From the NCBI GenBank assembly GCA_001805965.1, contig MHHG01000073.1, forward strand, positions 18,080 through 82,079: 64,000 nucleotides of DNA, read 5' to 3'. Made by a program: the position numbers and the translations under genes. The notes under the pieces are model-generated. The model searched no databases. It saw only the letters and a program-made list of their open reading frames with translations, and was not told the origin of the DNA. This document shows positions 1-64,000 of the stretch, piece after piece. The stretch is from Omnitrophica WOR_2 bacterium RIFOXYA2_FULL_38_17. Its GTDB lineage: Bacteria > Omnitrophota > Gorgyraeia > Zapsychrales > Zapsychraceae. The stretch's first letter is position 1, and each line of letters begins with the position of its first letter.

Positions 1-1536
1 GTCAAGCTGTCCCTCTAACCTATAAATTGAGCCCCTGTTATTGTACGCCTTTGCATTCTTACTATCTAATTCTATTGCTTTATTATAGTTCCTTAAAGCC
101 TGCTCATACATCCCTGTTCTTGCATAAATATTACCTCTATTATTATATGAATCAGCATTAACAGGGTTTAGCCTTAAGGACTCATTAAATGACAACAAAG
201 CCAGCTCATTTTTCTGCAAAATAGAATATTCACTTCCAAGATTATAGTGCACCCTCCATTTTTTAGGGGATTTTTTCGCAATGTCCTCCCAAAGAGACAA
301 CTCGCTGCCCCAAACAATATTCCTTTGATAAGTGAGCTTTGAATATACTATTGTTAGAATGCACAAGATCGCGATAGCGTTTCTCGGCTCTTTGATAGAC
401 CTAAAAAGCATTGTTACAATAACAATGCAAAAGCCCACAGATATCAAATACAATTTGTGCTCAAAGATCACATCAGATCTCGGGATAAAATTCGGCAAAA
501 ATGTTACAATGACCCAAAATATTCCAAAAGAGACCAAACGATCTTTATATCTATAAAATATCCCAAAGCCAAAAAGCATGATAAACGCTAAAAAGCTAAA
601 GAATGCTGCCGGCTCAAAAATGCTTTTTGACAAAGCAAAGTCATAATCCACATTTTGATTTACAGGAATAAACAGAAGCCTTATAAAAGTCATGACAACC
701 CTGAATTGCGTCACAAAATACCTGGCAAATGTTATCACATCGCCATTATGTGAATTTGATATTTTCTCTGAGAACAGCTGGCTCTTAATACTAAAATCGA
801 ACTGCTGAGGAATAATAAGCAAAAAACTAAAGATCAGCAAACAATAAATCCATCTATTGTTTCTTTTCATTGATAACAAGTGACCTTTTATGCTCATTTG
901 AGGATTTAACAGTATTATCTCAATAACCAGCAGCATGATCGGGATCGTTATAGCGATCTCCTTGGTAAACATTGATAACAATGCCGCCAGGCCACTTCCA
1001 ACAAACCAAACGATTTTACCCCTTGATCTAAAAGATCTTCCATACAAATACATACAAAGTGCCAGCAAATAGAACATTGTGGACAATGAAGCAAATCTCT
1101 GAGAGATATAAACAACCGCCTGCGTTTGGACTGGATGACAAACGAACAATAATGCGGTAAAAAACGAGATATTATGTTTATTCTTGACTATTCTCTCATC
1201 GTTAATACCTGGTGAATCGATCAACAATGCAACAAACCACCAAACGAGCAGAGAAGAGATAATGTGGATTACCAGATTTGTAACATGATATCCAAAAACA
1301 TCAAGCTTATTAAAGTGATAATTTAAAGCAAAAGTATAGAAAGCCACAAATCTTGAATGCTGCGGCAAAACGCCCTTCCAGATAGCTCCAATATCCCCAA
1401 TATCCCTTATTGTTTGATTCTCAACAATAAAGGGAAGGTCATCAAAATGAAATGGCCCGTTGAAAGAGTTTGAATACGATATGACCGCAACAAGGCATAT
1501 CGCAATTATTAAGCTAATTCTTTTTATTATAAACAT
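1..1536 (-). CDS. TPR-repeat integral membrane protein, TMTC/PMT_2-like GT-C family (partial; C-terminus lies beyond the window start); tandem paralog of 1556..3529
   Basis: Hand translation of the minus strand from ATG at 1536 gives MFIIKRISLIIAICLVAVISYSNSFNGPFHFDDLPFIVENQTIRDIGDIG...HPVQTQAVVYISQRFASL... It is open to the window edge and about 55% identical to the ORF at 1556..3529, including the PFHFDD and HPVQTQAVVY motifs and C-terminal TPR repeats (YNNRGNIY, AYNNRGSIY). Absent from the ORF track because no stop codon falls inside the window. Confidence 0.6.
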   Translation of the reverse strand, partial: MFIIKRISLIIAICLVAVISYSNSFNGPFHFDDLPFIVENQTIRDIGDIGAIWKGVLPQHSRFVAFYTFALNYHFNKLDVFGYHVTNLVIHIISSLLVWWFVALLIDSPGINDERIVKNKHNISFFTALLFVCHPVQTQAVVYISQRFASLSTMFYLLALCMYLYGRSFRSRGKIVWFVGSGLAALLSMFTKEIAITIPIMLLVIEIILLNPQMSIKGHLLSMKRNNRWIYCLLIFSFLLIIPQQFDFSIKSQLFSEKISNSHNGDVITFARYFVTQFRVVMTFIRLLFIPVNQNVDYDFALSKSIFEPAAFFSFLAFIMLFGFGIFYRYKDRLVSFGIFWVIVTFLPNFIPRSDVIFEHKLYLISVGFCIVIVTMLFRSIKEPRNAIAILCILTIVYSKLTYQRNIVWGSELSLWEDIAKKSPKKWRVHYNLGSEYSILQKNELALLSFNESLRLNPVNADSYNNRGNIYARTGMYEQALRNYNKAIELDSKNAKAYNNRGSIYRLEGQLD

Positions 1537-1555
1537 TTTCTGCAATAGGAATATT

Positions 1556-3529
1556 TTATTCTGGCCCAAGAACATTGTTTCTTAATTCTTCAATATATTC
1601 ATCACTTATTGGCTGGCCTAACTCTTTTGCTTTAATAGCATCATCCAGAGCTTCTTTGTACTGGTTCTTTACTCTATATATATAGGACCGGTTGTAGTAA
1701 GATTTTGCACGTTTTGGCTCTAGATTTATGACCTTGTTTAAATCCTTTAAAGCAAGGTCATACTGTTTTATTGCGATATAAACAGCCCCCCTATTATTGT
1801 AAGCTCGCAAAAAGCCTGGATTAAGCTCCAAAACCTTATTGTAATCCAGAACAGCGAGGTCATATTCGCTTTTAAAGCTATACACATTACCTCTATTGTT
1901 ATAAGCCAATGTGTAATTGTCTTGCAATTCAATAGCCTTTGAATAATCCTGTATCGCAAGGTCATATTTTTTTTCATCCCTGTACACATTGGCTCTATTA
2001 TAATAAGCTCTTGCAAAGCCTGGATTAAGCTCTATCGCCTTATTAAAGTCATTTAAGGCTAAGTCATTTTTATTCCATTGATGATAAACAGTCCCCCTGT
2101 TATCATAGCTCCTTACAAAAGCAGGATTATACTTAATAACCTTATTAAAATACTGAAAGGCAAGATCAAATTTCTTTTGCTTTAAAAGGGCAAATCCCAG
2201 GTTGTTAAGAGCGCGTGATTTAAATGGTGATTTTTTTGCCGCATCAGTCCAAAGCGAGACCTCACTCCTCCAAATTTGATTCCGCTGATAAGTTAATACC
2301 GAATATATGAAAATAATAATACACAGCAATATGATCCCATTTCGCTTAGATCGAAATTTTTTAAATACAATTGTTGCAGCAAGAAAACAAAATCCAAAAG
2401 ATATCAAATAAAGCTTATGTTCAAATATCACATCTGACCTAGGCACAAAATTCGGCAAGAACGTGGCATAAAACCAAAGGATCCCAAAAGAAGCCAAAAC
2501 ATTCTTTTTCCTTAACATTATCCCTGCTAAGAACATTAAAGAAAAAGCCATGAAGCTCAGCATTGTTTCTGGGTCCAATAAAGACTTTGATAATGCAAAA
2601 TCATAGTCAACATTCTGGCTAACTGGCACAAAAAGCAATTTAATAAATGTAACAGAAACCCTGAACTGGGTTAATACATATCTACCAAACGTTATTATGT
2701 CTCCATCATGCGAATTAGATTGTTTTGGTGAGAATAATTGATCCACTACAGTAAAATGAAACAGCTTAGGAATGATCAAAAAGAACGCGAGAAATATTAG
2801 CAGATAAAGCCATCTTTTGCCGCTCTTAAGATATATGAAGAAGTTTTCGTTTTTACTTCTTGAACCAAAAAACAATACTTCAATAAGCACTATTGTTATA
2901 GGTATTGTAATAGTGATCTCTTTGGTAAACATACCCATCAAAGCCGCAAGACCGCTAGCAATAAAATATCCCAGCCTTGCTTTTGTATTTTCACCAATTA
3001 GCCGGGCCTTTAAATAAAGAACAACTGACAACAAATAAAACAGTGTTGCAAGGGATGCAAACCGTTGTGTTATATAGACTACCGCCTGGGTTTGTACAGG
3101 ATGAGAAACAAAAAGCAAAGCTGCAAAAAACGCGATCAAATCTTTATTTTTAAATACTTTATCATCTTTAACCAAAGGGGCAGAAATTAGAAGCAATGCC
3201 ATCCTCCAAACCAACAATGAAGATACAATGTGAATTATAAGATTAGTGAGGTGATATCCAAAAACGTCCAGCTTATAAAAATGATAATTTAATGCAAATG
3301 AATAAAATGCAATAAACCTTGAACGCTCAGGCAATAAGCTCTTGAATATTTGGCCAATATCACCCAAGTTTCTTATCGTAGGATTATTTATAATAAATAT
3401 TTGATCATCAAAGTGAAAGGGGATCTTCAGGGAATTAGAATACACGATCATTCCCAGGATACATATTGCTAAGGCCGGAAGGATCTTTTGGATTATTCTG
3501 ATAGGATTTAAATTCTTAATATTTTTCAA
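1556..3529 (-). CDS. TPR-repeat integral membrane protein, TMTC/PMT_2-like putative GT-C glycosyltransferase (657 aa)
   Basis: N-terminal multi-TM domain with FHFDD and HPVQTQAVVY motifs. The C-terminal third is made of tandem 34-residue TPR units (AYNNRGNVY, AYYNRANVY, SYDNRGTVY). This architecture matches the eukaryotic TMTC / bacterial PMT_2-TPR family. Confidence 0.75.
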   Translation of the reverse strand: MKNIKNLNPIRIIQKILPALAICILGMIVYSNSLKIPFHFDDQIFIINNPTIRNLGDIGQIFKSLLPERSRFIAFYSFALNYHFYKLDVFGYHLTNLIIHIVSSLLVWRMALLLISAPLVKDDKVFKNKDLIAFFAALLFVSHPVQTQAVVYITQRFASLATLFYLLSVVLYLKARLIGENTKARLGYFIASGLAALMGMFTKEITITIPITIVLIEVLFFGSRSKNENFFIYLKSGKRWLYLLIFLAFFLIIPKLFHFTVVDQLFSPKQSNSHDGDIITFGRYVLTQFRVSVTFIKLLFVPVSQNVDYDFALSKSLLDPETMLSFMAFSLMFLAGIMLRKKNVLASFGILWFYATFLPNFVPRSDVIFEHKLYLISFGFCFLAATIVFKKFRSKRNGIILLCIIIFIYSVLTYQRNQIWRSEVSLWTDAAKKSPFKSRALNNLGFALLKQKKFDLAFQYFNKVIKYNPAFVRSYDNRGTVYHQWNKNDLALNDFNKAIELNPGFARAYYNRANVYRDEKKYDLAIQDYSKAIELQDNYTLAYNNRGNVYSFKSEYDLAVLDYNKVLELNPGFLRAYNNRGAVYIAIKQYDLALKDLNKVINLEPKRAKSYYNRSYIYRVKNQYKEALDDAIKAKELGQPISDEYIEELRNNVLGPE

Positions 3530-3612
3530 GATTAGAGGAAAAGCACTAATAACATAAAATAACTATAGAGCATTAAAAAAACTTTTGAATTTTAATTCTT
3601 ATTACTATAATA

Positions 3613-4119
3613 CTATTTCTCTAAATAAGTTTTCATTTCATCCCAGGTCTTTTTACCTATAATTCCATCGGCAACAAGCCCGTGGTCTTTTTGAAATTCC
3701 ATAATTGCACTTTTTGTCTTGCTTCCAAGCTTTCCATCTATTGAGCCACTATAATATCCAGCTTTTAATAAAGCTTCTTGGATAGTGTTTACCTTAACTG
3801 AAACCCTTATTATCCCGTTTTCCTTTGGAATTACTTTAGTTTTAGCGACCGGCTTCTTGACAGTTGGTTCATCTATCTTTATGTCTTCAAAATCATCACT
3901 GGTCTCATCATCCTGCATCGGATCATATCCTTCAACTAACTTAGATATCTCCTTTACTTCATACTTAAGCTTCTCAAGCTCTTGCTCTTTCTTATTCATC
4001 CTATTCTCGATCTGCGCAACCTTGACCTGCAGATTACTAACTGTTGATGCATCCTTTGTGGTCGAACATCCGATGAAGACAATTATGATCAATCCCAAAA
4101 TAAAATTTTTAACGCTCAT
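3613..4119 (-). CDS. Lipoprotein with coiled-coil and C-terminal peptidoglycan-binding (PG_binding_1-like) domain
   Basis: Lipobox FIGC near the N-terminus. Central Lys/Glu-rich coiled coil. C-terminal LLKAGYYSGSIDGKLGSKTKSAIMEFQKDHGLVADGIIGKKTWDEM matches the peptidoglycan-binding domain consensus. Confidence 0.7.
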   Translation of the reverse strand: MSVKNFILGLIIIVFIGCSTTKDASTVSNLQVKVAQIENRMNKKEQELEKLKYEVKEISKLVEGYDPMQDDETSDDFEDIKIDEPTVKKPVAKTKVIPKENGIIRVSVKVNTIQEALLKAGYYSGSIDGKLGSKTKSAIMEFQKDHGLVADGIIGKKTWDEMKTYLEK

Positions 4120-4127
4120 AACTCCTC

Positions 4128-4844
4128 CTATTTTAAATTATCAATTTTCATAAGGTCTATTCCGATCTCTCCTGAAAATTTAGGGTATCTTTGATTAAAC
4201 ATCTGAAAAGCCTCTTCTCGCTGATCAATGATCTCTGGGACATATTCAAATCCCGGCTGAATAACAGGAACGCCGCCGATCTTAATCTTGTCTTTAGTCC
4301 CAACTATTTTAAGGGTACCGACATATGTTATTGCATTGTTTTTTACATTGAGCGAGATATCAATGTTCTCTGTAGCGATTGTAGAACCTACTGGGATCGA
4401 GATCGTAGAGATCTTATATTCTCCTACTGGCAATTCAACAAAGAAATATCCGGGCTCTACTGTCTTAATATCCCAAGGAAAAACGTTTTCTGGCGTCTTT
4501 TCACCAATTAATAATTGAAAATTATTAGACAAATTCCCCTGTTCCTGAAAAAGGAACTTAACATAACTTTTTTTAAGAACCCCCTGAAAATCAGTTTTAG
4601 CAAAAATTATGCCCTTTTTTAAACTATATTGATCGAGCTCATCTTCATTAACATTCTGAAGCACGGGTGATACATCTTTTGTCTCTTGCGTAATTTCAAC
4701 TGAATCAACTGTGGGCTCAACAGCAATTGTTACTATAGGCTCCAGCTCGGAAGAAACTTCTTTAACGGCAGAAACAGTAGAACAACCATTAAGAACGAGG
4801 GCTAAAATTAAAACTATAAAAGCAGATATATTTAAATTTTTCAT
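4128..4844 (-). CDS. Hypothetical lipoprotein (238 aa)
   Basis: Signal peptide with lipobox LNGC (MKNLNISAFIVLILALVLNGCST). No recognisable catalytic motifs. Confidence 0.55.
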   Translation of the reverse strand: MKNLNISAFIVLILALVLNGCSTVSAVKEVSSELEPIVTIAVEPTVDSVEITQETKDVSPVLQNVNEDELDQYSLKKGIIFAKTDFQGVLKKSYVKFLFQEQGNLSNNFQLLIGEKTPENVFPWDIKTVEPGYFFVELPVGEYKISTISIPVGSTIATENIDISLNVKNNAITYVGTLKIVGTKDKIKIGGVPVIQPGFEYVPEIIDQREEAFQMFNQRYPKFSGEIGIDLMKIDNLK

Positions 4845-5024
4845 TGGTTGGAATTAATAAAATTAATAATATTATTAAGTTTGGTTATGTAGTCTATCAT
4901 AAATTTTTCAAGACAAACACTATTTTTTATTCAAAAACAGTATTTACAAGGATATATAATAAAAAAATAGCGCAAGGAAAAAAAACCTTACGCTACTTTT
5001 TCACTTGTGTAAAACACAAGTTTA

Positions 5025-5432
5025 TCAAGTCAGAATTTCTGACTTTTTGGGGGAGAAAATCTTATTCTTCCATTTTATATGGATAATCAATGAATGCTTA
5101 AAATCAACCCTGAACAAAACTCTATCGTGTGTGACGTAGAAGCAGCCTTCTACCTTAAACTTTAATTTCTCGATGCTTTTTTCCGAATCAAAACACTTCT
5201 TAATATAAACCTGTGGCTGCTCAATTACGGGAGCTATTTTAGCTGTATGCGAAACATTATACAAAAAACTCTTATGAACACGAGTTACACATTGTTTATC
5301 CTCATTTTTCTGAGTGATAGAAAATGTTTTAATATGATTGTTTCTGTCAGTTTTTTTCTTAAACTGTAAAATTCTCATTACCATCCTTCCAATTATTGTT
5401 CCAATGAAAGTATAACATCCATTGTTATACAA
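5025..5432 (-). CDS. Hypothetical protein (135 aa), weakly supported
   Basis: ORF only, no recognisable motifs. Its 3' end overlaps plus-strand hairpin plus T-run structures. Confidence 0.3.
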   Translation of the reverse strand: MYNNGCYTFIGTIIGRMVMRILQFKKKTDRNNHIKTFSITQKNEDKQCVTRVHKSFLYNVSHTAKIAPVIEQPQVYIKKCFDSEKSIEKLKFKVEGCFYVTHDRVLFRVDFKHSLIIHIKWKNKIFSPKKSEILT

Positions 5433-5562
5433 ACAAGGGCACCATGGATGATAAAAGAAACCGTTTTCTTTGGATTTATTGACGAGAAAATCAAGATATA
5501 AGTTTATTGGTTTTTAAGAATAGGACTAACTACTAATAGATATAATAATAAAGATGCTTAGA

Positions 5563-6183
5563 TTATTTTTTATGGAATGGGAGCTTGACTTTTGGCTCTT
5601 TGCCAGCAAGAAGTCTTTTTATGTTGGGACGATGTCTTAGTGTAACAAAAATGCAGAAAACCACACCAAGACAGATAATTTCAAAAGATTGTCCTGAAAA
5701 AACCATGATTACGGGCAGAAAAGTGCCTGCTATTATTGAGCTTAGAGAAACAATGCCGGTAATAGCGAAAGAAACAAGCCAGGATAAAACAGTCAAAATA
5801 AGTACGATCCTTATTGAAGCAATTTTAATAGTAAGGCCGATCAGTACACCTAAACTTGTCGCTATACCCTTACCACCCTTGAAGTTAAGAAATATTGTCC
5901 AATTATGCCCGCATACCGCGCATACTGCAAATAAGATGCGCTCAATAACTTGTGTTGAGCCTAAAACATCAGCAACAATAACAACAGGCAAAACACCTTT
6001 CAAAATATCTATGACTAGAACTATAATGCCCGGGATTTTGCCTAAAACACGAAACACATTTGTAGCACCAGCATTACCTGATCCATGCTCTCTGATATCT
6101 ATACCTTTGTAAAGTTTTCCATATATATATGCAGTAGGTATAGACCCGATAAAATAAGATATTATAATACCAAGAATTATCAT
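5563..6183 (-). CDS. plsY: Glycerol-3-phosphate acyltransferase PlsY
   Basis: GSGNAGATNVFRVLGK signature and 5-6 TM helices. Length 206 aa is typical. Confidence 0.85.
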   Translation of the reverse strand: MIILGIIISYFIGSIPTAYIYGKLYKGIDIREHGSGNAGATNVFRVLGKIPGIIVLVIDILKGVLPVVIVADVLGSTQVIERILFAVCAVCGHNWTIFLNFKGGKGIATSLGVLIGLTIKIASIRIVLILTVLSWLVSFAITGIVSLSSIIAGTFLPVIMVFSGQSFEIICLGVVFCIFVTLRHRPNIKRLLAGKEPKVKLPFHKK

Positions 6184-6188
6184 AAATA

Positions 6189-6743
6189 TTAGCTTTCGTT
6201 ATTTATAATTTCGATTCCCTTAATTGTATAACCAATAAGAGATATCAAAGTTAAGATCAAAGTAACAATCCAAATATACAAACCAAACTCCCAATGCAAA
6301 AATACACTAAAAACCGATGTGATCTGAAAAAATGCTGTTGCCCTTCCCCATTTTGTTGGCTCTACGCTAAATATCCCCCGTACTAAAAATATTATCATTG
6401 CCCCTAATAACAAGATAATATCCCTGCTGATCACAGCTACTACAAACCATATTGGGAGCTTCAAAGATGAAGAAGCTATTTCTGGTTTAAAATACAAGCA
6501 AGTAAAAGCACTGATCAATAACAACTTATCCGCCAATGGATCGAGAATTGCGCCAGCAGTTGTTTTCTGATTTCTTGTTCTTGCGATGTACCCATCTATT
6601 ACATCTGAAATAACAGCAAATAAAAACAATCCTAAAGCAACCCATCTTAAAAGCTCAAATTCTGGAGAATAGTATAAAACAGTAGCAATAAAGAACGGGA
6701 CAACAATTATACGGCAAATAGTGATCTTGTTTGCAAATGTCAT
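6189..6743 (-). CDS. pgsA: CDP-diacylglycerol--glycerol-3-phosphate 3-phosphatidyltransferase (CDP-alcohol phosphatidyltransferase family)
   Basis: DVIDGYIARTRNQKTTAGAILDPLADKLL is the CDP-OH phosphatidyltransferase motif D-G-x2-AR-x8-G-x3-D-x3-D. The likely start is the internal Met MTFANKITICRII at 6743. The ORF track extends to 6803. Confidence 0.8.
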   Translation of the reverse strand: MTFANKITICRIIVVPFFIATVLYYSPEFELLRWVALGLFLFAVISDVIDGYIARTRNQKTTAGAILDPLADKLLLISAFTCLYFKPEIASSSLKLPIWFVVAVISRDIILLLGAMIIFLVRGIFSVEPTKWGRATAFFQITSVFSVFLHWEFGLYIWIVTLILTLISLIGYTIKGIEIINNES

Positions 6744-6829
6744 ATTCGACAAAGAAGAGAAAACATATTCAAATGAAAAGACATTATTGTCCCCGACCTT
6801 CATATATTTCTCCCAAAAAATAAAATATA

Positions 6830-7180
6830 TTACTCAACCCACTTCAGCTCTACGTTATGCACTGGACAAATGCTTAGACTAGCAGCATATCGTTTTCCTG
6901 TCACCGGGCAATACTTGACCCTTAACTGTTTATTACTGATTGAATCGGCAACAACATTGATCGCTGATCGGGCCTCTTCATCATTCTTTATATCTTTTAC
7001 CAAATTGCGCAGGTCCTTTTCGCTCAATTCCTTATCGCTAACCGCACCAACAACCGCCAAAAGCGCTGATTCCTGATCATCCCTGCTTTCATGGGCTGTT
7101 TGTCCTAATGAAGTATCCTGCTTAATTGTTTGACACCCACAAAGAAAAACAGCAATTAAAATTAAAAATAATCTGTTCAT
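6830..7180 (-). CDS. Hypothetical small lipoprotein with C-terminal Cys/His cluster
   Basis: Internal Met start gives MNRLFLILIAVFLCGCQT with lipobox LCGC. C-terminal CPVTGK...CPVHNVELKW could be a zinc-ribbon-like motif. The ORF track starts upstream at 7240. Confidence 0.45.
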   Translation of the reverse strand: MNRLFLILIAVFLCGCQTIKQDTSLGQTAHESRDDQESALLAVVGAVSDKELSEKDLRNLVKDIKNDEEARSAINVVADSISNKQLRVKYCPVTGKRYAASLSICPVHNVELKWVE

Positions 7181-7265
7181 AAGGCAATTATGATTTTTCC
7201 AAAAACAAATATTAAGTCCTGCACAAGACCGGCCCAACAAAAAATTTATTGATTTCTAGGTCTAA

Positions 7266-7877
7266 TTACTTTATCAGCCTCATCCGGTTAAAAGGCCAAT
7301 AAATGAATTCTGCCTTTCCTATTATATTTTCCATCGGTACAAACCCCCAATAGCGGCTGTCATGGCTTGATTGGCTATTATCACCAAGAACAAACACCTG
7401 ACCTGATGGGATTTCTATGATTTGCCCAGGTTTTCCATATTGAGAATTTTCACGGTTGTAATAATATCTGTTTTTAATCAGCGGATCATCTATCATTTTG
7501 CCGTTTATATAGATATCACCCTCGCTTATCTCGAGCATTTCCCGAGGCAGGCCAATTACCCTTTTGATAAAATCCCTTTTTTTATCTTGAGGATACACAA
7601 ACACAATAACATCCCCTCTTTTAATTTTAGAAAAACCCGGAAGCCTGATTTTTGTAAATGGTATCAACGGCCCATAGCGCAACTTATTGACCATCAGCCG
7701 GTCTCTCTCTATCAATGTTGGCCTCATTGAACCGCTCGGAATCTTAAAAGCCTGGATAAAAAACGCCCGGATGAATATTGCAAGTATAAGCGCAATTATG
7801 ATCGATTCCGTCCACTCTCGGATTTCTGATTTTATTGCATTCCCGTTCTCAGGATTGTTATCAATTTTTTTTGCCAT
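7266..7877 (-). CDS. lepB: Signal peptidase I
   Basis: SGSMRPTL (catalytic Ser box), RGDVIVF, GLPRE and VLGDNSQSSHDSRYWGFVP boxes. Stop/start is adjacent to lepA, the classic lepA-lepB pair. Confidence 0.85.
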   Translation of the reverse strand: MAKKIDNNPENGNAIKSEIREWTESIIIALILAIFIRAFFIQAFKIPSGSMRPTLIERDRLMVNKLRYGPLIPFTKIRLPGFSKIKRGDVIVFVYPQDKKRDFIKRVIGLPREMLEISEGDIYINGKMIDDPLIKNRYYYNRENSQYGKPGQIIEIPSGQVFVLGDNSQSSHDSRYWGFVPMENIIGKAEFIYWPFNRMRLIK

Positions 7878-7878
7878 A

Positions 7879-9669
7879 TTAAATCTTTAAAGCTGCCATA
7901 AATGCTTCTTGCGGGATCTCAACATTCCCTATCTGCTTAAGCCGCTTTTTACCTTCCTTTTGTTTCTCCCAAAGTTTACGTTTTCTTGTTATATCTCCTC
8001 CATAACATTTAGCGGTAACATTTTTACCTGCTGCTTTGACTTTCGCGCTGGAAATAATCCTGCCATCGCATACTGCCTGGATCTTAACTTCAAAAAGCTG
8101 TTGAGGGATCAGATCCTTAAGCTTTGTAACAAGGCTTAATCCTTTTTGATAAGCATGCTCTTTATGTATAAGGCAGGAAAACGCCTCACAGTCTTTGTCA
8201 TTGATCAATATATCAAGCTTTGAGACAGTGGCAGGATAATAACCTTTGAACTTATAATCAATCGAGCCATAGCCTCGAGTAACTGATTTTATCATATCAT
8301 TGAAATCAACTATGACTTCTGAGAGGGGAATATCAAATATTATTTTCATTCGATCAGAAACATACTCACTGCTAACAAAATTACCACGCTTTCTTTTAGC
8401 CATATCCATTACTTTGTCCATGTGCTCAACGGGAGAAAAAATCGAAACAGTCAAAAAAGGCTCTTCAATACTTGAAATTAACGAGCTATCAGGCAGCTCA
8501 ACAGGGCTTTCCAGGTCTTTTACATTGCCATCCTTAAGGTTAATTTTATAGCGGACATTCGGAGTTGTTAAAATAAGATTGAGGTCATATTCCCTTTGTA
8601 ATCGTTCTTGAACAATGTCCATATGAAGAAGCCCAAGAAAGCCACAACGAAAACCGTTACCAAAAGAAACTGAACTTTCATTTTCATAGACCAAGCTAGG
8701 GTCACTCAATCTAAGCTTCTCAATTGCTTCACGAAGCACCATGAAATCTTTAGTGTTAACAGGATAGACTCCGCAAAAAACCAGTGGATTCAAATATCTA
8801 TAACCTTTTAAAGGCTTATCAACAGGGTTGTTTGCATCAGTAACAGTATCTCCTACTCTGACAAGTTTCGTATCGTGAATGCTGCAAGTCAGGTAGCCAA
8901 CCTCACCAGCAGAAAGCTGTTTAACTTTTGTAGCCTCCGGCTTGAAAACTCCCAGCTCTTCGACAGAGTGTTCCCTGTCCATATGCATCATTTTGATCCT
9001 CATATCCGGTTTCAACACGCCATCAACAACCCTCACATAAACAATAATACCTTTATAGATATCATACTTCATATCAAAGATCAGTGCTTTAAGTGGCTTT
9101 TCTGGATCACCATCTGGAGGAGGGATGAACTCGACGATCTTTTCTAAAAGCTTATCTACGCCGGTCCCCTCTTTAGCGGAAACAAGCTGGATATGCTCAT
9201 CATCAAAGCCAAGCATTTCCATTAGCTGTAATTGGGCATGTTCTATGTCCACACTTGCAACATCTATCTTATTTAAGACCGGAAGTATCTCTAAATTGTT
9301 ATCGATAGCAAGATAAAAGTTTGCCACTGTCTGAGATTCTACTCCCTGAGTAGCATCAACGACAAGTAATGCGCCTTCACCTGCTCTCAATGATTTTTCA
9401 ACTTCATAAGTAAAGTCAACATGCCCGGGAGTATCGATCAAATTAAAGGTATATGTCTTCTTGTCCTTTGCCTTATATTTGATAGTAACCGCTGAAGCCT
9501 TTATTGTTATGCCTCTTTCCCTCTCAAGGTCCATATCATCCAGCAACTGGTTCTTGAATTTCCTTTCATCAATAGCTCCGGTAGAGAGCAATAACCTGTC
9601 AGCCAAAGTAGACTTACCATGGTCAATATGTGCAATGATCGAGAAATTTCTTATTAATGCTTGGTCCAT
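7879..9669 (-). CDS. lepA: Elongation factor 4 (LepA)
   Basis: IRNFSIIAHIDHGKSTLADRLL G1 box, DTPGHVDF, NKID. Length 596 aa is typical for LepA. Confidence 0.95.
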   Translation of the reverse strand: MDQALIRNFSIIAHIDHGKSTLADRLLLSTGAIDERKFKNQLLDDMDLERERGITIKASAVTIKYKAKDKKTYTFNLIDTPGHVDFTYEVEKSLRAGEGALLVVDATQGVESQTVANFYLAIDNNLEILPVLNKIDVASVDIEHAQLQLMEMLGFDDEHIQLVSAKEGTGVDKLLEKIVEFIPPPDGDPEKPLKALIFDMKYDIYKGIIVYVRVVDGVLKPDMRIKMMHMDREHSVEELGVFKPEATKVKQLSAGEVGYLTCSIHDTKLVRVGDTVTDANNPVDKPLKGYRYLNPLVFCGVYPVNTKDFMVLREAIEKLRLSDPSLVYENESSVSFGNGFRCGFLGLLHMDIVQERLQREYDLNLILTTPNVRYKINLKDGNVKDLESPVELPDSSLISSIEEPFLTVSIFSPVEHMDKVMDMAKRKRGNFVSSEYVSDRMKIIFDIPLSEVIVDFNDMIKSVTRGYGSIDYKFKGYYPATVSKLDILINDKDCEAFSCLIHKEHAYQKGLSLVTKLKDLIPQQLFEVKIQAVCDGRIISSAKVKAAGKNVTAKCYGGDITRKRKLWEKQKEGKKRLKQIGNVEIPQEAFMAALKI

Positions 9670-9683
9670 TATAAATTGTATTT

Positions 9684-10352
9684 CTATATTCTATTTTTCA
9701 TTTCTTCGACAACTTCGTCAATTGTCATTTTTGTCGAATCTATTACCACTGCATCTTTAGCCTTTTTAAGCGGGCCGACTTTTCTTGTAAAATCCTTTTC
9801 ATCCCTTACCTTTACATCACTAAGGACATCCTTAAGATCAACTTCTTCCCCTTTGGCTATCAGCTCATCATATCTGCGCTTTGCTCTTTCTTCAACGTCC
9901 GCATCGAGATAATATTTTCTTGTTGCCTTCGGGAAGACAACAGTGCCGACATCTCTGCCTTCAATAACAACGCTTTTTCTCAAGCCCATTTCCCTTTGCC
10001 ACTCTACCATTATGGACCTTACTCCGGCCGCACGAGCTACATAAAAAGTGTTATTTGTGACCTCCACCGTCCTTATATCCTGGCTGACATCTTCCCCATC
10101 CAGCAGCACCTTGACACCGCTATCCAAGCTCTCTATATCAATAGTAGTCCTTTTAGCCAAAGCAATTAGATCGTCTTCGCTTTCCATATTGACATCTTCT
10201 CTCATGGCCTTAAGAGTAAGCGCGCGATACATCGCCCCAGTATCCAAATAAGACACCCCCAAAACTTTCGCCAATTTCTTTGCTATCGTACTTTTCCCTG
10301 CGCCTGCTGGGCCATCGATCGTCACTACCATTACTTGATCTTTTTTTACCAT
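9684..10352 (-). CDS. cmk: Cytidylate kinase
   Basis: ITIDGPAGAGKSTIAKKLAK P-loop and overall CMP kinase layout, 222 aa. Confidence 0.9.
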   Translation of the reverse strand: MVKKDQVMVVTIDGPAGAGKSTIAKKLAKVLGVSYLDTGAMYRALTLKAMREDVNMESEDDLIALAKRTTIDIESLDSGVKVLLDGEDVSQDIRTVEVTNNTFYVARAAGVRSIMVEWQREMGLRKSVVIEGRDVGTVVFPKATRKYYLDADVEERAKRRYDELIAKGEEVDLKDVLSDVKVRDEKDFTRKVGPLKKAKDAVVIDSTKMTIDEVVEEMKNRI

Positions 10353-11206
10353 TATTGAAGACCATCTCTTTTTTCTTTTGCCTTGGTAAATAAAGCGAGC
10401 AAGCCCTTATCATCACTATTAAGAATTGAGTTTCTAATTTCTCCCAAGCGTTTAATTGTTTCGTCTAATGACTTGATCACGTTCTTCGAATTTGCCAAGC
10501 AGATATCATTCCATATCTGAGGTGACGAAGAGGCTATTCTAGTTGTATCCTTCAGACCCGTCGAACCATACTCTAAAAATTCTTGTGGTATAACATCGAT
10601 CAATCCATAAGCCAGCAAGTGAGGAAGATGGCTTACATACGCTAATATCTCATCATGTTTTTCCGGTGTCACAATGCAAACTTTTGACCCGACTTTTGTC
10701 CAAAGATACTTTACTTTTTCTTTTGCGATCTGGTTAGTTGCTTCTGTGGGGGTCATTATACATGTCCCGCCTTCAAAAAGATCAGCACTTGAATAATCAG
10801 CGCCTTTTTTCTCTGAGCCCACTAAAGGATGTGCTCCAACAAAAAATCCCGGGACAGGCAAAACCTTCTCGCCTGTTTCAACGATCTCTGACTTTGTGCT
10901 ACCCACATCAGTTACAACACAACCTCTTTTTATGTGAGGTGCTATTGTCGGCAGGATCTTAATAATGGAATCAACAGGAGCTGCCAAAATAACCATGTCA
11001 GAATTCCTTACTGCTTTTTGGGGGTCTGTGAAAGCAACATCAATTGCCTTATTTTTAATAGCCTGAACTAACGATGACTGGCGATAAGCTAGCCCGACAA
11101 CTTCGCGAGCCAGACCTCTCTTCTTTAGCGCCAGCCCTAAAGAGCCACCCATCAACCCTACGCCTATGATTGTAACTCTTTTAAATGGAGTGTTTTTTAT
11201 TATCAT
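10352..11206 (-). CDS. tyrA: Prephenate/arogenate dehydrogenase
   Basis: N-terminal Rossmann IIGVGLMGGSLGLAL, conserved HxxxHL region (SHLPHLLA). Sits inside an aromatic amino-acid cluster. Confidence 0.8.
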   Translation of the reverse strand: MIIKNTPFKRVTIIGVGLMGGSLGLALKKRGLAREVVGLAYRQSSLVQAIKNKAIDVAFTDPQKAVRNSDMVILAAPVDSIIKILPTIAPHIKRGCVVTDVGSTKSEIVETGEKVLPVPGFFVGAHPLVGSEKKGADYSSADLFEGGTCIMTPTEATNQIAKEKVKYLWTKVGSKVCIVTPEKHDEILAYVSHLPHLLAYGLIDVIPQEFLEYGSTGLKDTTRIASSSPQIWNDICLANSKNVIKSLDETIKRLGEIRNSILNSDDKGLLALFTKAKEKRDGLQ

Positions 11207-11209
11207 TTT

Positions 11210-12226
11210 TTATATCTCTCTTGATACCGCCGCTGCAATATTCTTTAACATGGCCATAACAGCGCTAAACGTCTCGGGAAGAAGTGATTGAGGACCATCT
11301 GAAAAAGCATTTTCAGGGTTATCATGGACTTCTAACATCAATCCATCACATCCAGCTGCAACAGAAGCCTTTGAAGCGCTTTCAACAAGGTTCCATTTTC
11401 CTGTTGCATGACTCGGATCTACCATAATAGGAAGATGTGATAATTGCTTTACAACAGCCACTGCATTTATATCCAAAGTATTGCGTGTTGCTGTTTCATA
11501 CGTTCTTATCCCTCGCTCACATAAGATCACATTAAAATTTCCGTTTGAAAGAATATATTCAGCGGACATTAACCACTCTTTGATTGTGGCGCTCATTCCC
11601 CTCTTAAGAACGACCGGCTTTTCTATTTTTCCGACCTCTTTTAAAAGAGAGAAATTCTGCATATTACGCGCCCCTATTTGCAATATATCAACATACTTGC
11701 AAATTAATCCAATGTCCCGGGAATCCATTACTTCGGTTATAGTTGCCAACCCGAATTCTTTGCCTGCTGCAGAAAGGTATTTTAATCCTTCTTCTCCCAA
11801 TCCTTGAAATTCATACGGAGAAGTGCGCGGCTTAAAAGCCCCGCCTCTTAGGATCGTTGCCCCTGATTCCTTAACTTTTTGAGCAATTGACCTTATCCCA
11901 TCTTTACTCTCTACAGAGCATGGGCCAGCAATAATTGGTATTTTCTTACCGCCGAAAGAGATCTTTTCATTGATCTGAACAACAGAAGAATCATTTTTAA
12001 ATTCCCTTGAAACCAATTTGTAAGGTGCCAGAACAGGTATTACCTGCTCAACTCCCGGAAAAACCTCAAGAGGTGTAACACGAAGAACATCTTCAGGGCC
12101 AATAAATCCAATAACTGTTCTTTTTACACCCTTGGAAATGTGTGGCTTAAGACCCAGCTTTGCAGTCTTATCTAATAAATGATCGATCTGCTCTTGTGTA
12201 ACATCATTCTTTAAGACAACTATCAT
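11210..12226 (-). CDS. 3-deoxy-7-phosphoheptulonate (DAHP) synthase, type I-beta (KDO8PS-like) with N-terminal ferredoxin-like regulatory domain
   Basis: GGAFKPRTSPYEFQGLG and ATGKWNLV motifs of the KDPS-like DAHPS family. The ~70-aa N-terminal extension (MIVVLKNDVTQEQIDHL...) resembles the Thermotoga-type regulatory domain. Confidence 0.85.
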   Translation of the reverse strand: MIVVLKNDVTQEQIDHLLDKTAKLGLKPHISKGVKRTVIGFIGPEDVLRVTPLEVFPGVEQVIPVLAPYKLVSREFKNDSSVVQINEKISFGGKKIPIIAGPCSVESKDGIRSIAQKVKESGATILRGGAFKPRTSPYEFQGLGEEGLKYLSAAGKEFGLATITEVMDSRDIGLICKYVDILQIGARNMQNFSLLKEVGKIEKPVVLKRGMSATIKEWLMSAEYILSNGNFNVILCERGIRTYETATRNTLDINAVAVVKQLSHLPIMVDPSHATGKWNLVESASKASVAAGCDGLMLEVHDNPENAFSDGPQSLLPETFSAVMAMLKNIAAAVSREI

Positions 12227-13308
12227 AATATTTCACCTAACACTTTTATAAGTTTTCTATTCTCTTTCTGAGTCCCAATACTTACACGGATAAAATCTTT
12301 CATGCCCCAAGAACTCATATTACGAACGATAACACCTTTCTTTAATAATTCTTGAGATACCAAATTAGCGTCACTTTTTACATTGATCAAAATAAAATTT
12401 GTACAACTTTTTTTAAATTCCAATCCGAGCTTATCAAAGCTTTTATAAAGGAACTCTCTTTGATCTCTTACTTTTTTTGCAATACCCCTGAAGTATGCCT
12501 TTTCGTTCAAACATGCTAATGCTGCAGCCTGTGCTATTGAATTGACATTAAATGGTTCACGTATGCGATTCAAAATATCAATAAGCTCAAGGCTCGCTAT
12601 CCCATAGCCTATTCTAAGTCCAGCTAGGCCATACATCTTTGAAAAAGTCCTTGTAACTATCACATTCTTGTTTGCCTGAAGCAATCCGAGTGAATCAACG
12701 TAGTCGCCTTCATCAACATATTCATGATATGCTTCATCAAAAAACACCAGAATATCCTTTCTTAAACCTCTTAAGAACTTCTCCATATCCTTTTGTTTCA
12801 AATAAGTTCCTGAAGGATTGTCCGGATTTCCCAGAAATATGATCTTTGTCCTCTTGGTCACCGCCTTCTTCATAGCATCAAGGTCATAACTAAAATCTTT
12901 CAAAGGAATATTCTTGATCTTTGCACCTTCTATTTTCGATGCAATTTCATAGATAAGAAATGACGGCTTAGCTATGATCACCTCATCGCCTTTATCGACA
13001 AAGGCACGCGCTGCCATAATGATAAGCTCATCTGACCCATTTGAAAATATAAGCTGTCTTGGATTGACCTTAAGCCTTTTCGCGAGGGCACTTCTTAAAT
13101 AGAAACAATCTCCGTCAGGATAACGGTTCACTTCCTTGGCAGCTTTTGAAATAGCTTTTAAGATCTTAGGCGAAGGAGGATAAGGATTTTCATTTGAAGC
13201 CAACTTAATAACTTCTTTTAATCCTAATTCCCTTTTCACCTCAGCGATAGGCTTGCCAGGAATGTAAGGCTTAATATTAAAAATAGTTTTCTTTGCAACA
13301 CTTTTCAT
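12223..13308 (-). CDS. hisC: Histidinol-phosphate / aromatic aminotransferase (class II PLP aminotransferase)
   Basis: GSDELI, FSKMYGLAGLRIGY (PLP-lysine region). 361 aa. Overlaps the upstream gene by 4 nt. Confidence 0.8.
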   Translation of the reverse strand: MKSVAKKTIFNIKPYIPGKPIAEVKRELGLKEVIKLASNENPYPPSPKILKAISKAAKEVNRYPDGDCFYLRSALAKRLKVNPRQLIFSNGSDELIIMAARAFVDKGDEVIIAKPSFLIYEIASKIEGAKIKNIPLKDFSYDLDAMKKAVTKRTKIIFLGNPDNPSGTYLKQKDMEKFLRGLRKDILVFFDEAYHEYVDEGDYVDSLGLLQANKNVIVTRTFSKMYGLAGLRIGYGIASLELIDILNRIREPFNVNSIAQAAALACLNEKAYFRGIAKKVRDQREFLYKSFDKLGLEFKKSCTNFILINVKSDANLVSQELLKKGVIVRNMSSWGMKDFIRVSIGTQKENRKLIKVLGEIL

Positions 13309-13345
13309 TTAAAACAGATCTCTTTATTCCATACCCCATAGTTAA

Positions 13346-14404
13346 CTACAATATGGGATAAGAACCTAATACCTTTAAATATTTACACATCTTCTCGAGT
13401 TGGTCTAAAGCTATCATAACATTTTTATCCTGCCTATGCCCTTGAAAATCAACAAAAAAATAATAATCCCATGCGCGTTTCTTAGACGGTCTCGATTCGA
13501 TCCTCGTTAAATTGATCTTGTTCTTGTAAAAAGGCACTAACATGTCATGCAAGGCGCCCATTTTGTCTTTTATCGAGAACAATATTGATGTCTTATCATT
13601 TCCTGTAGGAGCTGCATCCTCCTTCGCAATTATCAGAAATCTGGTTGTATTATGTGCAATATCCTGGATATTGGATTTCAGGACCGGCAATTTGTATATC
13701 TTTGCACTTTCAATCGAGGCAATAGCTGCTGAATCTTTTTTTTCTGCTGCTATCTTAGCTGCTTCTGTAGTAGATGCCACCCAAATTGGGTCAGCTTTCG
13801 GCAAATTAACAGCCAGCCAGTTCCTGCACTGTCCGAAAACCTGAGGATTAGAGTACACTTTCTTAATGCTTTTCATCGAACCTTTTGACATTAAAGCATG
13901 CGAGATCTTAAGAAGCCTTTGCGAGCATATTTTTAATTCAGAATCAACTAAAAGATCAACAGTATACGTCACAACTCCTTCTGTCGAATTCTCGATCGGA
14001 ACAACTCCGTAATCACAATCATTGTGCTCAACCTTTTGAAAAACCTCCGAAATGCTTCCGCACGGCTGATAGTTCACTAAAGAGCCGAAATGTTTCATTG
14101 CCGCTGTATAGGTATATGATCCTTCCGTACCTAAATGGGCTACAGAGCTCATTTTCTCAATAGCAAGGGAGCTGGACATTATCTCTCTATAGATCGCCTC
14201 AAAGGCCTCAACCGAAAGAGGGCCCTTATTCAGGTCCCTTATCCTTTTTAATACCTGCTTTTCCCTTGACGGAGAATAAATACCTTTGTTGTCTTTTGCC
14301 TTTTTTTCTCCGATTTTCTTGCTGATCTTAGCTCTTTCATTAAGAATAACTACCAGCTTAGAATCAAGGGCATTTATCTTCTTCCTTAAATTTTCAAGAC
14401 TCAT
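13346..14404 (-). CDS. pheA: Bifunctional chorismate mutase / prephenate dehydratase (P-protein) with C-terminal ACT domain
   Basis: N-terminal CM helix LRKKINALDSKLVVILNERAKISKKIGEKK. PDT motifs LGTEGSYTYTAA and TRFLII. Start chosen at MSLENLRKK (14404) to avoid a 60-nt overlap with scpB. The ORF track extends to 14470. Confidence 0.8.
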   Translation of the reverse strand: MSLENLRKKINALDSKLVVILNERAKISKKIGEKKAKDNKGIYSPSREKQVLKRIRDLNKGPLSVEAFEAIYREIMSSSLAIEKMSSVAHLGTEGSYTYTAAMKHFGSLVNYQPCGSISEVFQKVEHNDCDYGVVPIENSTEGVVTYTVDLLVDSELKICSQRLLKISHALMSKGSMKSIKKVYSNPQVFGQCRNWLAVNLPKADPIWVASTTEAAKIAAEKKDSAAIASIESAKIYKLPVLKSNIQDIAHNTTRFLIIAKEDAAPTGNDKTSILFSIKDKMGALHDMLVPFYKNKINLTRIESRPSKKRAWDYYFFVDFQGHRQDKNVMIALDQLEKMCKYLKVLGSYPIL

Positions 14405-14408
14405 ATTC

Positions 14409-15512
14409 TCATCCTCGCTCTCGATCATTTTCATCCAGGGACTCAACTCTTTCTGTTTCAACTTCCTCATCTTCAGACCTTATAACAACATTATCTGCAT
14501 CCTCCATAGACTCAACATTTGCAGGATCTGCAGAAGACTCTTCACGAGGAACTGTAGCTATAACGTCTTCTTCTACTACCTTAGTGGAATTATCATCTTT
14601 TTCAGCCATCAGAGAAGGGAACTCCTCGAGTTTCGGTAATGTATCCATTGACTTAAGCCCAAAGTATTCGAGGAACTGCTTTGTAGTTCCGTAAAGATAC
14701 GGACGGCCGGGGACATCTTTTCTTCCAACTATCTTAATAAGCTCTTTATTAAAAAGATGGGCAACAACCCCATCAGAATTTACGCCTCTGATCAATTCTA
14801 TATCCGACCTTGAAACAGGCTGCTTGTATGCAATAATTGCCAAGCTTTCCAATGCCGGTTTTGACAGCTTCTCTTTATGTTTTGTCTTATAAAAACTCTT
14901 TATATATGAGGCATAAGTTGAGTTGCTGAACATTTGATACCCGCCAGCTATCTCTTTTATCGTGATCCCACTTTTTTTCTCAGCATATTCGCTTGCTAAC
15001 ATGCTGATCGCATTCTTTATTTCAGCTCCAGAAACAGTATCCAGGACTTTCTTTATCTGCTCTAAAGTGATCGGCCGTTCATTAACGAACAACAAAGCTT
15101 CAAGGACCCCTTTTATATGAGTTGTAATATCATCGCCGCAGTCAGCTATATTATGTTCCTCAAAGCTATCCTCTTCTTGAGGCTGATCCTCATCAATATC
15201 CTCTTCTTTCTCCGCTGCCTTATTTATCTCCTCTATCTCTTTAGCCTGATCCATCATTTCTTTATCAAAAGACTCCTCATCAGGTACTCCCTCATTTTCA
15301 GATATATCTCCCTTAGTTGATTGCCCGCTATCTTGCTCAGCAACAGCGCCTTCATTTCCATGTTGAAACTCTTCAACAATACCATCAAGCCCCTGGTCTT
15401 GTGCTCTCTGATCATCTTCGATCTGCTCGGATACACCTTGACCTTCATCAGCAAGGTTATCAACAGCTCCGTTCAATTGCTCTTCTTTTTTTTCAACGAA
15501 TGAATCTTCCAT
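14409..15512 (-). CDS. scpB: Segregation and condensation protein B with long acidic N- and C-terminal extensions
   Basis: The core GVLEALLFVNERPITLEQIKKVL...RPYLYGTTKQFLEYFGL matches ScpB winged-helix tandem domains. About 135 aa of Glu/Asp/Gln-rich low-complexity sequence precedes the core, and an acidic tail follows it. Confidence 0.75.
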   Translation of the reverse strand: MEDSFVEKKEEQLNGAVDNLADEGQGVSEQIEDDQRAQDQGLDGIVEEFQHGNEGAVAEQDSGQSTKGDISENEGVPDEESFDKEMMDQAKEIEEINKAAEKEEDIDEDQPQEEDSFEEHNIADCGDDITTHIKGVLEALLFVNERPITLEQIKKVLDTVSGAEIKNAISMLASEYAEKKSGITIKEIAGGYQMFSNSTYASYIKSFYKTKHKEKLSKPALESLAIIAYKQPVSRSDIELIRGVNSDGVVAHLFNKELIKIVGRKDVPGRPYLYGTTKQFLEYFGLKSMDTLPKLEEFPSLMAEKDDNSTKVVEEDVIATVPREESSADPANVESMEDADNVVIRSEDEEVETERVESLDENDRERG

Positions 15513-16141
15513 TACTTTTTCACCCTTTGCTTATAAATCTCATTTAATAGTTCTTCTGCTGTGCTAATACCATTATTTCTCTCGACAGCTTTTGATATCA
15601 TATCGATAGCTTCCTGGTTCTTGTATTGCAACTTTATCAGAACTGACAATGCCTCATCCTGCCAGTCAGGAACGGCGGCTTCCTTCTTTGCGCCTTGGTC
15701 TTTATCCTGGATCAATCCATATCTCCCGATCTTTCCCTGAAGTTTTGCTACGATCTCCTTTGCCTTCTGCAATCCGATACCTGACAAAGTTTTTAAATAC
15801 TTCACATCACCGTTCTCTATCGCAGTTGTTATTTCAGATATCGGCTTGCTCAAAGCTTTTACGGCAGCTCTTGGGCCTATGCCGGAAACTTTGATAAATT
15901 GCTGAAAAAAATCTTTTTCTATCTCATTAATAAAGCCGATAATTATCGGAATCCCACTTGATGGACCAATTTGAAAATAGTAATAGGTAAACAGATTAAC
16001 ATTACCTGCATCGTCAATCGTATCCTCAATTCTCGCTAAAACCGGAGCTGGAACCATGATCTCATAAAATAAGCCTGCAACATTTACTATAAGTGAATGT
16101 TCTTTTTTTTCTACGAGTTTTCCGGAAATTCTTGCAATCAT
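15512..16141 (-). CDS. ruvA: Holliday junction DNA helicase RuvA
   Basis: MIARISGKLVEKKEHSLIVNVAGLFYEI..., HhH motifs GIGPRAA/GIGLQKAKEI, 209 aa. Confidence 0.9.
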   Translation of the reverse strand: MIARISGKLVEKKEHSLIVNVAGLFYEIMVPAPVLARIEDTIDDAGNVNLFTYYYFQIGPSSGIPIIIGFINEIEKDFFQQFIKVSGIGPRAAVKALSKPISEITTAIENGDVKYLKTLSGIGLQKAKEIVAKLQGKIGRYGLIQDKDQGAKKEAAVPDWQDEALSVLIKLQYKNQEAIDMISKAVERNNGISTAEELLNEIYKQRVKK

Positions 16142-16244
16142 TTTAAGTTAGATCTTCCTGCTTTAATTGAGTCCTGGGCTTCACATACCGGCATCTATGC
16201 CAAAATACAGGCCTTGAACAACACATAATAAAATCAATACAGTA

Positions 16245-16721
16245 CTAACATCTATTTATATTTGCATAGCCTAAGGCTAAAGCCAGAGCATCGCTTGCAT
16301 CAAGAGTAAGTCTCTGTTCATCAACATTTAATATCTCAGCAACCAAACGTTTAACCTGGATTTTTGAGGCATTGCCATTACCGGCAACAGATTTACGTAT
16401 TCTTTTGGGACTTAGCTCAGCCAGCTCAACACTTCTTTTTGCGCAGAGTATACATATTACTCCTCGAACATGGCCAAGTATGCTTGATGTTATTGGATGG
16501 TTATGATGGGAATATAGTTTTTCCAGGACCATAACCTCAGGCTTGTGCTCTTGAATAAGTTCATCAAGAATAATATAAATCTTGTTAAGGCGATCTTGAA
16601 ACAAATCTTTTTGCTTAGGTTCAATCGTTCCTGTCTCAATAAGTCTTATCATGCCTTTATTAAATTCAATAAAACCATAGCCAGTCGCCTTTAACCCAGG
16701 ATCAATCCCTAATATCCTCAT
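16245..16721 (-). CDS. ruvC: Crossover junction endodeoxyribonuclease RuvC
   Basis: MRILGIDPGLKATGYG catalytic Asp box, 158 aa. Confidence 0.9.
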   Translation of the reverse strand: MRILGIDPGLKATGYGFIEFNKGMIRLIETGTIEPKQKDLFQDRLNKIYIILDELIQEHKPEVMVLEKLYSHHNHPITSSILGHVRGVICILCAKRSVELAELSPKRIRKSVAGNGNASKIQVKRLVAEILNVDEQRLTLDASDALALALGYANINRC

Positions 16722-16738
16722 TAAACCCCGCTATCAAT

Positions 16739-17515
16739 TTATTCTTGTGCAAGTTTTTCCATCTCTTCGTCCGAGATATCAAAATTTGCATAGACATTCT
16801 GAACATCTTCTTGTTCTTCAAGTGCTTCCATAAGAGCTAAAAGCTGCTTTGCATCATTACCAATAACCTTAACTGTTGTACTTGGAATCATTGTCATTTC
16901 AGCAGTCATAACAGGTATTTCTTTTGCTTTCAAAGCATCCGTTACAACAGCTAGATCACCAATTTCACATGTAATTTCATGATTTTCGCCTTCTGAATTA
17001 ATGTCTTCAGCGCCTGCATCCAATACAATACCCATTAAATCGTCTTCAGAAACCTTGTCTTTTGCTATGGCAACAAAACCTTTTTTAGAGAATAAAAACG
17101 CTGTGCTTCCAGGGCCAGCAAGATTACCGCTCTTTTTTGAAAGAATATTTCTGATCTCTGCAGTTGTTCTATTTCTGTTATCTGTCAATCCAGTTATCAA
17201 CATAGCAACTCCGCCGGGACCATAAGCATCGAAAGTCACTTCTTCATAAGTAACACCAGGAAGTTCACCAGTACCTTTTTTTATTGCATTCTCGATATTG
17301 CTTGATGGCATGTTGATAGCACGTGCCTTGTCAATAGCAGTCCTAAGCGATGGATTCATCTCCGGATTTCCTCCACCTGCCTTAGCAATAGACGTGATCT
17401 CTCTAATAGCCCTTGTAAAAGCTGCGCCTCTTTTTGCATCAGTTGCTGCCTTCTTATGTTTAATACTTGCCCACTTTGAATGTCCCGACATTTTAACCCC
17501 CTTCAATGGTCCCAT
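16739..17515 (-). CDS. yebC: YebC/PmpR family DNA-binding transcriptional regulator
   Basis: MSGHSKWASIKHKKAATDAKRG N-terminus is diagnostic. 258 aa. The conserved yebC-ruvC-ruvA arrangement is present. Confidence 0.9.
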   Translation of the reverse strand: MGPLKGVKMSGHSKWASIKHKKAATDAKRGAAFTRAIREITSIAKAGGGNPEMNPSLRTAIDKARAINMPSSNIENAIKKGTGELPGVTYEEVTFDAYGPGGVAMLITGLTDNRNRTTAEIRNILSKKSGNLAGPGSTAFLFSKKGFVAIAKDKVSEDDLMGIVLDAGAEDINSEGENHEITCEIGDLAVVTDALKAKEIPVMTAEMTMIPSTTVKVIGNDAKQLLALMEALEEQEDVQNVYANFDISDEEMEKLAQE

Positions 17516-17598
17516 TCAGATAACAAATAAATAAATTGTGCTCTAATGGGATTATTTCAATAATTTTGTCTAGATGTAATTTATTAAATATTATAAAA

Positions 17599-18107
17599 GC
17601 AAACCGATAAGCCGAGTTCTGTAAGTATCACATGAGCATTCATATATTTAGCTTGTCCATGTTTTAACACTTAAGGTAAAAATACAAAATGCTCTTTAGA
17701 AACCTATGGTTATTCAACTCACTTTGAAGATTACTCTTTCAAACTCTTGCAGCCTACCCGAAGATTCAAACGAACCGGATCGATTCGCATTCCATGCAAT
17801 AAGCACTAAGTACCTATTGCACATCAATTCTCTTCCTATTTGGCATTGCTCCATGCAGAGATTGCTCGTTTCACTTAAGCATAAACGATCACAGATCGTT
17901 TATGCCTACATCGTCACTGTAGCTCTGATCATCCTCCAGAAAATAGGGCATAGCATTTAGCGGATAGTTTATATTCTCATTACTAAACGCTATTCGCCAT
18001 ACGCTAGATCACTGAAGAATTCCCGCATTACCGGGATGCATTATCCTTTGGAGCTCGGACTTTCCTCCTCGCTGTATTCAAACAGTGAGGCAACCATATC
18101 GGTTTGC
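17599..18107 (-). ncRNA. rnpB: RNase P RNA (bacterial type A), unusually long (~509 nt)
   Basis: The reverse complement contains GGAGGAAAGUCCGAGCUCC (P4 5' strand), GCAAUGCCAAAUAGG, GGGUAGGCUGCAAGAG (P15 region) and ACAGAACUCGGCUUAUCGG (P4 3' strand). P1 pairing is GCAAACCGAUA/UAUCGGUUUGC. Confidence 0.85.
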
Positions 18108-18511
18108 TTTTCTTTCGTTTCCTTTAATGCTTCAGATGCCAATCTATCAGCATCTTTGTTCTTTTCTCTAGGAACATGACTGATCTTAAAACTCTTAAAA
18201 CCCCGGGCCAATGACTTGACCTGGTCATTAAGAAACTTTAGTTTCGCATTTTTAATTTTATAAGCTCCGATAACTTGCTTATAAACTAATTCACTGTCTG
18301 TGTAGACATTGACGTCATCGGCTCTTAACACAAGCAATTCCTGCAATCCAAAAACAAGTGCCGAATACTCAGCGATATTATTTGTCGCTTCTCCAATTGG
18401 CTTTGATATTTCGCCAACACACTTTCCATCACAATTTATAACAACACCTATCGCAGCCTCCCCAGGATTACCTTTACACGCGCCATCAGTATATATTTCA
18501 AATTTTTTCAT
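18041..18511 (-). CDS. rnhA: Ribonuclease HI
   Basis: YTDGACKGNPGEAAIGVV (catalytic Asp box), ISHVPREKNKDADRLA. The non-conserved ~25-aa C-terminal tail (KQTDMVASLFEYSEEESPSSKG) is encoded by the first ~67 nt of rnpB. Confidence 0.85.
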   Translation of the reverse strand: MKKFEIYTDGACKGNPGEAAIGVVINCDGKCVGEISKPIGEATNNIAEYSALVFGLQELLVLRADDVNVYTDSELVYKQVIGAYKIKNAKLKFLNDQVKSLARGFKSFKISHVPREKNKDADRLASEALKETKEKQTDMVASLFEYSEEESPSSKG

Positions 18512-18513
18512 TA

Positions 18514-19239
18514 TTACAGATATTCTTCAAGATAAAGGATCCTGTTGCACTTTTCACAAAAAACCAATTCATGCTTCTTTTTTAAATTATTTATTTCCTG
18601 CGGCAACACGTTCAAATTGCAACCACCACAAATATTGCCATTTAAAGGAACAATGGCTAATCCATTTTTACGCACTAATATCTTTTCATACATATCCAAA
18701 CAAGCAGGATCGACCTCTGACCCTACCTTAGATTTTTGGGATTTCAAAACTTTGATGCGATCTTTAATGATATTGATCTCATCATCAATTTTTGATTTCT
18801 GCAACAAATATTTTTTTTCTTCTTCTGCAACATTAGCCTTTTCTTTTGCCACTTCTGCATTAACCTTGTCAAACTCTTCATAAGAAATCAATATCTTATC
18901 TTCAATCACGGACATATCGGCTTTAATGCTTTCAATCTCTGAAATCTTTGCTGTATATTCTTTATTCGTTTTTATTGCAGATAACTGTGCATTAGCTTTT
19001 GAAACGCCTTCTTCCTTGACTTTCAGTTCTAATTCCTGCTCTTTTCTGCTTAACTGAATAGTTTTTAATTTTTCCTCTAATACGTGAAGATTTGCCTTCT
19101 TTCCCTCGAACAATTCTTTTATTTCTTCTAGCATGGCTGGTTTTTCTTCTAGCTGGCCATTCAAATCATAAACTTCATAATCAATCTTTTGCAATTCAAC
19201 AAGTTTCGCTATTTGAACATTAACAGAAGTATCTGACAC
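18514..19239 (-). CDS. Coiled-coil protein with C-terminal C4 zinc ribbon (COG1579/DUF164-like)
   Basis: Long heptad-repeat coiled coil followed by CGGCNLNV...FCEKCNRILY (C-x2-C...C-x2-C zinc ribbon). Confidence 0.7.
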   Translation of the reverse strand: MSDTSVNVQIAKLVELQKIDYEVYDLNGQLEEKPAMLEEIKELFEGKKANLHVLEEKLKTIQLSRKEQELELKVKEEGVSKANAQLSAIKTNKEYTAKISEIESIKADMSVIEDKILISYEEFDKVNAEVAKEKANVAEEEKKYLLQKSKIDDEINIIKDRIKVLKSQKSKVGSEVDPACLDMYEKILVRKNGLAIVPLNGNICGGCNLNVLPQEINNLKKKHELVFCEKCNRILYLEEYL

Positions 19240-19353
19240 TATGATCCATCTCCTTTAATCTGATTAGAACGCTAAAACAAGAATAGACAAACAATACATA
19301 AAAATAATTTAACTTCACAGGGCTATATTAATATATTCAAACGTAAATTTTTC

Positions 19354-19427
19354 TGGGCCCGCAGGGACTTGAACCCCGGACCAATTGATTATGAGTCAAC
19401 TGCTCTAACCGGCTGAGCTACGGGCCC
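19354..19427 (-). tRNA. tRNA with anticodon CAT (elongator Met or Ile2-lysidine type); CCA not encoded
   Basis: The reverse complement GGGCCCGTAGCTCAGCCGGTTAGAGCAGTTGACTCATAATCAATTGGTCCGGGGTTCAAGTCCCTGCGGGCCCA folds as a cloverleaf: 7-bp acceptor, GCTC/GAGC D-stem, anticodon loop CTCATAA, GTTCAAGTCC T-arm. G1:C72 is paired, so it is not an initiator. Confidence 0.85.
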
Positions 19428-19570
19428 GAAAAATATTAGACAAAATCCTCAAATTTTGGATTTAAGCATATCACAATAGCAATCTGTTTTCAACTGATTT
19501 CCTTTAACTTAAACAAATTCCTATATATAATATAAATAGTAATATTAAAGAGGGATAACCACCTCAACAG

Positions 19571-20404
19571 CTAATCATCTGATACGATAATGCTCATTAT
19601 TGTGGAAGGCCTAACACCTTTGTAGGACATTACATAAGAACAAAATACATTGAATTCCCTTGGGAAAGAATATCCATTGCTCATAAAACGCTTTTCTATA
19701 GACTCACCCTCTCTCAGAGTAATTTGTTTTACTTTCTTATAACTTTTACGATCAATCTCGCTTGCCCCCCATTCTTTATTATTGTAAACAAAGAACAGTG
19801 TATCCTTATTTAGATCTTTAACTGTCATGATCTTATTTGTAACATTCTTTAAAGTAACTTTAAAAAATATATTTTCTTTTGTTTTAAAAACCTTTTTTTC
19901 TGCCTCAACGGTCAACTTAAAAGGCAAATAAGTGACCTGCCTCTCCCTGATCAACTCACTAAAAGGCTCTGTAACTGATTGAAGCTCAAACTGGCTTCTC
20001 CGCGGAGTATAATTTTGATACCCCTGCAATTTCACTCCTAATATTGGAAATCTTAATTCAAAGATGCCGCCTTTTGACTTCTTAAAGAATTCATCATTTA
20101 ATCCTACGATTGTTACTCCAAAGGAATTCTTGCGATTCTTATAACTGTATTCATATTCTATTGCCTTAAAACCATAGTCATTTACAGATACATTCCTCTC
20201 AGTAAAACCTTCCAATTCTTCATATTTAACTTTTAGCCTAAAAATCTCTTCTATAATCTCATCCATGACCCTGGCACACAATTCCTCCGTAGCCTTCTCT
20301 ATAACAATTTCATTCTGCGCAAAAGCCGAAAAACATATAAACAGCAAAACATGTAATATTAAAATCTTTTTCATAGATTTAACCTTATAAAAATTGTTAA
20401 ACAA
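19571..20404 (-). CDS. Hypothetical secreted protein (277 aa)
   Basis: Signal peptide MKKILILHVLLFICFSAFAQ. No recognisable domain. Lys-rich. Confidence 0.5.
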   Translation of the reverse strand: MFNNFYKVKSMKKILILHVLLFICFSAFAQNEIVIEKATEELCARVMDEIIEEIFRLKVKYEELEGFTERNVSVNDYGFKAIEYEYSYKNRKNSFGVTIVGLNDEFFKKSKGGIFELRFPILGVKLQGYQNYTPRRSQFELQSVTEPFSELIRERQVTYLPFKLTVEAEKKVFKTKENIFFKVTLKNVTNKIMTVKDLNKDTLFFVYNNKEWGASEIDRKSYKKVKQITLREGESIEKRFMSNGYSFPREFNVFCSYVMSYKGVRPSTIMSIIVSDD

Positions 20405-20462
20405 AGAACTGTAAACCTAAAAAGGATTATACCCCAATAAAATCCCTAAACAAATGTAATAA

Positions 20463-20529
20463 GCAAAAAAAACAAGGGGTGACATTTTTTCAACTGACCT
20501 GCTCAGTCGACAAAAAACATCACCCCTTT
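20463..20529 (-). terminator. Rho-independent terminator downstream of rpoD
   Basis: Inverted repeat AAGGGGTGACATTTTTT ... AAAAAACATCACCCCTT around a 21-nt loop. On the minus strand it is followed by an 8-nt T-run. Confidence 0.6.
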
Positions 20530-20545
20530 ATTATCCAGCAATAAA

Positions 20546-22156
20546 CTATATGATCTCGTCTTCTTTTCCAGACATATTATCAATAAACTGCTTGACCCTT
20601 CTTGACCTTGTCGGGTGACGTAACTTCCTCAATGCTTTAGATTCGATCTGGCGCACACGTTCTCTTGTAACATTAAACTCCGTCCCAACTTCCTCAAGAG
20701 TCCTTGTTGTCCCGTCAATTATACCAAACCTGAGCTCCAGGATCTTTCTTTCCCTGTCATCAAGAGTGTTAAGAACATTAGTGATTTCATCTTTCAACAT
20801 CGATTGAAGTGTTGCATTAGCTGGTGAAATAGCCTTTTTATCCTCTATAAAATCACCAAAATGAGTATCGCCTTCATCCCCGATGGGTGTCTGCAATGAA
20901 ATTGGCACCTGTGATATCTTCAGGATCTCTTTAACTTTTGCAATAGGAATCCTCATTTGCTTCGCGATCTCCTGAGCTGTTGGCTCTCGCCCATATTCTT
21001 GCACAAAAAGTCGGGAAATACGGATGATCTTGTTAATAGTCTCTGTCATATGGACAGGTATCCTTATCGTTCTCGCTTGATCTGCTATCGAACGTGTGAT
21101 CGCTTGCCTGATCCACCATGTTGCATAAGTTGAAAACTTGTAACCTCTTTTATATTCAAATTTCTCAACTGCTCTTATAAGGCCCATATTACCTTCCTGA
21201 ATAAGATCCAAGAAAGATAACCCGCGATTGATATACTTTTTAGCAATACTGACAACTAATCTTAAGTTTGCCTCAACTAAAAGCTTTTTAGCTGTGTTAA
21301 ATTTTGATTGCCTTATTTTAATGACCCTCAGCTGCTCTTTAATAGCCTCAACAGGTTGACCTAATTCCAACAGGATCTTTGCTTTTTCTTTTTTCAATTC
21401 AGCGGCATTATCAACTTGCTTTTTCCCACTCAGCATTTTTTCGATTTTCTCAACTCTTACTATCATTTTTACAATTCTGTCAATAACACCTTCATTGAAA
21501 GCAGCTGTAAGCTTGAATTCAGCAAGAGCTATAGCCCCTTTTTCCGTACCCACTCTAGTGTGGCCGACATCAGACTTGATCCTTTTTAATTCACGGATAA
21601 GTTTAGGCCTTCTATCAAGCTCATCCTTAATTACGTCTTCCACATTGATCTCTTCATTAAGGACTCTATTGATGTTAAACAACGCTTCTTTTCTAGCATA
21701 AGCAGTTTTATACAGAGACTCTGCGAACTTGATCTCAGCTTCTTCAATTCTTTTTGCCAGATTGATCTCTTTTTCTCTAGAGAGCAAAGGAATAGATCCC
21801 ATCTGCTTTAAATACATTTTAACAGGGTCGTCTAGCGGAATGAATTTATCGGAATAAATCTCATCTTCTTTGTTCTTACTTCTGATCCTACGAATTTCCT
21901 GCTCTCTTGATTCCTCGTCTTTTTCCTCCGCCTCTTCCTCACCCTCACCCTCCTCAACACTGTCTTCACTCTCGATAATTTTTATATCTTTACCGTCAAG
22001 TATATCAAAAACCTTATCGATTTCTTCAGAAGTATCAACAGATTCAGAAAGCTTTTCGTTCACTTCAGAAAAGGTCAAAAAACCTTTCTTTTTCCCGAGC
22101 AAAACCAGCTTTTCAATATCCTGCCTAATATCATTTTTTTTGTTAGCTTGTTTCAT
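20546..22156 (-). CDS. rpoD: RNA polymerase sigma factor RpoD (sigma-70)
   Basis: [38 protein letters not shown] (region 2), region 4 [23 protein letters not shown], acidic region 1.1. 536 aa. Confidence 0.95.
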
Positions 22157-22170
22157 TTTCTCTCCCTATA

Positions 22171-23943
22171 TCACTTCTTGATTAACTGATTAAATTCCTT
22201 AACAAGGCCTTCAAGCTTTTCATGGTCACCTTGGCTCTCAGCCTCAGTTATTTTTCTTATTAAATCTTCCCTTCTTGTTTTATCACGCCGCTTTTTGATC
22301 ACCGACATATAATCACTGTGCATCTTCTTCTTGTCACCTGCAATCGTATGATCTTCAATTACCAATGAAGATATCATTTGCTGCATTTTCTGGTCTTCGA
22401 AGCTGCTTATTAGGCTACCGACATCTATCCCTTTCCCTTGGTCGAACATGCCGAATATTTTTGTAACGACATCCCTTATACCTTTATCTTGAAAGTCTGC
22501 GGGTAGCATTTCTTTTTTTGTCGCTTCGATAAACTCTTTTTCTTCCAACAGCAACTTTAAAATACCTCTTTCTACAGTAACTCTCTGAGCTTCACCTAAA
22601 GTTTTTTGTTTTTTCTCCTCATTAAAATAATTTTTTACAGAACCTTTTCCCCCTTTTTGTAATTCTGCCAATAATGCCTGCTCTGAAACATGCAGCCTGT
22701 GAGCCAAAAGCTTTATATAATCCGATTTAATTACCTCACTACGAAACTTGCCAATAGTTACAAGCATTTCACTTGTTATTTTTTCTTTTCCTTCAGCTGT
22801 TTTACTATCGTACTTCTTCTTGAGAGAACTTAATTTATAATCAATCATCAATTGCGCATTCTTTATCCTATCAAGAAATACCTCTTGTCCCTTCATGCGT
22901 ATAAAAGAATCAGGGTCCTCTCCTTCGTCAAGAATTGCAACTTTAACATTCATTTCTTCTTCAACCAAGGTGTCAAGGCTTCGCAACATTGCAGCTTCAC
23001 CGGCCTTGTCCATATCAAACAACAATATAACATTCCTTGAATACCTTCGGATTAAGCGAATCTGCTCAACAGTTAAAGCAGTACCTAAAGAAGCAACTAT
23101 GTTCTGCACGCCAAACTGATAAGGCATTATGCAATCCAAGTATCCCTCAACAACAATAACAGCATCCTCCTGAGTGATAGAATTCTTGGCCAAATGAAAA
23201 CCATACAAATGGTTGCCTTTGGTATAAACTATTGTCTCGGGCGAATTCAAATATTTTGCCTGATTATCCTCCAGGGCACGGGCGCCAAATGCTCTGCAGT
23301 TACCTCTTGTATCAAAGATCGGAAAAATTATCCTATTTCTAAAACGGTCGTAGAAGCCTCGCCCGTTGTCTCTAGGTATTATCAGCCCAGCTTTTTCCAT
23401 CAAACCCAGGCTAACGCCTTTATTCTTCAAATGCTCCAATAGGCCATCCCACTTGTCCACTGCCAAGCCTACCTTAAAATTCTTTACTGTTTCAAAATCA
23501 ACATTTCTCTCTTTAAGATACTTGCGCGCATCACTCGCCATCTTCGTTCTTGTTGAAAGCAAGTTCTCCTGAAAATAATTAGCAGCCAGCTCATTTAATT
23601 TAAAGATCAAGAGCCTCTCATTAGTTGACCTTCTTGTCGGCTCATCTACTTCTTCAATAACCACATTAACTTTTTGCGCCAGCACCCTGATCGCTTCTGG
23701 AAAATCCATATTATCTTGCTTCATGACAAAAGAGACCACGTTGCCGCCAACGCCACACCCAAAGCAATGAAATATCTGCTTATCAGGGTTAACCACAAAA
23801 GACGGGGTCTTTTCATTATGAAAAGGACAAGCAGCTTTAAAATTCCTTCCCGCCCGCTTTAATGGTATATATGACGATATGATCTCAACAATATCAGATC
23901 GATCAATTACTTGAGAAACAATTTCTTCAGGAATTAGCACCAT
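22171..23943 (-). CDS. dnaG: DNA primase DnaG
   Basis: CPFHNEKTPSFVVNPDKQIFHCFGCGVGGNVVSFVM zinc-binding domain, TOPRIM EGYLDCIMPYQFG...DMDKAGE. Classic dnaG-rpoD pair. Confidence 0.95.
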   Translation of the reverse strand: MVLIPEEIVSQVIDRSDIVEIISSYIPLKRAGRNFKAACPFHNEKTPSFVVNPDKQIFHCFGCGVGGNVVSFVMKQDNMDFPEAIRVLAQKVNVVIEEVDEPTRRSTNERLLIFKLNELAANYFQENLLSTRTKMASDARKYLKERNVDFETVKNFKVGLAVDKWDGLLEHLKNKGVSLGLMEKAGLIIPRDNGRGFYDRFRNRIIFPIFDTRGNCRAFGARALEDNQAKYLNSPETIVYTKGNHLYGFHLAKNSITQEDAVIVVEGYLDCIMPYQFGVQNIVASLGTALTVEQIRLIRRYSRNVILLFDMDKAGEAAMLRSLDTLVEEEMNVKVAILDEGEDPDSFIRMKGQEVFLDRIKNAQLMIDYKLSSLKKKYDSKTAEGKEKITSEMLVTIGKFRSEVIKSDYIKLLAHRLHVSEQALLAELQKGGKGSVKNYFNEEKKQKTLGEAQRVTVERGILKLLLEEKEFIEATKKEMLPADFQDKGIRDVVTKIFGMFDQGKGIDVGSLISSFEDQKMQQMISSLVIEDHTIAGDKKKMHSDYMSVIKKRRDKTRREDLIRKITEAESQGDHEKLEGLVKEFNQLIKK

Positions 23944-24911
23944 TAACGTTTGACTCTCCTAAAGCCTGAACATTCGTAAATTCTTAATTTTGTTTTCTTA
24001 TTCAGCTTATCCAGTAAAAGATTGATGCCCAAATTATCACTTGCAATATGCCCGGCAACAACAACATCAATATGATCATTCTTCATTTTTTTACGGCTTG
24101 CTTCTGAAACATGCATACAAAGGGTAGTCTTTATTCCTAACTGCGACATTCTCCCATAGATCTCACTTGACCCCTGGGTTCCGCCTGTCATATCAACAAA
24201 GACCCTGCCAGCCTTATTTTTTTCTTTTCCAGAAAATATTTTTGGCCCTGACTTGTTTAAAAATGCTTCTCTGTACTCAGGTTCCTTCAATAAAAGGTCA
24301 ATTACATTCTTAAGAGTTGCCGGTTTATTTTTATCCATCAGTTTCTGCAAATAATTTGCAACATGGTTATCCGCAGGCGTATGACAACTCATAAGAGGAA
24401 CGCCTAAAAGCCTTGCAGCATCAACTGCCTTCTCATGATTAGCTCCATGTATTTTACGCTCAACCTCTCCTATACGTTTTTCCATAAAACTCTCAGCAAT
24501 ATCCTTATCAATGCCAATATTACATAGAATATCAGCCTGAAGATGCATCACGTCATACAATCCTGCGTAAGCATGCCCTTCAGGATGATGGCTAATGACT
24601 AGATCTATTTTATTTCCATTCTTTGAAAGCTGGTCTGCCAATAGGACTTCTTCTACCCCAATATCTATACCTATCATCACACTATTTACATCTACATCAG
24701 GATCACCAAACAAAATCCTCGTATCAGAATAGGGATTCTTAAAAGACTCCTTATCAAAATACTTTTTTAAGCCTTGCGGTAATTTTCTATATTCTTTTTT
24801 CTTTTCTTGAAGCCTGGCTTCTATTTGCTTATTAGTGCGCAAATCTGATTTTATGCCTTCCTTTATGAAAAAAGCGTATATATCTTTTAACTTCAAATTA
24901 AACTCCCCCAA
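23943..24911 (-). CDS. Nif3-like dinuclear metal centre protein (YqfO/YbgI family)
   Basis: ISHHPEGH, TPADNH and VAGHIASD His clusters typical of the NIF3/DUF34 family. Position downstream of rpoD mirrors the Bacillus yqfO context. Start overlaps the dnaG stop. Confidence 0.65.
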   Translation of the reverse strand: MGEFNLKLKDIYAFFIKEGIKSDLRTNKQIEARLQEKKKEYRKLPQGLKKYFDKESFKNPYSDTRILFGDPDVDVNSVMIGIDIGVEEVLLADQLSKNGNKIDLVISHHPEGHAYAGLYDVMHLQADILCNIGIDKDIAESFMEKRIGEVERKIHGANHEKAVDAARLLGVPLMSCHTPADNHVANYLQKLMDKNKPATLKNVIDLLLKEPEYREAFLNKSGPKIFSGKEKNKAGRVFVDMTGGTQGSSEIYGRMSQLGIKTTLCMHVSEASRKKMKNDHIDVVVAGHIASDNLGINLLLDKLNKKTKLRIYECSGFRRVKR

Positions 24912-24927
24912 ATAAAGCTTAAAATCT

Positions 24928-25485
24928 CTACTGATTGTTTCTTCTTGATAAAAGTTTAAAGACCCTCTTGTTCATGGTCTCATTAGGAAAAAACTTCTTA
25001 ACGATCCTTGAATAACAAGCGCCATAGATATTAACCGATGTATTGGTCATAATCAAACTGGACAAAGATTTTCTTGTATTGTATCTGGCTATTTCATTCC
25101 CAGATATTATTAATGATAAAAACAACAAACTACAAAGCAGATAACCTTTAACCCCCGCAACAAAAATCCCACCATATTTATTGATGAAAGACATTGTTTC
25201 TATCTTTAATAATATCAACCATGCTTTCCTTACAACCCAAAAAACACCCATAATTACAATTGCAATCACAGAAAAAGTAACAAATTGAAATAACGGCTCT
25301 GACAATTTAACATATTCTTGCAATCTTGCACTTACTGTCAAATAATAATGAATAGAGAAAACCGTTGCAAACAAGACGCCTATCAAATTAATAAATTCTG
25401 GAAACAAGCCTGATTTCCGTCCTTTAAAAATGCATGCAGCGCAAATACACGTCATCAATAAATCAATAAGATTGTAGCGTACCAT
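24928..25485 (-). CDS. cvpA: CvpA family membrane protein
   Basis: Four TM helices. The N-terminus MVRYNLIDLLMTCICAACIFKGRKSGLFPEF resembles CvpA (colicin V production protein family). Confidence 0.6.
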   Translation of the reverse strand: MVRYNLIDLLMTCICAACIFKGRKSGLFPEFINLIGVLFATVFSIHYYLTVSARLQEYVKLSEPLFQFVTFSVIAIVIMGVFWVVRKAWLILLKIETMSFINKYGGIFVAGVKGYLLCSLLFLSLIISGNEIARYNTRKSLSSLIMTNTSVNIYGACYSRIVKKFFPNETMNKRVFKLLSRRNNQ

Positions 25486-25754
25486 TATAATAGTAATAAT
25501 AAATAGATTGGGTTAAAGTGCGTAAAGTATATCACATGGAATTACTACTGTCAAGGTCACCGGGAACATCAAAATTATTTACAATAAGGCTGTAAATCGC
25601 TGTTAGTTAACAACTTACGTTATTCATCAAAACCAGCTTAGAAGTATTTCATCTTGACATTCATTGCATATAGTGCTATCTTTCATTAAATATAATTTTT
25701 CTTAAATTTCCATAAAAAGTACAATGGTTTTTATTTGTACCTTATTGAAAAATC

Positions 25755-27023
25755 TTGATGAACAATGAATCTATAAATAATGAACACGGGCTTCCAGCGC
25801 AATCTGAAGTGCCTAACAGAATACCGACCGCTGAAGAATTGCTTCAAAAAGCTAACGCTGAAATTCAGAAGCTTAATGAAAATCTTAGCTATTCAAAAAA
25901 AGAGCTCGGAATTCTTTACGAAGTAAGTAATGCAATGCGGTCCTTTTTGGAACTTAATCCCATTCTCCATACCATTCTAACTGGCGTCACTGCACATTCT
26001 GGCCTGGGATTTAACAGAGCAATCCTTTTCCTTGTCAATACTACTGATAGATGCCTCGAGCCTAGAACAGCAATTGGCCCGGAATCAGGGGAACATGCCC
26101 AGAAAATATGGGAATATATTTCATTATCAAACCAGCATATCGACGATCTTATCAAAAAAGACAAAATAGACCAAAACATTAAATCTCAATCTTCACTATT
26201 TGATTCAATAAAAGACTTAAAGATACCGTTAAAAGACAATGATAACCTTTTATCAAATGCTTATCACGATGGCTCGCCTACACACATAACCCCTGATCAG
26301 ATATCAAAATACTCCAACGATATTTTTTTAAAACATTTTCATACAAATGAGCTTGTAATCGTACCATTGAAAGCGAAAGATAAAGTAAACGGGATTATCA
26401 TTGCTGATAATATTTACACTCAAAAGGTAATTTCCGATGAAGACCTGAAGATGTTCATAATGCTTGCAAATCAAGCTGGTTTAGCTATAGAAAATTCCCG
26501 TCTTTACGAAATGGTAATGCATAAAAGCCATACTGACTCTCTGACATCATTATGGAACCATGGTTTTTTTCAAGACAAACTAGCTGAAGAAGTGGATAAA
26601 GCAAAAACAAACAAGAAACCTCTATCCCTGCTCATAATGGACCTTGATAATTTCAAAATATTAAATGATAGCTGCGGCCATCAGAACGGAGATATAATCC
26701 TCAAAGAAGTCTCAAACCTTTTGAAAGACTCATCCAGAGACATTGATTATGTATGCAGATACGGCGGTGAAGAATTTTCAATCATCCTGACCCAAACAAA
26801 TAAAGAATCTGGATATTCTATTGCCGAAAGAATCAGGCAAAAAATAGAACAATATTCATTTCCTGCTTTTTCACTTTATCATGAACAAAAAGTTACAATA
26901 AGTATCGGCCTTGCCACTTTTCCCGATGACGCGGATAATAATAATGACCTGATTAAGCAGGCTGACAGGGCTATGTATAAAGCAAAGTTCAGCGGCAAAA
27001 ACCAAACCTACGTTTCAGAGTAA
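25755..27023 (+). CDS. Diguanylate cyclase with N-terminal GAF-like sensor domain (GAF-GGDEF)
   Basis: C-terminal LSLLIMDLDNFKILNDSCGHQNGD...RYGGEEFSIIL (intact GGEEF active site). N-terminal ~230 aa with GAF-like features. Confidence 0.85.
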   Translation: MMNNESINNEHGLPAQSEVPNRIPTAEELLQKANAEIQKLNENLSYSKKELGILYEVSNAMRSFLELNPILHTILTGVTAHSGLGFNRAILFLVNTTDRCLEPRTAIGPESGEHAQKIWEYISLSNQHIDDLIKKDKIDQNIKSQSSLFDSIKDLKIPLKDNDNLLSNAYHDGSPTHITPDQISKYSNDIFLKHFHTNELVIVPLKAKDKVNGIIIADNIYTQKVISDEDLKMFIMLANQAGLAIENSRLYEMVMHKSHTDSLTSLWNHGFFQDKLAEEVDKAKTNKKPLSLLIMDLDNFKILNDSCGHQNGDIILKEVSNLLKDSSRDIDYVCRYGGEEFSIILTQTNKESGYSIAERIRQKIEQYSFPAFSLYHEQKVTISIGLATFPDDADNNNDLIKQADRAMYKAKFSGKNQTYVSE

Positions 27024-27100
27024 AAAACGAAAATATCCCTAGCCTGTATATTCCAGACTAGCACTGTTATAAAATCCAGCAATGATCCCTGTTGCAGGAA

Positions 27101-30100
27101 TTAAACACCCGCCGTAAGGACCTCTTCCTGCTTTTCTTCGCTTGAAAACTTAACAGATACCACACGGGAACATCCTGTCTCGGGCATGGTAATGCCGTAC
27201 ATTATATTTGCATTTGCAATTGTCTTTTTATTATGAGTAATAACAATGAACTGGGCGATTTTTGCAAAATCTTTTAGAAGGAACCCAAACCTTCCGACAT
27301 TAGATTCGTCCAGGGCAGCATCGATCTCATCCAAAACGCAGAAAGGACTTGGATTAACCTTAAACACGCCAAAGATCAAAGCAATAGCTGTTAGCGTTTT
27401 TTCTCCACCTGAAAGCAAACTGATGCTTTGCAGTTTCTTTCCCGGAGGCCTTGCAATTATCTCAATACCGGACTCCAAAACATTATCAGGTTCAAGAAGA
27501 ACCAGCTGGGCTTCTCCCCCGCCGAACAACATTCTGAAATATATCCTGAACTGCTCGCTTACTTTTGTGAACGTTTCCATGAACATTTGACGGGTTGAAC
27601 GATTAATCTTGTTGATCGTGCTCATCAATTGCGATTTTGCCTCAAAAAGATCTGATTGTTGTTTTGTCAGGAATTCAAATCTTTCCTTAAGCTGCTCATA
27701 CTCCTCAATAGCAACTAGGTTTACAGAGCCAAATGAGTCGCATTGTTTTCTTAGTTTTTCAATCTCCAAAGCCAGCTCATTCATATCAATCTGTTCAGCT
27801 TGTTCTTCAACTTCCTCAAAAGCCTTTTCAGCTTTCAGTTCTTTAACTTCAAGAACCTTACCGAATATTTCTGCTTCCAATTGAATCAAAGGACACTGGG
27901 TTGCATCTTTTTCACTAAAAGAAGTATTCATATCACGCTCTGGAGCATCTAGATCTATTTTATAAGTCTGGCTCATCCTGTCTTTGATAGCCCTAATACT
28001 AAAGGAGATCTCCTGCTCTTTAAGCTGCTTTTCATGAACTTTTTGTTTAATATCGTCGATCTCGAGCTCTAAAGCATTCATATTTGCCCTTGAGCTATTT
28101 ATTCTTTGAGCAATATCCTCTTTCTGGACAATATAATCATTCAGAACATTCTTAAACGACTCCCTCTCGCTTCTAACTTCTTCAATCCTTCGCTCTAATC
28201 CTTCTATCTCTCTCTCATATAGGCTCTTCTTATCTTCTTGCCCAATAGCCTCGTTATCAATCTTGTTAATATCTTCAAGCCATCCGTCTAGAGTCTCGGA
28301 AAACATTGATTGGTTCTTTTTGTAGCTCGTGAGCTTGTCACTATCTGCTGCAATTTCCGTTTCAAGTTGCGCAATAGACACAATAACATTTTCTTTCTCC
28401 TTTGATTTTGAAGCTATTGCTTCGCGTTTATCATGAATATCATTTTGACACCATTCAATATCCTGAGTTATAGTTTCCAGCTCATAGCTTATCCTCTCTT
28501 CATTCTTTTTTGTCTCAGCCATGAACTCTTTTACCTCTTCTATTTCAGAGCAAACAAGCTCCATCTCACCTTGCAATTTTTGCTCTTCAGCTAAAATATC
28601 ATTCCTTTGAGATTCAAGGATAGAATGCTTTTTCTCCTTATCTTGGATCTTATAAATAACCTCTTTAAATAATTCTCTGTGTTCGACTATTTGCCCAGAG
28701 ACAAAATCCCTTCTTGCCACATACTCAGAAATTTGCAGATTGATCTCATTGATCTTTAAAGATATCTGCTGCGGATCTAATTCAACAAATTTTGTTTCAC
28801 AAACGATTTCATACAATTGCAATGACTGCTCCAGACCATTTCCGACAGACTGATTGAACCTTTGCTTTAACTGCTGAAGCTGGTCATCAGCTAATGCATT
28901 AACTTCCTTTACCTTTCCAATAATGCCAGTATGATGATCCATTGGGGCTGCACTTGCATAATAACGGCCCTCGACGACAGGGTCAGGCATGTCCTGATAT
29001 TGGGCATGCAGCTTCTCAATAAACTCTTTTTGAGATTTCAAGAACAGCGTCTTCTTTTCGAGATCTTCAATAGTGCTTTTCAATTGCTCAAATTCAGCCT
29101 CATAACTTCTAAGCTTTTCTCCACGACTATCTTTGATCTGTTTAAATTCATTGATCTCAAGGTCAAGGCTATTGATTTGACCGTTGACTTCATCAAGCCT
29201 TTCATTAACCTGCTGTTTTTCAATAAGCACTTTTTCAGTTTCCAGTTCTAAACGACGCTTTCTCGCCAAATAACCCTGCATTTCCTTCATCACATCTGTA
29301 AGATCATTTCTTGTATTTGCCTGCTTTGCGCTCAAGCTCAATATGTTCTCTTCATTGCCTTTTATTTTATCTTTTGCCTCTTTAACCAATCTCTCTAATA
29401 TTGCAAGAACATCTCTTTTCTCTTTAAGCGATCTTTCATTGTGGATCTTTGCTTCCTCAAGCGTTATAAGGGCCTGCTCAAGCTCCTCGATCTTTTCCTG
29501 CTGAATTTTACATTTTTCTATCAGCTGACCTTTTTGCTCCTTTAGCTTTCGGTCATTCTGCATCAAATTCTCGATTCTCTCCTGGTTAAAACCAACCTGC
29601 CTATTATCCAGGTCGATCTGACCATCCAGTTTAATTCCCTGTGAATTAAGTTCATTTATCTTATGCTCGACTTCCCCTAAATAATTAATCTCATTAGTTA
29701 AATGCTCGGAAGCTTCCTCTAGCTCCTGATTTAAGGAATTGATCTTTTCTGTAACTTCTTTGACATGAACATCCATACTGCTTTTTTCATCTTCCAGCTC
29801 TTTAATTTGACACCTTGAATATTTTGTCTCCTGCTTTTTTAAAAATTCAAATTTCTCTTTATATTTACTTGCTTTCTTAGCCTGCCGTTCGATAGATGCA
29901 ATCTGTCTTTTAACTTCAATAGTAATATCATTGACCCTAAGCAAATTATTCTCAGTATCCTTAAGCCTGTTCAGCGCCTCTTTTTTCTTTGCTTTATATT
30001 TTGTGATTCCAGAAGCCTCATCCAAGATCATTCTTCTTTCTTCCGGTTTTGCACTGACGACCATATCAACTTTTCCCTGAGGAAGAAGCGAATAAGCTTC

Positions 30101-30505
30101 CGCCCCGATACCTGTTCCCATAAGAAGTTCTTGGATATCTTTTAATCTAACAGGGGTCTTATTCAAAAGATATTCACTCTCGCCGGAACGGAACAATCTT
30201 CTTGTTATAGTCACCTCATCGTAATCTATCGGGAGCATTTTAGATTCGTTAGAAAAGGTCAAGCTGACCTCAGCAAATCCCAAAGATGCTTTCTTTTCAG
30301 TTCCGTTAAAAATAACATCTCCCATCGCCGAGCCTCTTAACTCTTTAGCGCTTTGCTCACCTAAAACCCATCGGATAGAATCAAAGACATTACTCTTTCC
30401 GCATCCATTAGGACCGACAACAGCCGTTATTCCTGGCTCAAAATTTAAAACTGTTTTATCTGCGAAAGACTTGAACCCAAAAATTTCCAATCTTTTTAAA
30501 TACAT
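27101..30505 (-). CDS. smc: Chromosome partition protein Smc
   Basis: N-terminal Walker A FEPGITAVVGPNGCGKSNVFDSIRWVLGEQ. Long coiled coils with a central hinge. C-terminal LSGGEKTLTAIALIFGVF...CVLDEIDAALD signature/Walker B. 1134 aa. Confidence 0.95.
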   Translation of the reverse strand: MYLKRLEIFGFKSFADKTVLNFEPGITAVVGPNGCGKSNVFDSIRWVLGEQSAKELRGSAMGDVIFNGTEKKASLGFAEVSLTFSNESKMLPIDYDEVTITRRLFRSGESEYLLNKTPVRLKDIQELLMGTGIGAEAYSLLPQGKVDMVVSAKPEERRMILDEASGITKYKAKKKEALNRLKDTENNLLRVNDITIEVKRQIASIERQAKKASKYKEKFEFLKKQETKYSRCQIKELEDEKSSMDVHVKEVTEKINSLNQELEEASEHLTNEINYLGEVEHKINELNSQGIKLDGQIDLDNRQVGFNQERIENLMQNDRKLKEQKGQLIEKCKIQQEKIEELEQALITLEEAKIHNERSLKEKRDVLAILERLVKEAKDKIKGNEENILSLSAKQANTRNDLTDVMKEMQGYLARKRRLELETEKVLIEKQQVNERLDEVNGQINSLDLEINEFKQIKDSRGEKLRSYEAEFEQLKSTIEDLEKKTLFLKSQKEFIEKLHAQYQDMPDPVVEGRYYASAAPMDHHTGIIGKVKEVNALADDQLQQLKQRFNQSVGNGLEQSLQLYEIVCETKFVELDPQQISLKINEINLQISEYVARRDFVSGQIVEHRELFKEVIYKIQDKEKKHSILESQRNDILAEEQKLQGEMELVCSEIEEVKEFMAETKKNEERISYELETITQDIEWCQNDIHDKREAIASKSKEKENVIVSIAQLETEIAADSDKLTSYKKNQSMFSETLDGWLEDINKIDNEAIGQEDKKSLYEREIEGLERRIEEVRSERESFKNVLNDYIVQKEDIAQRINSSRANMNALELEIDDIKQKVHEKQLKEQEISFSIRAIKDRMSQTYKIDLDAPERDMNTSFSEKDATQCPLIQLEAEIFGKVLEVKELKAEKAFEEVEEQAEQIDMNELALEIEKLRKQCDSFGSVNLVAIEEYEQLKERFEFLTKQQSDLFEAKSQLMSTINKINRSTRQMFMETFTKVSEQFRIYFRMLFGGGEAQLVLLEPDNVLESGIEIIARPPGKKLQSISLLSGGEKTLTAIALIFGVFKVNPSPFCVLDEIDAALDESNVGRFGFLLKDFAKIAQFIVITHNKKTIANANIMYGITMPETGCSRVVSVKFSSEEKQEEVLTAGV

Positions 30506-30573
30506 AAGTTGCTCCCCTGTTTAAGCTGTTTTTGGATATTATTTTTGTATATAGAATTTATCATTATACTTAT

Positions 30574-30744
30574 TTACTGCTGACTTTCAAGCCAAGCGTC
30601 AATTTTTTCTTTCTTAAATCTCCACTGTCCTACAGTCTTAACCGCAGGTATCTTTCTGGTTTTTAACCATTCATAGATAGTTCTTTTCTTAACACGAAGA
30701 TAATCAGCGACTTCCTCTATTGTCATCAACGATTCATAAATCAT
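30574..30744 (-). CDS. Excisionase-family (MerR-superfamily) helix-turn-helix DNA-binding protein, 56 aa
   Basis: Hand-translated: MIYESLMTIEEVADYLRVKKRTIYEWLKTRKIPAVKTVGQWRFKKEKIDAWLESQQ. The TIEEVADYLRV..RTIYEW...IPAVK.G..WRF pattern matches the excisionase/HTH_17 DNA-binding domain. Below the ORF-track length cutoff. Confidence 0.6.
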   Translation of the reverse strand: MIYESLMTIEEVADYLRVKKRTIYEWLKTRKIPAVKTVGQWRFKKEKIDAWLESQQ

Positions 30745-31386
30745 GCTTTAGAATAACTCCCTCATAAATTAGTCTCGCTGTATATCTTTAATAGCTCGCA
30801 ACTAAATTATGTCCGTGTTAAGGCTTTCTTATAAATGGTTTTGAAATTTATATATTGATTTGAAAAATTTTATTTAATACTCATTAGCAATCTATTACAT
30901 TAAATTACACTTGTCAATATTTTTATATTTTTTTTTACATATTAAGTCATTGTTATACTATATACTCATAATATATGCCTTACATTCTATAAAATTCATT
31001 ATAATAGCATATTTATTTTTTTAATTACATTTTTTAACATTTCATAGTGTTTATATACATTTAGCTCATTTTTTAACAATTTTATACATATTCAATTTTA
31101 TTCAATAAATTTCTCCATGAAAAACAACATAATAACCATAAACTTTAAAATATCACTCATTATTCCATAATGTCTATAAAGAACCTTTGCGTAGAAATTA
31201 GTATTAGTAAAATAAAAAATGGTTTCCATAATTTAAACAATTATGGTAATATGTGACCACTTATCAGAAGTCATATTCATGCTTTTTAAAAATCAAAGAT
31301 TATTGTTGAAATTTAATTGGTTTTACTATATATAAATAAGTACTATTTTTTATTAAATATATATTAAGACGCTTACAGGAGGCAAA
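30745..31386. promoter_or_regulatory. Unusually long (~640 bp) extremely AT-rich divergent intergenic region between the HTH gene and bcd
   Basis: GC roughly 20%. Many reiterated TTTTTAACA(T/A)TT, TTATACAT and ATAATA motifs. Ends with the strong RBS AGGAGG 8 nt before the bcd ATG. Confidence 0.4.
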
Positions 31387-32547
31387 ATGATCAATTATTT
31401 ACTCACAGAAGAACAAGAAATGATACGAGATCTATGCAGGCAAATAACTGATGAAAAAATCAGGCCTGTTGCTGCAGAGCTTGACAAAACCGAAGAATTC
31501 CCTTGGGAAATCATGAAAGTCATGGCAAAGTCTGATCTTTTCGGCCTATATATAGATGAAAAATATGGCGGAATGGGCGGCGGTATACTTGAGCTATCTA
31601 TAGCTACAGAAGAATTCTCTAAAGGCTGTGGCGGAATCGCAATTTGTTACGCAGCCTCAGCATTAGGCACCCTTCCAATTCTTATCTTAGGATCAGAAGA
31701 GCAAAAACAGAAGTATATCCCAGATTTAGCTGCCGGTAAACATCTTGCTGCATTTGGCATCACTGAACCAGCTGCCGGTTCTGATGCAAGTGCAATGCAA
31801 ACAACCGCAGTTAAAAAAGGCGACAAATATATCCTTAACGGAACAAAACATTTTATCACTAATGGCGGGGAAGCAGAGATTTATACAGTTGTTGCCATGA
31901 CAGATAAATCCAAAGGTTCTAGGGGCGCGAGTATTTTTATAGTAGAGAAAGGAACGCCTGGTTTTACATTCGGAAAAAAAGAGGACAAATTAGGTATCAG
32001 GGCATCTGCAACTAACGAGCTTAATTTCGTTGATTGCGAGATCCCTGCAGAGAACCTTCTTGGAAAAGAGGGCCAAGGCTTTATCGGAGCAATGAGAGTC
32101 TTTGATAAATCGCGCCCAGGAATCGGCGCGCAAGCAGTGGGCATCGCACAAGGCGCATTAGATCATGCAATTAGATATGCCAGAGAAAGAAAACAATTTG
32201 GAAAATCCATTTCAAGCTTTCAGGGAATTCAATTTATGTTAGCTGATATGGCAACACAGGTCGAAGCAGCACGCGCGCTTGTTTATGCATCAGCAAGAGA
32301 AGTAGACAGCGGCGTTACAAAAAATTATGGAATGCATTCTGCAATGTCAAAACTCTACGCATCTGATGTCGCGATGAAAGTCACGACTGATGCAGTGCAG
32401 ATATTCGGCGGATACGGCTACATGAAAGAATATCCGGTAGAAAAATATATGCGCGATGCAAAGATCACCCAAATATACGAAGGAACCAACCAGATACAGC
32501 GAAGCATCATCGCTCTTGGTTTAATAAAGGAAGCCGCAGGAAGCTAA
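31387..32547 (+). CDS. Acyl-CoA dehydrogenase, short-chain (butyryl-CoA dehydrogenase-like)
   Basis: ACAD motifs GxTEPxAGSD (AFGITEPAAGSDA), QIFGGYGY, YEGTNQIQR. 386 aa. Confidence 0.9.
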   Translation: MINYLLTEEQEMIRDLCRQITDEKIRPVAAELDKTEEFPWEIMKVMAKSDLFGLYIDEKYGGMGGGILELSIATEEFSKGCGGIAICYAASALGTLPILILGSEEQKQKYIPDLAAGKHLAAFGITEPAAGSDASAMQTTAVKKGDKYILNGTKHFITNGGEAEIYTVVAMTDKSKGSRGASIFIVEKGTPGFTFGKKEDKLGIRASATNELNFVDCEIPAENLLGKEGQGFIGAMRVFDKSRPGIGAQAVGIAQGALDHAIRYARERKQFGKSISSFQGIQFMLADMATQVEAARALVYASAREVDSGVTKNYGMHSAMSKLYASDVAMKVTTDAVQIFGGYGYMKEYPVEKYMRDAKITQIYEGTNQIQRSIIALGLIKEAAGS

Positions 32548-33329
32548 TGAACATAATAGTATGCATAAAACAAGTACCTGACACAACCCAGGTAAAAATA
32601 GACCCAAAAACAAACACCTTGATTAGAGAAGGTGTCGAGTCCATCATAAACCCTTTTGACATGTACGCCATTGAAGAAGGCGTAAGGCTAAAAGAAAAGT
32701 TCGGCGGAAAAGTTATTGCGATAACAATGGGGCCGCCTCAAGCAGAAGCAGCATTACGTGAAGCAATTTCTCTGGGATGCGATGATGGCATTTTGGTAAG
32801 TGACAGGGCTTTTGCAGGATCAGATACTCTTGCAACAAGCTACACCCTAGCAATGGCAGTTAAAAAAATTGAAACTTTTGATATTATTATTTGCGGAAAA
32901 CAAGCATCAGATGGAGACACTGCTCAGGTCGGGCCTGGTATCGCAGCACATCTCAACATCCCACAAGTCACATACGTCAAACATATCAAAGAAGCAGACG
33001 AAGAAGCGATCACAGTTGAAAGAATGACCGAAGAGGGTTCAGAGATTTTAAGATCACCTTTACCTTGCTTAATAACAGTTGTCAAGGAAATCAACGAGCC
33101 GAGGATCCCTTCATTAAAAGGGAAGATGAAAGCCAAAAAAGCTGAGCTTACATGCTGGAAAGCTATTGACATTGATTGTGATGATGAACGCCTGGGCTTA
33201 AATGGTTCACCAACTCAGGTCGTTAGGATATTTACACCGCCGCCAAGGGCGCAAGGCGAAATACTTGAAGGTGACCCCCAGGAAACGACAAGCAAACTAG
33301 TTGAAATGTTAAAGGATAGCATACAATAA
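32547..33329 (+). CDS. etfB: Electron transfer flavoprotein beta subunit
   Basis: MNIIVCIKQVPDT start and EtfB fold motifs. 260 aa. Translationally coupled to bcd. Confidence 0.9.
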   Translation: MNIIVCIKQVPDTTQVKIDPKTNTLIREGVESIINPFDMYAIEEGVRLKEKFGGKVIAITMGPPQAEAALREAISLGCDDGILVSDRAFAGSDTLATSYTLAMAVKKIETFDIIICGKQASDGDTAQVGPGIAAHLNIPQVTYVKHIKEADEEAITVERMTEEGSEILRSPLPCLITVVKEINEPRIPSLKGKMKAKKAELTCWKAIDIDCDDERLGLNGSPTQVVRIFTPPPRAQGEILEGDPQETTSKLVEMLKDSIQ

Positions 33330-33330
33330 A

Positions 33331-34527
33331 ATGAGTATAAAAGTAATCAAAGATAAATGTACTGGATGTATGATCTGCACAAGGGTTTGCCCTTTTGCTG
33401 CCATAAAAGTAATTGAAAAATTAGCGGTTATTGACCTAGATAAATGTACTATTTGCGGAGCCTGCAAGGAAGTCTGCAACTTTGCCGCAATAGATATACA
33501 AAAAAATCCCAAAAAAACCCAGGATATTGAAAAGTATAAAGGCGTCTGGATCTTTGCCGAGCAGAAGCGAGGAAACATACAATCTATCTCTTATGAACTT
33601 CTTGGCAAGGCAACAGAGCTTGCACAAAAATTAGGGGTCGAAGTTTCTTGCATGCTATTAGGGCACAATATAACTGACAAAGCCCAGGAACTGATATCCA
33701 GAGGCGCTGATAATGTTTATGTAGTTGATTCCCCCGAACTCGAACACTTCCTTGATGAACCATACTCAAAGATACTTATAAATTTAATAAGAAAATATCG
33801 TCCCGAGATAGTTCTTTGCGGTGCATCAGCAATTGGCAGAGCACTGGTTTCGCGAGTCGCAGTAAACATTCACGCTGGCCTTACTGCAGATTGTACTGAA
33901 CTGGATATTGATGAAACTGAAAAGATCCTGCTTCAAACAAGGCCGGCATTTGGCGGGAATATTATGGCAACGATCATTTCAAAGAATCACCGCCCTCAAA
34001 TGGCCACTGTAAGGCATAAAGTCTTCAAGGAAGCTGAAGTAGACCCATCAAGAACCGGGAAAGTAATTATTGAAAATTTTGATAAATCTTTCTTCAAGTC
34101 AAGGACCAAGATGCTTGACGTGATAGAAGAAGTCACGTCAATGATCAACATTGCAGAAGCTGATATAATCGTTTCAGGCGGACGCGCAATGAAAGGCCCA
34201 GAAAATTTCGCGATACTTGAAGAACTTGCCAAAGTTTTAGGCGGTGCCGTTGGAGCATCTAGGGCTGCAGTTGATAGCGATTGGATGCCCTACTCTCACC
34301 AAGTCGGACAGACCGGAAAAACAGTCTGCCCTAAAATGTATATCGCTTGCGGGATTTCAGGACAGATCCAGCATTTAGTCGGAATGTCCTCATCAGATAT
34401 AATTATTGCGATCAACAGGGATGCTTCCGCACCGATTTTCCAGGTAGCTGATTACGGAATTGTTGGCGACCTGTTTGAGATCGTCCCGCTTTTAACAAAA
34501 AAATTCAAAGAAGCATTAAATAAATAA
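33331..34527 (+). CDS. etfA: Electron transfer flavoprotein alpha subunit with N-terminal 2x[4Fe-4S] ferredoxin domain
   Basis: The N-terminus has two CxxCxxCxxxCP motifs (CTGCMICTRVCP and CTICGACKEVCN). EtfA FAD-binding C-terminal region follows (IACGISGQIQHLVGM). Confidence 0.9.
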   Translation: MSIKVIKDKCTGCMICTRVCPFAAIKVIEKLAVIDLDKCTICGACKEVCNFAAIDIQKNPKKTQDIEKYKGVWIFAEQKRGNIQSISYELLGKATELAQKLGVEVSCMLLGHNITDKAQELISRGADNVYVVDSPELEHFLDEPYSKILINLIRKYRPEIVLCGASAIGRALVSRVAVNIHAGLTADCTELDIDETEKILLQTRPAFGGNIMATIISKNHRPQMATVRHKVFKEAEVDPSRTGKVIIENFDKSFFKSRTKMLDVIEEVTSMINIAEADIIVSGGRAMKGPENFAILEELAKVLGGAVGASRAAVDSDWMPYSHQVGQTGKTVCPKMYIACGISGQIQHLVGMSSSDIIIAINRDASAPIFQVADYGIVGDLFEIVPLLTKKFKEALNK

Positions 34528-34582
34528 AAAAAGGCAGACCCTTTTAGCCCAAAATAAGTCTGTCCCTAATTTATTTCACCTA

Positions 34583-37531
34583 TCAGGCACTGTTTCGAAT
34601 CAACTCTTTACGATTATTCCCAAGCAACATCAGAATGTTCGACACAGGAGTAACATTTATTATAACAGGTACGAAGCCTTCAATATTCAGGTCATAAATT
34701 GGCTGTTCATCCAGCGGAAGAGGGATACCCGCGCTATTTCTTTTTATCTGAAGGTCAAGCATGTCAGAATTAAAATCAATACCACCGACATTCTCCGATC
34801 CTTTTTCATTTGTAACGCCACCTTCATTAACTGTTGATGTTTCATTGTTCAATAATACTGCCTTTTCGATCCCTTCAAGGTCACCGGCAGCAATCTGATC
34901 AAAATACGCATCGATCTTAGCCAAATGCTTATCAATGTTCCCTTGCGCGTCCTGTTTCAGCTTAATAAGTGTTGCCAACAAATATCCGGCTTCCTCACGT
35001 TCAAAATCATCTTCGCTCATTCCCTCATAAACAGCTCTTACGACCTCAATATCGGAAGAGAGATCTCTTAATTCACCCGAAAAACCTTTTTCTTCAACCA
35101 AGTCAATCCTTTGGGAAAGATCTAAAACTCTGCGCTGGATATCATCTGTTCTCCCGATCTCATAAGAAGATTGAAGCCTAACAACATTTTCGATATTTTT
35201 CATGACATCTTGCCCTTCTGCCCCTAAACCTTCTGCCATCTTCCTAGCAGTTTCTATCGCATAATTCGCTTCCCCTTTGACAAAGTCACTTGACCTTTCA
35301 AAAATACGTCGCAATGTAAAAGGCTCAGCAGGATCACTAAAATTTGTTACCACGAGTCCATACTTTTTGAAGATCTCCCCATCTGAATACTCCACATTCT
35401 CCCCTTCAGCCTTAAAATCAACCATGCGTCTTGCTGGAGTAATGCGGTCCAAAGCATATCCAAAAGATATCAGCTCACTTGCCTCAATCTTTGAAATATT
35501 AAGCAAATTAACCACATAATCACGCACCTTGATCCTTAAAGAGTCTGGATTGGTTATTTTTCCTTCACTATTAATATCTGTAATAAGAAGCACCGGCAAT
35601 AGATTGTTAGGTATGTTTATCCCTATATTTGGCAATACAATCGTAGCCACAAAATCAATTGGATTTCCGGGATGATGAGCAGCAATGATCAAAGCAAGAC
35701 CCAAAGCCTCATCAGGCTCAAAGCCCGCCTCCTCCAGACGTTCTATTGTAGCTATCATGCTCAAAGTACCATGCATAATAACTTTTTCCACCAGAGGATT
35801 ACCCTTATTTGCCAGCATAAAAGCATAGATAGCCTCAGCCCTTTCTACTGCGTCTTCATGGGAAAGCCCTAAAATCCGTTCCCCTATCTTAATCCACAAG
35901 TCAATAAACTTGATTTTAAATGCAGGGTCTGAAACATCCATTGCATAGGCAAGGTCATGGGTTTCGGCAAATAGTTCGCCAAAGGACGCCATTTCATCAG
36001 ATATCAAACCACGCTCATGAAGGGATTCAATAAGAGCCCTGTGGGAATTAATATGGGCAGCCACTGGCGGCGAATAATTCTCAGGCCTTCTGTTGGATGC
36101 AATTGCAGCCGCATTTAATAATTTATCTTTATATGCTACGAGAACCGGCCTGCCCTTACCCTGCAGGTCCTCAAGCCTTACTTCCGGATTATCAATTAAA
36201 CCAAGCATTGACCGGTCCGGCCCTTTCAAAGAAACAGGATTTTCGGCTAAATATTTTTCATTATTAGGATTCGCTTCCAACATATTTACATCAACTTCAA
36301 ATTTCTTGGAAAGCATTGAACTATCGCCAAGATTCTTCTCAACATATGCTTTTTGTTCAGATCCGAGGTTCTCAACTGGGCCCTTAACCGTCTCAATAAT
36401 TTCCGGAAGAGTTTCACCGAACTGATTCTGAGAAATAAAACCTCCGGAAAAATATTTCCTTGGGATGATCTCCTGGCTTATCGGATCATAATCTTCCTTT
36501 ATATAATTAAAAACCCCCTGCTTAAAAGCCTCAATATATTGGCGATAGATCTTTTTGCTCACATCTTTATCCTCGAGATCTATACCTTTCACCTTATTCT
36601 TATCAACATAGACCTGGCCCATCAAAGATTGTTTTAAGTTGCTCTTATACCAAGCGGCAAGTATCATGGAATTATACATCTGCCTTAACTTAATAAATGT
36701 TCTGCCATGATTTATCTCGCGCTCGATCTCAGGGATAAGGATCTCTTTAATGACCTCTTTGATCTCATCCAACTGCTGTGGATTCTCAGCCCTCTCTTCT
36801 TCAGCGCCTAAAATATCTGACATTTCAGAATCTTCAAATGTGCTCCTAAAAGCCATATAGTCTGATTCAAGCATAACCTTAAGATTGCTTTCAAGAACAA
36901 AAACCATTCCTTGGTCCTCATATAACACGGCTTTATCCGGAACGATCCAAACCTTATTAAATGTATCCATGGGTATATCCGTGATCCCGTATCTCTCATA
37001 AGCTATCTTATAAACTCTTGCCCAGAATTCTTCTCCCAATTCATCCTCCGGATACATAAGGGATGCTGTTAACTGCTTCAACAAATAATCCTGAGCCAGA
37101 AGGTCCCTTCCCATTTCCGTATGCCCAAAATTCTCTGGAATGATCCTGTTATTTTCATAAGGGGATAAATTGACCCACATATCTTCTTCAGGAGTAGTCA
37201 ATGATGCCAAGAAATACTTTATAAGCTTTTCAGATTCATATTTAAGCTCTTCATCCTCAATTTGAGAATCTCCGGTATCAATTATGAATTTAAAGCGTAA
37301 TGGATTTTCAGGAAATGTTTGTATGCCTTTAATTACAGCAGGGTAAAAAGCTGGGGTTACTGTTACTATTGTTCCTACTTGCGGCAGCGAGAAAATACTT
37401 TGAGCATAAACATTTGCCGGCAATATAAAATTAGAGGTCACAAATGCTAAAACTATTATAAAAACCGATAATTTGTATACAAAATTGTCAGATTTTTTTC
37501 TTAAGTAAATTGCCATCTCATACCTCAACAT
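34583..37531 (-). CDS. Large exported multidomain protein (982 aa); paralog of 51738..55277 over the N-terminal ~330-aa domain and the C-terminal ~70-aa module
   Basis: Sec-type signal peptide with VYA/Q cleavage site. The N-terminal domain is highly similar to that of the 1179-aa protein. The central region has His/Asp motifs (AAHINSHRA...ETHDLAY...IMHG...AAHHPG) suggesting an HD-like hydrolase. The C-terminal conserved module is NVGGIDFN...IKR...IP.P...GFVPVIINVTPV followed by a short charged tail. Confidence 0.7.
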   Translation of the reverse strand: MLRYEMAIYLRKKSDNFVYKLSVFIIVLAFVTSNFILPANVYAQSIFSLPQVGTIVTVTPAFYPAVIKGIQTFPENPLRFKFIIDTGDSQIEDEELKYESEKLIKYFLASLTTPEEDMWVNLSPYENNRIIPENFGHTEMGRDLLAQDYLLKQLTASLMYPEDELGEEFWARVYKIAYERYGITDIPMDTFNKVWIVPDKAVLYEDQGMVFVLESNLKVMLESDYMAFRSTFEDSEMSDILGAEEERAENPQQLDEIKEVIKEILIPEIEREINHGRTFIKLRQMYNSMILAAWYKSNLKQSLMGQVYVDKNKVKGIDLEDKDVSKKIYRQYIEAFKQGVFNYIKEDYDPISQEIIPRKYFSGGFISQNQFGETLPEIIETVKGPVENLGSEQKAYVEKNLGDSSMLSKKFEVDVNMLEANPNNEKYLAENPVSLKGPDRSMLGLIDNPEVRLEDLQGKGRPVLVAYKDKLLNAAAIASNRRPENYSPPVAAHINSHRALIESLHERGLISDEMASFGELFAETHDLAYAMDVSDPAFKIKFIDLWIKIGERILGLSHEDAVERAEAIYAFMLANKGNPLVEKVIMHGTLSMIATIERLEEAGFEPDEALGLALIIAAHHPGNPIDFVATIVLPNIGINIPNNLLPVLLITDINSEGKITNPDSLRIKVRDYVVNLLNISKIEASELISFGYALDRITPARRMVDFKAEGENVEYSDGEIFKKYGLVVTNFSDPAEPFTLRRIFERSSDFVKGEANYAIETARKMAEGLGAEGQDVMKNIENVVRLQSSYEIGRTDDIQRRVLDLSQRIDLVEEKGFSGELRDLSSDIEVVRAVYEGMSEDDFEREEAGYLLATLIKLKQDAQGNIDKHLAKIDAYFDQIAAGDLEGIEKAVLLNNETSTVNEGGVTNEKGSENVGGIDFNSDMLDLQIKRNSAGIPLPLDEQPIYDLNIEGFVPVIINVTPVSNILMLLGNNRKELIRNSA

Positions 37532-37628
37532 TTTTAAACAGTATCATCTTAATAATACTATTTATTGCAATTAAAGTATAAAATGCAATAGCTACACAAA
37601 CAAGGGTATGAAAAAAATACTATGTTTA

Positions 37629-37667
37629 TAAAAAAAAGCCATGAATAAGTCTTCATGGCTTTTTTAT
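37629..37667 (-). terminator. Rho-independent (bidirectional-type) terminator downstream of glgC
   Basis: AAAAAAAAGCCATGA-ataagtct-TCATGGCTTTTTT. 8-bp perfect stem flanked by an A-run and a T-run. Confidence 0.65.
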
Positions 37668-37685
37668 AATTAAAAAACAGCTCTG

Positions 37686-38903
37686 CTATTTAATAGAAAC
37701 GTCTGTTTTCTTTGGAACAATAACAATACCGGATGTCGTAAGAACAAAACGTTTTTTATCAAGCTCCAGATCGTACCCTATCTCAGTATTCGCAGGAATT
37801 ATAACCTCTTTGTCAATAATAGCATTCCTGACCTTGGCATTCTCGCCTATCTGAACGCCTTCCATTATTATTGAATTCTTGACGTGGGCACCTTCTTTGA
37901 TTGTTACATTTGGAGAAAGGATTGAATTATCAACCTCCCCGCCTTCAATTATACATCCTCCTGATATCATTGAATTATATATAGCCCCTGAACCAGAAGG
38001 TTTTGTGATCATTCTGATCGGAGGATACTGCTCGTGGTAAGTCCTAACCCTCCAATCTTCATCGTAAAGGTCAAAATCAGAATTTGGCTTCAAAAGGTCC
38101 ATATTTGCCTGATAATATGCATCTCTTGTCCCAATATCCCTCCAATACACAGGCTTGCCTCCGGCATTTTGCGCAAAATCATAAACATACACTTTCTTTT
38201 TGCTTTTCAACATCTGTGGAATAATATTCTTTCCAAAATCATGGCTTGAAGTAACATTTTTAGAATCAATTTCCAGTTCTTTTAACAGAACATCCTTTTT
38301 AAAAAGATATATCCCCATTGAAGCAAATATCTCGGATTTCTTTGAAGGTATTACTTTTGGGTGCACAGGCTTTTCCTGAAATCCAAGGACCCGGTTCTCA
38401 GCATTAACTTCAACAACACCAAAATCCTTAGACATTTTTTTGGGCATATTAACACAGGCAACAGTAACATCAGCATCCTTTTCTTCATGGAACTTAACCA
38501 TATCCCTATAGTTCATCTTATAAATATGGTCACCGGCAAGGATCAAAACCCTGTCCGGAGCACAATCATTGATCGCATATATATTCTGATAAATAGCGTC
38601 AGCCGTTCCTTTATACCAATCAGAGCTTATCCTTTGCTGTGCAGGGATAACATCAATAAACTCGCCTAATTGGCTTGAGAATACATTCCATCCCGCCAAC
38701 AAATGTTTTTGCAGGGAAAAAGATTTATACTGGGTAAGAACATAGATCCTCCTTAACCCGGAGTTAACACAATTACTCAAAGTATAATCAATGATCCTAT
38801 ATATCCCGGCAAATGGGACAGCAGGCTTTGCCCGGTCCCTGGTTAAGGGATCAAGCCTTTCACCACGCCCACCGGCTAAAATAAAAGTTAAGGTTTTACG
38901 CAT
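37686..38903 (-). CDS. glgC: Glucose-1-phosphate adenylyltransferase
   Basis: FILAGGRGERLDPLTRDRAKPAVPFAGIYRIIDYTLSNCVNSG N-terminal signature and C-terminal left-handed beta-helix. 405 aa. Confidence 0.9.
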   Translation of the reverse strand: MRKTLTFILAGGRGERLDPLTRDRAKPAVPFAGIYRIIDYTLSNCVNSGLRRIYVLTQYKSFSLQKHLLAGWNVFSSQLGEFIDVIPAQQRISSDWYKGTADAIYQNIYAINDCAPDRVLILAGDHIYKMNYRDMVKFHEEKDADVTVACVNMPKKMSKDFGVVEVNAENRVLGFQEKPVHPKVIPSKKSEIFASMGIYLFKKDVLLKELEIDSKNVTSSHDFGKNIIPQMLKSKKKVYVYDFAQNAGGKPVYWRDIGTRDAYYQANMDLLKPNSDFDLYDEDWRVRTYHEQYPPIRMITKPSGSGAIYNSMISGGCIIEGGEVDNSILSPNVTIKEGAHVKNSIIMEGVQIGENAKVRNAIIDKEVIIPANTEIGYDLELDKKRFVLTTSGIVIVPKKTDVSIK

Positions 38904-38959
38904 TTATTACTCCTGTTTTATATTATAAGTATACCTTAAATCGTATACTGTCAAAATTC

Positions 38960-41299
38960 TTAATTTATATCAACTCCCTGCCCAATCAATTTCAAATTCT
39001 CCAGCTCTTTTTTTACCGCTTCATCTTTCGGGTCTTGATTCAGGGCCTTTTGCAATTCTAACTTTGCATTTTCAATATCCCCTAAAGCTTTATAAGATAA
39101 CCCGATATTTTTGTATGCCTCAGCAAGATTTTTACCCGTGTTTAAAACCACTTTATAAGTATTCAAAGCTTCTTTTAATGCACCCTGCTCATAACAAATA
39201 TCCCCTATCTTTAAAATATCGATGGAACTGTTACGGTCCATGTTATGTGCTATCTTTAAATATTTATAAGAATCCGTGTATTGTTTGTTCTGCGCATAAG
39301 TCTTCGAAAGAAGAAAATACCACTTCGGGTCTTTTGGCCACAATTTTATCATTTCCTCATATTGCTTTATTGCCCCCTCATACTGTTTCAAGTCCACGTA
39401 TACTAAAGCAAAATTCTCCCTGAAACTTTGATCATTAGGAGAGAATATTGCCGCTTTCCTTAAATACTTAAAAGCAGCCTCAAATTTCTTATTCTTTGCA
39501 TATATTTTTCCGGTCAGGGCCAAAGCATCTGCATAATCAGGAGTGATCTCTACCGCCCTGTTAACTTCCTTCAACGCTGCCTTTCTGAAGCCTAAAGTGT
39601 CAAGCGTATAAGCCTTATAATAATTCCTGTATCCGTTCACTCTATCGTTAGCCAATTTAAAGAAATCAATATCTTCCACTTGCCACCTGCTTAGATCCAA
39701 CTCGTGTTTTTCTATAACCGCCCTGTTCTGAGGCACATCCTTTAAGAAGATAACCGCGTCATAATTCAAATAAACAAGCTTCCAATCCTTATGGTCATAT
39801 AAATAATTCAATAATTTAGGACGTATATGCTGTTTGACAGACCCTAAAAATACACCAGTTAAATTATACTGTTTTACGACCTTTTCAAAGGCCTCAAGGT
39901 CTTCACCTTTCCATATCCTGTGGTATTCCTTAAAAAACGCCCCACCATACACTTCAGTTCTTCCATCAATAAAAACCTTAATATCAGGAAAACATCTGCC
40001 AAGAAGATATGCCCCGGAATTAAAGTCATTAAAGAAATTCCCTTTTACTTTATTTTCAACAAGAAAATCAGCGCCCTTATCAGAAAAACTTCTCAGCCCT
40101 ATCCCTCCAAACTCACTCTTCCTTTCATATTTATCAAAATCATAATAACCTCTTGGCGCAACCCCGGCACAATATTGAAATATCCACGCTAAAAGAAGAA
40201 GGTTGCAAAATATCATTGTTATATACTGAAATTTCTTCTGGGTAAATCTCAGCGGAATAATTTCTTCAAATGAAAGACTGAACATATTCGTCACTAAAAC
40301 CAAATATGCAGCAAAGGCAAAATACACTGTGTTTCTTAACGCCTTGAGTGAGAAGATCAAAAAAATAATCCAAAACAGCAATGCGCTAACATCTATTCTT
40401 TTGCGGTTCAAGAAAAATGAGATGGCGGAAAAAAGCATTATGATCTTATAGAATATAAATTGACCGCCGATAAAAAGAGTATCACTTGTAATAGGTTTGG
40501 CAAGCTCCTGGATATAATCAAAGAAAACTTTATTCTCTCCCCCCAGAGAAAAGAACACGCCTATAGGATAAAAGGCTCCTTTAATAAATCCCGGATTTAT
40601 AAGACAAGCCAATAGCACAAAAACAAATATCTTCTTTAATCTGCCGAACTCATCATCAGTTAACCTTCCTGACTCATTCCACTCATATGGTAAAGGCACA
40701 TGCCTCTTTAACAGTTCTGCTGTGATTCCCAACAGAACAAATAACGGCCCGAAGAAAAAATAACCGTGCATGTTCGACCAAAGGACCTGAGCAATGAATA
40801 AAGTAAATACCGACCATCTCTTATCGATATGCAAAGCAAGAACATAAATATAGTAAACAAAGAAAAACAGGCTAAAAATATCAGGCCTTATCGTAAAGCG
40901 CTGCTGAAAAGTTAAATATGCAAGCAGAAGGAAAAATGTCGAGAATAACTGCTTATCCCTGTTGTACCCTATCAACACAAGCATGCCTAAGGTCAAGCCG
41001 GTAACTACGATCTGCATTTTTAAAAGCCCATCCGGCCCGAAATTATTGAAGAGATTATAAAGTATGACCTGAAAGAGCCATTCATGGTTCACCCAGGGTG
41101 CGCCGGCAATTGAACATGAAAGAAAATCCACGTTAGGAACATAACCGTGCTGGACAATATATTTTCCTGTCGCTAAATGCAGCCAAAGATCAAGGTCCTT
41201 AATCTCTATATTCGCGACATAAACTAAAAGCCCGAATAACGCGCCTACCGGCAATAAGCCTGCAATAAAGTGGGCTTTCTTCAATAATGAATCTCTCAT
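38960..41299 (-). CDS. Multi-TM (GT-C-like) membrane protein with central soluble domain and C-terminal TPR repeats (779 aa)
   Basis: About 11 predicted TM helices in the N-terminal 380 aa, with a first-loop acidic motif EIKDLDLW and NHEWLFQ. C-terminal TPR units (ALALTGKIYAKNKKFEAA, YKNIGLSYKALGD). Confidence 0.7.
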   Translation of the reverse strand: MRDSLLKKAHFIAGLLPVGALFGLLVYVANIEIKDLDLWLHLATGKYIVQHGYVPNVDFLSCSIAGAPWVNHEWLFQVILYNLFNNFGPDGLLKMQIVVTGLTLGMLVLIGYNRDKQLFSTFFLLLAYLTFQQRFTIRPDIFSLFFFVYYIYVLALHIDKRWSVFTLFIAQVLWSNMHGYFFFGPLFVLLGITAELLKRHVPLPYEWNESGRLTDDEFGRLKKIFVFVLLACLINPGFIKGAFYPIGVFFSLGGENKVFFDYIQELAKPITSDTLFIGGQFIFYKIIMLFSAISFFLNRKRIDVSALLFWIIFLIFSLKALRNTVYFAFAAYLVLVTNMFSLSFEEIIPLRFTQKKFQYITMIFCNLLLLAWIFQYCAGVAPRGYYDFDKYERKSEFGGIGLRSFSDKGADFLVENKVKGNFFNDFNSGAYLLGRCFPDIKVFIDGRTEVYGGAFFKEYHRIWKGEDLEAFEKVVKQYNLTGVFLGSVKQHIRPKLLNYLYDHKDWKLVYLNYDAVIFLKDVPQNRAVIEKHELDLSRWQVEDIDFFKLANDRVNGYRNYYKAYTLDTLGFRKAALKEVNRAVEITPDYADALALTGKIYAKNKKFEAAFKYLRKAAIFSPNDQSFRENFALVYVDLKQYEGAIKQYEEMIKLWPKDPKWYFLLSKTYAQNKQYTDSYKYLKIAHNMDRNSSIDILKIGDICYEQGALKEALNTYKVVLNTGKNLAEAYKNIGLSYKALGDIENAKLELQKALNQDPKDEAVKKELENLKLIGQGVDIN

Positions 41300-41341
41300 T
41301 CGCCGACCTCTCTACGATTAATTCTTATCATTAATAAGATC

Positions 41342-43366
41342 TTATTTTCCAAGCGCAGAAAGCTTGCCTTCTAATTCAACAACCTCAGGAATGCTCCTTA
41401 GCTTCCCCTGAACCATTGATAATTGCTGCCTGGATTTATCAATCTCTCCGAGGTTAAAATATGTAAGCGCCAGTAAATATCTGGTCTCAGGGTCTTTCTG
41501 GTCTAAAAGTTTTGCTACTCTGAGTTTCTTGAACGCGTTTTCAAAATCACCGTTCTCAATATCAGCTTTTCCCAAGATCACATACAAATGTGAATAATAA
41601 GGAAAATACTTCAGGGCTTCTAACGCCTCTTCTTTAGCTTTCTCAACTTCACCCATATTTAACAGAGCATATGCTCTATTGGCATACCTGTAAGGAGTTA
41701 TGTTCTTCAGTCCCAACTTTGCGATATCAAGCCTTTGAGGCTCATAATCCTTAAGATCGATCCTGAATTTATCTATTACCTGCCGATTTTTTTCAACGTC
41801 CTTAAGAAAGACCACTGCATCATAATCGAAATATACCAATACCCATTCGGGTGATCTATAAATATGTTTTACTATCTTTGCATAGGAAGGGTCATAAAGT
41901 AAATTAAGAAAGGCGCCTGTCAGATCGAATTTCTTCTGAAATCTATCAAAGGTCTCGCTATCACCCTCAATCGTCTTTCTATACAGCTGAAAGAACGTTG
42001 AACCATATACTTCAGTTCTTCCATCTATAAAGACCTTAATATTAGGGAACGTGCGCCCGATCAAATAAGCCCCTGAATTAAAATCATTAAAGATCCCGCC
42101 TTTAATATTATTCTCAACAATAAAATCTACTGCTTTCTCGGGAAAATTATGTTTTGAAACTCCTCCATATTCGCTCTTTCGTTCATACTTATCAAAATCA
42201 AAATACCCCTGCAAAGAAAATGCATCAATAGTTTTGATCATATGATTGATCATCAGCAGATTTATCAAGATCATGCAAACCAGTTTCATACGTTTACCAG
42301 AAACCACAGGCGGTATCAATTTATCATAATCAACATACTGCATATTGATGACCACAACAAAAAAAGCGACAAAGCTAAAGAAAACCATATTTCTGACAGC
42401 ATTTAGCGAAAAAAACAAAAATATCAACCATACAAACAACACGCTCAGGTCTATCTTTTTTATATTGAACAAAAAGCTTAAAGCAGAAATAACGATCAAT
42501 ATCTTGTAGTAAGGATATTCACCCGGCGAAAAAATCGTATTAAGGCTGATAGGCTTTGCTAGCTCAGTGATGTGTTCAAAAAATACTTTTGAATCCCCTG
42601 ATAAAGAGAACATAACCTTTAAAGGATAGATGAAGCCCACGATAGAATGCGGATTGACAAGGCACGATGCTGTTACTACCCAAAAAGCCAACTTAATATT
42701 TCCATATTCCTCATTATCAAGACGGCCTATATTGTTCCATTCAAAACATAGCGGGACTTTTCTCTTTATTATCTCAGACAGGATTCCTATCAAAAGCACG
42801 GCTGGCCCAAGGATGAAATACCCGTGAATATTACACCAGGCAATTTGAATGATAGCCAAAAGCCATATTGTGCTTTTCTTTTGCATTCTCGATGACAAAA
42901 AAAAGAAAAATACAGATAGAAATAAAAGGCTGAATATCTCGGGGCGGATCGTCATTCTGTTCTGAGCAACCATCAGGACCAAATACAATAAGAGCACGGG
43001 CAAAGTCAGCCGCTCGATATCAAAAACAGCAAAGAGAAAGACAAAAAATATCAAAGTAAACAAAACCACCCTTAGCATTATCAAGCCTTCAATGCCGCCA
43101 AGCTTATAAACATTGAACACTGTTATCTGGAACAGCCACTCGTGGTTACTCCACGACTTATCCTTTAATGTAGATGACAGAATGTCAACATTTGGGACTG
43201 ACCCGGTTTCGCTGATATATTTACCCACGCCTAAATGCAGCCAAAGGTCATGGTCCTTGATCTCAAGGTTTGCAGAGAATATTATCAGTCCGAACAGGAC
43301 AAGAAGCGCTATCAAGCCTGTTGAAGTATTTATTTTTTCATAAAACCATTCAGACATTTTATACAT
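41342..43366 (-). CDS. Multi-TM (GT-C-like) membrane protein with C-terminal TPR repeats; tandem paralog of 38960..41299
   Basis: Shares LEIKDHDLWLHLGVGKY...NHEWLFQ and GYFDFDKYERKSEYGG...IKVFIDGRTEVYG with its neighbour. Start moved to ATG 43366 (MYKMSEW). The ORF-track start at 43375 is a TTG inside a GC-rich hairpin repeat. Confidence 0.7.
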   Translation of the reverse strand: MYKMSEWFYEKINTSTGLIALLVLFGLIIFSANLEIKDHDLWLHLGVGKYISETGSVPNVDILSSTLKDKSWSNHEWLFQITVFNVYKLGGIEGLIMLRVVLFTLIFFVFLFAVFDIERLTLPVLLLYLVLMVAQNRMTIRPEIFSLLFLSVFFFFLSSRMQKKSTIWLLAIIQIAWCNIHGYFILGPAVLLIGILSEIIKRKVPLCFEWNNIGRLDNEEYGNIKLAFWVVTASCLVNPHSIVGFIYPLKVMFSLSGDSKVFFEHITELAKPISLNTIFSPGEYPYYKILIVISALSFLFNIKKIDLSVLFVWLIFLFFSLNAVRNMVFFSFVAFFVVVINMQYVDYDKLIPPVVSGKRMKLVCMILINLLMINHMIKTIDAFSLQGYFDFDKYERKSEYGGVSKHNFPEKAVDFIVENNIKGGIFNDFNSGAYLIGRTFPNIKVFIDGRTEVYGSTFFQLYRKTIEGDSETFDRFQKKFDLTGAFLNLLYDPSYAKIVKHIYRSPEWVLVYFDYDAVVFLKDVEKNRQVIDKFRIDLKDYEPQRLDIAKLGLKNITPYRYANRAYALLNMGEVEKAKEEALEALKYFPYYSHLYVILGKADIENGDFENAFKKLRVAKLLDQKDPETRYLLALTYFNLGEIDKSRQQLSMVQGKLRSIPEVVELEGKLSALGK

Positions 43367-43367
43367 A

Positions 43368-43390
43368 GGGGCCAAGTCTCGACTTGCCCC
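43368..43390. repeat. GC-rich hairpin repeat GGGGCCAAGTCTCGACTTGCCCC (copy 1 of 3)
   Basis: Imperfect palindrome with a CAAGTC/GACTTG stem and GGGG/CCCC clamp, between the oppF stop and the next gene start. Copies 2 and 3 are near-identical at 49138 and 49250. Confidence 0.5.
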
Positions 43391-43400
43391 ACCCCCAATA

Positions 43401-44270
43401 TTATTTTAGAAGAAAATGATTCCTGCCCATATCAACAAGACGCATTTCATCATTAAACTCTATCTTGGCACTACCCTTTACCGATCTATACTCAACAGAA
43501 GCAGCCAGCAGTTCTTTTGTATAAGGATGAAGCGGATCTTTAAAAATATCATCAGCTGATGCCAGTTCAACTATTTTTCCTTTATACATAACAGCGATCT
43601 TCTGACATATCTTCTGCACTACCTTCAAGTTATGGGATATAAACAAATATGTCAGATCATACCTCTTTCTAAGGTCCGCCAGAAGATCTACGATCTGCTT
43701 TTGTATTATAACATCCAGGGAAGAAACAGCCTCATCAAGAATCAATAATTTTGGATTAAGGACCAGCGATCTTGCAATTGCGATTCTTTGCCTTTCCCCC
43801 CCGCTAAATTCATGAGGATAACGCTCCAATATATCTCTATTCAGGTTTACTGCTGCGAACGTTTCAAATATTCTCTCTCTTCTGGTACTTTTTGAACACC
43901 ACTCTCCCTTGCCCAGGGTAAAACCCTCTTCCATAATATTCTCAATAGTGAATCGGGGATCCAGGCTGCTGTAAGGGTCCTGAAAAACCATCTGCATATT
44001 ACGGCGGGCGTGCTTTAATTTTGCAGAAGATCCCTTCGTTATATCAACGCCATTAAACAAAATACTTCCTGAATCAGATTTAAGAAGCCTCAACACAATT
44101 CGCGCCAGTGTTGTCTTACCGCATCCGGACTCACCGACAAGCCCTATGTTCTCTCCCTGATTTATGACAAGGTCCACATTATCAACAGCCTTGACACATG
44201 ACCTGTTCTCGCCAAAGACCCCTGTCTTTTGATAAAAACTCTTTTTTATGTTCTTGATCTCTAATAGCAT
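43401..44270 (-). CDS. oppF: Oligopeptide/dipeptide ABC transporter ATP-binding protein
   Basis: Walker A GESGCGKTT, signature LSGGERQR, Walker B LLILDEA, C-terminal oligopeptide-type extension. Confidence 0.85.
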   Translation of the reverse strand: MLLEIKNIKKSFYQKTGVFGENRSCVKAVDNVDLVINQGENIGLVGESGCGKTTLARIVLRLLKSDSGSILFNGVDITKGSSAKLKHARRNMQMVFQDPYSSLDPRFTIENIMEEGFTLGKGEWCSKSTRRERIFETFAAVNLNRDILERYPHEFSGGERQRIAIARSLVLNPKLLILDEAVSSLDVIIQKQIVDLLADLRKRYDLTYLFISHNLKVVQKICQKIAVMYKGKIVELASADDIFKDPLHPYTKELLAASVEYRSVKGSAKIEFNDEMRLVDMGRNHFLLK

Positions 44271-44277
44271 AATATTA

Positions 44278-45057
44278 TTAAGAACAGCTCAGTAACGCCT
44301 CGGTATATTTATCCTTGGGTGACCTCATAACTTCATCGGTTTTTCCAGTTTCAACTATTTTGCCGTTCGTCATGACGGCAATAGAATCGCAAAGATGGCT
44401 GACAACACCAAGGTCATGTGTTATTAATAAAATTGACAAGTTAAGTTTTTTATTAAGATCCTGAAACAATTCAATTATCTTTGCCTGAACAGTAACATCC
44501 AGATTGCTTGTAGGCTCGTCAGCAATTAACAGCTTTGGCTCTGTGGCTATCGCCTGAGCTATCATTGCACGCTGTCGCATACCACCGCTTAATTGGTGCG
44601 GGTAATTCTCATATATTTTATCCGGATAAGGCAAGCCAACCATATCAATAAGCTCGAGCACTTTCGCTTTTCTCTTATTAACATCTAGCCTGGTATGAAA
44701 TCTTAAAACTTCATTTATTTGCTCTCCGACCCTAAAAACAGGATTAAAAGCATACAAAGGCTCCTGAAAGACCATTCCTATCTTCTTGCCTCTTATCTCA
44801 CGCATTTTAGACCCTGAATATGTCAACAAATTGTAGCCTTCAAACAATATTTCCCCGCCATCTATTTTTAAAGCAGCTGCCAACAACCTGATGATCGACA
44901 AGCCGATCGTGGTTTTCCCGCTGCCTGACCCGCCGACAAGGCCAACAATACTGTTCTCAGCAATAGATAGGCTGACTTTATCTACAATGTTCTTGGACTG
45001 CTCTCCCTGTTTTACGCTGACTATCAGGTTCTGGATTTTTATTATTTTAGGCACCAT
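44278..45057 (-). CDS. oppD: Oligopeptide/dipeptide ABC transporter ATP-binding protein
   Basis: Walker A GGSGSGKTT, LSGGMRQR, LLIADEPTSNLD. Confidence 0.85.
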   Translation of the reverse strand: MVPKIIKIQNLIVSVKQGEQSKNIVDKVSLSIAENSIVGLVGGSGSGKTTIGLSIIRLLAAALKIDGGEILFEGYNLLTYSGSKMREIRGKKIGMVFQEPLYAFNPVFRVGEQINEVLRFHTRLDVNKRKAKVLELIDMVGLPYPDKIYENYPHQLSGGMRQRAMIAQAIATEPKLLIADEPTSNLDVTVQAKIIELFQDLNKKLNLSILLITHDLGVVSHLCDSIAVMTNGKIVETGKTDEVMRSPKDKYTEALLSCS

Positions 45058-46150
45058 CTACTTCACCCCTTAATAGCGGATCCAGGCAATCCCTTAATGT
45101 ATCGCCAACAACGTTAAAACAAATAACCGTCAGGAAGATCATAAAACCCGGCATCAATATCCATGGATGCATCTGAATGTGAGCTATCGCCATTGCATCG
45201 CTCAGCATATTTCCCCAACTTGCTATCGGGTCCTGTATGCCTAATCCTATCAAACTAAGCGCAGCCTCACCTAAAATATATCCCGGAATCGAAAGCATAA
45301 TAGCTACGATTGAATAGCTGACCGTATGTGGCAGAATATGTCGTATAATGATTTTAAGGTCAGATACACCAGCAGCTTTTGCAGCCAGCACATATTCACG
45401 CTCACGAAGTGTGATGCTCATGCCTCTTATGATCCTTGCTAAAGATGCCCACCCTATAAATGACAAAATAACAACTATTGCAAGATAAACCTGGAACGAG
45501 TTAAAGCTGTCAGGAACTGCCGAACGAAGCGCAAGCATCAAATAAAATCCCGGGACCATCATGAACATTTCGCACAGACGCATAATAATATTATCAATCT
45601 TACCCCCGTAATATCCGGCAACACCTCCGATAAGCAAACCTAAAGTAAAAGAGATCGATACGCCAATAAGCCCTATTGATAATGAAATACGTGCCCCGTA
45701 GATCAACCTGGAAAATATATCGCGCCCGCGTACATCCGCTCCCATAATGTATAAACGTCCCGGAGAATCAACTCCAAAAAGATGCCTGTCTGTTTTCAAC
45801 AGTCCTAATAATTTATATGCATCACCCTTATTGAATAGATGGAAATAACATTTAGTATTATCTTTCTCCACATAGGTCCTTTTATGATATTCATCGAAGT
45901 TAAAAGATAATTCCCTCACAAATGGCCAGCTAAATCTTCCATTCTCATCAACAAAATGCACTTTTGATAATGAAGCATAAGAATAATCCCTCGCTTCACT
46001 GTCATAAGTATACGGCGCAATAAAATCCGCGAATATCGCCCCAAAATATAAGATCCCAAGTATCGCAAGACATACTATCCCGCGCCTTGACCTTTTAAAC
46101 TCCGACAAAGCAAGAGCAAATTGACTTTTTGATTTAAATTGTTTGTTCAT
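45047..46150 (-). CDS. oppC: Oligopeptide ABC transporter permease
   Basis: Six TM helices and the ABC permease EAA-like region (AAKAAGVSDLKIIIRHILP). 367 aa with N-terminal extension, as in OppC/DppC. Confidence 0.85.
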   Translation of the reverse strand: MNKQFKSKSQFALALSEFKRSRRGIVCLAILGILYFGAIFADFIAPYTYDSEARDYSYASLSKVHFVDENGRFSWPFVRELSFNFDEYHKRTYVEKDNTKCYFHLFNKGDAYKLLGLLKTDRHLFGVDSPGRLYIMGADVRGRDIFSRLIYGARISLSIGLIGVSISFTLGLLIGGVAGYYGGKIDNIIMRLCEMFMMVPGFYLMLALRSAVPDSFNSFQVYLAIVVILSFIGWASLARIIRGMSITLREREYVLAAKAAGVSDLKIIIRHILPHTVSYSIVAIMLSIPGYILGEAALSLIGLGIQDPIASWGNMLSDAMAIAHIQMHPWILMPGFMIFLTVICFNVVGDTLRDCLDPLLRGEVDGA

Positions 46151-46163
46151 AGTGACATATAAT

Positions 46164-46268
46164 TGTTGTCTTAAGTTCGCTAATGTTAGCTAAAGTTCGC
46201 TGAGGTTAATTGTTCTTATTAAGTAAATTTTTTAACTTAAGACAACCTTTGCTAACATTAGCCAACCT
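46164..46268. repeat. Intercistronic element of 10-bp periodic repeats arranged as inverted blocks (oppC-oppB spacer)
   Basis: Forward decamers CGCTAATGTT, AGCTAAAGTT, CGCTGAGGTT. After a ~30-nt AT-rich spacer, reverse-strand units AACTTAAGAC, AACCTTTGCT, AACATTAGCC. Includes a perfect 13-nt inverted repeat GTTGTCTTAAGTT / AACTTAAGACAAC. Confidence 0.6.
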
Positions 46269-47237
46269 CTATTTATCATACCTAATTCTCGGATCACTCC
46301 AAGCCAATAAAATATCTGCGATCAAATTTCCTAATAAAAGTAAAACTCCACCCATTAACATACTCGACATAACCAAATAAACATCCTTAGCCCTTACTGC
46401 GGTAAGCATCAGCGAACCCAGTCCGGGCCAATTACAAATGATCTCAATAAGCGCCGCCCCGCCTAGTAAGCTTGATAGCTCATATCCGAACAATGTGATC
46501 AAAGGATTAATGGCATTTCTCAATGCATGGACATAAATAACCCTGTTTTCAGGCAGACCCTTCGCCCTTGCGGTCAAAATATATTGCTGCCTCAAAGTCT
46601 CTAAAAAGTTACCTCTCATGATCCTCTGAAGACTGGCAATAGAACCCAAAGATATCACAACCGTTGGGATGATCAAGTGCCTCAGAAGATCTATTATTTT
46701 TCCCATAAAAGTCAGATCATCAAAATTAGCGCTGTACATCCCTCCCAACGGGAAAATGCCGCTTCGGCTTGCAAAGAAAAGCAGCAACATAGCAAGGAAA
46801 AAACTGGGGATAGATAGGCAGATAAATGAAACCATCGATAATGTTTTATCAATAATACGATTACGATTCACTGCAGCTAAAATACCCAATGGTATCGCAA
46901 CTGCCCATGTCAAGACCATGCTGGCAAAGGATAAAATAAAAGTATTAAATAACCGTCCTGAAAGTATCTTTGAAACCGGCACATTGTAAAAGAATGAATA
47001 CCCGAATTCCAGATGAACGATATTTTTTAGCCAATGCAAATACTGCTGAAGCAAAGGCTTATCGAGCTGATACAGCTCTTCGTACCTAGCCAGAGTCTCT
47101 TCAGATATCTGCGGGTCCATTCTCAATGTATCAAAAAAGTTGCCTGGAGTTATATGCATCAAATAAAATGTAAGCAGGCTCATCACAAGCAGCAATGGAA
47201 TAGAAACTAAGATTCTTTTAATAATGTATTTAAACAT
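46269..47237 (-). CDS. oppB: Oligopeptide ABC transporter permease
   Basis: ABC permease with 6 TM helices and the conserved loop TARAKGLPENRVIYVHALRNA. 322 aa. Confidence 0.85.
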   Translation of the reverse strand: MFKYIIKRILVSIPLLLVMSLLTFYLMHITPGNFFDTLRMDPQISEETLARYEELYQLDKPLLQQYLHWLKNIVHLEFGYSFFYNVPVSKILSGRLFNTFILSFASMVLTWAVAIPLGILAAVNRNRIIDKTLSMVSFICLSIPSFFLAMLLLFFASRSGIFPLGGMYSANFDDLTFMGKIIDLLRHLIIPTVVISLGSIASLQRIMRGNFLETLRQQYILTARAKGLPENRVIYVHALRNAINPLITLFGYELSSLLGGAALIEIICNWPGLGSLMLTAVRAKDVYLVMSSMLMGGVLLLLGNLIADILLAWSDPRIRYDK

Positions 47238-47265
47238 AATTTATTGATCTAAAAATAAACTTATA

Positions 47266-47382
47266 ATGTTAGCAGAGGTTAGCTAAGGTTTGCTTATGTT
47301 CGCTTAGGTTAATTAGTCATGTTTAAGCAAATCTTTAACCTAAGCCAACCTTTTCCAACTTTAGCCAACATAAGCCAACCTG
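47266..47382. repeat. Second copy of the 10-bp periodic inverted repeat-block element (oppB-oppA spacer)
   Basis: Four tandem forward decamers AGCAGAGGTT, AGCTAAGGTT, TGCTTATGTT, CGCTTAGGTT. After a 30-nt spacer, four reverse-strand decamers AACCTAAGCC, AACCTTTTCC, AACTTTAGCC, AACATAAGCC. Same unit consensus nGCTnAnGTT as the 46164 element. Confidence 0.6.
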
Positions 47383-49131
47383 TTACCTGTATTCTTCCCT
47401 AATTATCAATTCATCCAAATTATGGAACAATCCGCCAAACTTGGTCGGGTTTAGATTTTCAAACTTATTCCTTACCGAATATAACCGAGATGATAATACT
47501 GTATAGATCATAGGAAGCTTTTGTGAAATGATCCTCTGGAACTCATCATACAACTGCTTCCTTTTATTCTCATCCAATTCCTGCACTCCTTGATTGAATA
47601 TCTCATCTATCCTGGCTTCCCAGTCTGTTGCCGGTGATTCCTGACGAGGGTACCACATATGAAGGTTTCCTTTGGAATCCCAGACATTCTTTCCAAAATG
47701 AGGCTCTATGCCTCCTGTTAGCCCTAATACCACCGCCTCCCACTCATAAGTGGATGTCAATTTACTCACTATATTATTAAACTCTAATACGAGAAAGTTC
47801 ACCTTCATTCCAATAGCCTGCAGATCGGAACGAATTATAGAAGCTATTAAAACCCTCGGATCACCCATACCGCCGTTTGTATACAGATTAAATTCAAGAA
47901 CATTTCCTTTTGTATCCTCTAAATAACCATCACCATCTCTATCAATAAATCCCTGGGATCTCAAAATGGCTCTTGCCTTATCAAGATCATAATCATATTC
48001 CGTAACATCAGGATTATAATAAAATCCCGCGCTGGGGCTCATTGAGGAATATTGGGGATAGCCGAATCCGTTCATTACCATTTCAACGATCCTCTGTTTA
48101 TCAATAGCATGCGCGACAGCTTTCCTAAACTCAACGTTGGTAAACCATTCCAGTTTATAATCTTCAACATACGGTTTATTAGTTTGAGCATTTGTCCCTC
48201 TGTTCTGGTTAAAGAAAATAAAATTTGAACCAAATGCGGGCCCAATGTCCAAGACTTCATAATCGCCCCTCTTTTCATTAGGCTTCACAAGAGGATAATC
48301 CTGCGCACGTATTGCTACAGCGTCAAGCTCACCATCAAGGAACTTTAACAACTCAACATCCTGGCTCTGCACGATCAAATAAACGACCTTTTCAATGTAT
48401 GGAAGTCGGTCACCAGAATCCGATCTTTTCCAGTAATTCGGATTTCTTCTATACATGAGCCTTTGCCCAGGCTTATAATCAGTCAAAATATATGCACCCG
48501 TGCCGATGATCTCTTTCGGATCCGTATCTATACCCCATGTAAAATTGAATTTTCCGGCATCAACAGCGTTTTTAAGCCTATGCTTTGGCAGGATCGACTG
48601 CCCCATGCTTCTTAAAAAGGGCGCAAACTTAACAGGCAGGGTAAATCTGACCGTCAGGTCATCCACTTTTTCCACGTTGAATTTATTTCCGTCAACTGAG
48701 AAAATATCGCTGGCCGAGTTAGGGACTGTTTCATTGTATATCAGGTCGTTGAATGTGAAGACAACATCATCCGCGGTGAATTGCTTTCCGTCAAACCAAA
48801 GAACATCATCACGAAGATGAAAGGTCCAAATCAGCCCGTCACTTGATACATCCCAGCTTTGCGCCAAGTTAGGCTCAACCTCGCCTGTAATGCCATTGGT
48901 CCTGGTTAAACCTTCGAACAACATATTAGTTACATCCGTCGTTGAGGTTTCCTTGGCTAGAATATCATTGAATGACTTTGGATCGCTCGTTGTTGACAGG
49001 ACAAGAGTCCCGCCATATTTATCATTAGGAACATCAGCGAAAACATTTGAAGAGATAATTGAACCAAGAATGGAAAAGAATGCGAACAAGCAGATCGAAG
49101 AGAGAAAATTCTTTTTCTTATTTTTGTGCAT
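47383..49131 (-). CDS. oppA: Oligopeptide ABC transporter substrate-binding protein (SBP family 5)
   Basis: Start set at MHKNKKKNFLSSICLFAFFSILGSIISSNVFA (signal peptide) at 49131. The ORF-track start at 49248 reads through an upstream hairpin-repeat region. SBP_bac_5 fold motifs throughout. Confidence 0.8.
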   Translation of the reverse strand: MHKNKKKNFLSSICLFAFFSILGSIISSNVFADVPNDKYGGTLVLSTTSDPKSFNDILAKETSTTDVTNMLFEGLTRTNGITGEVEPNLAQSWDVSSDGLIWTFHLRDDVLWFDGKQFTADDVVFTFNDLIYNETVPNSASDIFSVDGNKFNVEKVDDLTVRFTLPVKFAPFLRSMGQSILPKHRLKNAVDAGKFNFTWGIDTDPKEIIGTGAYILTDYKPGQRLMYRRNPNYWKRSDSGDRLPYIEKVVYLIVQSQDVELLKFLDGELDAVAIRAQDYPLVKPNEKRGDYEVLDIGPAFGSNFIFFNQNRGTNAQTNKPYVEDYKLEWFTNVEFRKAVAHAIDKQRIVEMVMNGFGYPQYSSMSPSAGFYYNPDVTEYDYDLDKARAILRSQGFIDRDGDGYLEDTKGNVLEFNLYTNGGMGDPRVLIASIIRSDLQAIGMKVNFLVLEFNNIVSKLTSTYEWEAVVLGLTGGIEPHFGKNVWDSKGNLHMWYPRQESPATDWEARIDEIFNQGVQELDENKRKQLYDEFQRIISQKLPMIYTVLSSRLYSVRNKFENLNPTKFGGLFHNLDELIIREEYR

Positions 49132-49137
49132 AGTATA

Positions 49138-49274
49138 GGGGTCAAGTCTCGACTTGACTACACCTTTATTATTTTCGTAAAATAAAAGTACACATGAGCG
49201 CAAACAACAAAACACTTCATTGCGAGGAATAAAAAAAGCATCTTGCATAGGGAAGCAAGTCGAGACTTGCCCCC
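49138..49274. repeat. Pair of inverted GC-rich hairpin repeats (copies 2 and 3) flanking a 91-bp AT-rich segment in the secG-oppA spacer
   Basis: GGGGTCAAGTCTCGACTTGAC at 49138..49158 and its reverse-complement form GGGAAGCAAGTCGAGACTTGCCCCC at 49250..49274. Same family as 43368..43390. Confidence 0.5.
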
Positions 49275-49280
49275 TATTCT

Positions 49281-49583
49281 TTATTCTTGTGTATTTGCAA
49301 TAGTTTTGACAGTCTTATCTGCAAGGTTCTGGGCATTTCTTTTTGCCATAACAGAAACTTCTTTTTTAGCTGAAAGCACAGCCAATGTTAAAGAAGTAAC
49401 CAGAAAGACCCCTGCCAGAACTGTTGTAGCCTTGATCATGAACTCATTTGTTTGCGCGCCAAACATCGATTCGGCAGATGCAAAACCTTCAGTTAACCCC
49501 CCGCCTCTTCCTGACTGCATCAAAATAACTGCGATGATCAAAACACATGTAATAACATGTACAAAAAACATTAATCCTTCCAT
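49281..49583 (-). CDS. secG: Preprotein translocase subunit SecG
   Basis: Two TM helices with the SecG motif LMQSGRGGGL. 100 aa. Confidence 0.85.
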   Translation of the reverse strand: MEGLMFFVHVITCVLIIAVILMQSGRGGGLTEGFASAESMFGAQTNEFMIKATTVLAGVFLVTSLTLAVLSAKKEVSVMAKRNAQNLADKTVKTIANTQE

Positions 49584-49621
49584 AATACGATTCCTTATCC
49601 TTTATTCAAACACTTAAGTGA

Positions 49622-50377
49622 TTATAAGGCACCCTTAACCAGAGCAATAAACGAATCCGGCTTCAAACTTGCTCCGCCGACAAGCGCACCATCAATATCT
49701 TCTTGAGACATTAATTCTTTTATATTATCAGGCTTAACACTTCCTCCATACTGAATTCTCAAAGCAGCAGCGATTTCATCATTCCCGATCTCAGCGATAA
49801 TTCCACGGATGAATTTATGGACTTCTTGTGCCTGTTGTGGAGTTGCTGTCTTCCCGGTCCCAATAGCCCAAACCGGTTCATAAGCAATAATAAATTTTGA
49901 TAGTTCGTCAGGTGTAAATCCTGCCAATGATTGAGTTACTTGTGTTTTAACAACATCGAATGTCTTTCCTGTTTCTCTTTCCTCTAATACCTCGCCGACA
50001 CAAACAATAGGCAATAGGCCCGATGCTAATGCTGCTTTGATCTTTTTGTTGACTGTCTGGTTTGTTTCACCAAAAAATTGCCTTCGTTCAGAATGGCCAA
50101 TAATTACATATTTACAACCGGCATCTTTGATCAATGGCGCAGAAACTTCACCTGTAAAAGCGCCTGAATCTTCCCAATACAGGTTTTGTGCACCCATATC
50201 GATATTTGATTCCAATATAACATCATTGATCGCAGAAAGTGATGTAAACACAGGACAAACCACTATATCAACCTCATCAACATCGCTAAGTTCCCTTTTT
50301 AACAATGTTACAAGTTCAATAGACGCATCTATCGTTTTATTTAACTTCCAATTCCCGGCAATAATTGGTTTTCTCAT
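49622..50377 (-). CDS. tpiA: Triosephosphate isomerase
   Basis: IAGNWKLN, GHSERR and AYEPVWAIGTGKTAT active-site motifs. Confidence 0.95.
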   Translation of the reverse strand: MRKPIIAGNWKLNKTIDASIELVTLLKRELSDVDEVDIVVCPVFTSLSAINDVILESNIDMGAQNLYWEDSGAFTGEVSAPLIKDAGCKYVIIGHSERRQFFGETNQTVNKKIKAALASGLLPIVCVGEVLEERETGKTFDVVKTQVTQSLAGFTPDELSKFIIAYEPVWAIGTGKTATPQQAQEVHKFIRGIIAEIGNDEIAAALRIQYGGSVKPDNIKELMSQEDIDGALVGGASLKPDSFIALVKGAL

Positions 50378-50402
50378 TATTATACTCTTCTCCTTTACTA
50401 AT

Positions 50403-51584
50403 TTATTTGTCTGTAAGCGCCGCTATTCCAGGCAAGACCTTACCTTCTAAATATTCTAATGATGCCCCGCCACCTGTTGAGATGTGAGTCATCTTATCGT
50501 CAACGCCAAATTTGCTTACTGCAGCTGCAGAATCACCGCCGCCAACGATCGTTGTAACACCTTTAAGCGTTGCAAGATATTCAGCGATTTCTTTTGTTCC
50601 TTTAGCGTATTCATCAATTTCAAAAACACCAACTGGCCCATTCCATACAACTGTCTTGGCTCTTGCAAGCACTGCCTTGAACTTCGCTATTGTTGCCGGA
50701 CCTATATCCAATCCTTCCCATCCATCTTCGATATCTGTCACTAACTTCAGGCTATCTTTGTTATCAAAATTATCAACAACCATAAAATCAGATGATAAAA
50801 CGATATTAACGCCAACTTTTTTTGCTTTAGCCAGAAGGTCTTTTGCAATACCGATCTTATCCGCTTCAAGAAGTGAGTTACCGACATTCTTTCCTTGTGC
50901 CTTGAGAAACGTATAAGCCATTCCACCGCCAATAAGAATTGAATCAGCTTTCTTCAGAAGGTTCTCTATCAACAGGATCTTATCCGAAACCTTTGCCCCG
51001 CCTAATATAACCACAAATGGCTTGTCAGGATTTTCAACGGCCTTACCTAAATAACTTACTTCTTTTTCTAAAAGAAAACCGGCAGCTGACTTTAAGTATT
51101 TTGTAATGCCTTCTGTTGAAGCATGTGCACGGTGCGCTGTTCCGAATGCATCATTTACATATACATCAGCTAATGAGGCTAATTGCTTGGCAAATGCAGG
51201 ATCATTTTTTGTTTCTTCTTTATGAAAGCGCAGATTCTCAAGAACTATAACTCTCGCTGAACTCTTGGCAATAGCAGCTTTTACATCATCACCAATACAA
51301 TCTTTAAGCATCAAAACATCTTCACCTAACAATTCTTTAAGCCTTTTTGCAACAGGGGTAAGCCTCATGTTTTCAACAACCTTGCCTTCTGGGCGTCCAA
51401 AATGGCTCATTAGGATCATTTTTGCCGCCCCCTGCGCTAAAACATATTTCAATGTCGGAAGCGCTCCCTGGATTCTCATATCATCAGTAATGTTCAGATC
51501 ATCATCCAGCGGAACATTAAAATCACAGCGAATTATTACTTTTTTCCCTTTTAATTCCAAATCTTTTACATTTAGTTTAGCCAT
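50403..51584 (-). CDS. pgk: Phosphoglycerate kinase
   Basis: [18 protein letters not shown] and GGGASLE motifs. 393 aa. Confidence 0.95.
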
Positions 51585-51737
51585 TTCTCCCCCATATATT
51601 AAATACTATTAATAATATACTTTTTTCAGATGGGATGTATTATATCTAATAATCTTGATTTGTCAAATAGGTAAATAAATAGCTAATAAAATGATGGCAG
51701 GCATCACATATTTGTTGTTTTGATCTTAACGTATAGG

Positions 51738-54700
51738 CTAATTTAAGCTAACTTCAAGAACCTCTTTAGATCCGGTATTTTTTCCAAACAAGATCGGCAG
51801 GATCGTTACTGGAGTGATATTGATTATTACAGGTGTGAATCCGCGTATATCGAGGTTTTCAATATCCTGAAATTCAATTGGAAACGGGATATTATGATCA
51901 TCCCGCTTTATCTTAAAATTAATATTCAAAGGATTCAAATCGATACCACCAACATTCTGTTCCCTTGTGGCTAAATTTTCATCATCGGTCTGATCTATCC
52001 TGTTTAAACCGAGAATAGCAGCATCTGCATATGTAAATTCAGCATTAAGCTGTAATATTTCTTGAGGATTAAGGTCTTCTTTCGCAAGCTGGTAAATAAC
52101 CTTATGGTTCTTTACTCCTTCTTTCCACCCGACATCTTCATTCATAGCATTTTCAACGATTTGTTTCCAAAGCCCTGAATTTTCATTATAAACCCTGTTA
52201 GCCCGCATTATTGTATTGAAAAATTCCTGCGCATTATGATCACGTCGATAATTATCTTCCCATGGATTTGCAAATGTCCTATCTGCCCCGTAAAATCCAA
52301 AACCTGTCTGCTGTGGTGACCCTTCGCCAATTACACTGTCTATCAATCCACCTGTCCATCTTACTATCGGGATAGCCCCGTATAACAAAGCTTTTAATTG
52401 CCCAAGACCAGACGGCTCAAAATCAGAAGGCATCAAAAGAGCATCAATACCAGAAAGAAGCATTCTTTCTATATCCACGTCAAAAGGAGAATAAACAACA
52501 TTTATGTCAATTGATACATCATCTGAAGTCTCTTGCGCCAATCTTTTGATCTCATCAACTATCCATTTCTCATTATCTTCTCCATCCCCTAAAACCACCA
52601 GGTCAATCGGAAGCTTGGTTTCTTTTGCCTTTTGAATCACCTGCGGCAGAATATCCATTTGTTTCTGCTTTACCAGGCGGGCATTCGTACCTAAAAGCAT
52701 TCTTTGAGAACCGACCTCTAAATTTCCATAATAAGATCCATCATTCTTCTTATTTGAAAAATATTCCTGAATAGATCTTTTATTTTGCGATCGCGCTTCT
52801 AACACACTGTCAATTCCATCATTTATCGAATAATTTACATGAATTTTGTTATCCGTTTTTGGATTCCAAAGCTCAACGCTTACGCCATTCATAATTCCTA
52901 AAAAATACTTTCCCGCTGCTTTAAGACGTGTATCTGAAGTAAAACCAAAAGGCGTATTAATAACCTGCTGTGCATATGTAGGGCTCACGGTAGTTGCATA
53001 ATTACCTGGGCCTAAAATGCCGACTGCACCGGCAAGAAGCTGGATCTCCCTTTTGTACTCTTTATTAGGGATATAAAGCAACTCTTCAATTTCCGGAAAT
53101 TCTTGCAAGCCCAATTCTTCAGCCAGATCAGTATTGTAATCTCCAGGATAACCAATATTGTTTATTGCAAATACACTGGCAACATCCTTAAAATCGTCCT
53201 TAAATATGCTTCTCATATAAAGCGAGACCAAGGCTGTATGATGATCATGAGCTTCAACAACATCCAGTTGCTCGTTTAGTCCTAGCTTTTTCAATAGCAT
53301 TAAGCCAGCTTTAGATAAAATAACCGACTCGTAAAACTCATTATCTTTATTCTGATAAAGATCATTGAACAAACTTACATCATCGACATTTAAAGCATAA
53401 ACTTCCACGCCATCAATAATTGTTTTCTGCGCAGTAACAGTGACATTCGCTCTTTTTTTAAACCCAACTATTTCTTCAAAACCCTCAACATCCGTCCAAA
53501 TGTATTTATCATAGTTCAATTGTTTTGATCTTCCCTTAAACCTGGGGACAACAACAACCGGCCTGGTTGATTCATCAGTTGATTTTGCTAACTCAACAAA
53601 TTTTTCATAAACAGCATCACCAAGTCCGGCCCTCTTGGCAACAGCAGAGAACTCCATTGAGATTGCGGCTGCGCGCCCTTCAAAACGAGGAGCAACTCTG
53701 ACAATACCATCTGTTTCCACATATTGTCTTTCACCGCGAGGATCATTAATCCACATCATGCTGCCATCATTTTGCTCAATCGCAAATGTGTAGGCAAATT
53801 CATAAGCAGCATCTGTTTCTATTCTTAATTTAACCTGATATTCATTTTTACCATCTCTATACCCCAGCTTTTCAACAACCCCTTTTTTTGAAACCCATGC
53901 CCCACCCAGATTAGAATGAAGAATTATACTTTCAGAAATATCTTTATCTTCACCTTCAATGCTTATTTTTAACGAAAATTCCTCACCTGAGAGAGCATTT
54001 ATATTCTTGGTAACATTCGGGATATAAATATTACCCAGCATAGAAGTGTCTACTGGATCTTTTTTATCATTTACGGGGCTAAGATCATCATTTAAGATCA
54101 CCTTTGTATTATCAAGATTGGAACTGTTAAGCTCCCCCCTAATGCCAGCAAAATATTCTTCAGGTATCCTCTGACGATCCTTTGTTACTTCAGTAATACG
54201 TTCATAATCATTCCCGTTCCACCCTCCGCTAAAATATTTTCTAGGTATGATCTGCTGAGTTGAAGGGTCATATTCTTCTTTAATATAGTTAAAAACACCA
54301 TTCTTAAAACTTTCAACATACTGGTTGTAAATCTTTTCTTTTATTGTTTTATCTTCGATATCTATTCCATCAACCTTTGCCTTATCGACATAAACTTTAC
54401 CCAACAGACTTTCCTTTAAGGTCTTTTTATACCAAGTCGCAAGGATCAATGAATTTGTAATTTGTCTTAAAAGGGCGAAATGCTTGCCGTGATTTACTTC
54501 TTTTTCTAGCTCCGGGATAATAATTTCCCTGATTATTGATTTAGCATTCTCCTGTTTATCTATCGCTAACAAATCCTCATCTGAAGACAATCGTTCTTTC
54601 TGATTATTTTGCTGTGATAAATAATCTTCCTCTAACATGACCTTCAAATGGCTTTTGACCAAATATGCGACATTACCTTCCTCGTAAACAAGCGCCTCAT

Positions 54701-55277
54701 CCGGAACGATCCATACTTTGTTAAAAGTATCAATGGGAATATCCTCAGTGCCATACTTTTCGTAAGCCAGATCATATATCCTGTCCCAAAAACTACGGCC
54801 TATTTTTTCATCAGGATTCAGCAAGGACGCCGTTATCTGTTTAAGCAGGTAATCCTGAGCAAGAAGGTCGCGGCCCATCTCGGTATAACTGAATTTTTCC
54901 GGAATAATACGATCATTTTCATACGGGGATAAATTAACCCACATCTGATCTTCGGGAATAGTTAAAGATGCAAGAAAATACTTGATCAATTTATTATATT
55001 TTACCTGCTTTTCATCATCATCAAGGACCTCATCACCCTTGCTAATAATAAAATTAAACTCTAACGGGTTACTGGGATTGATCTCAACTGCCTTTATAGA
55101 GGCGGGTTCAAAAAGATCACTCAATCCAACAAGGGTGCCAACACTTGGAAGCCCTAATAAACTTTGAGCTTGATAAAGTGCAACCTGAGCATATGCCGCA
55201 GGTAAAATTTGAACAGATAAAAACGCAAATACTATCAAAACTGATACAAATTTTCTAAAATGTGTTGATATCTTCAT
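51738..55277 (-). CDS. Large exported multidomain protein (1179 aa): shared N-terminal domain, putative carbohydrate-binding middle region, glycogen/starch-synthase-like GT5 domain and conserved C-terminal module
   Basis: Sec signal peptide with AYA/Q cleavage site. N-terminal ~330 aa paralogous to 34583..37531 (WVNLSPYENxRIIPE, TEMGRDLLAQDYLLKQ, DTFNKVWIVPD, IIPRKYFSGG). The central region matches GlgA: EFSAVAKRAGLGDA (KTGGL box variant), EAHDHHTAL, TTVSPTYAQQV, GIMNGVSVELWNPKTD, SDFEPSGLGQLKALLYGAIPIVRWTGGLIDSV. C-terminal NVGGIDLN...IKR..IPFP...GFTPVIINITPV module plus a charged tail. Confidence 0.75.
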   Translation of the reverse strand: MKISTHFRKFVSVLIVFAFLSVQILPAAYAQVALYQAQSLLGLPSVGTLVGLSDLFEPASIKAVEINPSNPLEFNFIISKGDEVLDDDEKQVKYNKLIKYFLASLTIPEDQMWVNLSPYENDRIIPEKFSYTEMGRDLLAQDYLLKQITASLLNPDEKIGRSFWDRIYDLAYEKYGTEDIPIDTFNKVWIVPDEALVYEEGNVAYLVKSHLKVMLEEDYLSQQNNQKERLSSDEDLLAIDKQENAKSIIREIIIPELEKEVNHGKHFALLRQITNSLILATWYKKTLKESLLGKVYVDKAKVDGIDIEDKTIKEKIYNQYVESFKNGVFNYIKEEYDPSTQQIIPRKYFSGGWNGNDYERITEVTKDRQRIPEEYFAGIRGELNSSNLDNTKVILNDDLSPVNDKKDPVDTSMLGNIYIPNVTKNINALSGEEFSLKISIEGEDKDISESIILHSNLGGAWVSKKGVVEKLGYRDGKNEYQVKLRIETDAAYEFAYTFAIEQNDGSMMWINDPRGERQYVETDGIVRVAPRFEGRAAAISMEFSAVAKRAGLGDAVYEKFVELAKSTDESTRPVVVVPRFKGRSKQLNYDKYIWTDVEGFEEIVGFKKRANVTVTAQKTIIDGVEVYALNVDDVSLFNDLYQNKDNEFYESVILSKAGLMLLKKLGLNEQLDVVEAHDHHTALVSLYMRSIFKDDFKDVASVFAINNIGYPGDYNTDLAEELGLQEFPEIEELLYIPNKEYKREIQLLAGAVGILGPGNYATTVSPTYAQQVINTPFGFTSDTRLKAAGKYFLGIMNGVSVELWNPKTDNKIHVNYSINDGIDSVLEARSQNKRSIQEYFSNKKNDGSYYGNLEVGSQRMLLGTNARLVKQKQMDILPQVIQKAKETKLPIDLVVLGDGEDNEKWIVDEIKRLAQETSDDVSIDINVVYSPFDVDIERMLLSGIDALLMPSDFEPSGLGQLKALLYGAIPIVRWTGGLIDSVIGEGSPQQTGFGFYGADRTFANPWEDNYRRDHNAQEFFNTIMRANRVYNENSGLWKQIVENAMNEDVGWKEGVKNHKVIYQLAKEDLNPQEILQLNAEFTYADAAILGLNRIDQTDDENLATREQNVGGIDLNPLNINFKIKRDDHNIPFPIEFQDIENLDIRGFTPVIINITPVTILPILFGKNTGSKEVLEVSLN

Positions 55278-55357
55278 AATAAAACCATATTTCTACTAAT
55301 AGTTAACATATTTATATGCTGAAGGTATAACACAACTAGGAAGGAAAGACAAATGCA

Positions 55358-55391
55358 GGTAAATAGGTGGCAAATGTGTCACCTATTTACC
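55358..55391 (-). terminator. Perfect 12-bp inverted repeat hairpin immediately after the stop codon of the 55394..55813 gene (putative terminator/attenuator)
   Basis: GGTAAATAGGTG-gcaaatgtgt-CACCTATTTACC. On the minus strand it is followed by a weak U-tract (GCAUUUGUCUUU). Confidence 0.45.
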
Positions 55392-55393
55392 TA

Positions 55394-55813
55394 TTACTTT
55401 TTCACATAGAGTATTAAAAGAACCAGGCAGGCGCCATATGGAGTGATATCCCAGGTAAATCCCCTATAAACCAGCTTTTCACCTAAAACAATTAAAATAA
55501 TAATCCAGGATATACTAAGAATTACTTTTCCGATAAGCTTAAAAACATTGCAAACACTTCCACTACTGCTGCATTCTGACCCTTGTGCTTGAACGGTCTT
55601 ATTTCCCATCTTTAAAAAAGACTGAACAATTGCGACAATAGTCCTTACGAACAAATAAAAAATATAAAGGATCGGGACCAACTGTACCGCTAAGGCAGGA
55701 AGAAAATAAATGCGGCCTATTATTCCGACAAAGAACAGAACAATCGCAACAGAAAGAAAAACAGCAAATATCAATAACTCACGCAATATCCAATTCCTTG
55801 GCATTAGCGACAT
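55394..55813 (-). CDS. Hypothetical integral membrane protein (139 aa, 4 TM)
   Basis: Four hydrophobic helices. Central loop with CSSSGSVC. No recognisable family. Confidence 0.45.
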   Translation of the reverse strand: MSLMPRNWILRELLIFAVFLSVAIVLFFVGIIGRIYFLPALAVQLVPILYIFYLFVRTIVAIVQSFLKMGNKTVQAQGSECSSSGSVCNVFKLIGKVILSISWIIILIVLGEKLVYRGFTWDITPYGACLVLLILYVKK

Positions 55814-55840
55814 AGCTTTTATCCCCTTAGAACATAAATC

Positions 55841-56089
55841 CTATGATTTATCTTTATTGCATTTACAAAATTTATCAAATTTACAAGGCATAAAGCCGAA
55901 AATAAATATAACAAGGCCAACAATAATAACTGCACCTTGCTTTAATCCGACTCCCATACCGCCACCAATACCTATGTGATCAGCGGTAATACCAAGTAAA
56001 GCGATAACAAAACCAAGCAGTAAACAACATTTACAATTTTTTTTGCTCTCTTTTGCATCTGTCATATTATCCTCCTGGTTAAAAAACAA
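55841..56089 (-). CDS. Small Cys-rich two-TM membrane protein (82 aa)
   Basis: N-terminal CKCC and C-terminal CKFDKFCKC clusters flank two TM helices joined by a Gly-rich GIGGGMGVG loop. Confidence 0.4.
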   Translation of the reverse strand: MFFNQEDNMTDAKESKKNCKCCLLLGFVIALLGITADHIGIGGGMGVGLKQGAVIIVGLVIFIFGFMPCKFDKFCKCNKDKS

Positions 56090-56131
56090 CTTCCATTAAG
56101 TTTTCCTTATTATAACAAAACTAAGGAATTT

Positions 56132-57748
56132 TTAAGAATATAAATCTTTTAGTTGTTCTTTGATATTTGTATTGGATAAGTATTCATCATAAGTCGTGTG
56201 GGCACGATCAATATAACCTTTTGGAGCCAGCTCAATGATCCTCGTTGCTACTGTATCAACAAGAGTGTGATCATGAGACGAGAAAAGGATCGTTCCTTTG
56301 AACTTTTCCAGGCCTTTGTTCAATGCAGTGATCGATTCCAGGTCAAGGTGATTGGTAGGCTCATCTAGAATAAGAATGTTTGGTTGGGCAAGCATCATCC
56401 TGGAAAGCATACATCTGACCCTTTCACCACCCGATAGCACATTAACAGGTTTTAATGACTCTTCTCCGGTAAAAAGCATGCGTCCTAAAAATCCGCGTAT
56501 AAAATTTTCATCATTGCTTTTTGTATACTGGCTAAGCCAATCTACGATACTGTAATCAACATTAAAATACTCGGTGTTATCTTTCGGATAATAGGAAAAT
56601 CTCGTGGATGCCCCCCATTTGAATGACCCGTGATCAGCCTTAATCTTGCCTGCCAAGACTTCAAACAAAGTGGTCTTTGCTTTATCATTAGGGCCTACAA
56701 AAGCTATCTTGTCACCTTTCTCCACATTTATATTTAAATTATCGAACATGACCTGGCCTTCTATCTTTTTAGAAAGATAATCAATATGGAGGATATCGTT
56801 GCCTGCTTCACGCTCCTGCTCAAAGCCAATGTATGGATATTTTCTTGACGAAGGCTTGATATCTTCCATGGTCAATTTTTCAAGTATCTTTTTCCTGCTT
56901 GTCGCCTGCCTTGACTTAGATGCATTCGCGCTGAATCTTGCGATAAATTCTTTAAGCTCATTTTGCTTTTCTTCTATCTTCTTATTAGCCTCAGAACGCT
57001 GTCTTGATGCAAGCTGGCTTGATTCCGACCAAAAGCTGTAATTGCCTGAATATAATTTTATTTTACTATAATCAATATCCGCGATATGAGTACAAACCTT
57101 ATCGAGAAAATGGCGGTCATGAGAGACAACAATTGCAGTATTTTCAAAATTGCACAAAAACTCCTCTAGCCACATACAAGTTTCAACATCAAGATGGTTC
57201 GTAGGCTCATCTAATAAAAGAACGTCCGGATTAGCGAACAATGCCTGAGCCAGCAGGACGCGCACCTTCTGTGAAGCCTCAAGCTTGCTCATTTGAGTAT
57301 CATGAGCTGATTCAGTCAATCCAAGGTCGCTTAGAAGCTTACTTGCTTCTGACTGCGCATTCCAGCCATCCAGCTCTGTGAACTCATGTTCCAACTCTGA
57401 AACACGAATTCCGTCCTCATCATTAAAATCAGGTTTTTCATAAAGTGCATCTTTCTCACTCATGATCTTGTATAGCTTTTCATGCCCCATAATGACTGTT
57501 TGCAGGGCCGTATATTGATCAAAGGCAAATTGATCCTGCTTTAGCACAGAAATACGCTTGCCAGGAGGAACAGAAACACTGCCCGTTGTTGAATCTATTT
57601 CGCCCGAAAGGATCTTCAAGAACGTAGACTTCCCTGAACCATTAGCACCAATTAGCCCATAACAATTGCCTGTCGTAAAAACAATATTTACATTTGAAAA
57701 AAGAACCCTCTTTCCAAATTGCAATGATACATCATTTACCGAAAGCAT
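56132..57748 (-). CDS. ABC-F family ATPase (tandem ABC domains, no TMD)
   Basis: Two Walker A sites (GANGSGKST, GPNDKAKTT), two signatures (LSGGE...), Walker B LLLDEPTNHLD / LILDEPTNHLD, with an inter-domain linker. Start chosen at MLSVNDVSLQFG. The ORF track extends to 57781. Confidence 0.85.
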   Translation of the reverse strand: MLSVNDVSLQFGKRVLFSNVNIVFTTGNCYGLIGANGSGKSTFLKILSGEIDSTTGSVSVPPGKRISVLKQDQFAFDQYTALQTVIMGHEKLYKIMSEKDALYEKPDFNDEDGIRVSELEHEFTELDGWNAQSEASKLLSDLGLTESAHDTQMSKLEASQKVRVLLAQALFANPDVLLLDEPTNHLDVETCMWLEEFLCNFENTAIVVSHDRHFLDKVCTHIADIDYSKIKLYSGNYSFWSESSQLASRQRSEANKKIEEKQNELKEFIARFSANASKSRQATSRKKILEKLTMEDIKPSSRKYPYIGFEQEREAGNDILHIDYLSKKIEGQVMFDNLNINVEKGDKIAFVGPNDKAKTTLFEVLAGKIKADHGSFKWGASTRFSYYPKDNTEYFNVDYSIVDWLSQYTKSNDENFIRGFLGRMLFTGEESLKPVNVLSGGERVRCMLSRMMLAQPNILILDEPTNHLDLESITALNKGLEKFKGTILFSSHDHTLVDTVATRIIELAPKGYIDRAHTTYDEYLSNTNIKEQLKDLYS

Positions 57749-57929
57749 AAAACACCAACTCTCCTTATTAGAATTACACAAATAAAAAAATTTATACTAT
57801 TTTCTGCGATAAAATATTTATTGATTTAAGCGAACTTGAGCCCCAAAAGGCTCGTGTGAGCGTAATCAATAAATATTTTATGTGAATTAGACACAGAGCA
57901 TACACAAGACTAAGCAATTTGTAAAGCAT

Positions 57930-57962
57930 AAAAAAAGGCCAATCCTCAAACACCTGAGGATC
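57930..57962 (-). terminator. Putative terminator downstream of fcl
   Basis: On the minus strand, a 7-bp hairpin ATCCTCA-ggtgtt-TGAGGAT is followed by tggcc and a 7-nt T-run. Confidence 0.4.
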
Positions 57963-57986
57963 AACCACTTAAGAAATAGAAGTTCT

Positions 57987-60702
<2,716 letters not shown>

Positions 60703-60706
<4 letters not shown>

Positions 60707-61722
60707 GCCTTTACCCCTTTTTCACCGTAAAGTTCTTTTTCAACCAGCTTCATATCAGAATCAACCATCATCTTAACCAAGCCTTTGAAGTCAACCTTAG
60801 GCTTCCATTTAAGTATCTTTCTCGCCTTCGTACTGTCTCCCAGCAAATAATTGACTTCTGTCGGCCGAAAATATCTTTTGTCTATCTCAACATACTTATT
60901 CCAATCCAGCCCGGCATATCCAAAAGCCTCTTCTAAAAATTGACGGACAGAGTATGTCTTTCCGGTGGCAATAACAAAATCTTGTGGCTTATCTGCCTGC
61001 AGCATTAACCACATTGCCTCGACATAATCACCGGCAAATCCCCAATCCCTTTTTGCATCCAGATTTCCTAAATATAATTTTTCCTGAACCCCGTGTTTGA
61101 TCCTCGCCAATGCCATAGTGATCTTTCTTGTAACAAAGGTTTCCCCTCGCCTCGGAGATTCATGATTGAACAATATGCCGTTACAGGCAAACATATTGTA
61201 AGCCTCTCTGTAGTTTACTGTCATCCAATAAGCATATATCTTTGCTGCAGCATACGGGCTGCGCGGATAAAAAGGAGTTTTCTCGCTTTGCATTTTATCA
61301 TCGGTCATTCCATACATTTCAGAACTTGATGCCTGATAGAACTTAGTTTTGATACCTGAATCACGGATAGCTTCAAGTAACCTTGTCGTCCCAAGAGCAA
61401 CAATTTCTCCGGTGTACTCCGGAACATCAAAACTGACCCTGACATGGCTTTGCGCGCCAAGATTATAGATCTCATGAGGGCTTACTGTCTTGATGATCCT
61501 GTTCAATGAACTTGCATCATTAAGATCCCCATAAACCAGCTTAAGCCTTACATTTTTCTCATGAGGGTCCTGGTAGATATGATCAATTCTATTCGTATTG
61601 AAGGATGAAGATCTTCGAATAAGGCCATAAACCTCATAGTCCTTTTTAAGCAGGAACTCTGTCAAGTATGAACCATCCTGGCCTGTTATTCCTGTAATTA
61701 ATGCGCGTTTTCTTTTTGCCAT
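60703..61722 (-). CDS. gmd: GDP-mannose 4,6-dehydratase
   Basis: [26 protein letters not shown]-terminus, [19 protein letters not shown] (YxxxK), HESPRRG. Start at 61722. The ORF track extends upstream through a hairpin. Confidence 0.9.
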
Positions 61723-61734
61723 TATTATCTCCCA

Positions 61735-61815
61735 GGTGATTAGCAAAGCTAATCACCGATAAGGTGCTGATGTGCCAACTTAACGGCAATGGCAGTTAAG
61801 CTTATTATCAGCACC
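61735..61815 (-). promoter_or_regulatory. Highly structured leader region upstream of gmd (three nested/adjacent perfect inverted repeats)
   Basis: GGTGATTAGC-aaa-GCTAATCACC (10-bp stem) lies 5-6 nt upstream of the GGGAG RBS. Next to it is GGTGCTGAT...ATCAGCACC (9 bp), which encloses AACTTAAC-ggcaatggca-GTTAAG. There are no U-tracts. Confidence 0.4.
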
Positions 61816-61832
61816 GCGTAATTAATTGATCA

Positions 61833-63155
61833 TCATTTCGTAGTAATACTAGATATATCTCTTTTATCTTTTTCGTCTTTTATTAAAATATTACAAATTG
61901 CCATTTCAAGCGCTATCATCGACCATAAGAACATTGATAATTGAAGTGAATAAAGATCCGTATCAAAGAAACTGTGAAAAAGTAATCCGAATATTCCAGC
62001 AGCTATCCCAACACTGACTATCCTTAAGTTATTGCTACCCATCAAACGCACAGATATTGAATGAGTAATTTTTTTAAATATGCTAATAATGATCCACAAA
62101 AAACAGATCAAACCCAATAATCCGGTTTCTGCTGCTATTTGAATGTAACAGTTATGAGCATAAGTAGGATTTGCCGATGGAATCTTTCTAAATTTCTGAA
62201 ATTCATTTGCAAATGTATTTATCCCATATCCCAAAAACGGCTTATTCTTTATCATCTCAATACTTTCCTTCCAAACACCAACTCTCCATGCAACAGTATT
62301 TGCCCTATTCAATTCTTTTGAGCCAAAATTCTTTTTCATCCTTAATCCTACAAATAAACTGATTACCAGAATTGCAATAACAAACAACAAACCAACACTG
62401 ACCAACTTCTTATTTTTGATAACAGAAAATAAGACAAAGAACAAAACAGCAACCGAAGCCGCCACCCACGCACCTCGCGAATAAGTAATCAACAACGACC
62501 AACACATGCAGAAAACTATTATCATTAATAATAATCTGAATAAAAATTTCTTAGATCTCTGGAAAGCCATTGAAAGAACAACTGGAATAGCAACAACAAG
62601 ATATGCACCTAGACTGTTAGCAGTTTTAAATGCAGCAGTCGCCCTGTCGTTATTAAACGCTTCCTGTCCATTAAAAATATCCCTAAATGTAATATAATGC
62701 TGAATAAAACTGTCAATTACTGTTGAGAAAGCAGTAAATGTCAATACCCCCAGAGCAATAAAAACCTGCTTTTTATCCGTGAAAACCTCGACTATTACAA
62801 AAAATATCAGGTAAACTTCTAATGTTTTTGCAAAAAAACTAAATGCAGAGATTGCAGGAGAAACACTCCAAAGCGCAGAAAAGACACAAGCAAGTAAAAA
62901 ATAATAAATGGGCCTATTTATCCCGCTACAAATTGGTTTAAAAGCTTTAAGAAACATTAATGCCTTACAACCAAGATTCATGCCAGTCTTGTCACTTTTG
63001 ACAAAGATCAAGACCCTTTTTATCATCCAAAAGAAAAAGCAAAAACCAAAGCTGCTTTCTATCGCAGCGTTGCTGTAAGGTATCCAAAATATCAGCACGT
63101 AAAAGAAGAACCTTATCGCCACATCTAATTTTTCAATAAAATAATCTATTTTCAT
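61833..63155 (-). CDS. O-antigen ligase / polymerase family (Wzy_C domain) membrane protein
   Basis: About 12 TM helices with the periplasmic loop YAHNCYIQIAAETGLLGL (H-N-x-Y-[LI]-Q motif of Wzy_C/WaaL-type proteins). Confidence 0.7.
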   Translation of the reverse strand: MKIDYFIEKLDVAIRFFFYVLIFWIPYSNAAIESSFGFCFFFWMIKRVLIFVKSDKTGMNLGCKALMFLKAFKPICSGINRPIYYFLLACVFSALWSVSPAISAFSFFAKTLEVYLIFFVIVEVFTDKKQVFIALGVLTFTAFSTVIDSFIQHYITFRDIFNGQEAFNNDRATAAFKTANSLGAYLVVAIPVVLSMAFQRSKKFLFRLLLMIIVFCMCWSLLITYSRGAWVAASVAVLFFVLFSVIKNKKLVSVGLLFVIAILVISLFVGLRMKKNFGSKELNRANTVAWRVGVWKESIEMIKNKPFLGYGINTFANEFQKFRKIPSANPTYAHNCYIQIAAETGLLGLICFLWIIISIFKKITHSISVRLMGSNNLRIVSVGIAAGIFGLLFHSFFDTDLYSLQLSMFLWSMIALEMAICNILIKDEKDKRDISSITTK

Positions 63156-63181
63156 AAAAATAATAAATCTTAAGAAGGCTC

Positions 63182-64000
63182 TTAATAAGCACCCTTACCT
63201 TTAAGAACCACAGGTATTGTTTGTAAAAGAATATTGAAGTCCAGCCAGAATGACCAATTATTAATGTACCACATATCCCATTTAACCAGTCGGGCAAATG
63301 AAATGTCACTTCGTCCCCTGATCTGCCAAAGGCCTGTTATTCCAGGCCTGACTTCTAGCCGCATTAATTGCCTCAAATCTTCCTTCCTGATCTGCTCAAT
63401 TGGAAGCGGGCGCGGCCCAACTAGGCTCATGTCACCTTTGATCACATTAATGATCTGAGGCAGTTCATCTAAACTGTAGCGCCTTAAAATAACTCCGAGC
63501 TTTGTTATTCTGGGATCCTTTTTGATTTTGAAGATCGGCCCATCTGCTTCATTCTGATCCAAATAATCACTTAATTTTGCATCCGCATCACTTACCATGC
63601 TCCTGAATTTCAGCATATTAAACTTCTTTCCACCTCTGCCAAAACGCTTTGAGAGATAAAATACCGGACCTGGCGTATCCATTTTGATCATAACTGCCAA
63701 GAAAATAAAAACAGGCGACATCAAAAGCAACAAAATAGATGCCAAAACAAAATCAAACAGCCTTTTCCCAAACTGCCTGTGAAATCTTTCCCCGTTAGAA
63801 TATTCAAGTATCGGCACTATTCCTATATTATATTTAAAGAACTCACCGCTCATCAATTCAAAGCCCTGAGGTACAACTCGAACAGCAATCCCCATATCAT
63901 TGGCCTGCTTCAATAACTTCATAAATATTTTGCCTTCACTGTGTGTAGCAATATAGATCTTACTGACAAACTCACGCCTTGCGATCTTAACAAAATCCGC
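63182..64000 (-). CDS. Polyprenyl-phosphate sugar phosphotransferase (WbaP/bacterial sugar transferase family), 3' two-thirds only; N-terminus outside the window
   Basis: The reading frame is open to the window edge. C-terminal catalytic domain KRLFDFVLASILLLLMSPVFIFLAV...FYLSKRFGRGGKKFNMLKFRSM...PGITGLWQIRGRS matches the Bac_transf domain. Confidence 0.8.
   Translation of the reverse strand, partial: ADFVKIARREFVSKIYIATHSEGKIFMKLLKQANDMGIAVRVVPQGFELMSGEFFKYNIGIVPILEYSNGERFHRQFGKRLFDFVLASILLLLMSPVFIFLAVMIKMDTPGPVFYLSKRFGRGGKKFNMLKFRSMVSDADAKLSDYLDQNEADGPIFKIKKDPRITKLGVILRRYSLDELPQIINVIKGDMSLVGPRPLPIEQIRKEDLRQLMRLEVRPGITGLWQIRGRSDISFARLVKWDMWYINNWSFWLDFNILLQTIPVVLKGKGAY

What the first reader, a model, noticed from the sequence alone, without database searches (positions are those of the whole stretch)
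46151..47382. Two copies of a 10-bp-periodic inverted repeat-block element occupy both internal intercistronic spacers of the opp operon
The oppC-oppB (118 bp) and oppB-oppA (145 bp) spacers each contain 3-4 tandem decamers of consensus nGCT(A/T)AnGTT on the top strand. A ~30-nt AT-rich spacer follows, then 3-5 tandem decamers of the reverse complement AAC(n)T(A/T)AGCC. Because the units are iterated at exactly one helical turn and the two blocks are mutually complementary, the RNA can form long imperfect hairpins with several alternative registers. The DNA presents a phased array of half-sites on one helix face. Both are plausible regulatory devices: mRNA-stabilising structures like the enterobacterial REP elements in opp operons, or a repressor array.
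Basis: seen in the sequence. Interest (0 to 1): 0.6.

Follow-up and report, generated by a model that had tools for sequence, protein, structure and literature searches.

The report
Foldback decamer repeats inside opp operon
Two copies of a previously undescribed, probably mobile, repeat made of ten-base units in mirror-image blocks were recently inserted between genes of a peptide-transporter operon in an Omnitrophota bacterium, and similar repeats turn up in very different environmental bacteria.

Summary
Both internal spacers of a minus-strand oppABCDF operon in an Omnitrophota genome hold a roughly 100-115-bp element. It has 4-5 phased decamers (consensus GTTNGCTNAG), an AT-rich centre, then 3-5 reverse-complement decamers. 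Nothing similar occurs elsewhere in the 64 kb (about 0.01 matches expected by chance).

It is not an opp-specific device.
- The same family is dispersed in the nearest sequenced relative, at gene junctions of polysaccharide clusters. Some copies have toxin-antitoxin, nuclease or IVP genes between or beside the blocks.
- Relatives with 86% OppB identity or less have overlapping or tightly abutting opp genes, so both copies are recent insertions.
- The arms show no compensatory changes and pair no better with each other than with arms of other copies. What is conserved is the 10-bp unit.
- The copy after oppA is conserved far above neutral sites.

Best reading: a new foldback-type (MITE/REP-like) dispersed repeat. 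Its arms are arrays of a sequence-specific recognition unit, and as a consequence it puts strong hairpins (-33 and -42 kcal/mol) into the opp mRNA. The copy after oppA may have been co-opted.

Inverted GTTNGC decamer arrays also occur in more than 100 distinct metagenomic elements, including Gaiellaceae-like soil bacteria. I found no Rfam family and no published description.

The parts
46151..46268 (-). oppB|oppC intercistronic spacer (118 bp) holding element S1
   Evidence: ORF ends; Pfam
46165..46209 (.). S1 block of 4 full decamers plus GTTAA. This is the 3' arm in the mRNA.
46210..46231 (.). S1 AT-rich centre. It is homologous to the S2 centre.
   Evidence: D1
46232..46266 (.). S1 reverse-complement block (TTAAC plus 3 decamers). 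This is the 5' arm in the mRNA and starts 2 nt after the oppB stop codon.
47238..47382 (-). oppA|oppB intercistronic spacer (145 bp) holding element S2
47268..47312 (.). S2 block of 4 decamers plus GTTAA (3' arm in the mRNA)
47313..47334 (.). S2 centre. It is 90% identical to the centre of the orthologous copy in the related MAG.
47335..47379 (.). S2 reverse-complement block (TTAAC plus 4 decamers). This is the 5' arm in the mRNA and starts 3 nt after the oppA stop codon.
46269..46280 (-). Left copy of the possible target duplication (mRNA TATGATAAATAG). It retains the ancestral overlapping oppC start (ATG) inside the end of oppB.
   Evidence: Comparison with empty sites in L198, L201 and L202, (inference)
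46140..46151 (-). Right copy of the possible target duplication (mRNA TATGAACAAACA), holding the present oppC start
   Evidence: inference
47383..49248 (-). oppA (SBP_bac_5). The true start is probably the ATG at 49131.
46269..47237 (-). oppB permease
45047..46150 (-). oppC permease
43401..45057 (-). oppD and oppF ATPases. Their junctions carry no element (oppC/oppD overlap by 11 nt; oppD/oppF are 7 nt apart).

Best explanation
S1 and S2 are two copies of a lineage-specific, dispersed foldback repeat. It is a miniature, non-coding element of the MITE/REP kind. Each arm is an array of 3-5 head-to-tail copies of a 10-bp unit (GTTNGCTNAG), and the two arms lie in inverted orientation around a short AT-rich centre.

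Shown:
- The family is multi-copy in the nearest relative and sits at gene junctions.
- The two opp copies were gained in a recent ancestor, at junctions where the genes previously overlapped or abutted.
- One copy derives from the other or from the same master.
- What is conserved is the unit sequence, not arm-to-arm pairing.

Inferred:
- The unit is a recognition site for a sequence-specific protein that binds once per helical turn. This could be the factor that moves or recombines the element, or a small Xis/BldC-like winged-helix protein.
- The blocks act as multi-site terminal repeats.
- Once transcribed within the opp mRNA, the element folds into a long imperfect hairpin just downstream of the stop codon. 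This breaks the ancestral translational coupling. For the copy after oppA, it probably protects the oppA segment or damps read-through into oppBCDF. That would explain why this copy is kept under purifying selection.
For: Dispersed family:
- An exact-pattern scan of one genome per species found the relative MAG 'Candidatus Omnitrophota Modern_marine.mb.324'. It is about 86% identical and syntenic.
- That MAG carries both opp copies plus at least 10 further arrays on two other contigs.
- Those arrays lie between co-directional genes of EPS/exosortase clusters. Three consecutive junctions around HTH_17 and DUF1016 are occupied.
- MNT-HEPN and 23S_rRNA_IVP genes lie between blocks; an AbiEii gene lies next to a left block.
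- Further copies: L104/L115 between two glycosyltransferase genes, and L204/L206/L207.

Gain:
- Elements are present at 99, 97 and 94% OppB identity (L195, MAG, L196).
- They are absent at 86, 83, 81, 80 and 79% identity. There oppB and oppC overlap by 8-11 nt, and oppA/oppB overlap or are 5-42 nt apart.
- The ancestral TATGAnnAAA overlap is present on both sides of S1.

Common origin of S1 and S2: 75% identity over 103 nt, including the centre.

Unit constraint rather than pairing constraint:
- Eight of ten unit positions are fixed across 111 units.
- There are 0 compensatory pairs of 30 in the orthologue alignments of S2 and of S1; observed changes break pairs.
- Native arm pairs are no more stable than chimeric pairs after orientation is controlled: -26.9 versus -26.8 kcal/mol, native better in 4 of 9.

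Selection on S2:
- Arms are 91-95% and the centre 90% identical between window and MAG.
- By comparison the spacer tail is 71% identical, and four-fold sites of oppA/oppC differ at 34-39%.
- Binomial P about 2e-12.

Hairpin strength.

No known RNA family. No promoter or intrinsic terminator in the elements.
Against: - No transposase, recombinase or autonomous copy was found next to any array in about 100 kb of Omnitrophota sequence examined.
- The target duplication at S1 is weak evidence. Much of the shared TATGA is forced by the start codon and the conserved OppB C-terminus, and none is visible at S2.
- Only two copies occur in this 64-kb window, and the window's own genome could not be surveyed.
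- A purely selfish element would not be expected to be conserved as strongly as S2.
- The binding protein is hypothetical. The only candidate, a 61-aa HTH_17 protein flanked by two copies in the MAG, is not flanked by them in its 87%-identical orthologue.
- No expression data exist, so every RNA-level effect is inferred.
Confidence: 0.6

Rival explanations
1. A host-evolved RNA device. The hairpins exist because they stabilise or process the polycistronic opp mRNA (REP-like 3' protection, RNase III site, attenuator). The decamer periodicity would be incidental.
For: - Strong folds on the mRNA strand, better than on the antisense strand: -33.3 versus -28.8 and -41.7 versus -34.3 kcal/mol.
- The elements start 2-3 nt after the stop codons.
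- S2 after the binding-protein gene is conserved above neutral.
- The oppA|oppB junction has been colonised independently by other hairpin-forming repeats in L200 and L199.
- E. coli has a stem-loop at the same junction.
Against: - No compensatory substitutions; the changes seen break pairs.
- Arms fit arms of other copies equally well.
- The N position of paired units is usually not complementary.
- The strand that folds better is antisense to the flanking genes in 3 of 8 copies, including the MAG orthologue of S1.
- The same element sits between unrelated genes and around cargo genes.
- It is absent from most relatives.
- There is no U tract.
Confidence: 0.14
2. A double-stranded-DNA operator or architectural array with no mobility. 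A small BldC/Xis/Cox-like winged-helix protein would polymerise head-to-tail on the decamers, one per helical turn. The two opposed filaments would shape or silence local DNA, for example as a roadblock or insulator inside operons.
For: - Strict 10-bp phasing, and unit conservation without pairing constraint.
- The centre length of 32 nt is kept in S1, S2 and MAG-S2 despite two offsetting indels.
- In the MAG a 61-aa HTH_17 gene is sandwiched between two complete elements.
- Its closest solved natural relatives are the 71-72-aa DNA-binding proteins 6AMA/6AMK and a phage protein, Gp37. From my own knowledge, 6AMA/6AMK are BldC bound head-to-tail to direct repeats, and Gp37 is an excisionase.
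Against: - The 87%-identical orthologue of that HTH_17 gene has no decamer arrays beside it. Other homologues simply head EPS or sulfation clusters.
- The window's own HTH_17-like ORF (30574-30744) is far from the elements.
- The arrays are intercistronic, not at promoters.
- A regulator hypothesis does not explain the cargo genes between blocks or the recent gain.
Confidence: 0.13
3. Site-specific recombination sites that mark cassette boundaries (integron-like). The opp copies would be empty sites or scars.
For: - In the MAG and in L204-L207 the arrays bound small accessory cassettes: MNT-HEPN, 23S_rRNA_IVP, AbiEii, DUF1016, DUF4143, RhuM/Fic.
- In L196 a Fic/RhuM cassette follows oppB, where S1 and oppC lie in the window.
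Against: - The orientation is GTT...AAC, the opposite of attC (RYYYAAC...GTTRRRY).
- No integrase was found in any locus.
- Other repeat families bound cassettes in the same regions.
- oppA, oppB and oppC are core genes, not cassettes.
Confidence: 0.08
4. Chance similarity or a purely local duplication with slippage, without wider meaning.
For: Only two copies occur in this window, and they are adjacent in one operon.
Against: - Chance expectation is 0.01.
- The same family occurs on other contigs of a relative and in other Omnitrophota.
Confidence: 0.01

Closest known systems
REP / BIME elements of enterobacteria and pseudomonads (with RAYT transposases)
   Same: - Extragenic and intercistronic.
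- Dispersed imperfect palindromes, often just after stop codons inside operons.
- They form hairpins in mRNA.
- They are reported to bind proteins (review PMC2817692, seen).
   Different: - A REP is a single 20-40-nt palindrome with a conserved head. It is not an array of phased 10-bp units.
- No RAYT gene was found beside any array. The one Y1_Tnp seen (L208) has no arrays near it.
- Copy number here is unknown.
Bacterial MITEs that fold in mRNA (Correia/CREE, ERIC, RUP, BOX; reviews PMC2229807 and PMC3184786)
   Same: - About 100-150 bp and non-coding.
- Inverted termini and multiple copies.
- Presence/absence between relatives, and insertion inside operons.
   Different: - The termini here are tandem arrays of one decamer rather than a unique terminal inverted repeat.
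- The target duplication is uncertain.
- No parent IS is known.
- Some copies enclose non-transposase cargo.
Eukaryotic Foldback (FB) transposons (own knowledge)
   Same: Long inverted arms, each built from tandem sub-repeats (including 10-bp units), around a variable centre that may carry genes.
   Different: - FB elements are eukaryotic and kilobase-scale.
- There is no evidence of homology; the resemblance is architectural only.
Short tandemly repeated intergenic sequences: cyanobacterial STRR heptamers and TAACTGA repeats of Beggiatoaceae (PMC4679880)
   Same: - Head-to-tail arrays of one short unit in intergenic regions, close to start codons.
- The same unit occurs in distant phyla.
- Function unknown.
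   Different: - Those are 7-nt units in direct orientation only.
- No inverted partner block and no hairpin.
Operator arrays of small winged-helix proteins (BldC, lambda Xis, P2 Cox, 186 Apl; own knowledge; PDB 6AMA/6AMK hit)
   Same: Several direct repeats spaced one helical turn apart, read by head-to-tail multimers of a 50-70-aa protein.
   Different: - Those arrays lie at promoters or att sites and are single-copy.
- They are not dispersed inverted double blocks at gene junctions.
Stem-loop after oppA in E. coli K-12 (oppA-oppB spacer)
   Same: A strong hairpin directly downstream of the binding-protein gene of an opp operon. The 91-nt stretch spanning the 85-bp spacer folds to -33.7 kcal/mol, z -4.1.
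   Different: - It is a single GC-rich 12-bp stem followed by a U-rich run.
- It is not repetitive, not periodic, and not annotated as REP.

Membership tests
REP/BIME | Unit is one short (about 20-40 nt) imperfect palindrome with a conserved head sequence | tested here: not met
   The arms are 3-5 tandem decamers with consensus GTTNGCTNAG.
REP/BIME | Extragenic and dispersed in many copies per genome | tested here: inconclusive
   All copies seen are extragenic. There are 2 in the 64-kb window and at least 12 arrays in about 34 kb of the relative MAG. No whole genome was available.
REP/BIME | Cognate RAYT (Y1 transposase) gene flanked by the repeats | tested here: inconclusive
   None was found beside any array. 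One Y1_Tnp lies in L208/L209, which have no arrays. The genomes were only sampled.
MITE | Small (<300 bp), non-coding, with inverted termini | tested here: met
   102 and 112 bp; inverted blocks 74-80% complementary; no ORF spans them.
MITE | Presence/absence at orthologous sites in relatives | tested here: met
   Present at 94-99% OppB identity. Empty, overlapping junctions at 79-86%.
MITE | Target-site duplication | tested here: inconclusive
   At S1, TATGATAAATAG versus TATGAACAAACA (8 of 12 identical). Part of this is forced by coding. None is visible at S2.
MITE | Autonomous relative with the same termini encoding a transposase | tested here: not met
   The genes between or beside the blocks are MNT-HEPN, 23S_rRNA_IVP, HTH_17 and DUF1016, none a transposase. 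Only about 100 kb was sampled.
Integron attC | RYYYAAC at the 5' end and GTTRRRY at the 3' end of an imperfect palindrome | tested here: not met
   The elements read GTT...AAC on either strand, and GCCAAC/AGCCAAC does not fit RYYYAAC.
Integron attC | Integron integrase nearby, or an array of promoterless cassettes | tested here: inconclusive
   No integrase appears in the Pfam scans of the loci. Cassette-like accessory genes are present.
Intrinsic terminator | GC-rich stem directly followed by a U tract | tested here: not met
   The terminator scan finds nothing in the spacers. The nearest U-rich run is 9 nt after S2.
Any Rfam family | Match at or near the gathering score | tested here: not met
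   No match in the window at gathering score. The best permissive hits are miRNA-precursor models at 18-23 bits against cut-offs of 67-80. None in 17 related loci.
BldC/Xis-type operator array | Direct repeats at about 10-11-bp spacing | tested here: met
   The period is exactly 10 in all arrays.
BldC/Xis-type operator array | Cognate small winged-helix gene linked to the array, and binding shown | tested here: inconclusive
   An HTH_17 gene is flanked by two elements in one MAG only, and its orthologues are not. Binding cannot be tested here.
STRR / heptamer direct repeats | Heptamer unit, direct orientation only | tested here: not met
   The unit is 10 nt, and each array has an inverted partner block.

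The most novel reading that the evidence does not exclude
Inverted blocks of phased decamers with a GTTNGC core may be a widespread, undescribed class of bacterial interspersed element. They would be read, once per helical turn, by a conserved or convergently recruited protein. On this reading they act as insertion or recombination points for small accessory gene cassettes at operon junctions, a bacterial counterpart of foldback transposons.

Evidence that does not exclude this:
- A capped metagenome scan returned 119 stretches, of which 105 are distinct elements. The units next to those demanded by the pattern carry the full core in 23-54% of cases.
- Families exist at GC 0.36, 0.42-0.50, 0.56-0.63 and 0.64-0.71. 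The last is Gaiellaceae-like (Actinomycetota), far from Omnitrophota.
- Viral contigs have essentially none.

The main caveat is that the search pattern itself imposed the core. No permuted-core control could be run.
Probability: 0.22. Interest if true: 0.75.

Novelty: new variant of a known kind. Interest (0 to 1): 0.55.

Why it matters
It adds a new architecture to the short list of bacterial interspersed repeats: arms made of one phased 10-bp unit rather than a unique palindrome. The host phylum, Omnitrophota, has almost no experimental genetics.

It is a clean natural experiment in operon evolution. Two translationally coupled junctions (overlapping stop and start codons) were split by insertions, yet the operon was kept. 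One insert is now under purifying selection. This makes two questions directly testable: how such elements change relative expression within ABC-transporter operons, and what protein reads the unit.

If the cross-phylum families share a mechanism, the unit points to an unrecognised DNA-binding or recombination system that shuffles small defence and toxin-antitoxin cassettes.

Practically, these arrays break assemblies and can mislead gene callers. Examples are the oppA start here and the truncated oppB call in L196.

Tried and rejected
- **Known RNA families.** Rfam at gathering score on the window and on 17 related loci, and a permissive scan of the spacers. Only sub-threshold miRNA-hairpin matches.
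- **Promoter or terminator in the elements.** None.
- **Covariation.** Orthologue alignments give 0 compensatory pairs.
- **Arm-swap test.** The first version suggested native arms pair worse than chimeras in the high-GC family. That was an artefact of mixed element orientation. After orienting the copies there is no difference in any family.
- **RNA-strand preference.** The better-folding strand is the sense strand in 5 copies and the antisense strand in 3, so it gives no answer.
- **HTH_17 protein as cognate binder.** Attractive in one MAG, but not reproduced in homologues.
- **tRNA or tmRNA identity of the soil family's 3' part.** ARAGORN and Rfam were negative, no 5' half exists, and there are no integrases nearby.
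- **Phage origin.** 0 and 1 hits in 2.9 million viral contigs.
- **Other copies in the window.** None by pattern, lag-10 scan or short-word BLAST.
- **Extending the window's own genome.** The proteins are not on record.
- **Literature.** Four full-text searches found no description of such elements.
- **REP in E. coli opp.** Not annotated.
Full report
**1. What is there**

The window encodes, on the minus strand, secG, oppA (SBP_bac_5), oppB, oppC (permeases), oppD and oppF (ATPases). The oppB|oppC spacer is 46151-46268 (118 bp) and the oppA|oppB spacer is 47238-47382 (145 bp).

Each spacer holds, on the plus strand:
- four full decamers plus a fifth half unit (GTTAA);
- an AT-rich centre;
- a half unit (TTAAC) followed by three (S1) or four (S2) reverse-complement decamers.

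A two-and-a-bit-unit pattern with one mismatch allowed hits 11 times, all in the two spacers. The chance expectation is 0.01. Nothing else in the 64 kb has four GTT at a lag of 10, and no isolated exact unit occurs outside the elements.

S1 and S2 are direct copies of each other, 75% identical over 103 nt including the centre. They are the longest local inverted repeats in the window.

On the mRNA strand they fold to -33.3 kcal/mol (z -6.1) and -41.7 kcal/mol (z -4.5).

**2. Whose genome, and is the element elsewhere?**

An exact-pattern scan of one genome per species returned mostly unrelated simple 10-mer tandem repeats. It also returned five loci of one MAG, 'Candidatus Omnitrophota Modern_marine.mb.324'.
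- One of its contigs is syntenic with the window at about 86% DNA identity.
- That contig carries an element in both opp spacers.
- OppB homologues confirm the phylum.

In that MAG the family is dispersed.
- On contig 158 the arrays lie between genes of a nucleotide-sugar/exosortase cluster. A left block precedes an MNT-HEPN pair. A full element follows that pair. A 23S_rRNA_IVP gene lies between a left and a right block. An AbiEii gene lies next to a left block.
- On contig 15 three successive junctions are occupied: upstream of a 61-aa HTH_17 gene, between it and a DUF1016 nuclease gene, and after that gene.

Other Omnitrophota carry copies too. L104/L115 has one between two glycosyltransferase genes. 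L204, L206 and L207 have copies beside DUF4143, RhuM and DUF1016 cassettes. The element is thus a dispersed repeat family, not an opp-specific device.

**3. Gain, not ancient conservation**

Contigs carrying OppB relatives show the elements at 99% identity (L195, identical), 97% (the MAG) and 94% (L196/L197). In L196 the S2 arms are recognisable but the centre is replaced by 69 nt.

At lower OppB identity the decamer arrays are absent:
- 86% (L200), 83% (L198), 81% (L201), 80% (L202) and 79% (L199);
- where the oppB|oppC junction is on the contig (L198, L199, L201, L202; the L200 contig ends 32 nt after oppB), oppB and oppC overlap by 8-11 nt in the ATGA style;
- oppA and oppB overlap or are 5-42 nt apart, except in L199, where the 530-nt spacer holds a different repeat and a small ORF.

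Parsimony makes both copies insertions in a recent common ancestor of the clade at 94% identity or more.

At S1 the window still keeps the ancestral overlapping start inside the end of oppB (mRNA TATGATAAATAG). A similar string carries the present oppC start on the other side of the element (TATGAACAAACA). This is what a staggered-cut insertion into an overlapping stop/start would leave. Much of the shared sequence is dictated by coding, however, so I count it only as compatible with a target duplication.

The same oppA|oppB junction has been colonised independently by other repeats. L200 has a GGGACAG...CTGTCCC hairpin. L199 has two copies of a roughly 110-nt repeat around a 78-aa ORF. In L196 a Fic/RhuM cassette follows oppB instead of oppC.

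**4. What is conserved**

From 111 units the logo is G T T N G C T N A G, with eight positions at 0.61-1.0. Three of these (T7, A9, G10) were not used to find the units.

The pairing between the two arms carries no independent signal.
- Orthologue alignments of S2 (4 sequences) and S1 (3 sequences) each give 30 predicted pairs with 0 compensatory changes. The substitutions that occur break pairs.
- The N position of opposed units matches in 13% of cases, against 32% for shuffled partners. This reflects one arm being G-rich at N.
- Once copies are oriented alike, native arm pairs are no more stable than chimeric pairs: -26.9 versus -26.8 kcal/mol in the Omnitrophota family. The two other families show no difference either (which corrects an orientation artefact).
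- The strand that folds better as RNA is the sense strand in five copies and the antisense strand in three, including the MAG orthologue of S1.

The hairpin is therefore a consequence of two inverted arrays of one unit. There is no evidence that pairing as such is what selection sees.

**5. Selection on S2**

Between window and MAG, S2 is 91% (5' arm), 90% (centre) and 95% (3' arm) identical. The centre keeps its length through two offsetting indels. The rest of the spacer is 71% identical, and four-fold degenerate sites of oppA and oppC differ at 34-39%. For 107 of 116 identical columns against a neutral 64%, P is about 2e-12.

S1 is only 77% identical and has been rearranged.

Against L196 the S2 arms are 77-81% identical. 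That is about the similarity any two arrays of the family share (S1 versus S2 is 75%). At that distance only the unit consensus is demonstrably maintained.

**6. Mechanism**

Shown:
- a multi-copy family at gene junctions;
- recent gain at two formerly coupled junctions;
- common origin of the two copies;
- constraint on the unit sequence;
- extra constraint on S2;
- strong predicted mRNA hairpins starting 2-3 nt after the stop codons and ending 14-30 nt before the next start codon.

Inferred:
- The 10-bp unit is a site for a sequence-specific protein that binds once per turn.
- The blocks behave as multi-site terminal repeats of a miniature foldback element, which spreads by transposition or recombination and can carry or trap small cassettes.
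- In the opp transcript the elements abolish the ancestral translational coupling.
- S2 has probably been co-opted to favour oppA over oppBCDF. This is analogous to the stem-loop directly after oppA in E. coli K-12.

No promoter or intrinsic terminator is predicted in the elements, and no Rfam family matches.

A candidate binder is the BldC/Xis-like 61-aa HTH_17 protein flanked by two copies in the MAG. Its best natural solved relatives are 6AMA/6AMK and a phage protein, Gp37. The linkage is not reproduced in its orthologues, so this remains a lead only.

**7. Beyond Omnitrophota**

Of these, 105 are distinct elements. The units flanking the ones demanded by the pattern carry the full GTT.GC core in 23-54% of cases, against well under 1% expected.

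They fall into families of very different base composition.
- **Soil family, GC 0.64-0.71.** Three units per arm, a conserved 28-29-nt centre, then a tRNA 3'-half-like sequence and a terminator. There are several direct copies per contig, among ordinary genes and without integrases. A neighbouring gene's nearest named relative is from Gaiellaceae.
- **Freshwater-type families, GC 0.56-0.63.** Tight hairpins (GTTKGCRRTK) that fill the gap between stop and start codons of unrelated genes.
- **A family at GC 0.42-0.50.** Up to eight units per arm.

Viral contigs have essentially none.

Because the pattern imposed the core, I cannot say that GTTNGC is special.

**8. Comparison with known systems, and verdict**

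The elements work like REP/BIME or hairpin-forming MITEs. They fail the defining structural feature of REP (a single short palindrome). They lack a demonstrated target duplication and a parent IS for MITE membership. Their orientation is the opposite of integron attC sites. They are not terminators. They differ from STRR and TAACTGA arrays in unit length and in having an inverted partner block (PMC4679880).

The nearest architectural analogue is the eukaryotic foldback transposon (own knowledge). Four literature searches found no description of such bacterial elements.

I therefore class the finding as a real feature and a new variant of a known kind: a dispersed intergenic foldback repeat.

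Noticed in passing
window 43368-43391, 49138-49161, 49251-49274: A second repeat family, the REP-like palindrome GGGGNCAAGTCTCGACTTGNCCCC (often inside TAGGGG...CCCCTA), brackets the opp operon. One copy follows oppF and an inverted pair lies between secG and oppA. Chance expectation is 0. The same family occurs in the related MAG and in L204 9195-9260.
   Followed up: partly
window 49131-49248: The mechanical oppA ORF (621 aa, start 49248) runs over the palindromes. The ATG at 49131, followed by a lysine-rich and then hydrophobic signal-like N-terminus, gives 582 aa. That matches relatives of 568-587 aa.
   Followed up: partly
window 17592-18110: The RNase P RNA (class A) match spans 519 nt for a 367-position model, so it must contain large insertions.
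   Followed up: no
L199 9470-9985; L200 860-915: In more distant relatives the oppA|oppB junction holds other, unrelated hairpin-forming repeats. L199 has two direct copies of a roughly 110-nt repeat (TGTCATCCCCGAATG...CGGGAATGACA) around a 78-aa ORF. L200 has a GGGACAGACACCTTTTG/CAAAAGGTGTCTGTCCC hairpin that extends the oppA reading frame. The junction after the binding-protein gene therefore looks like a hot spot or a selected place for stem-loops.
   Followed up: partly
L196 3800-5950: In the 94% relative, oppB is followed by a Fic/RhuM gene and an unknown gene instead of oppC. This may be a rearrangement or cassette insertion at the position of S1, or an assembly join at a repeat.
   Followed up: no
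L204 6186-6330: Downstream of an HTH_17 gene there are three short arrays of 7-8-nt units (TAAGCCTT, CTTACGNN, GCTTAAA). These Omnitrophota intergenic regions carry several kinds of short tandem arrays.
   Followed up: no
L102, L157, L081, L087, L093 and about 40 other soil contigs (e.g. L157 2044-2190): High-GC (Gaiellaceae-like) dispersed element. It consists of 9-10-nt arrays in a hairpin, then a tRNA 3'-half-like sequence (GGTCGTGGGTTCGAGTCCCATCATCCGC), then a terminator. There are several direct copies per contig and no 5' tRNA half. Neither ARAGORN nor Rfam detects it, and no integrase is nearby. L087 also has (GCTGCAATG)n of variable length beside it.
   Followed up: partly
L007, L036, L038, L057, L058, L061, L063 (Verrucomicrobiota BP_749): Long arrays (up to about 19 units) of GTTCGCTGAC sit at the ends of many contigs of one MAG. 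This is a dispersed tandem decamer that breaks the assembly. PVC-group genomes are frequent among the tandem-pattern hits.
   Followed up: no
window 30574-30744 (minus): A 56-aa HTH_17-like ORF lies directly upstream of a 1134-aa gene (27101-30505). The same pairing occurs in relative L198 (51-aa HTH_17 plus a 1108-aa SMC_N/AAA protein). A 19-nt tandem repeat lies upstream at 30829-30865.
   Followed up: no
window 51738-55277 (minus): A 1179-aa starch/glycogen-synthase-like protein has its Glyco_transf_5 domain starting only at residue 538. The 537-residue N-terminal part has no Pfam match.
   Followed up: no
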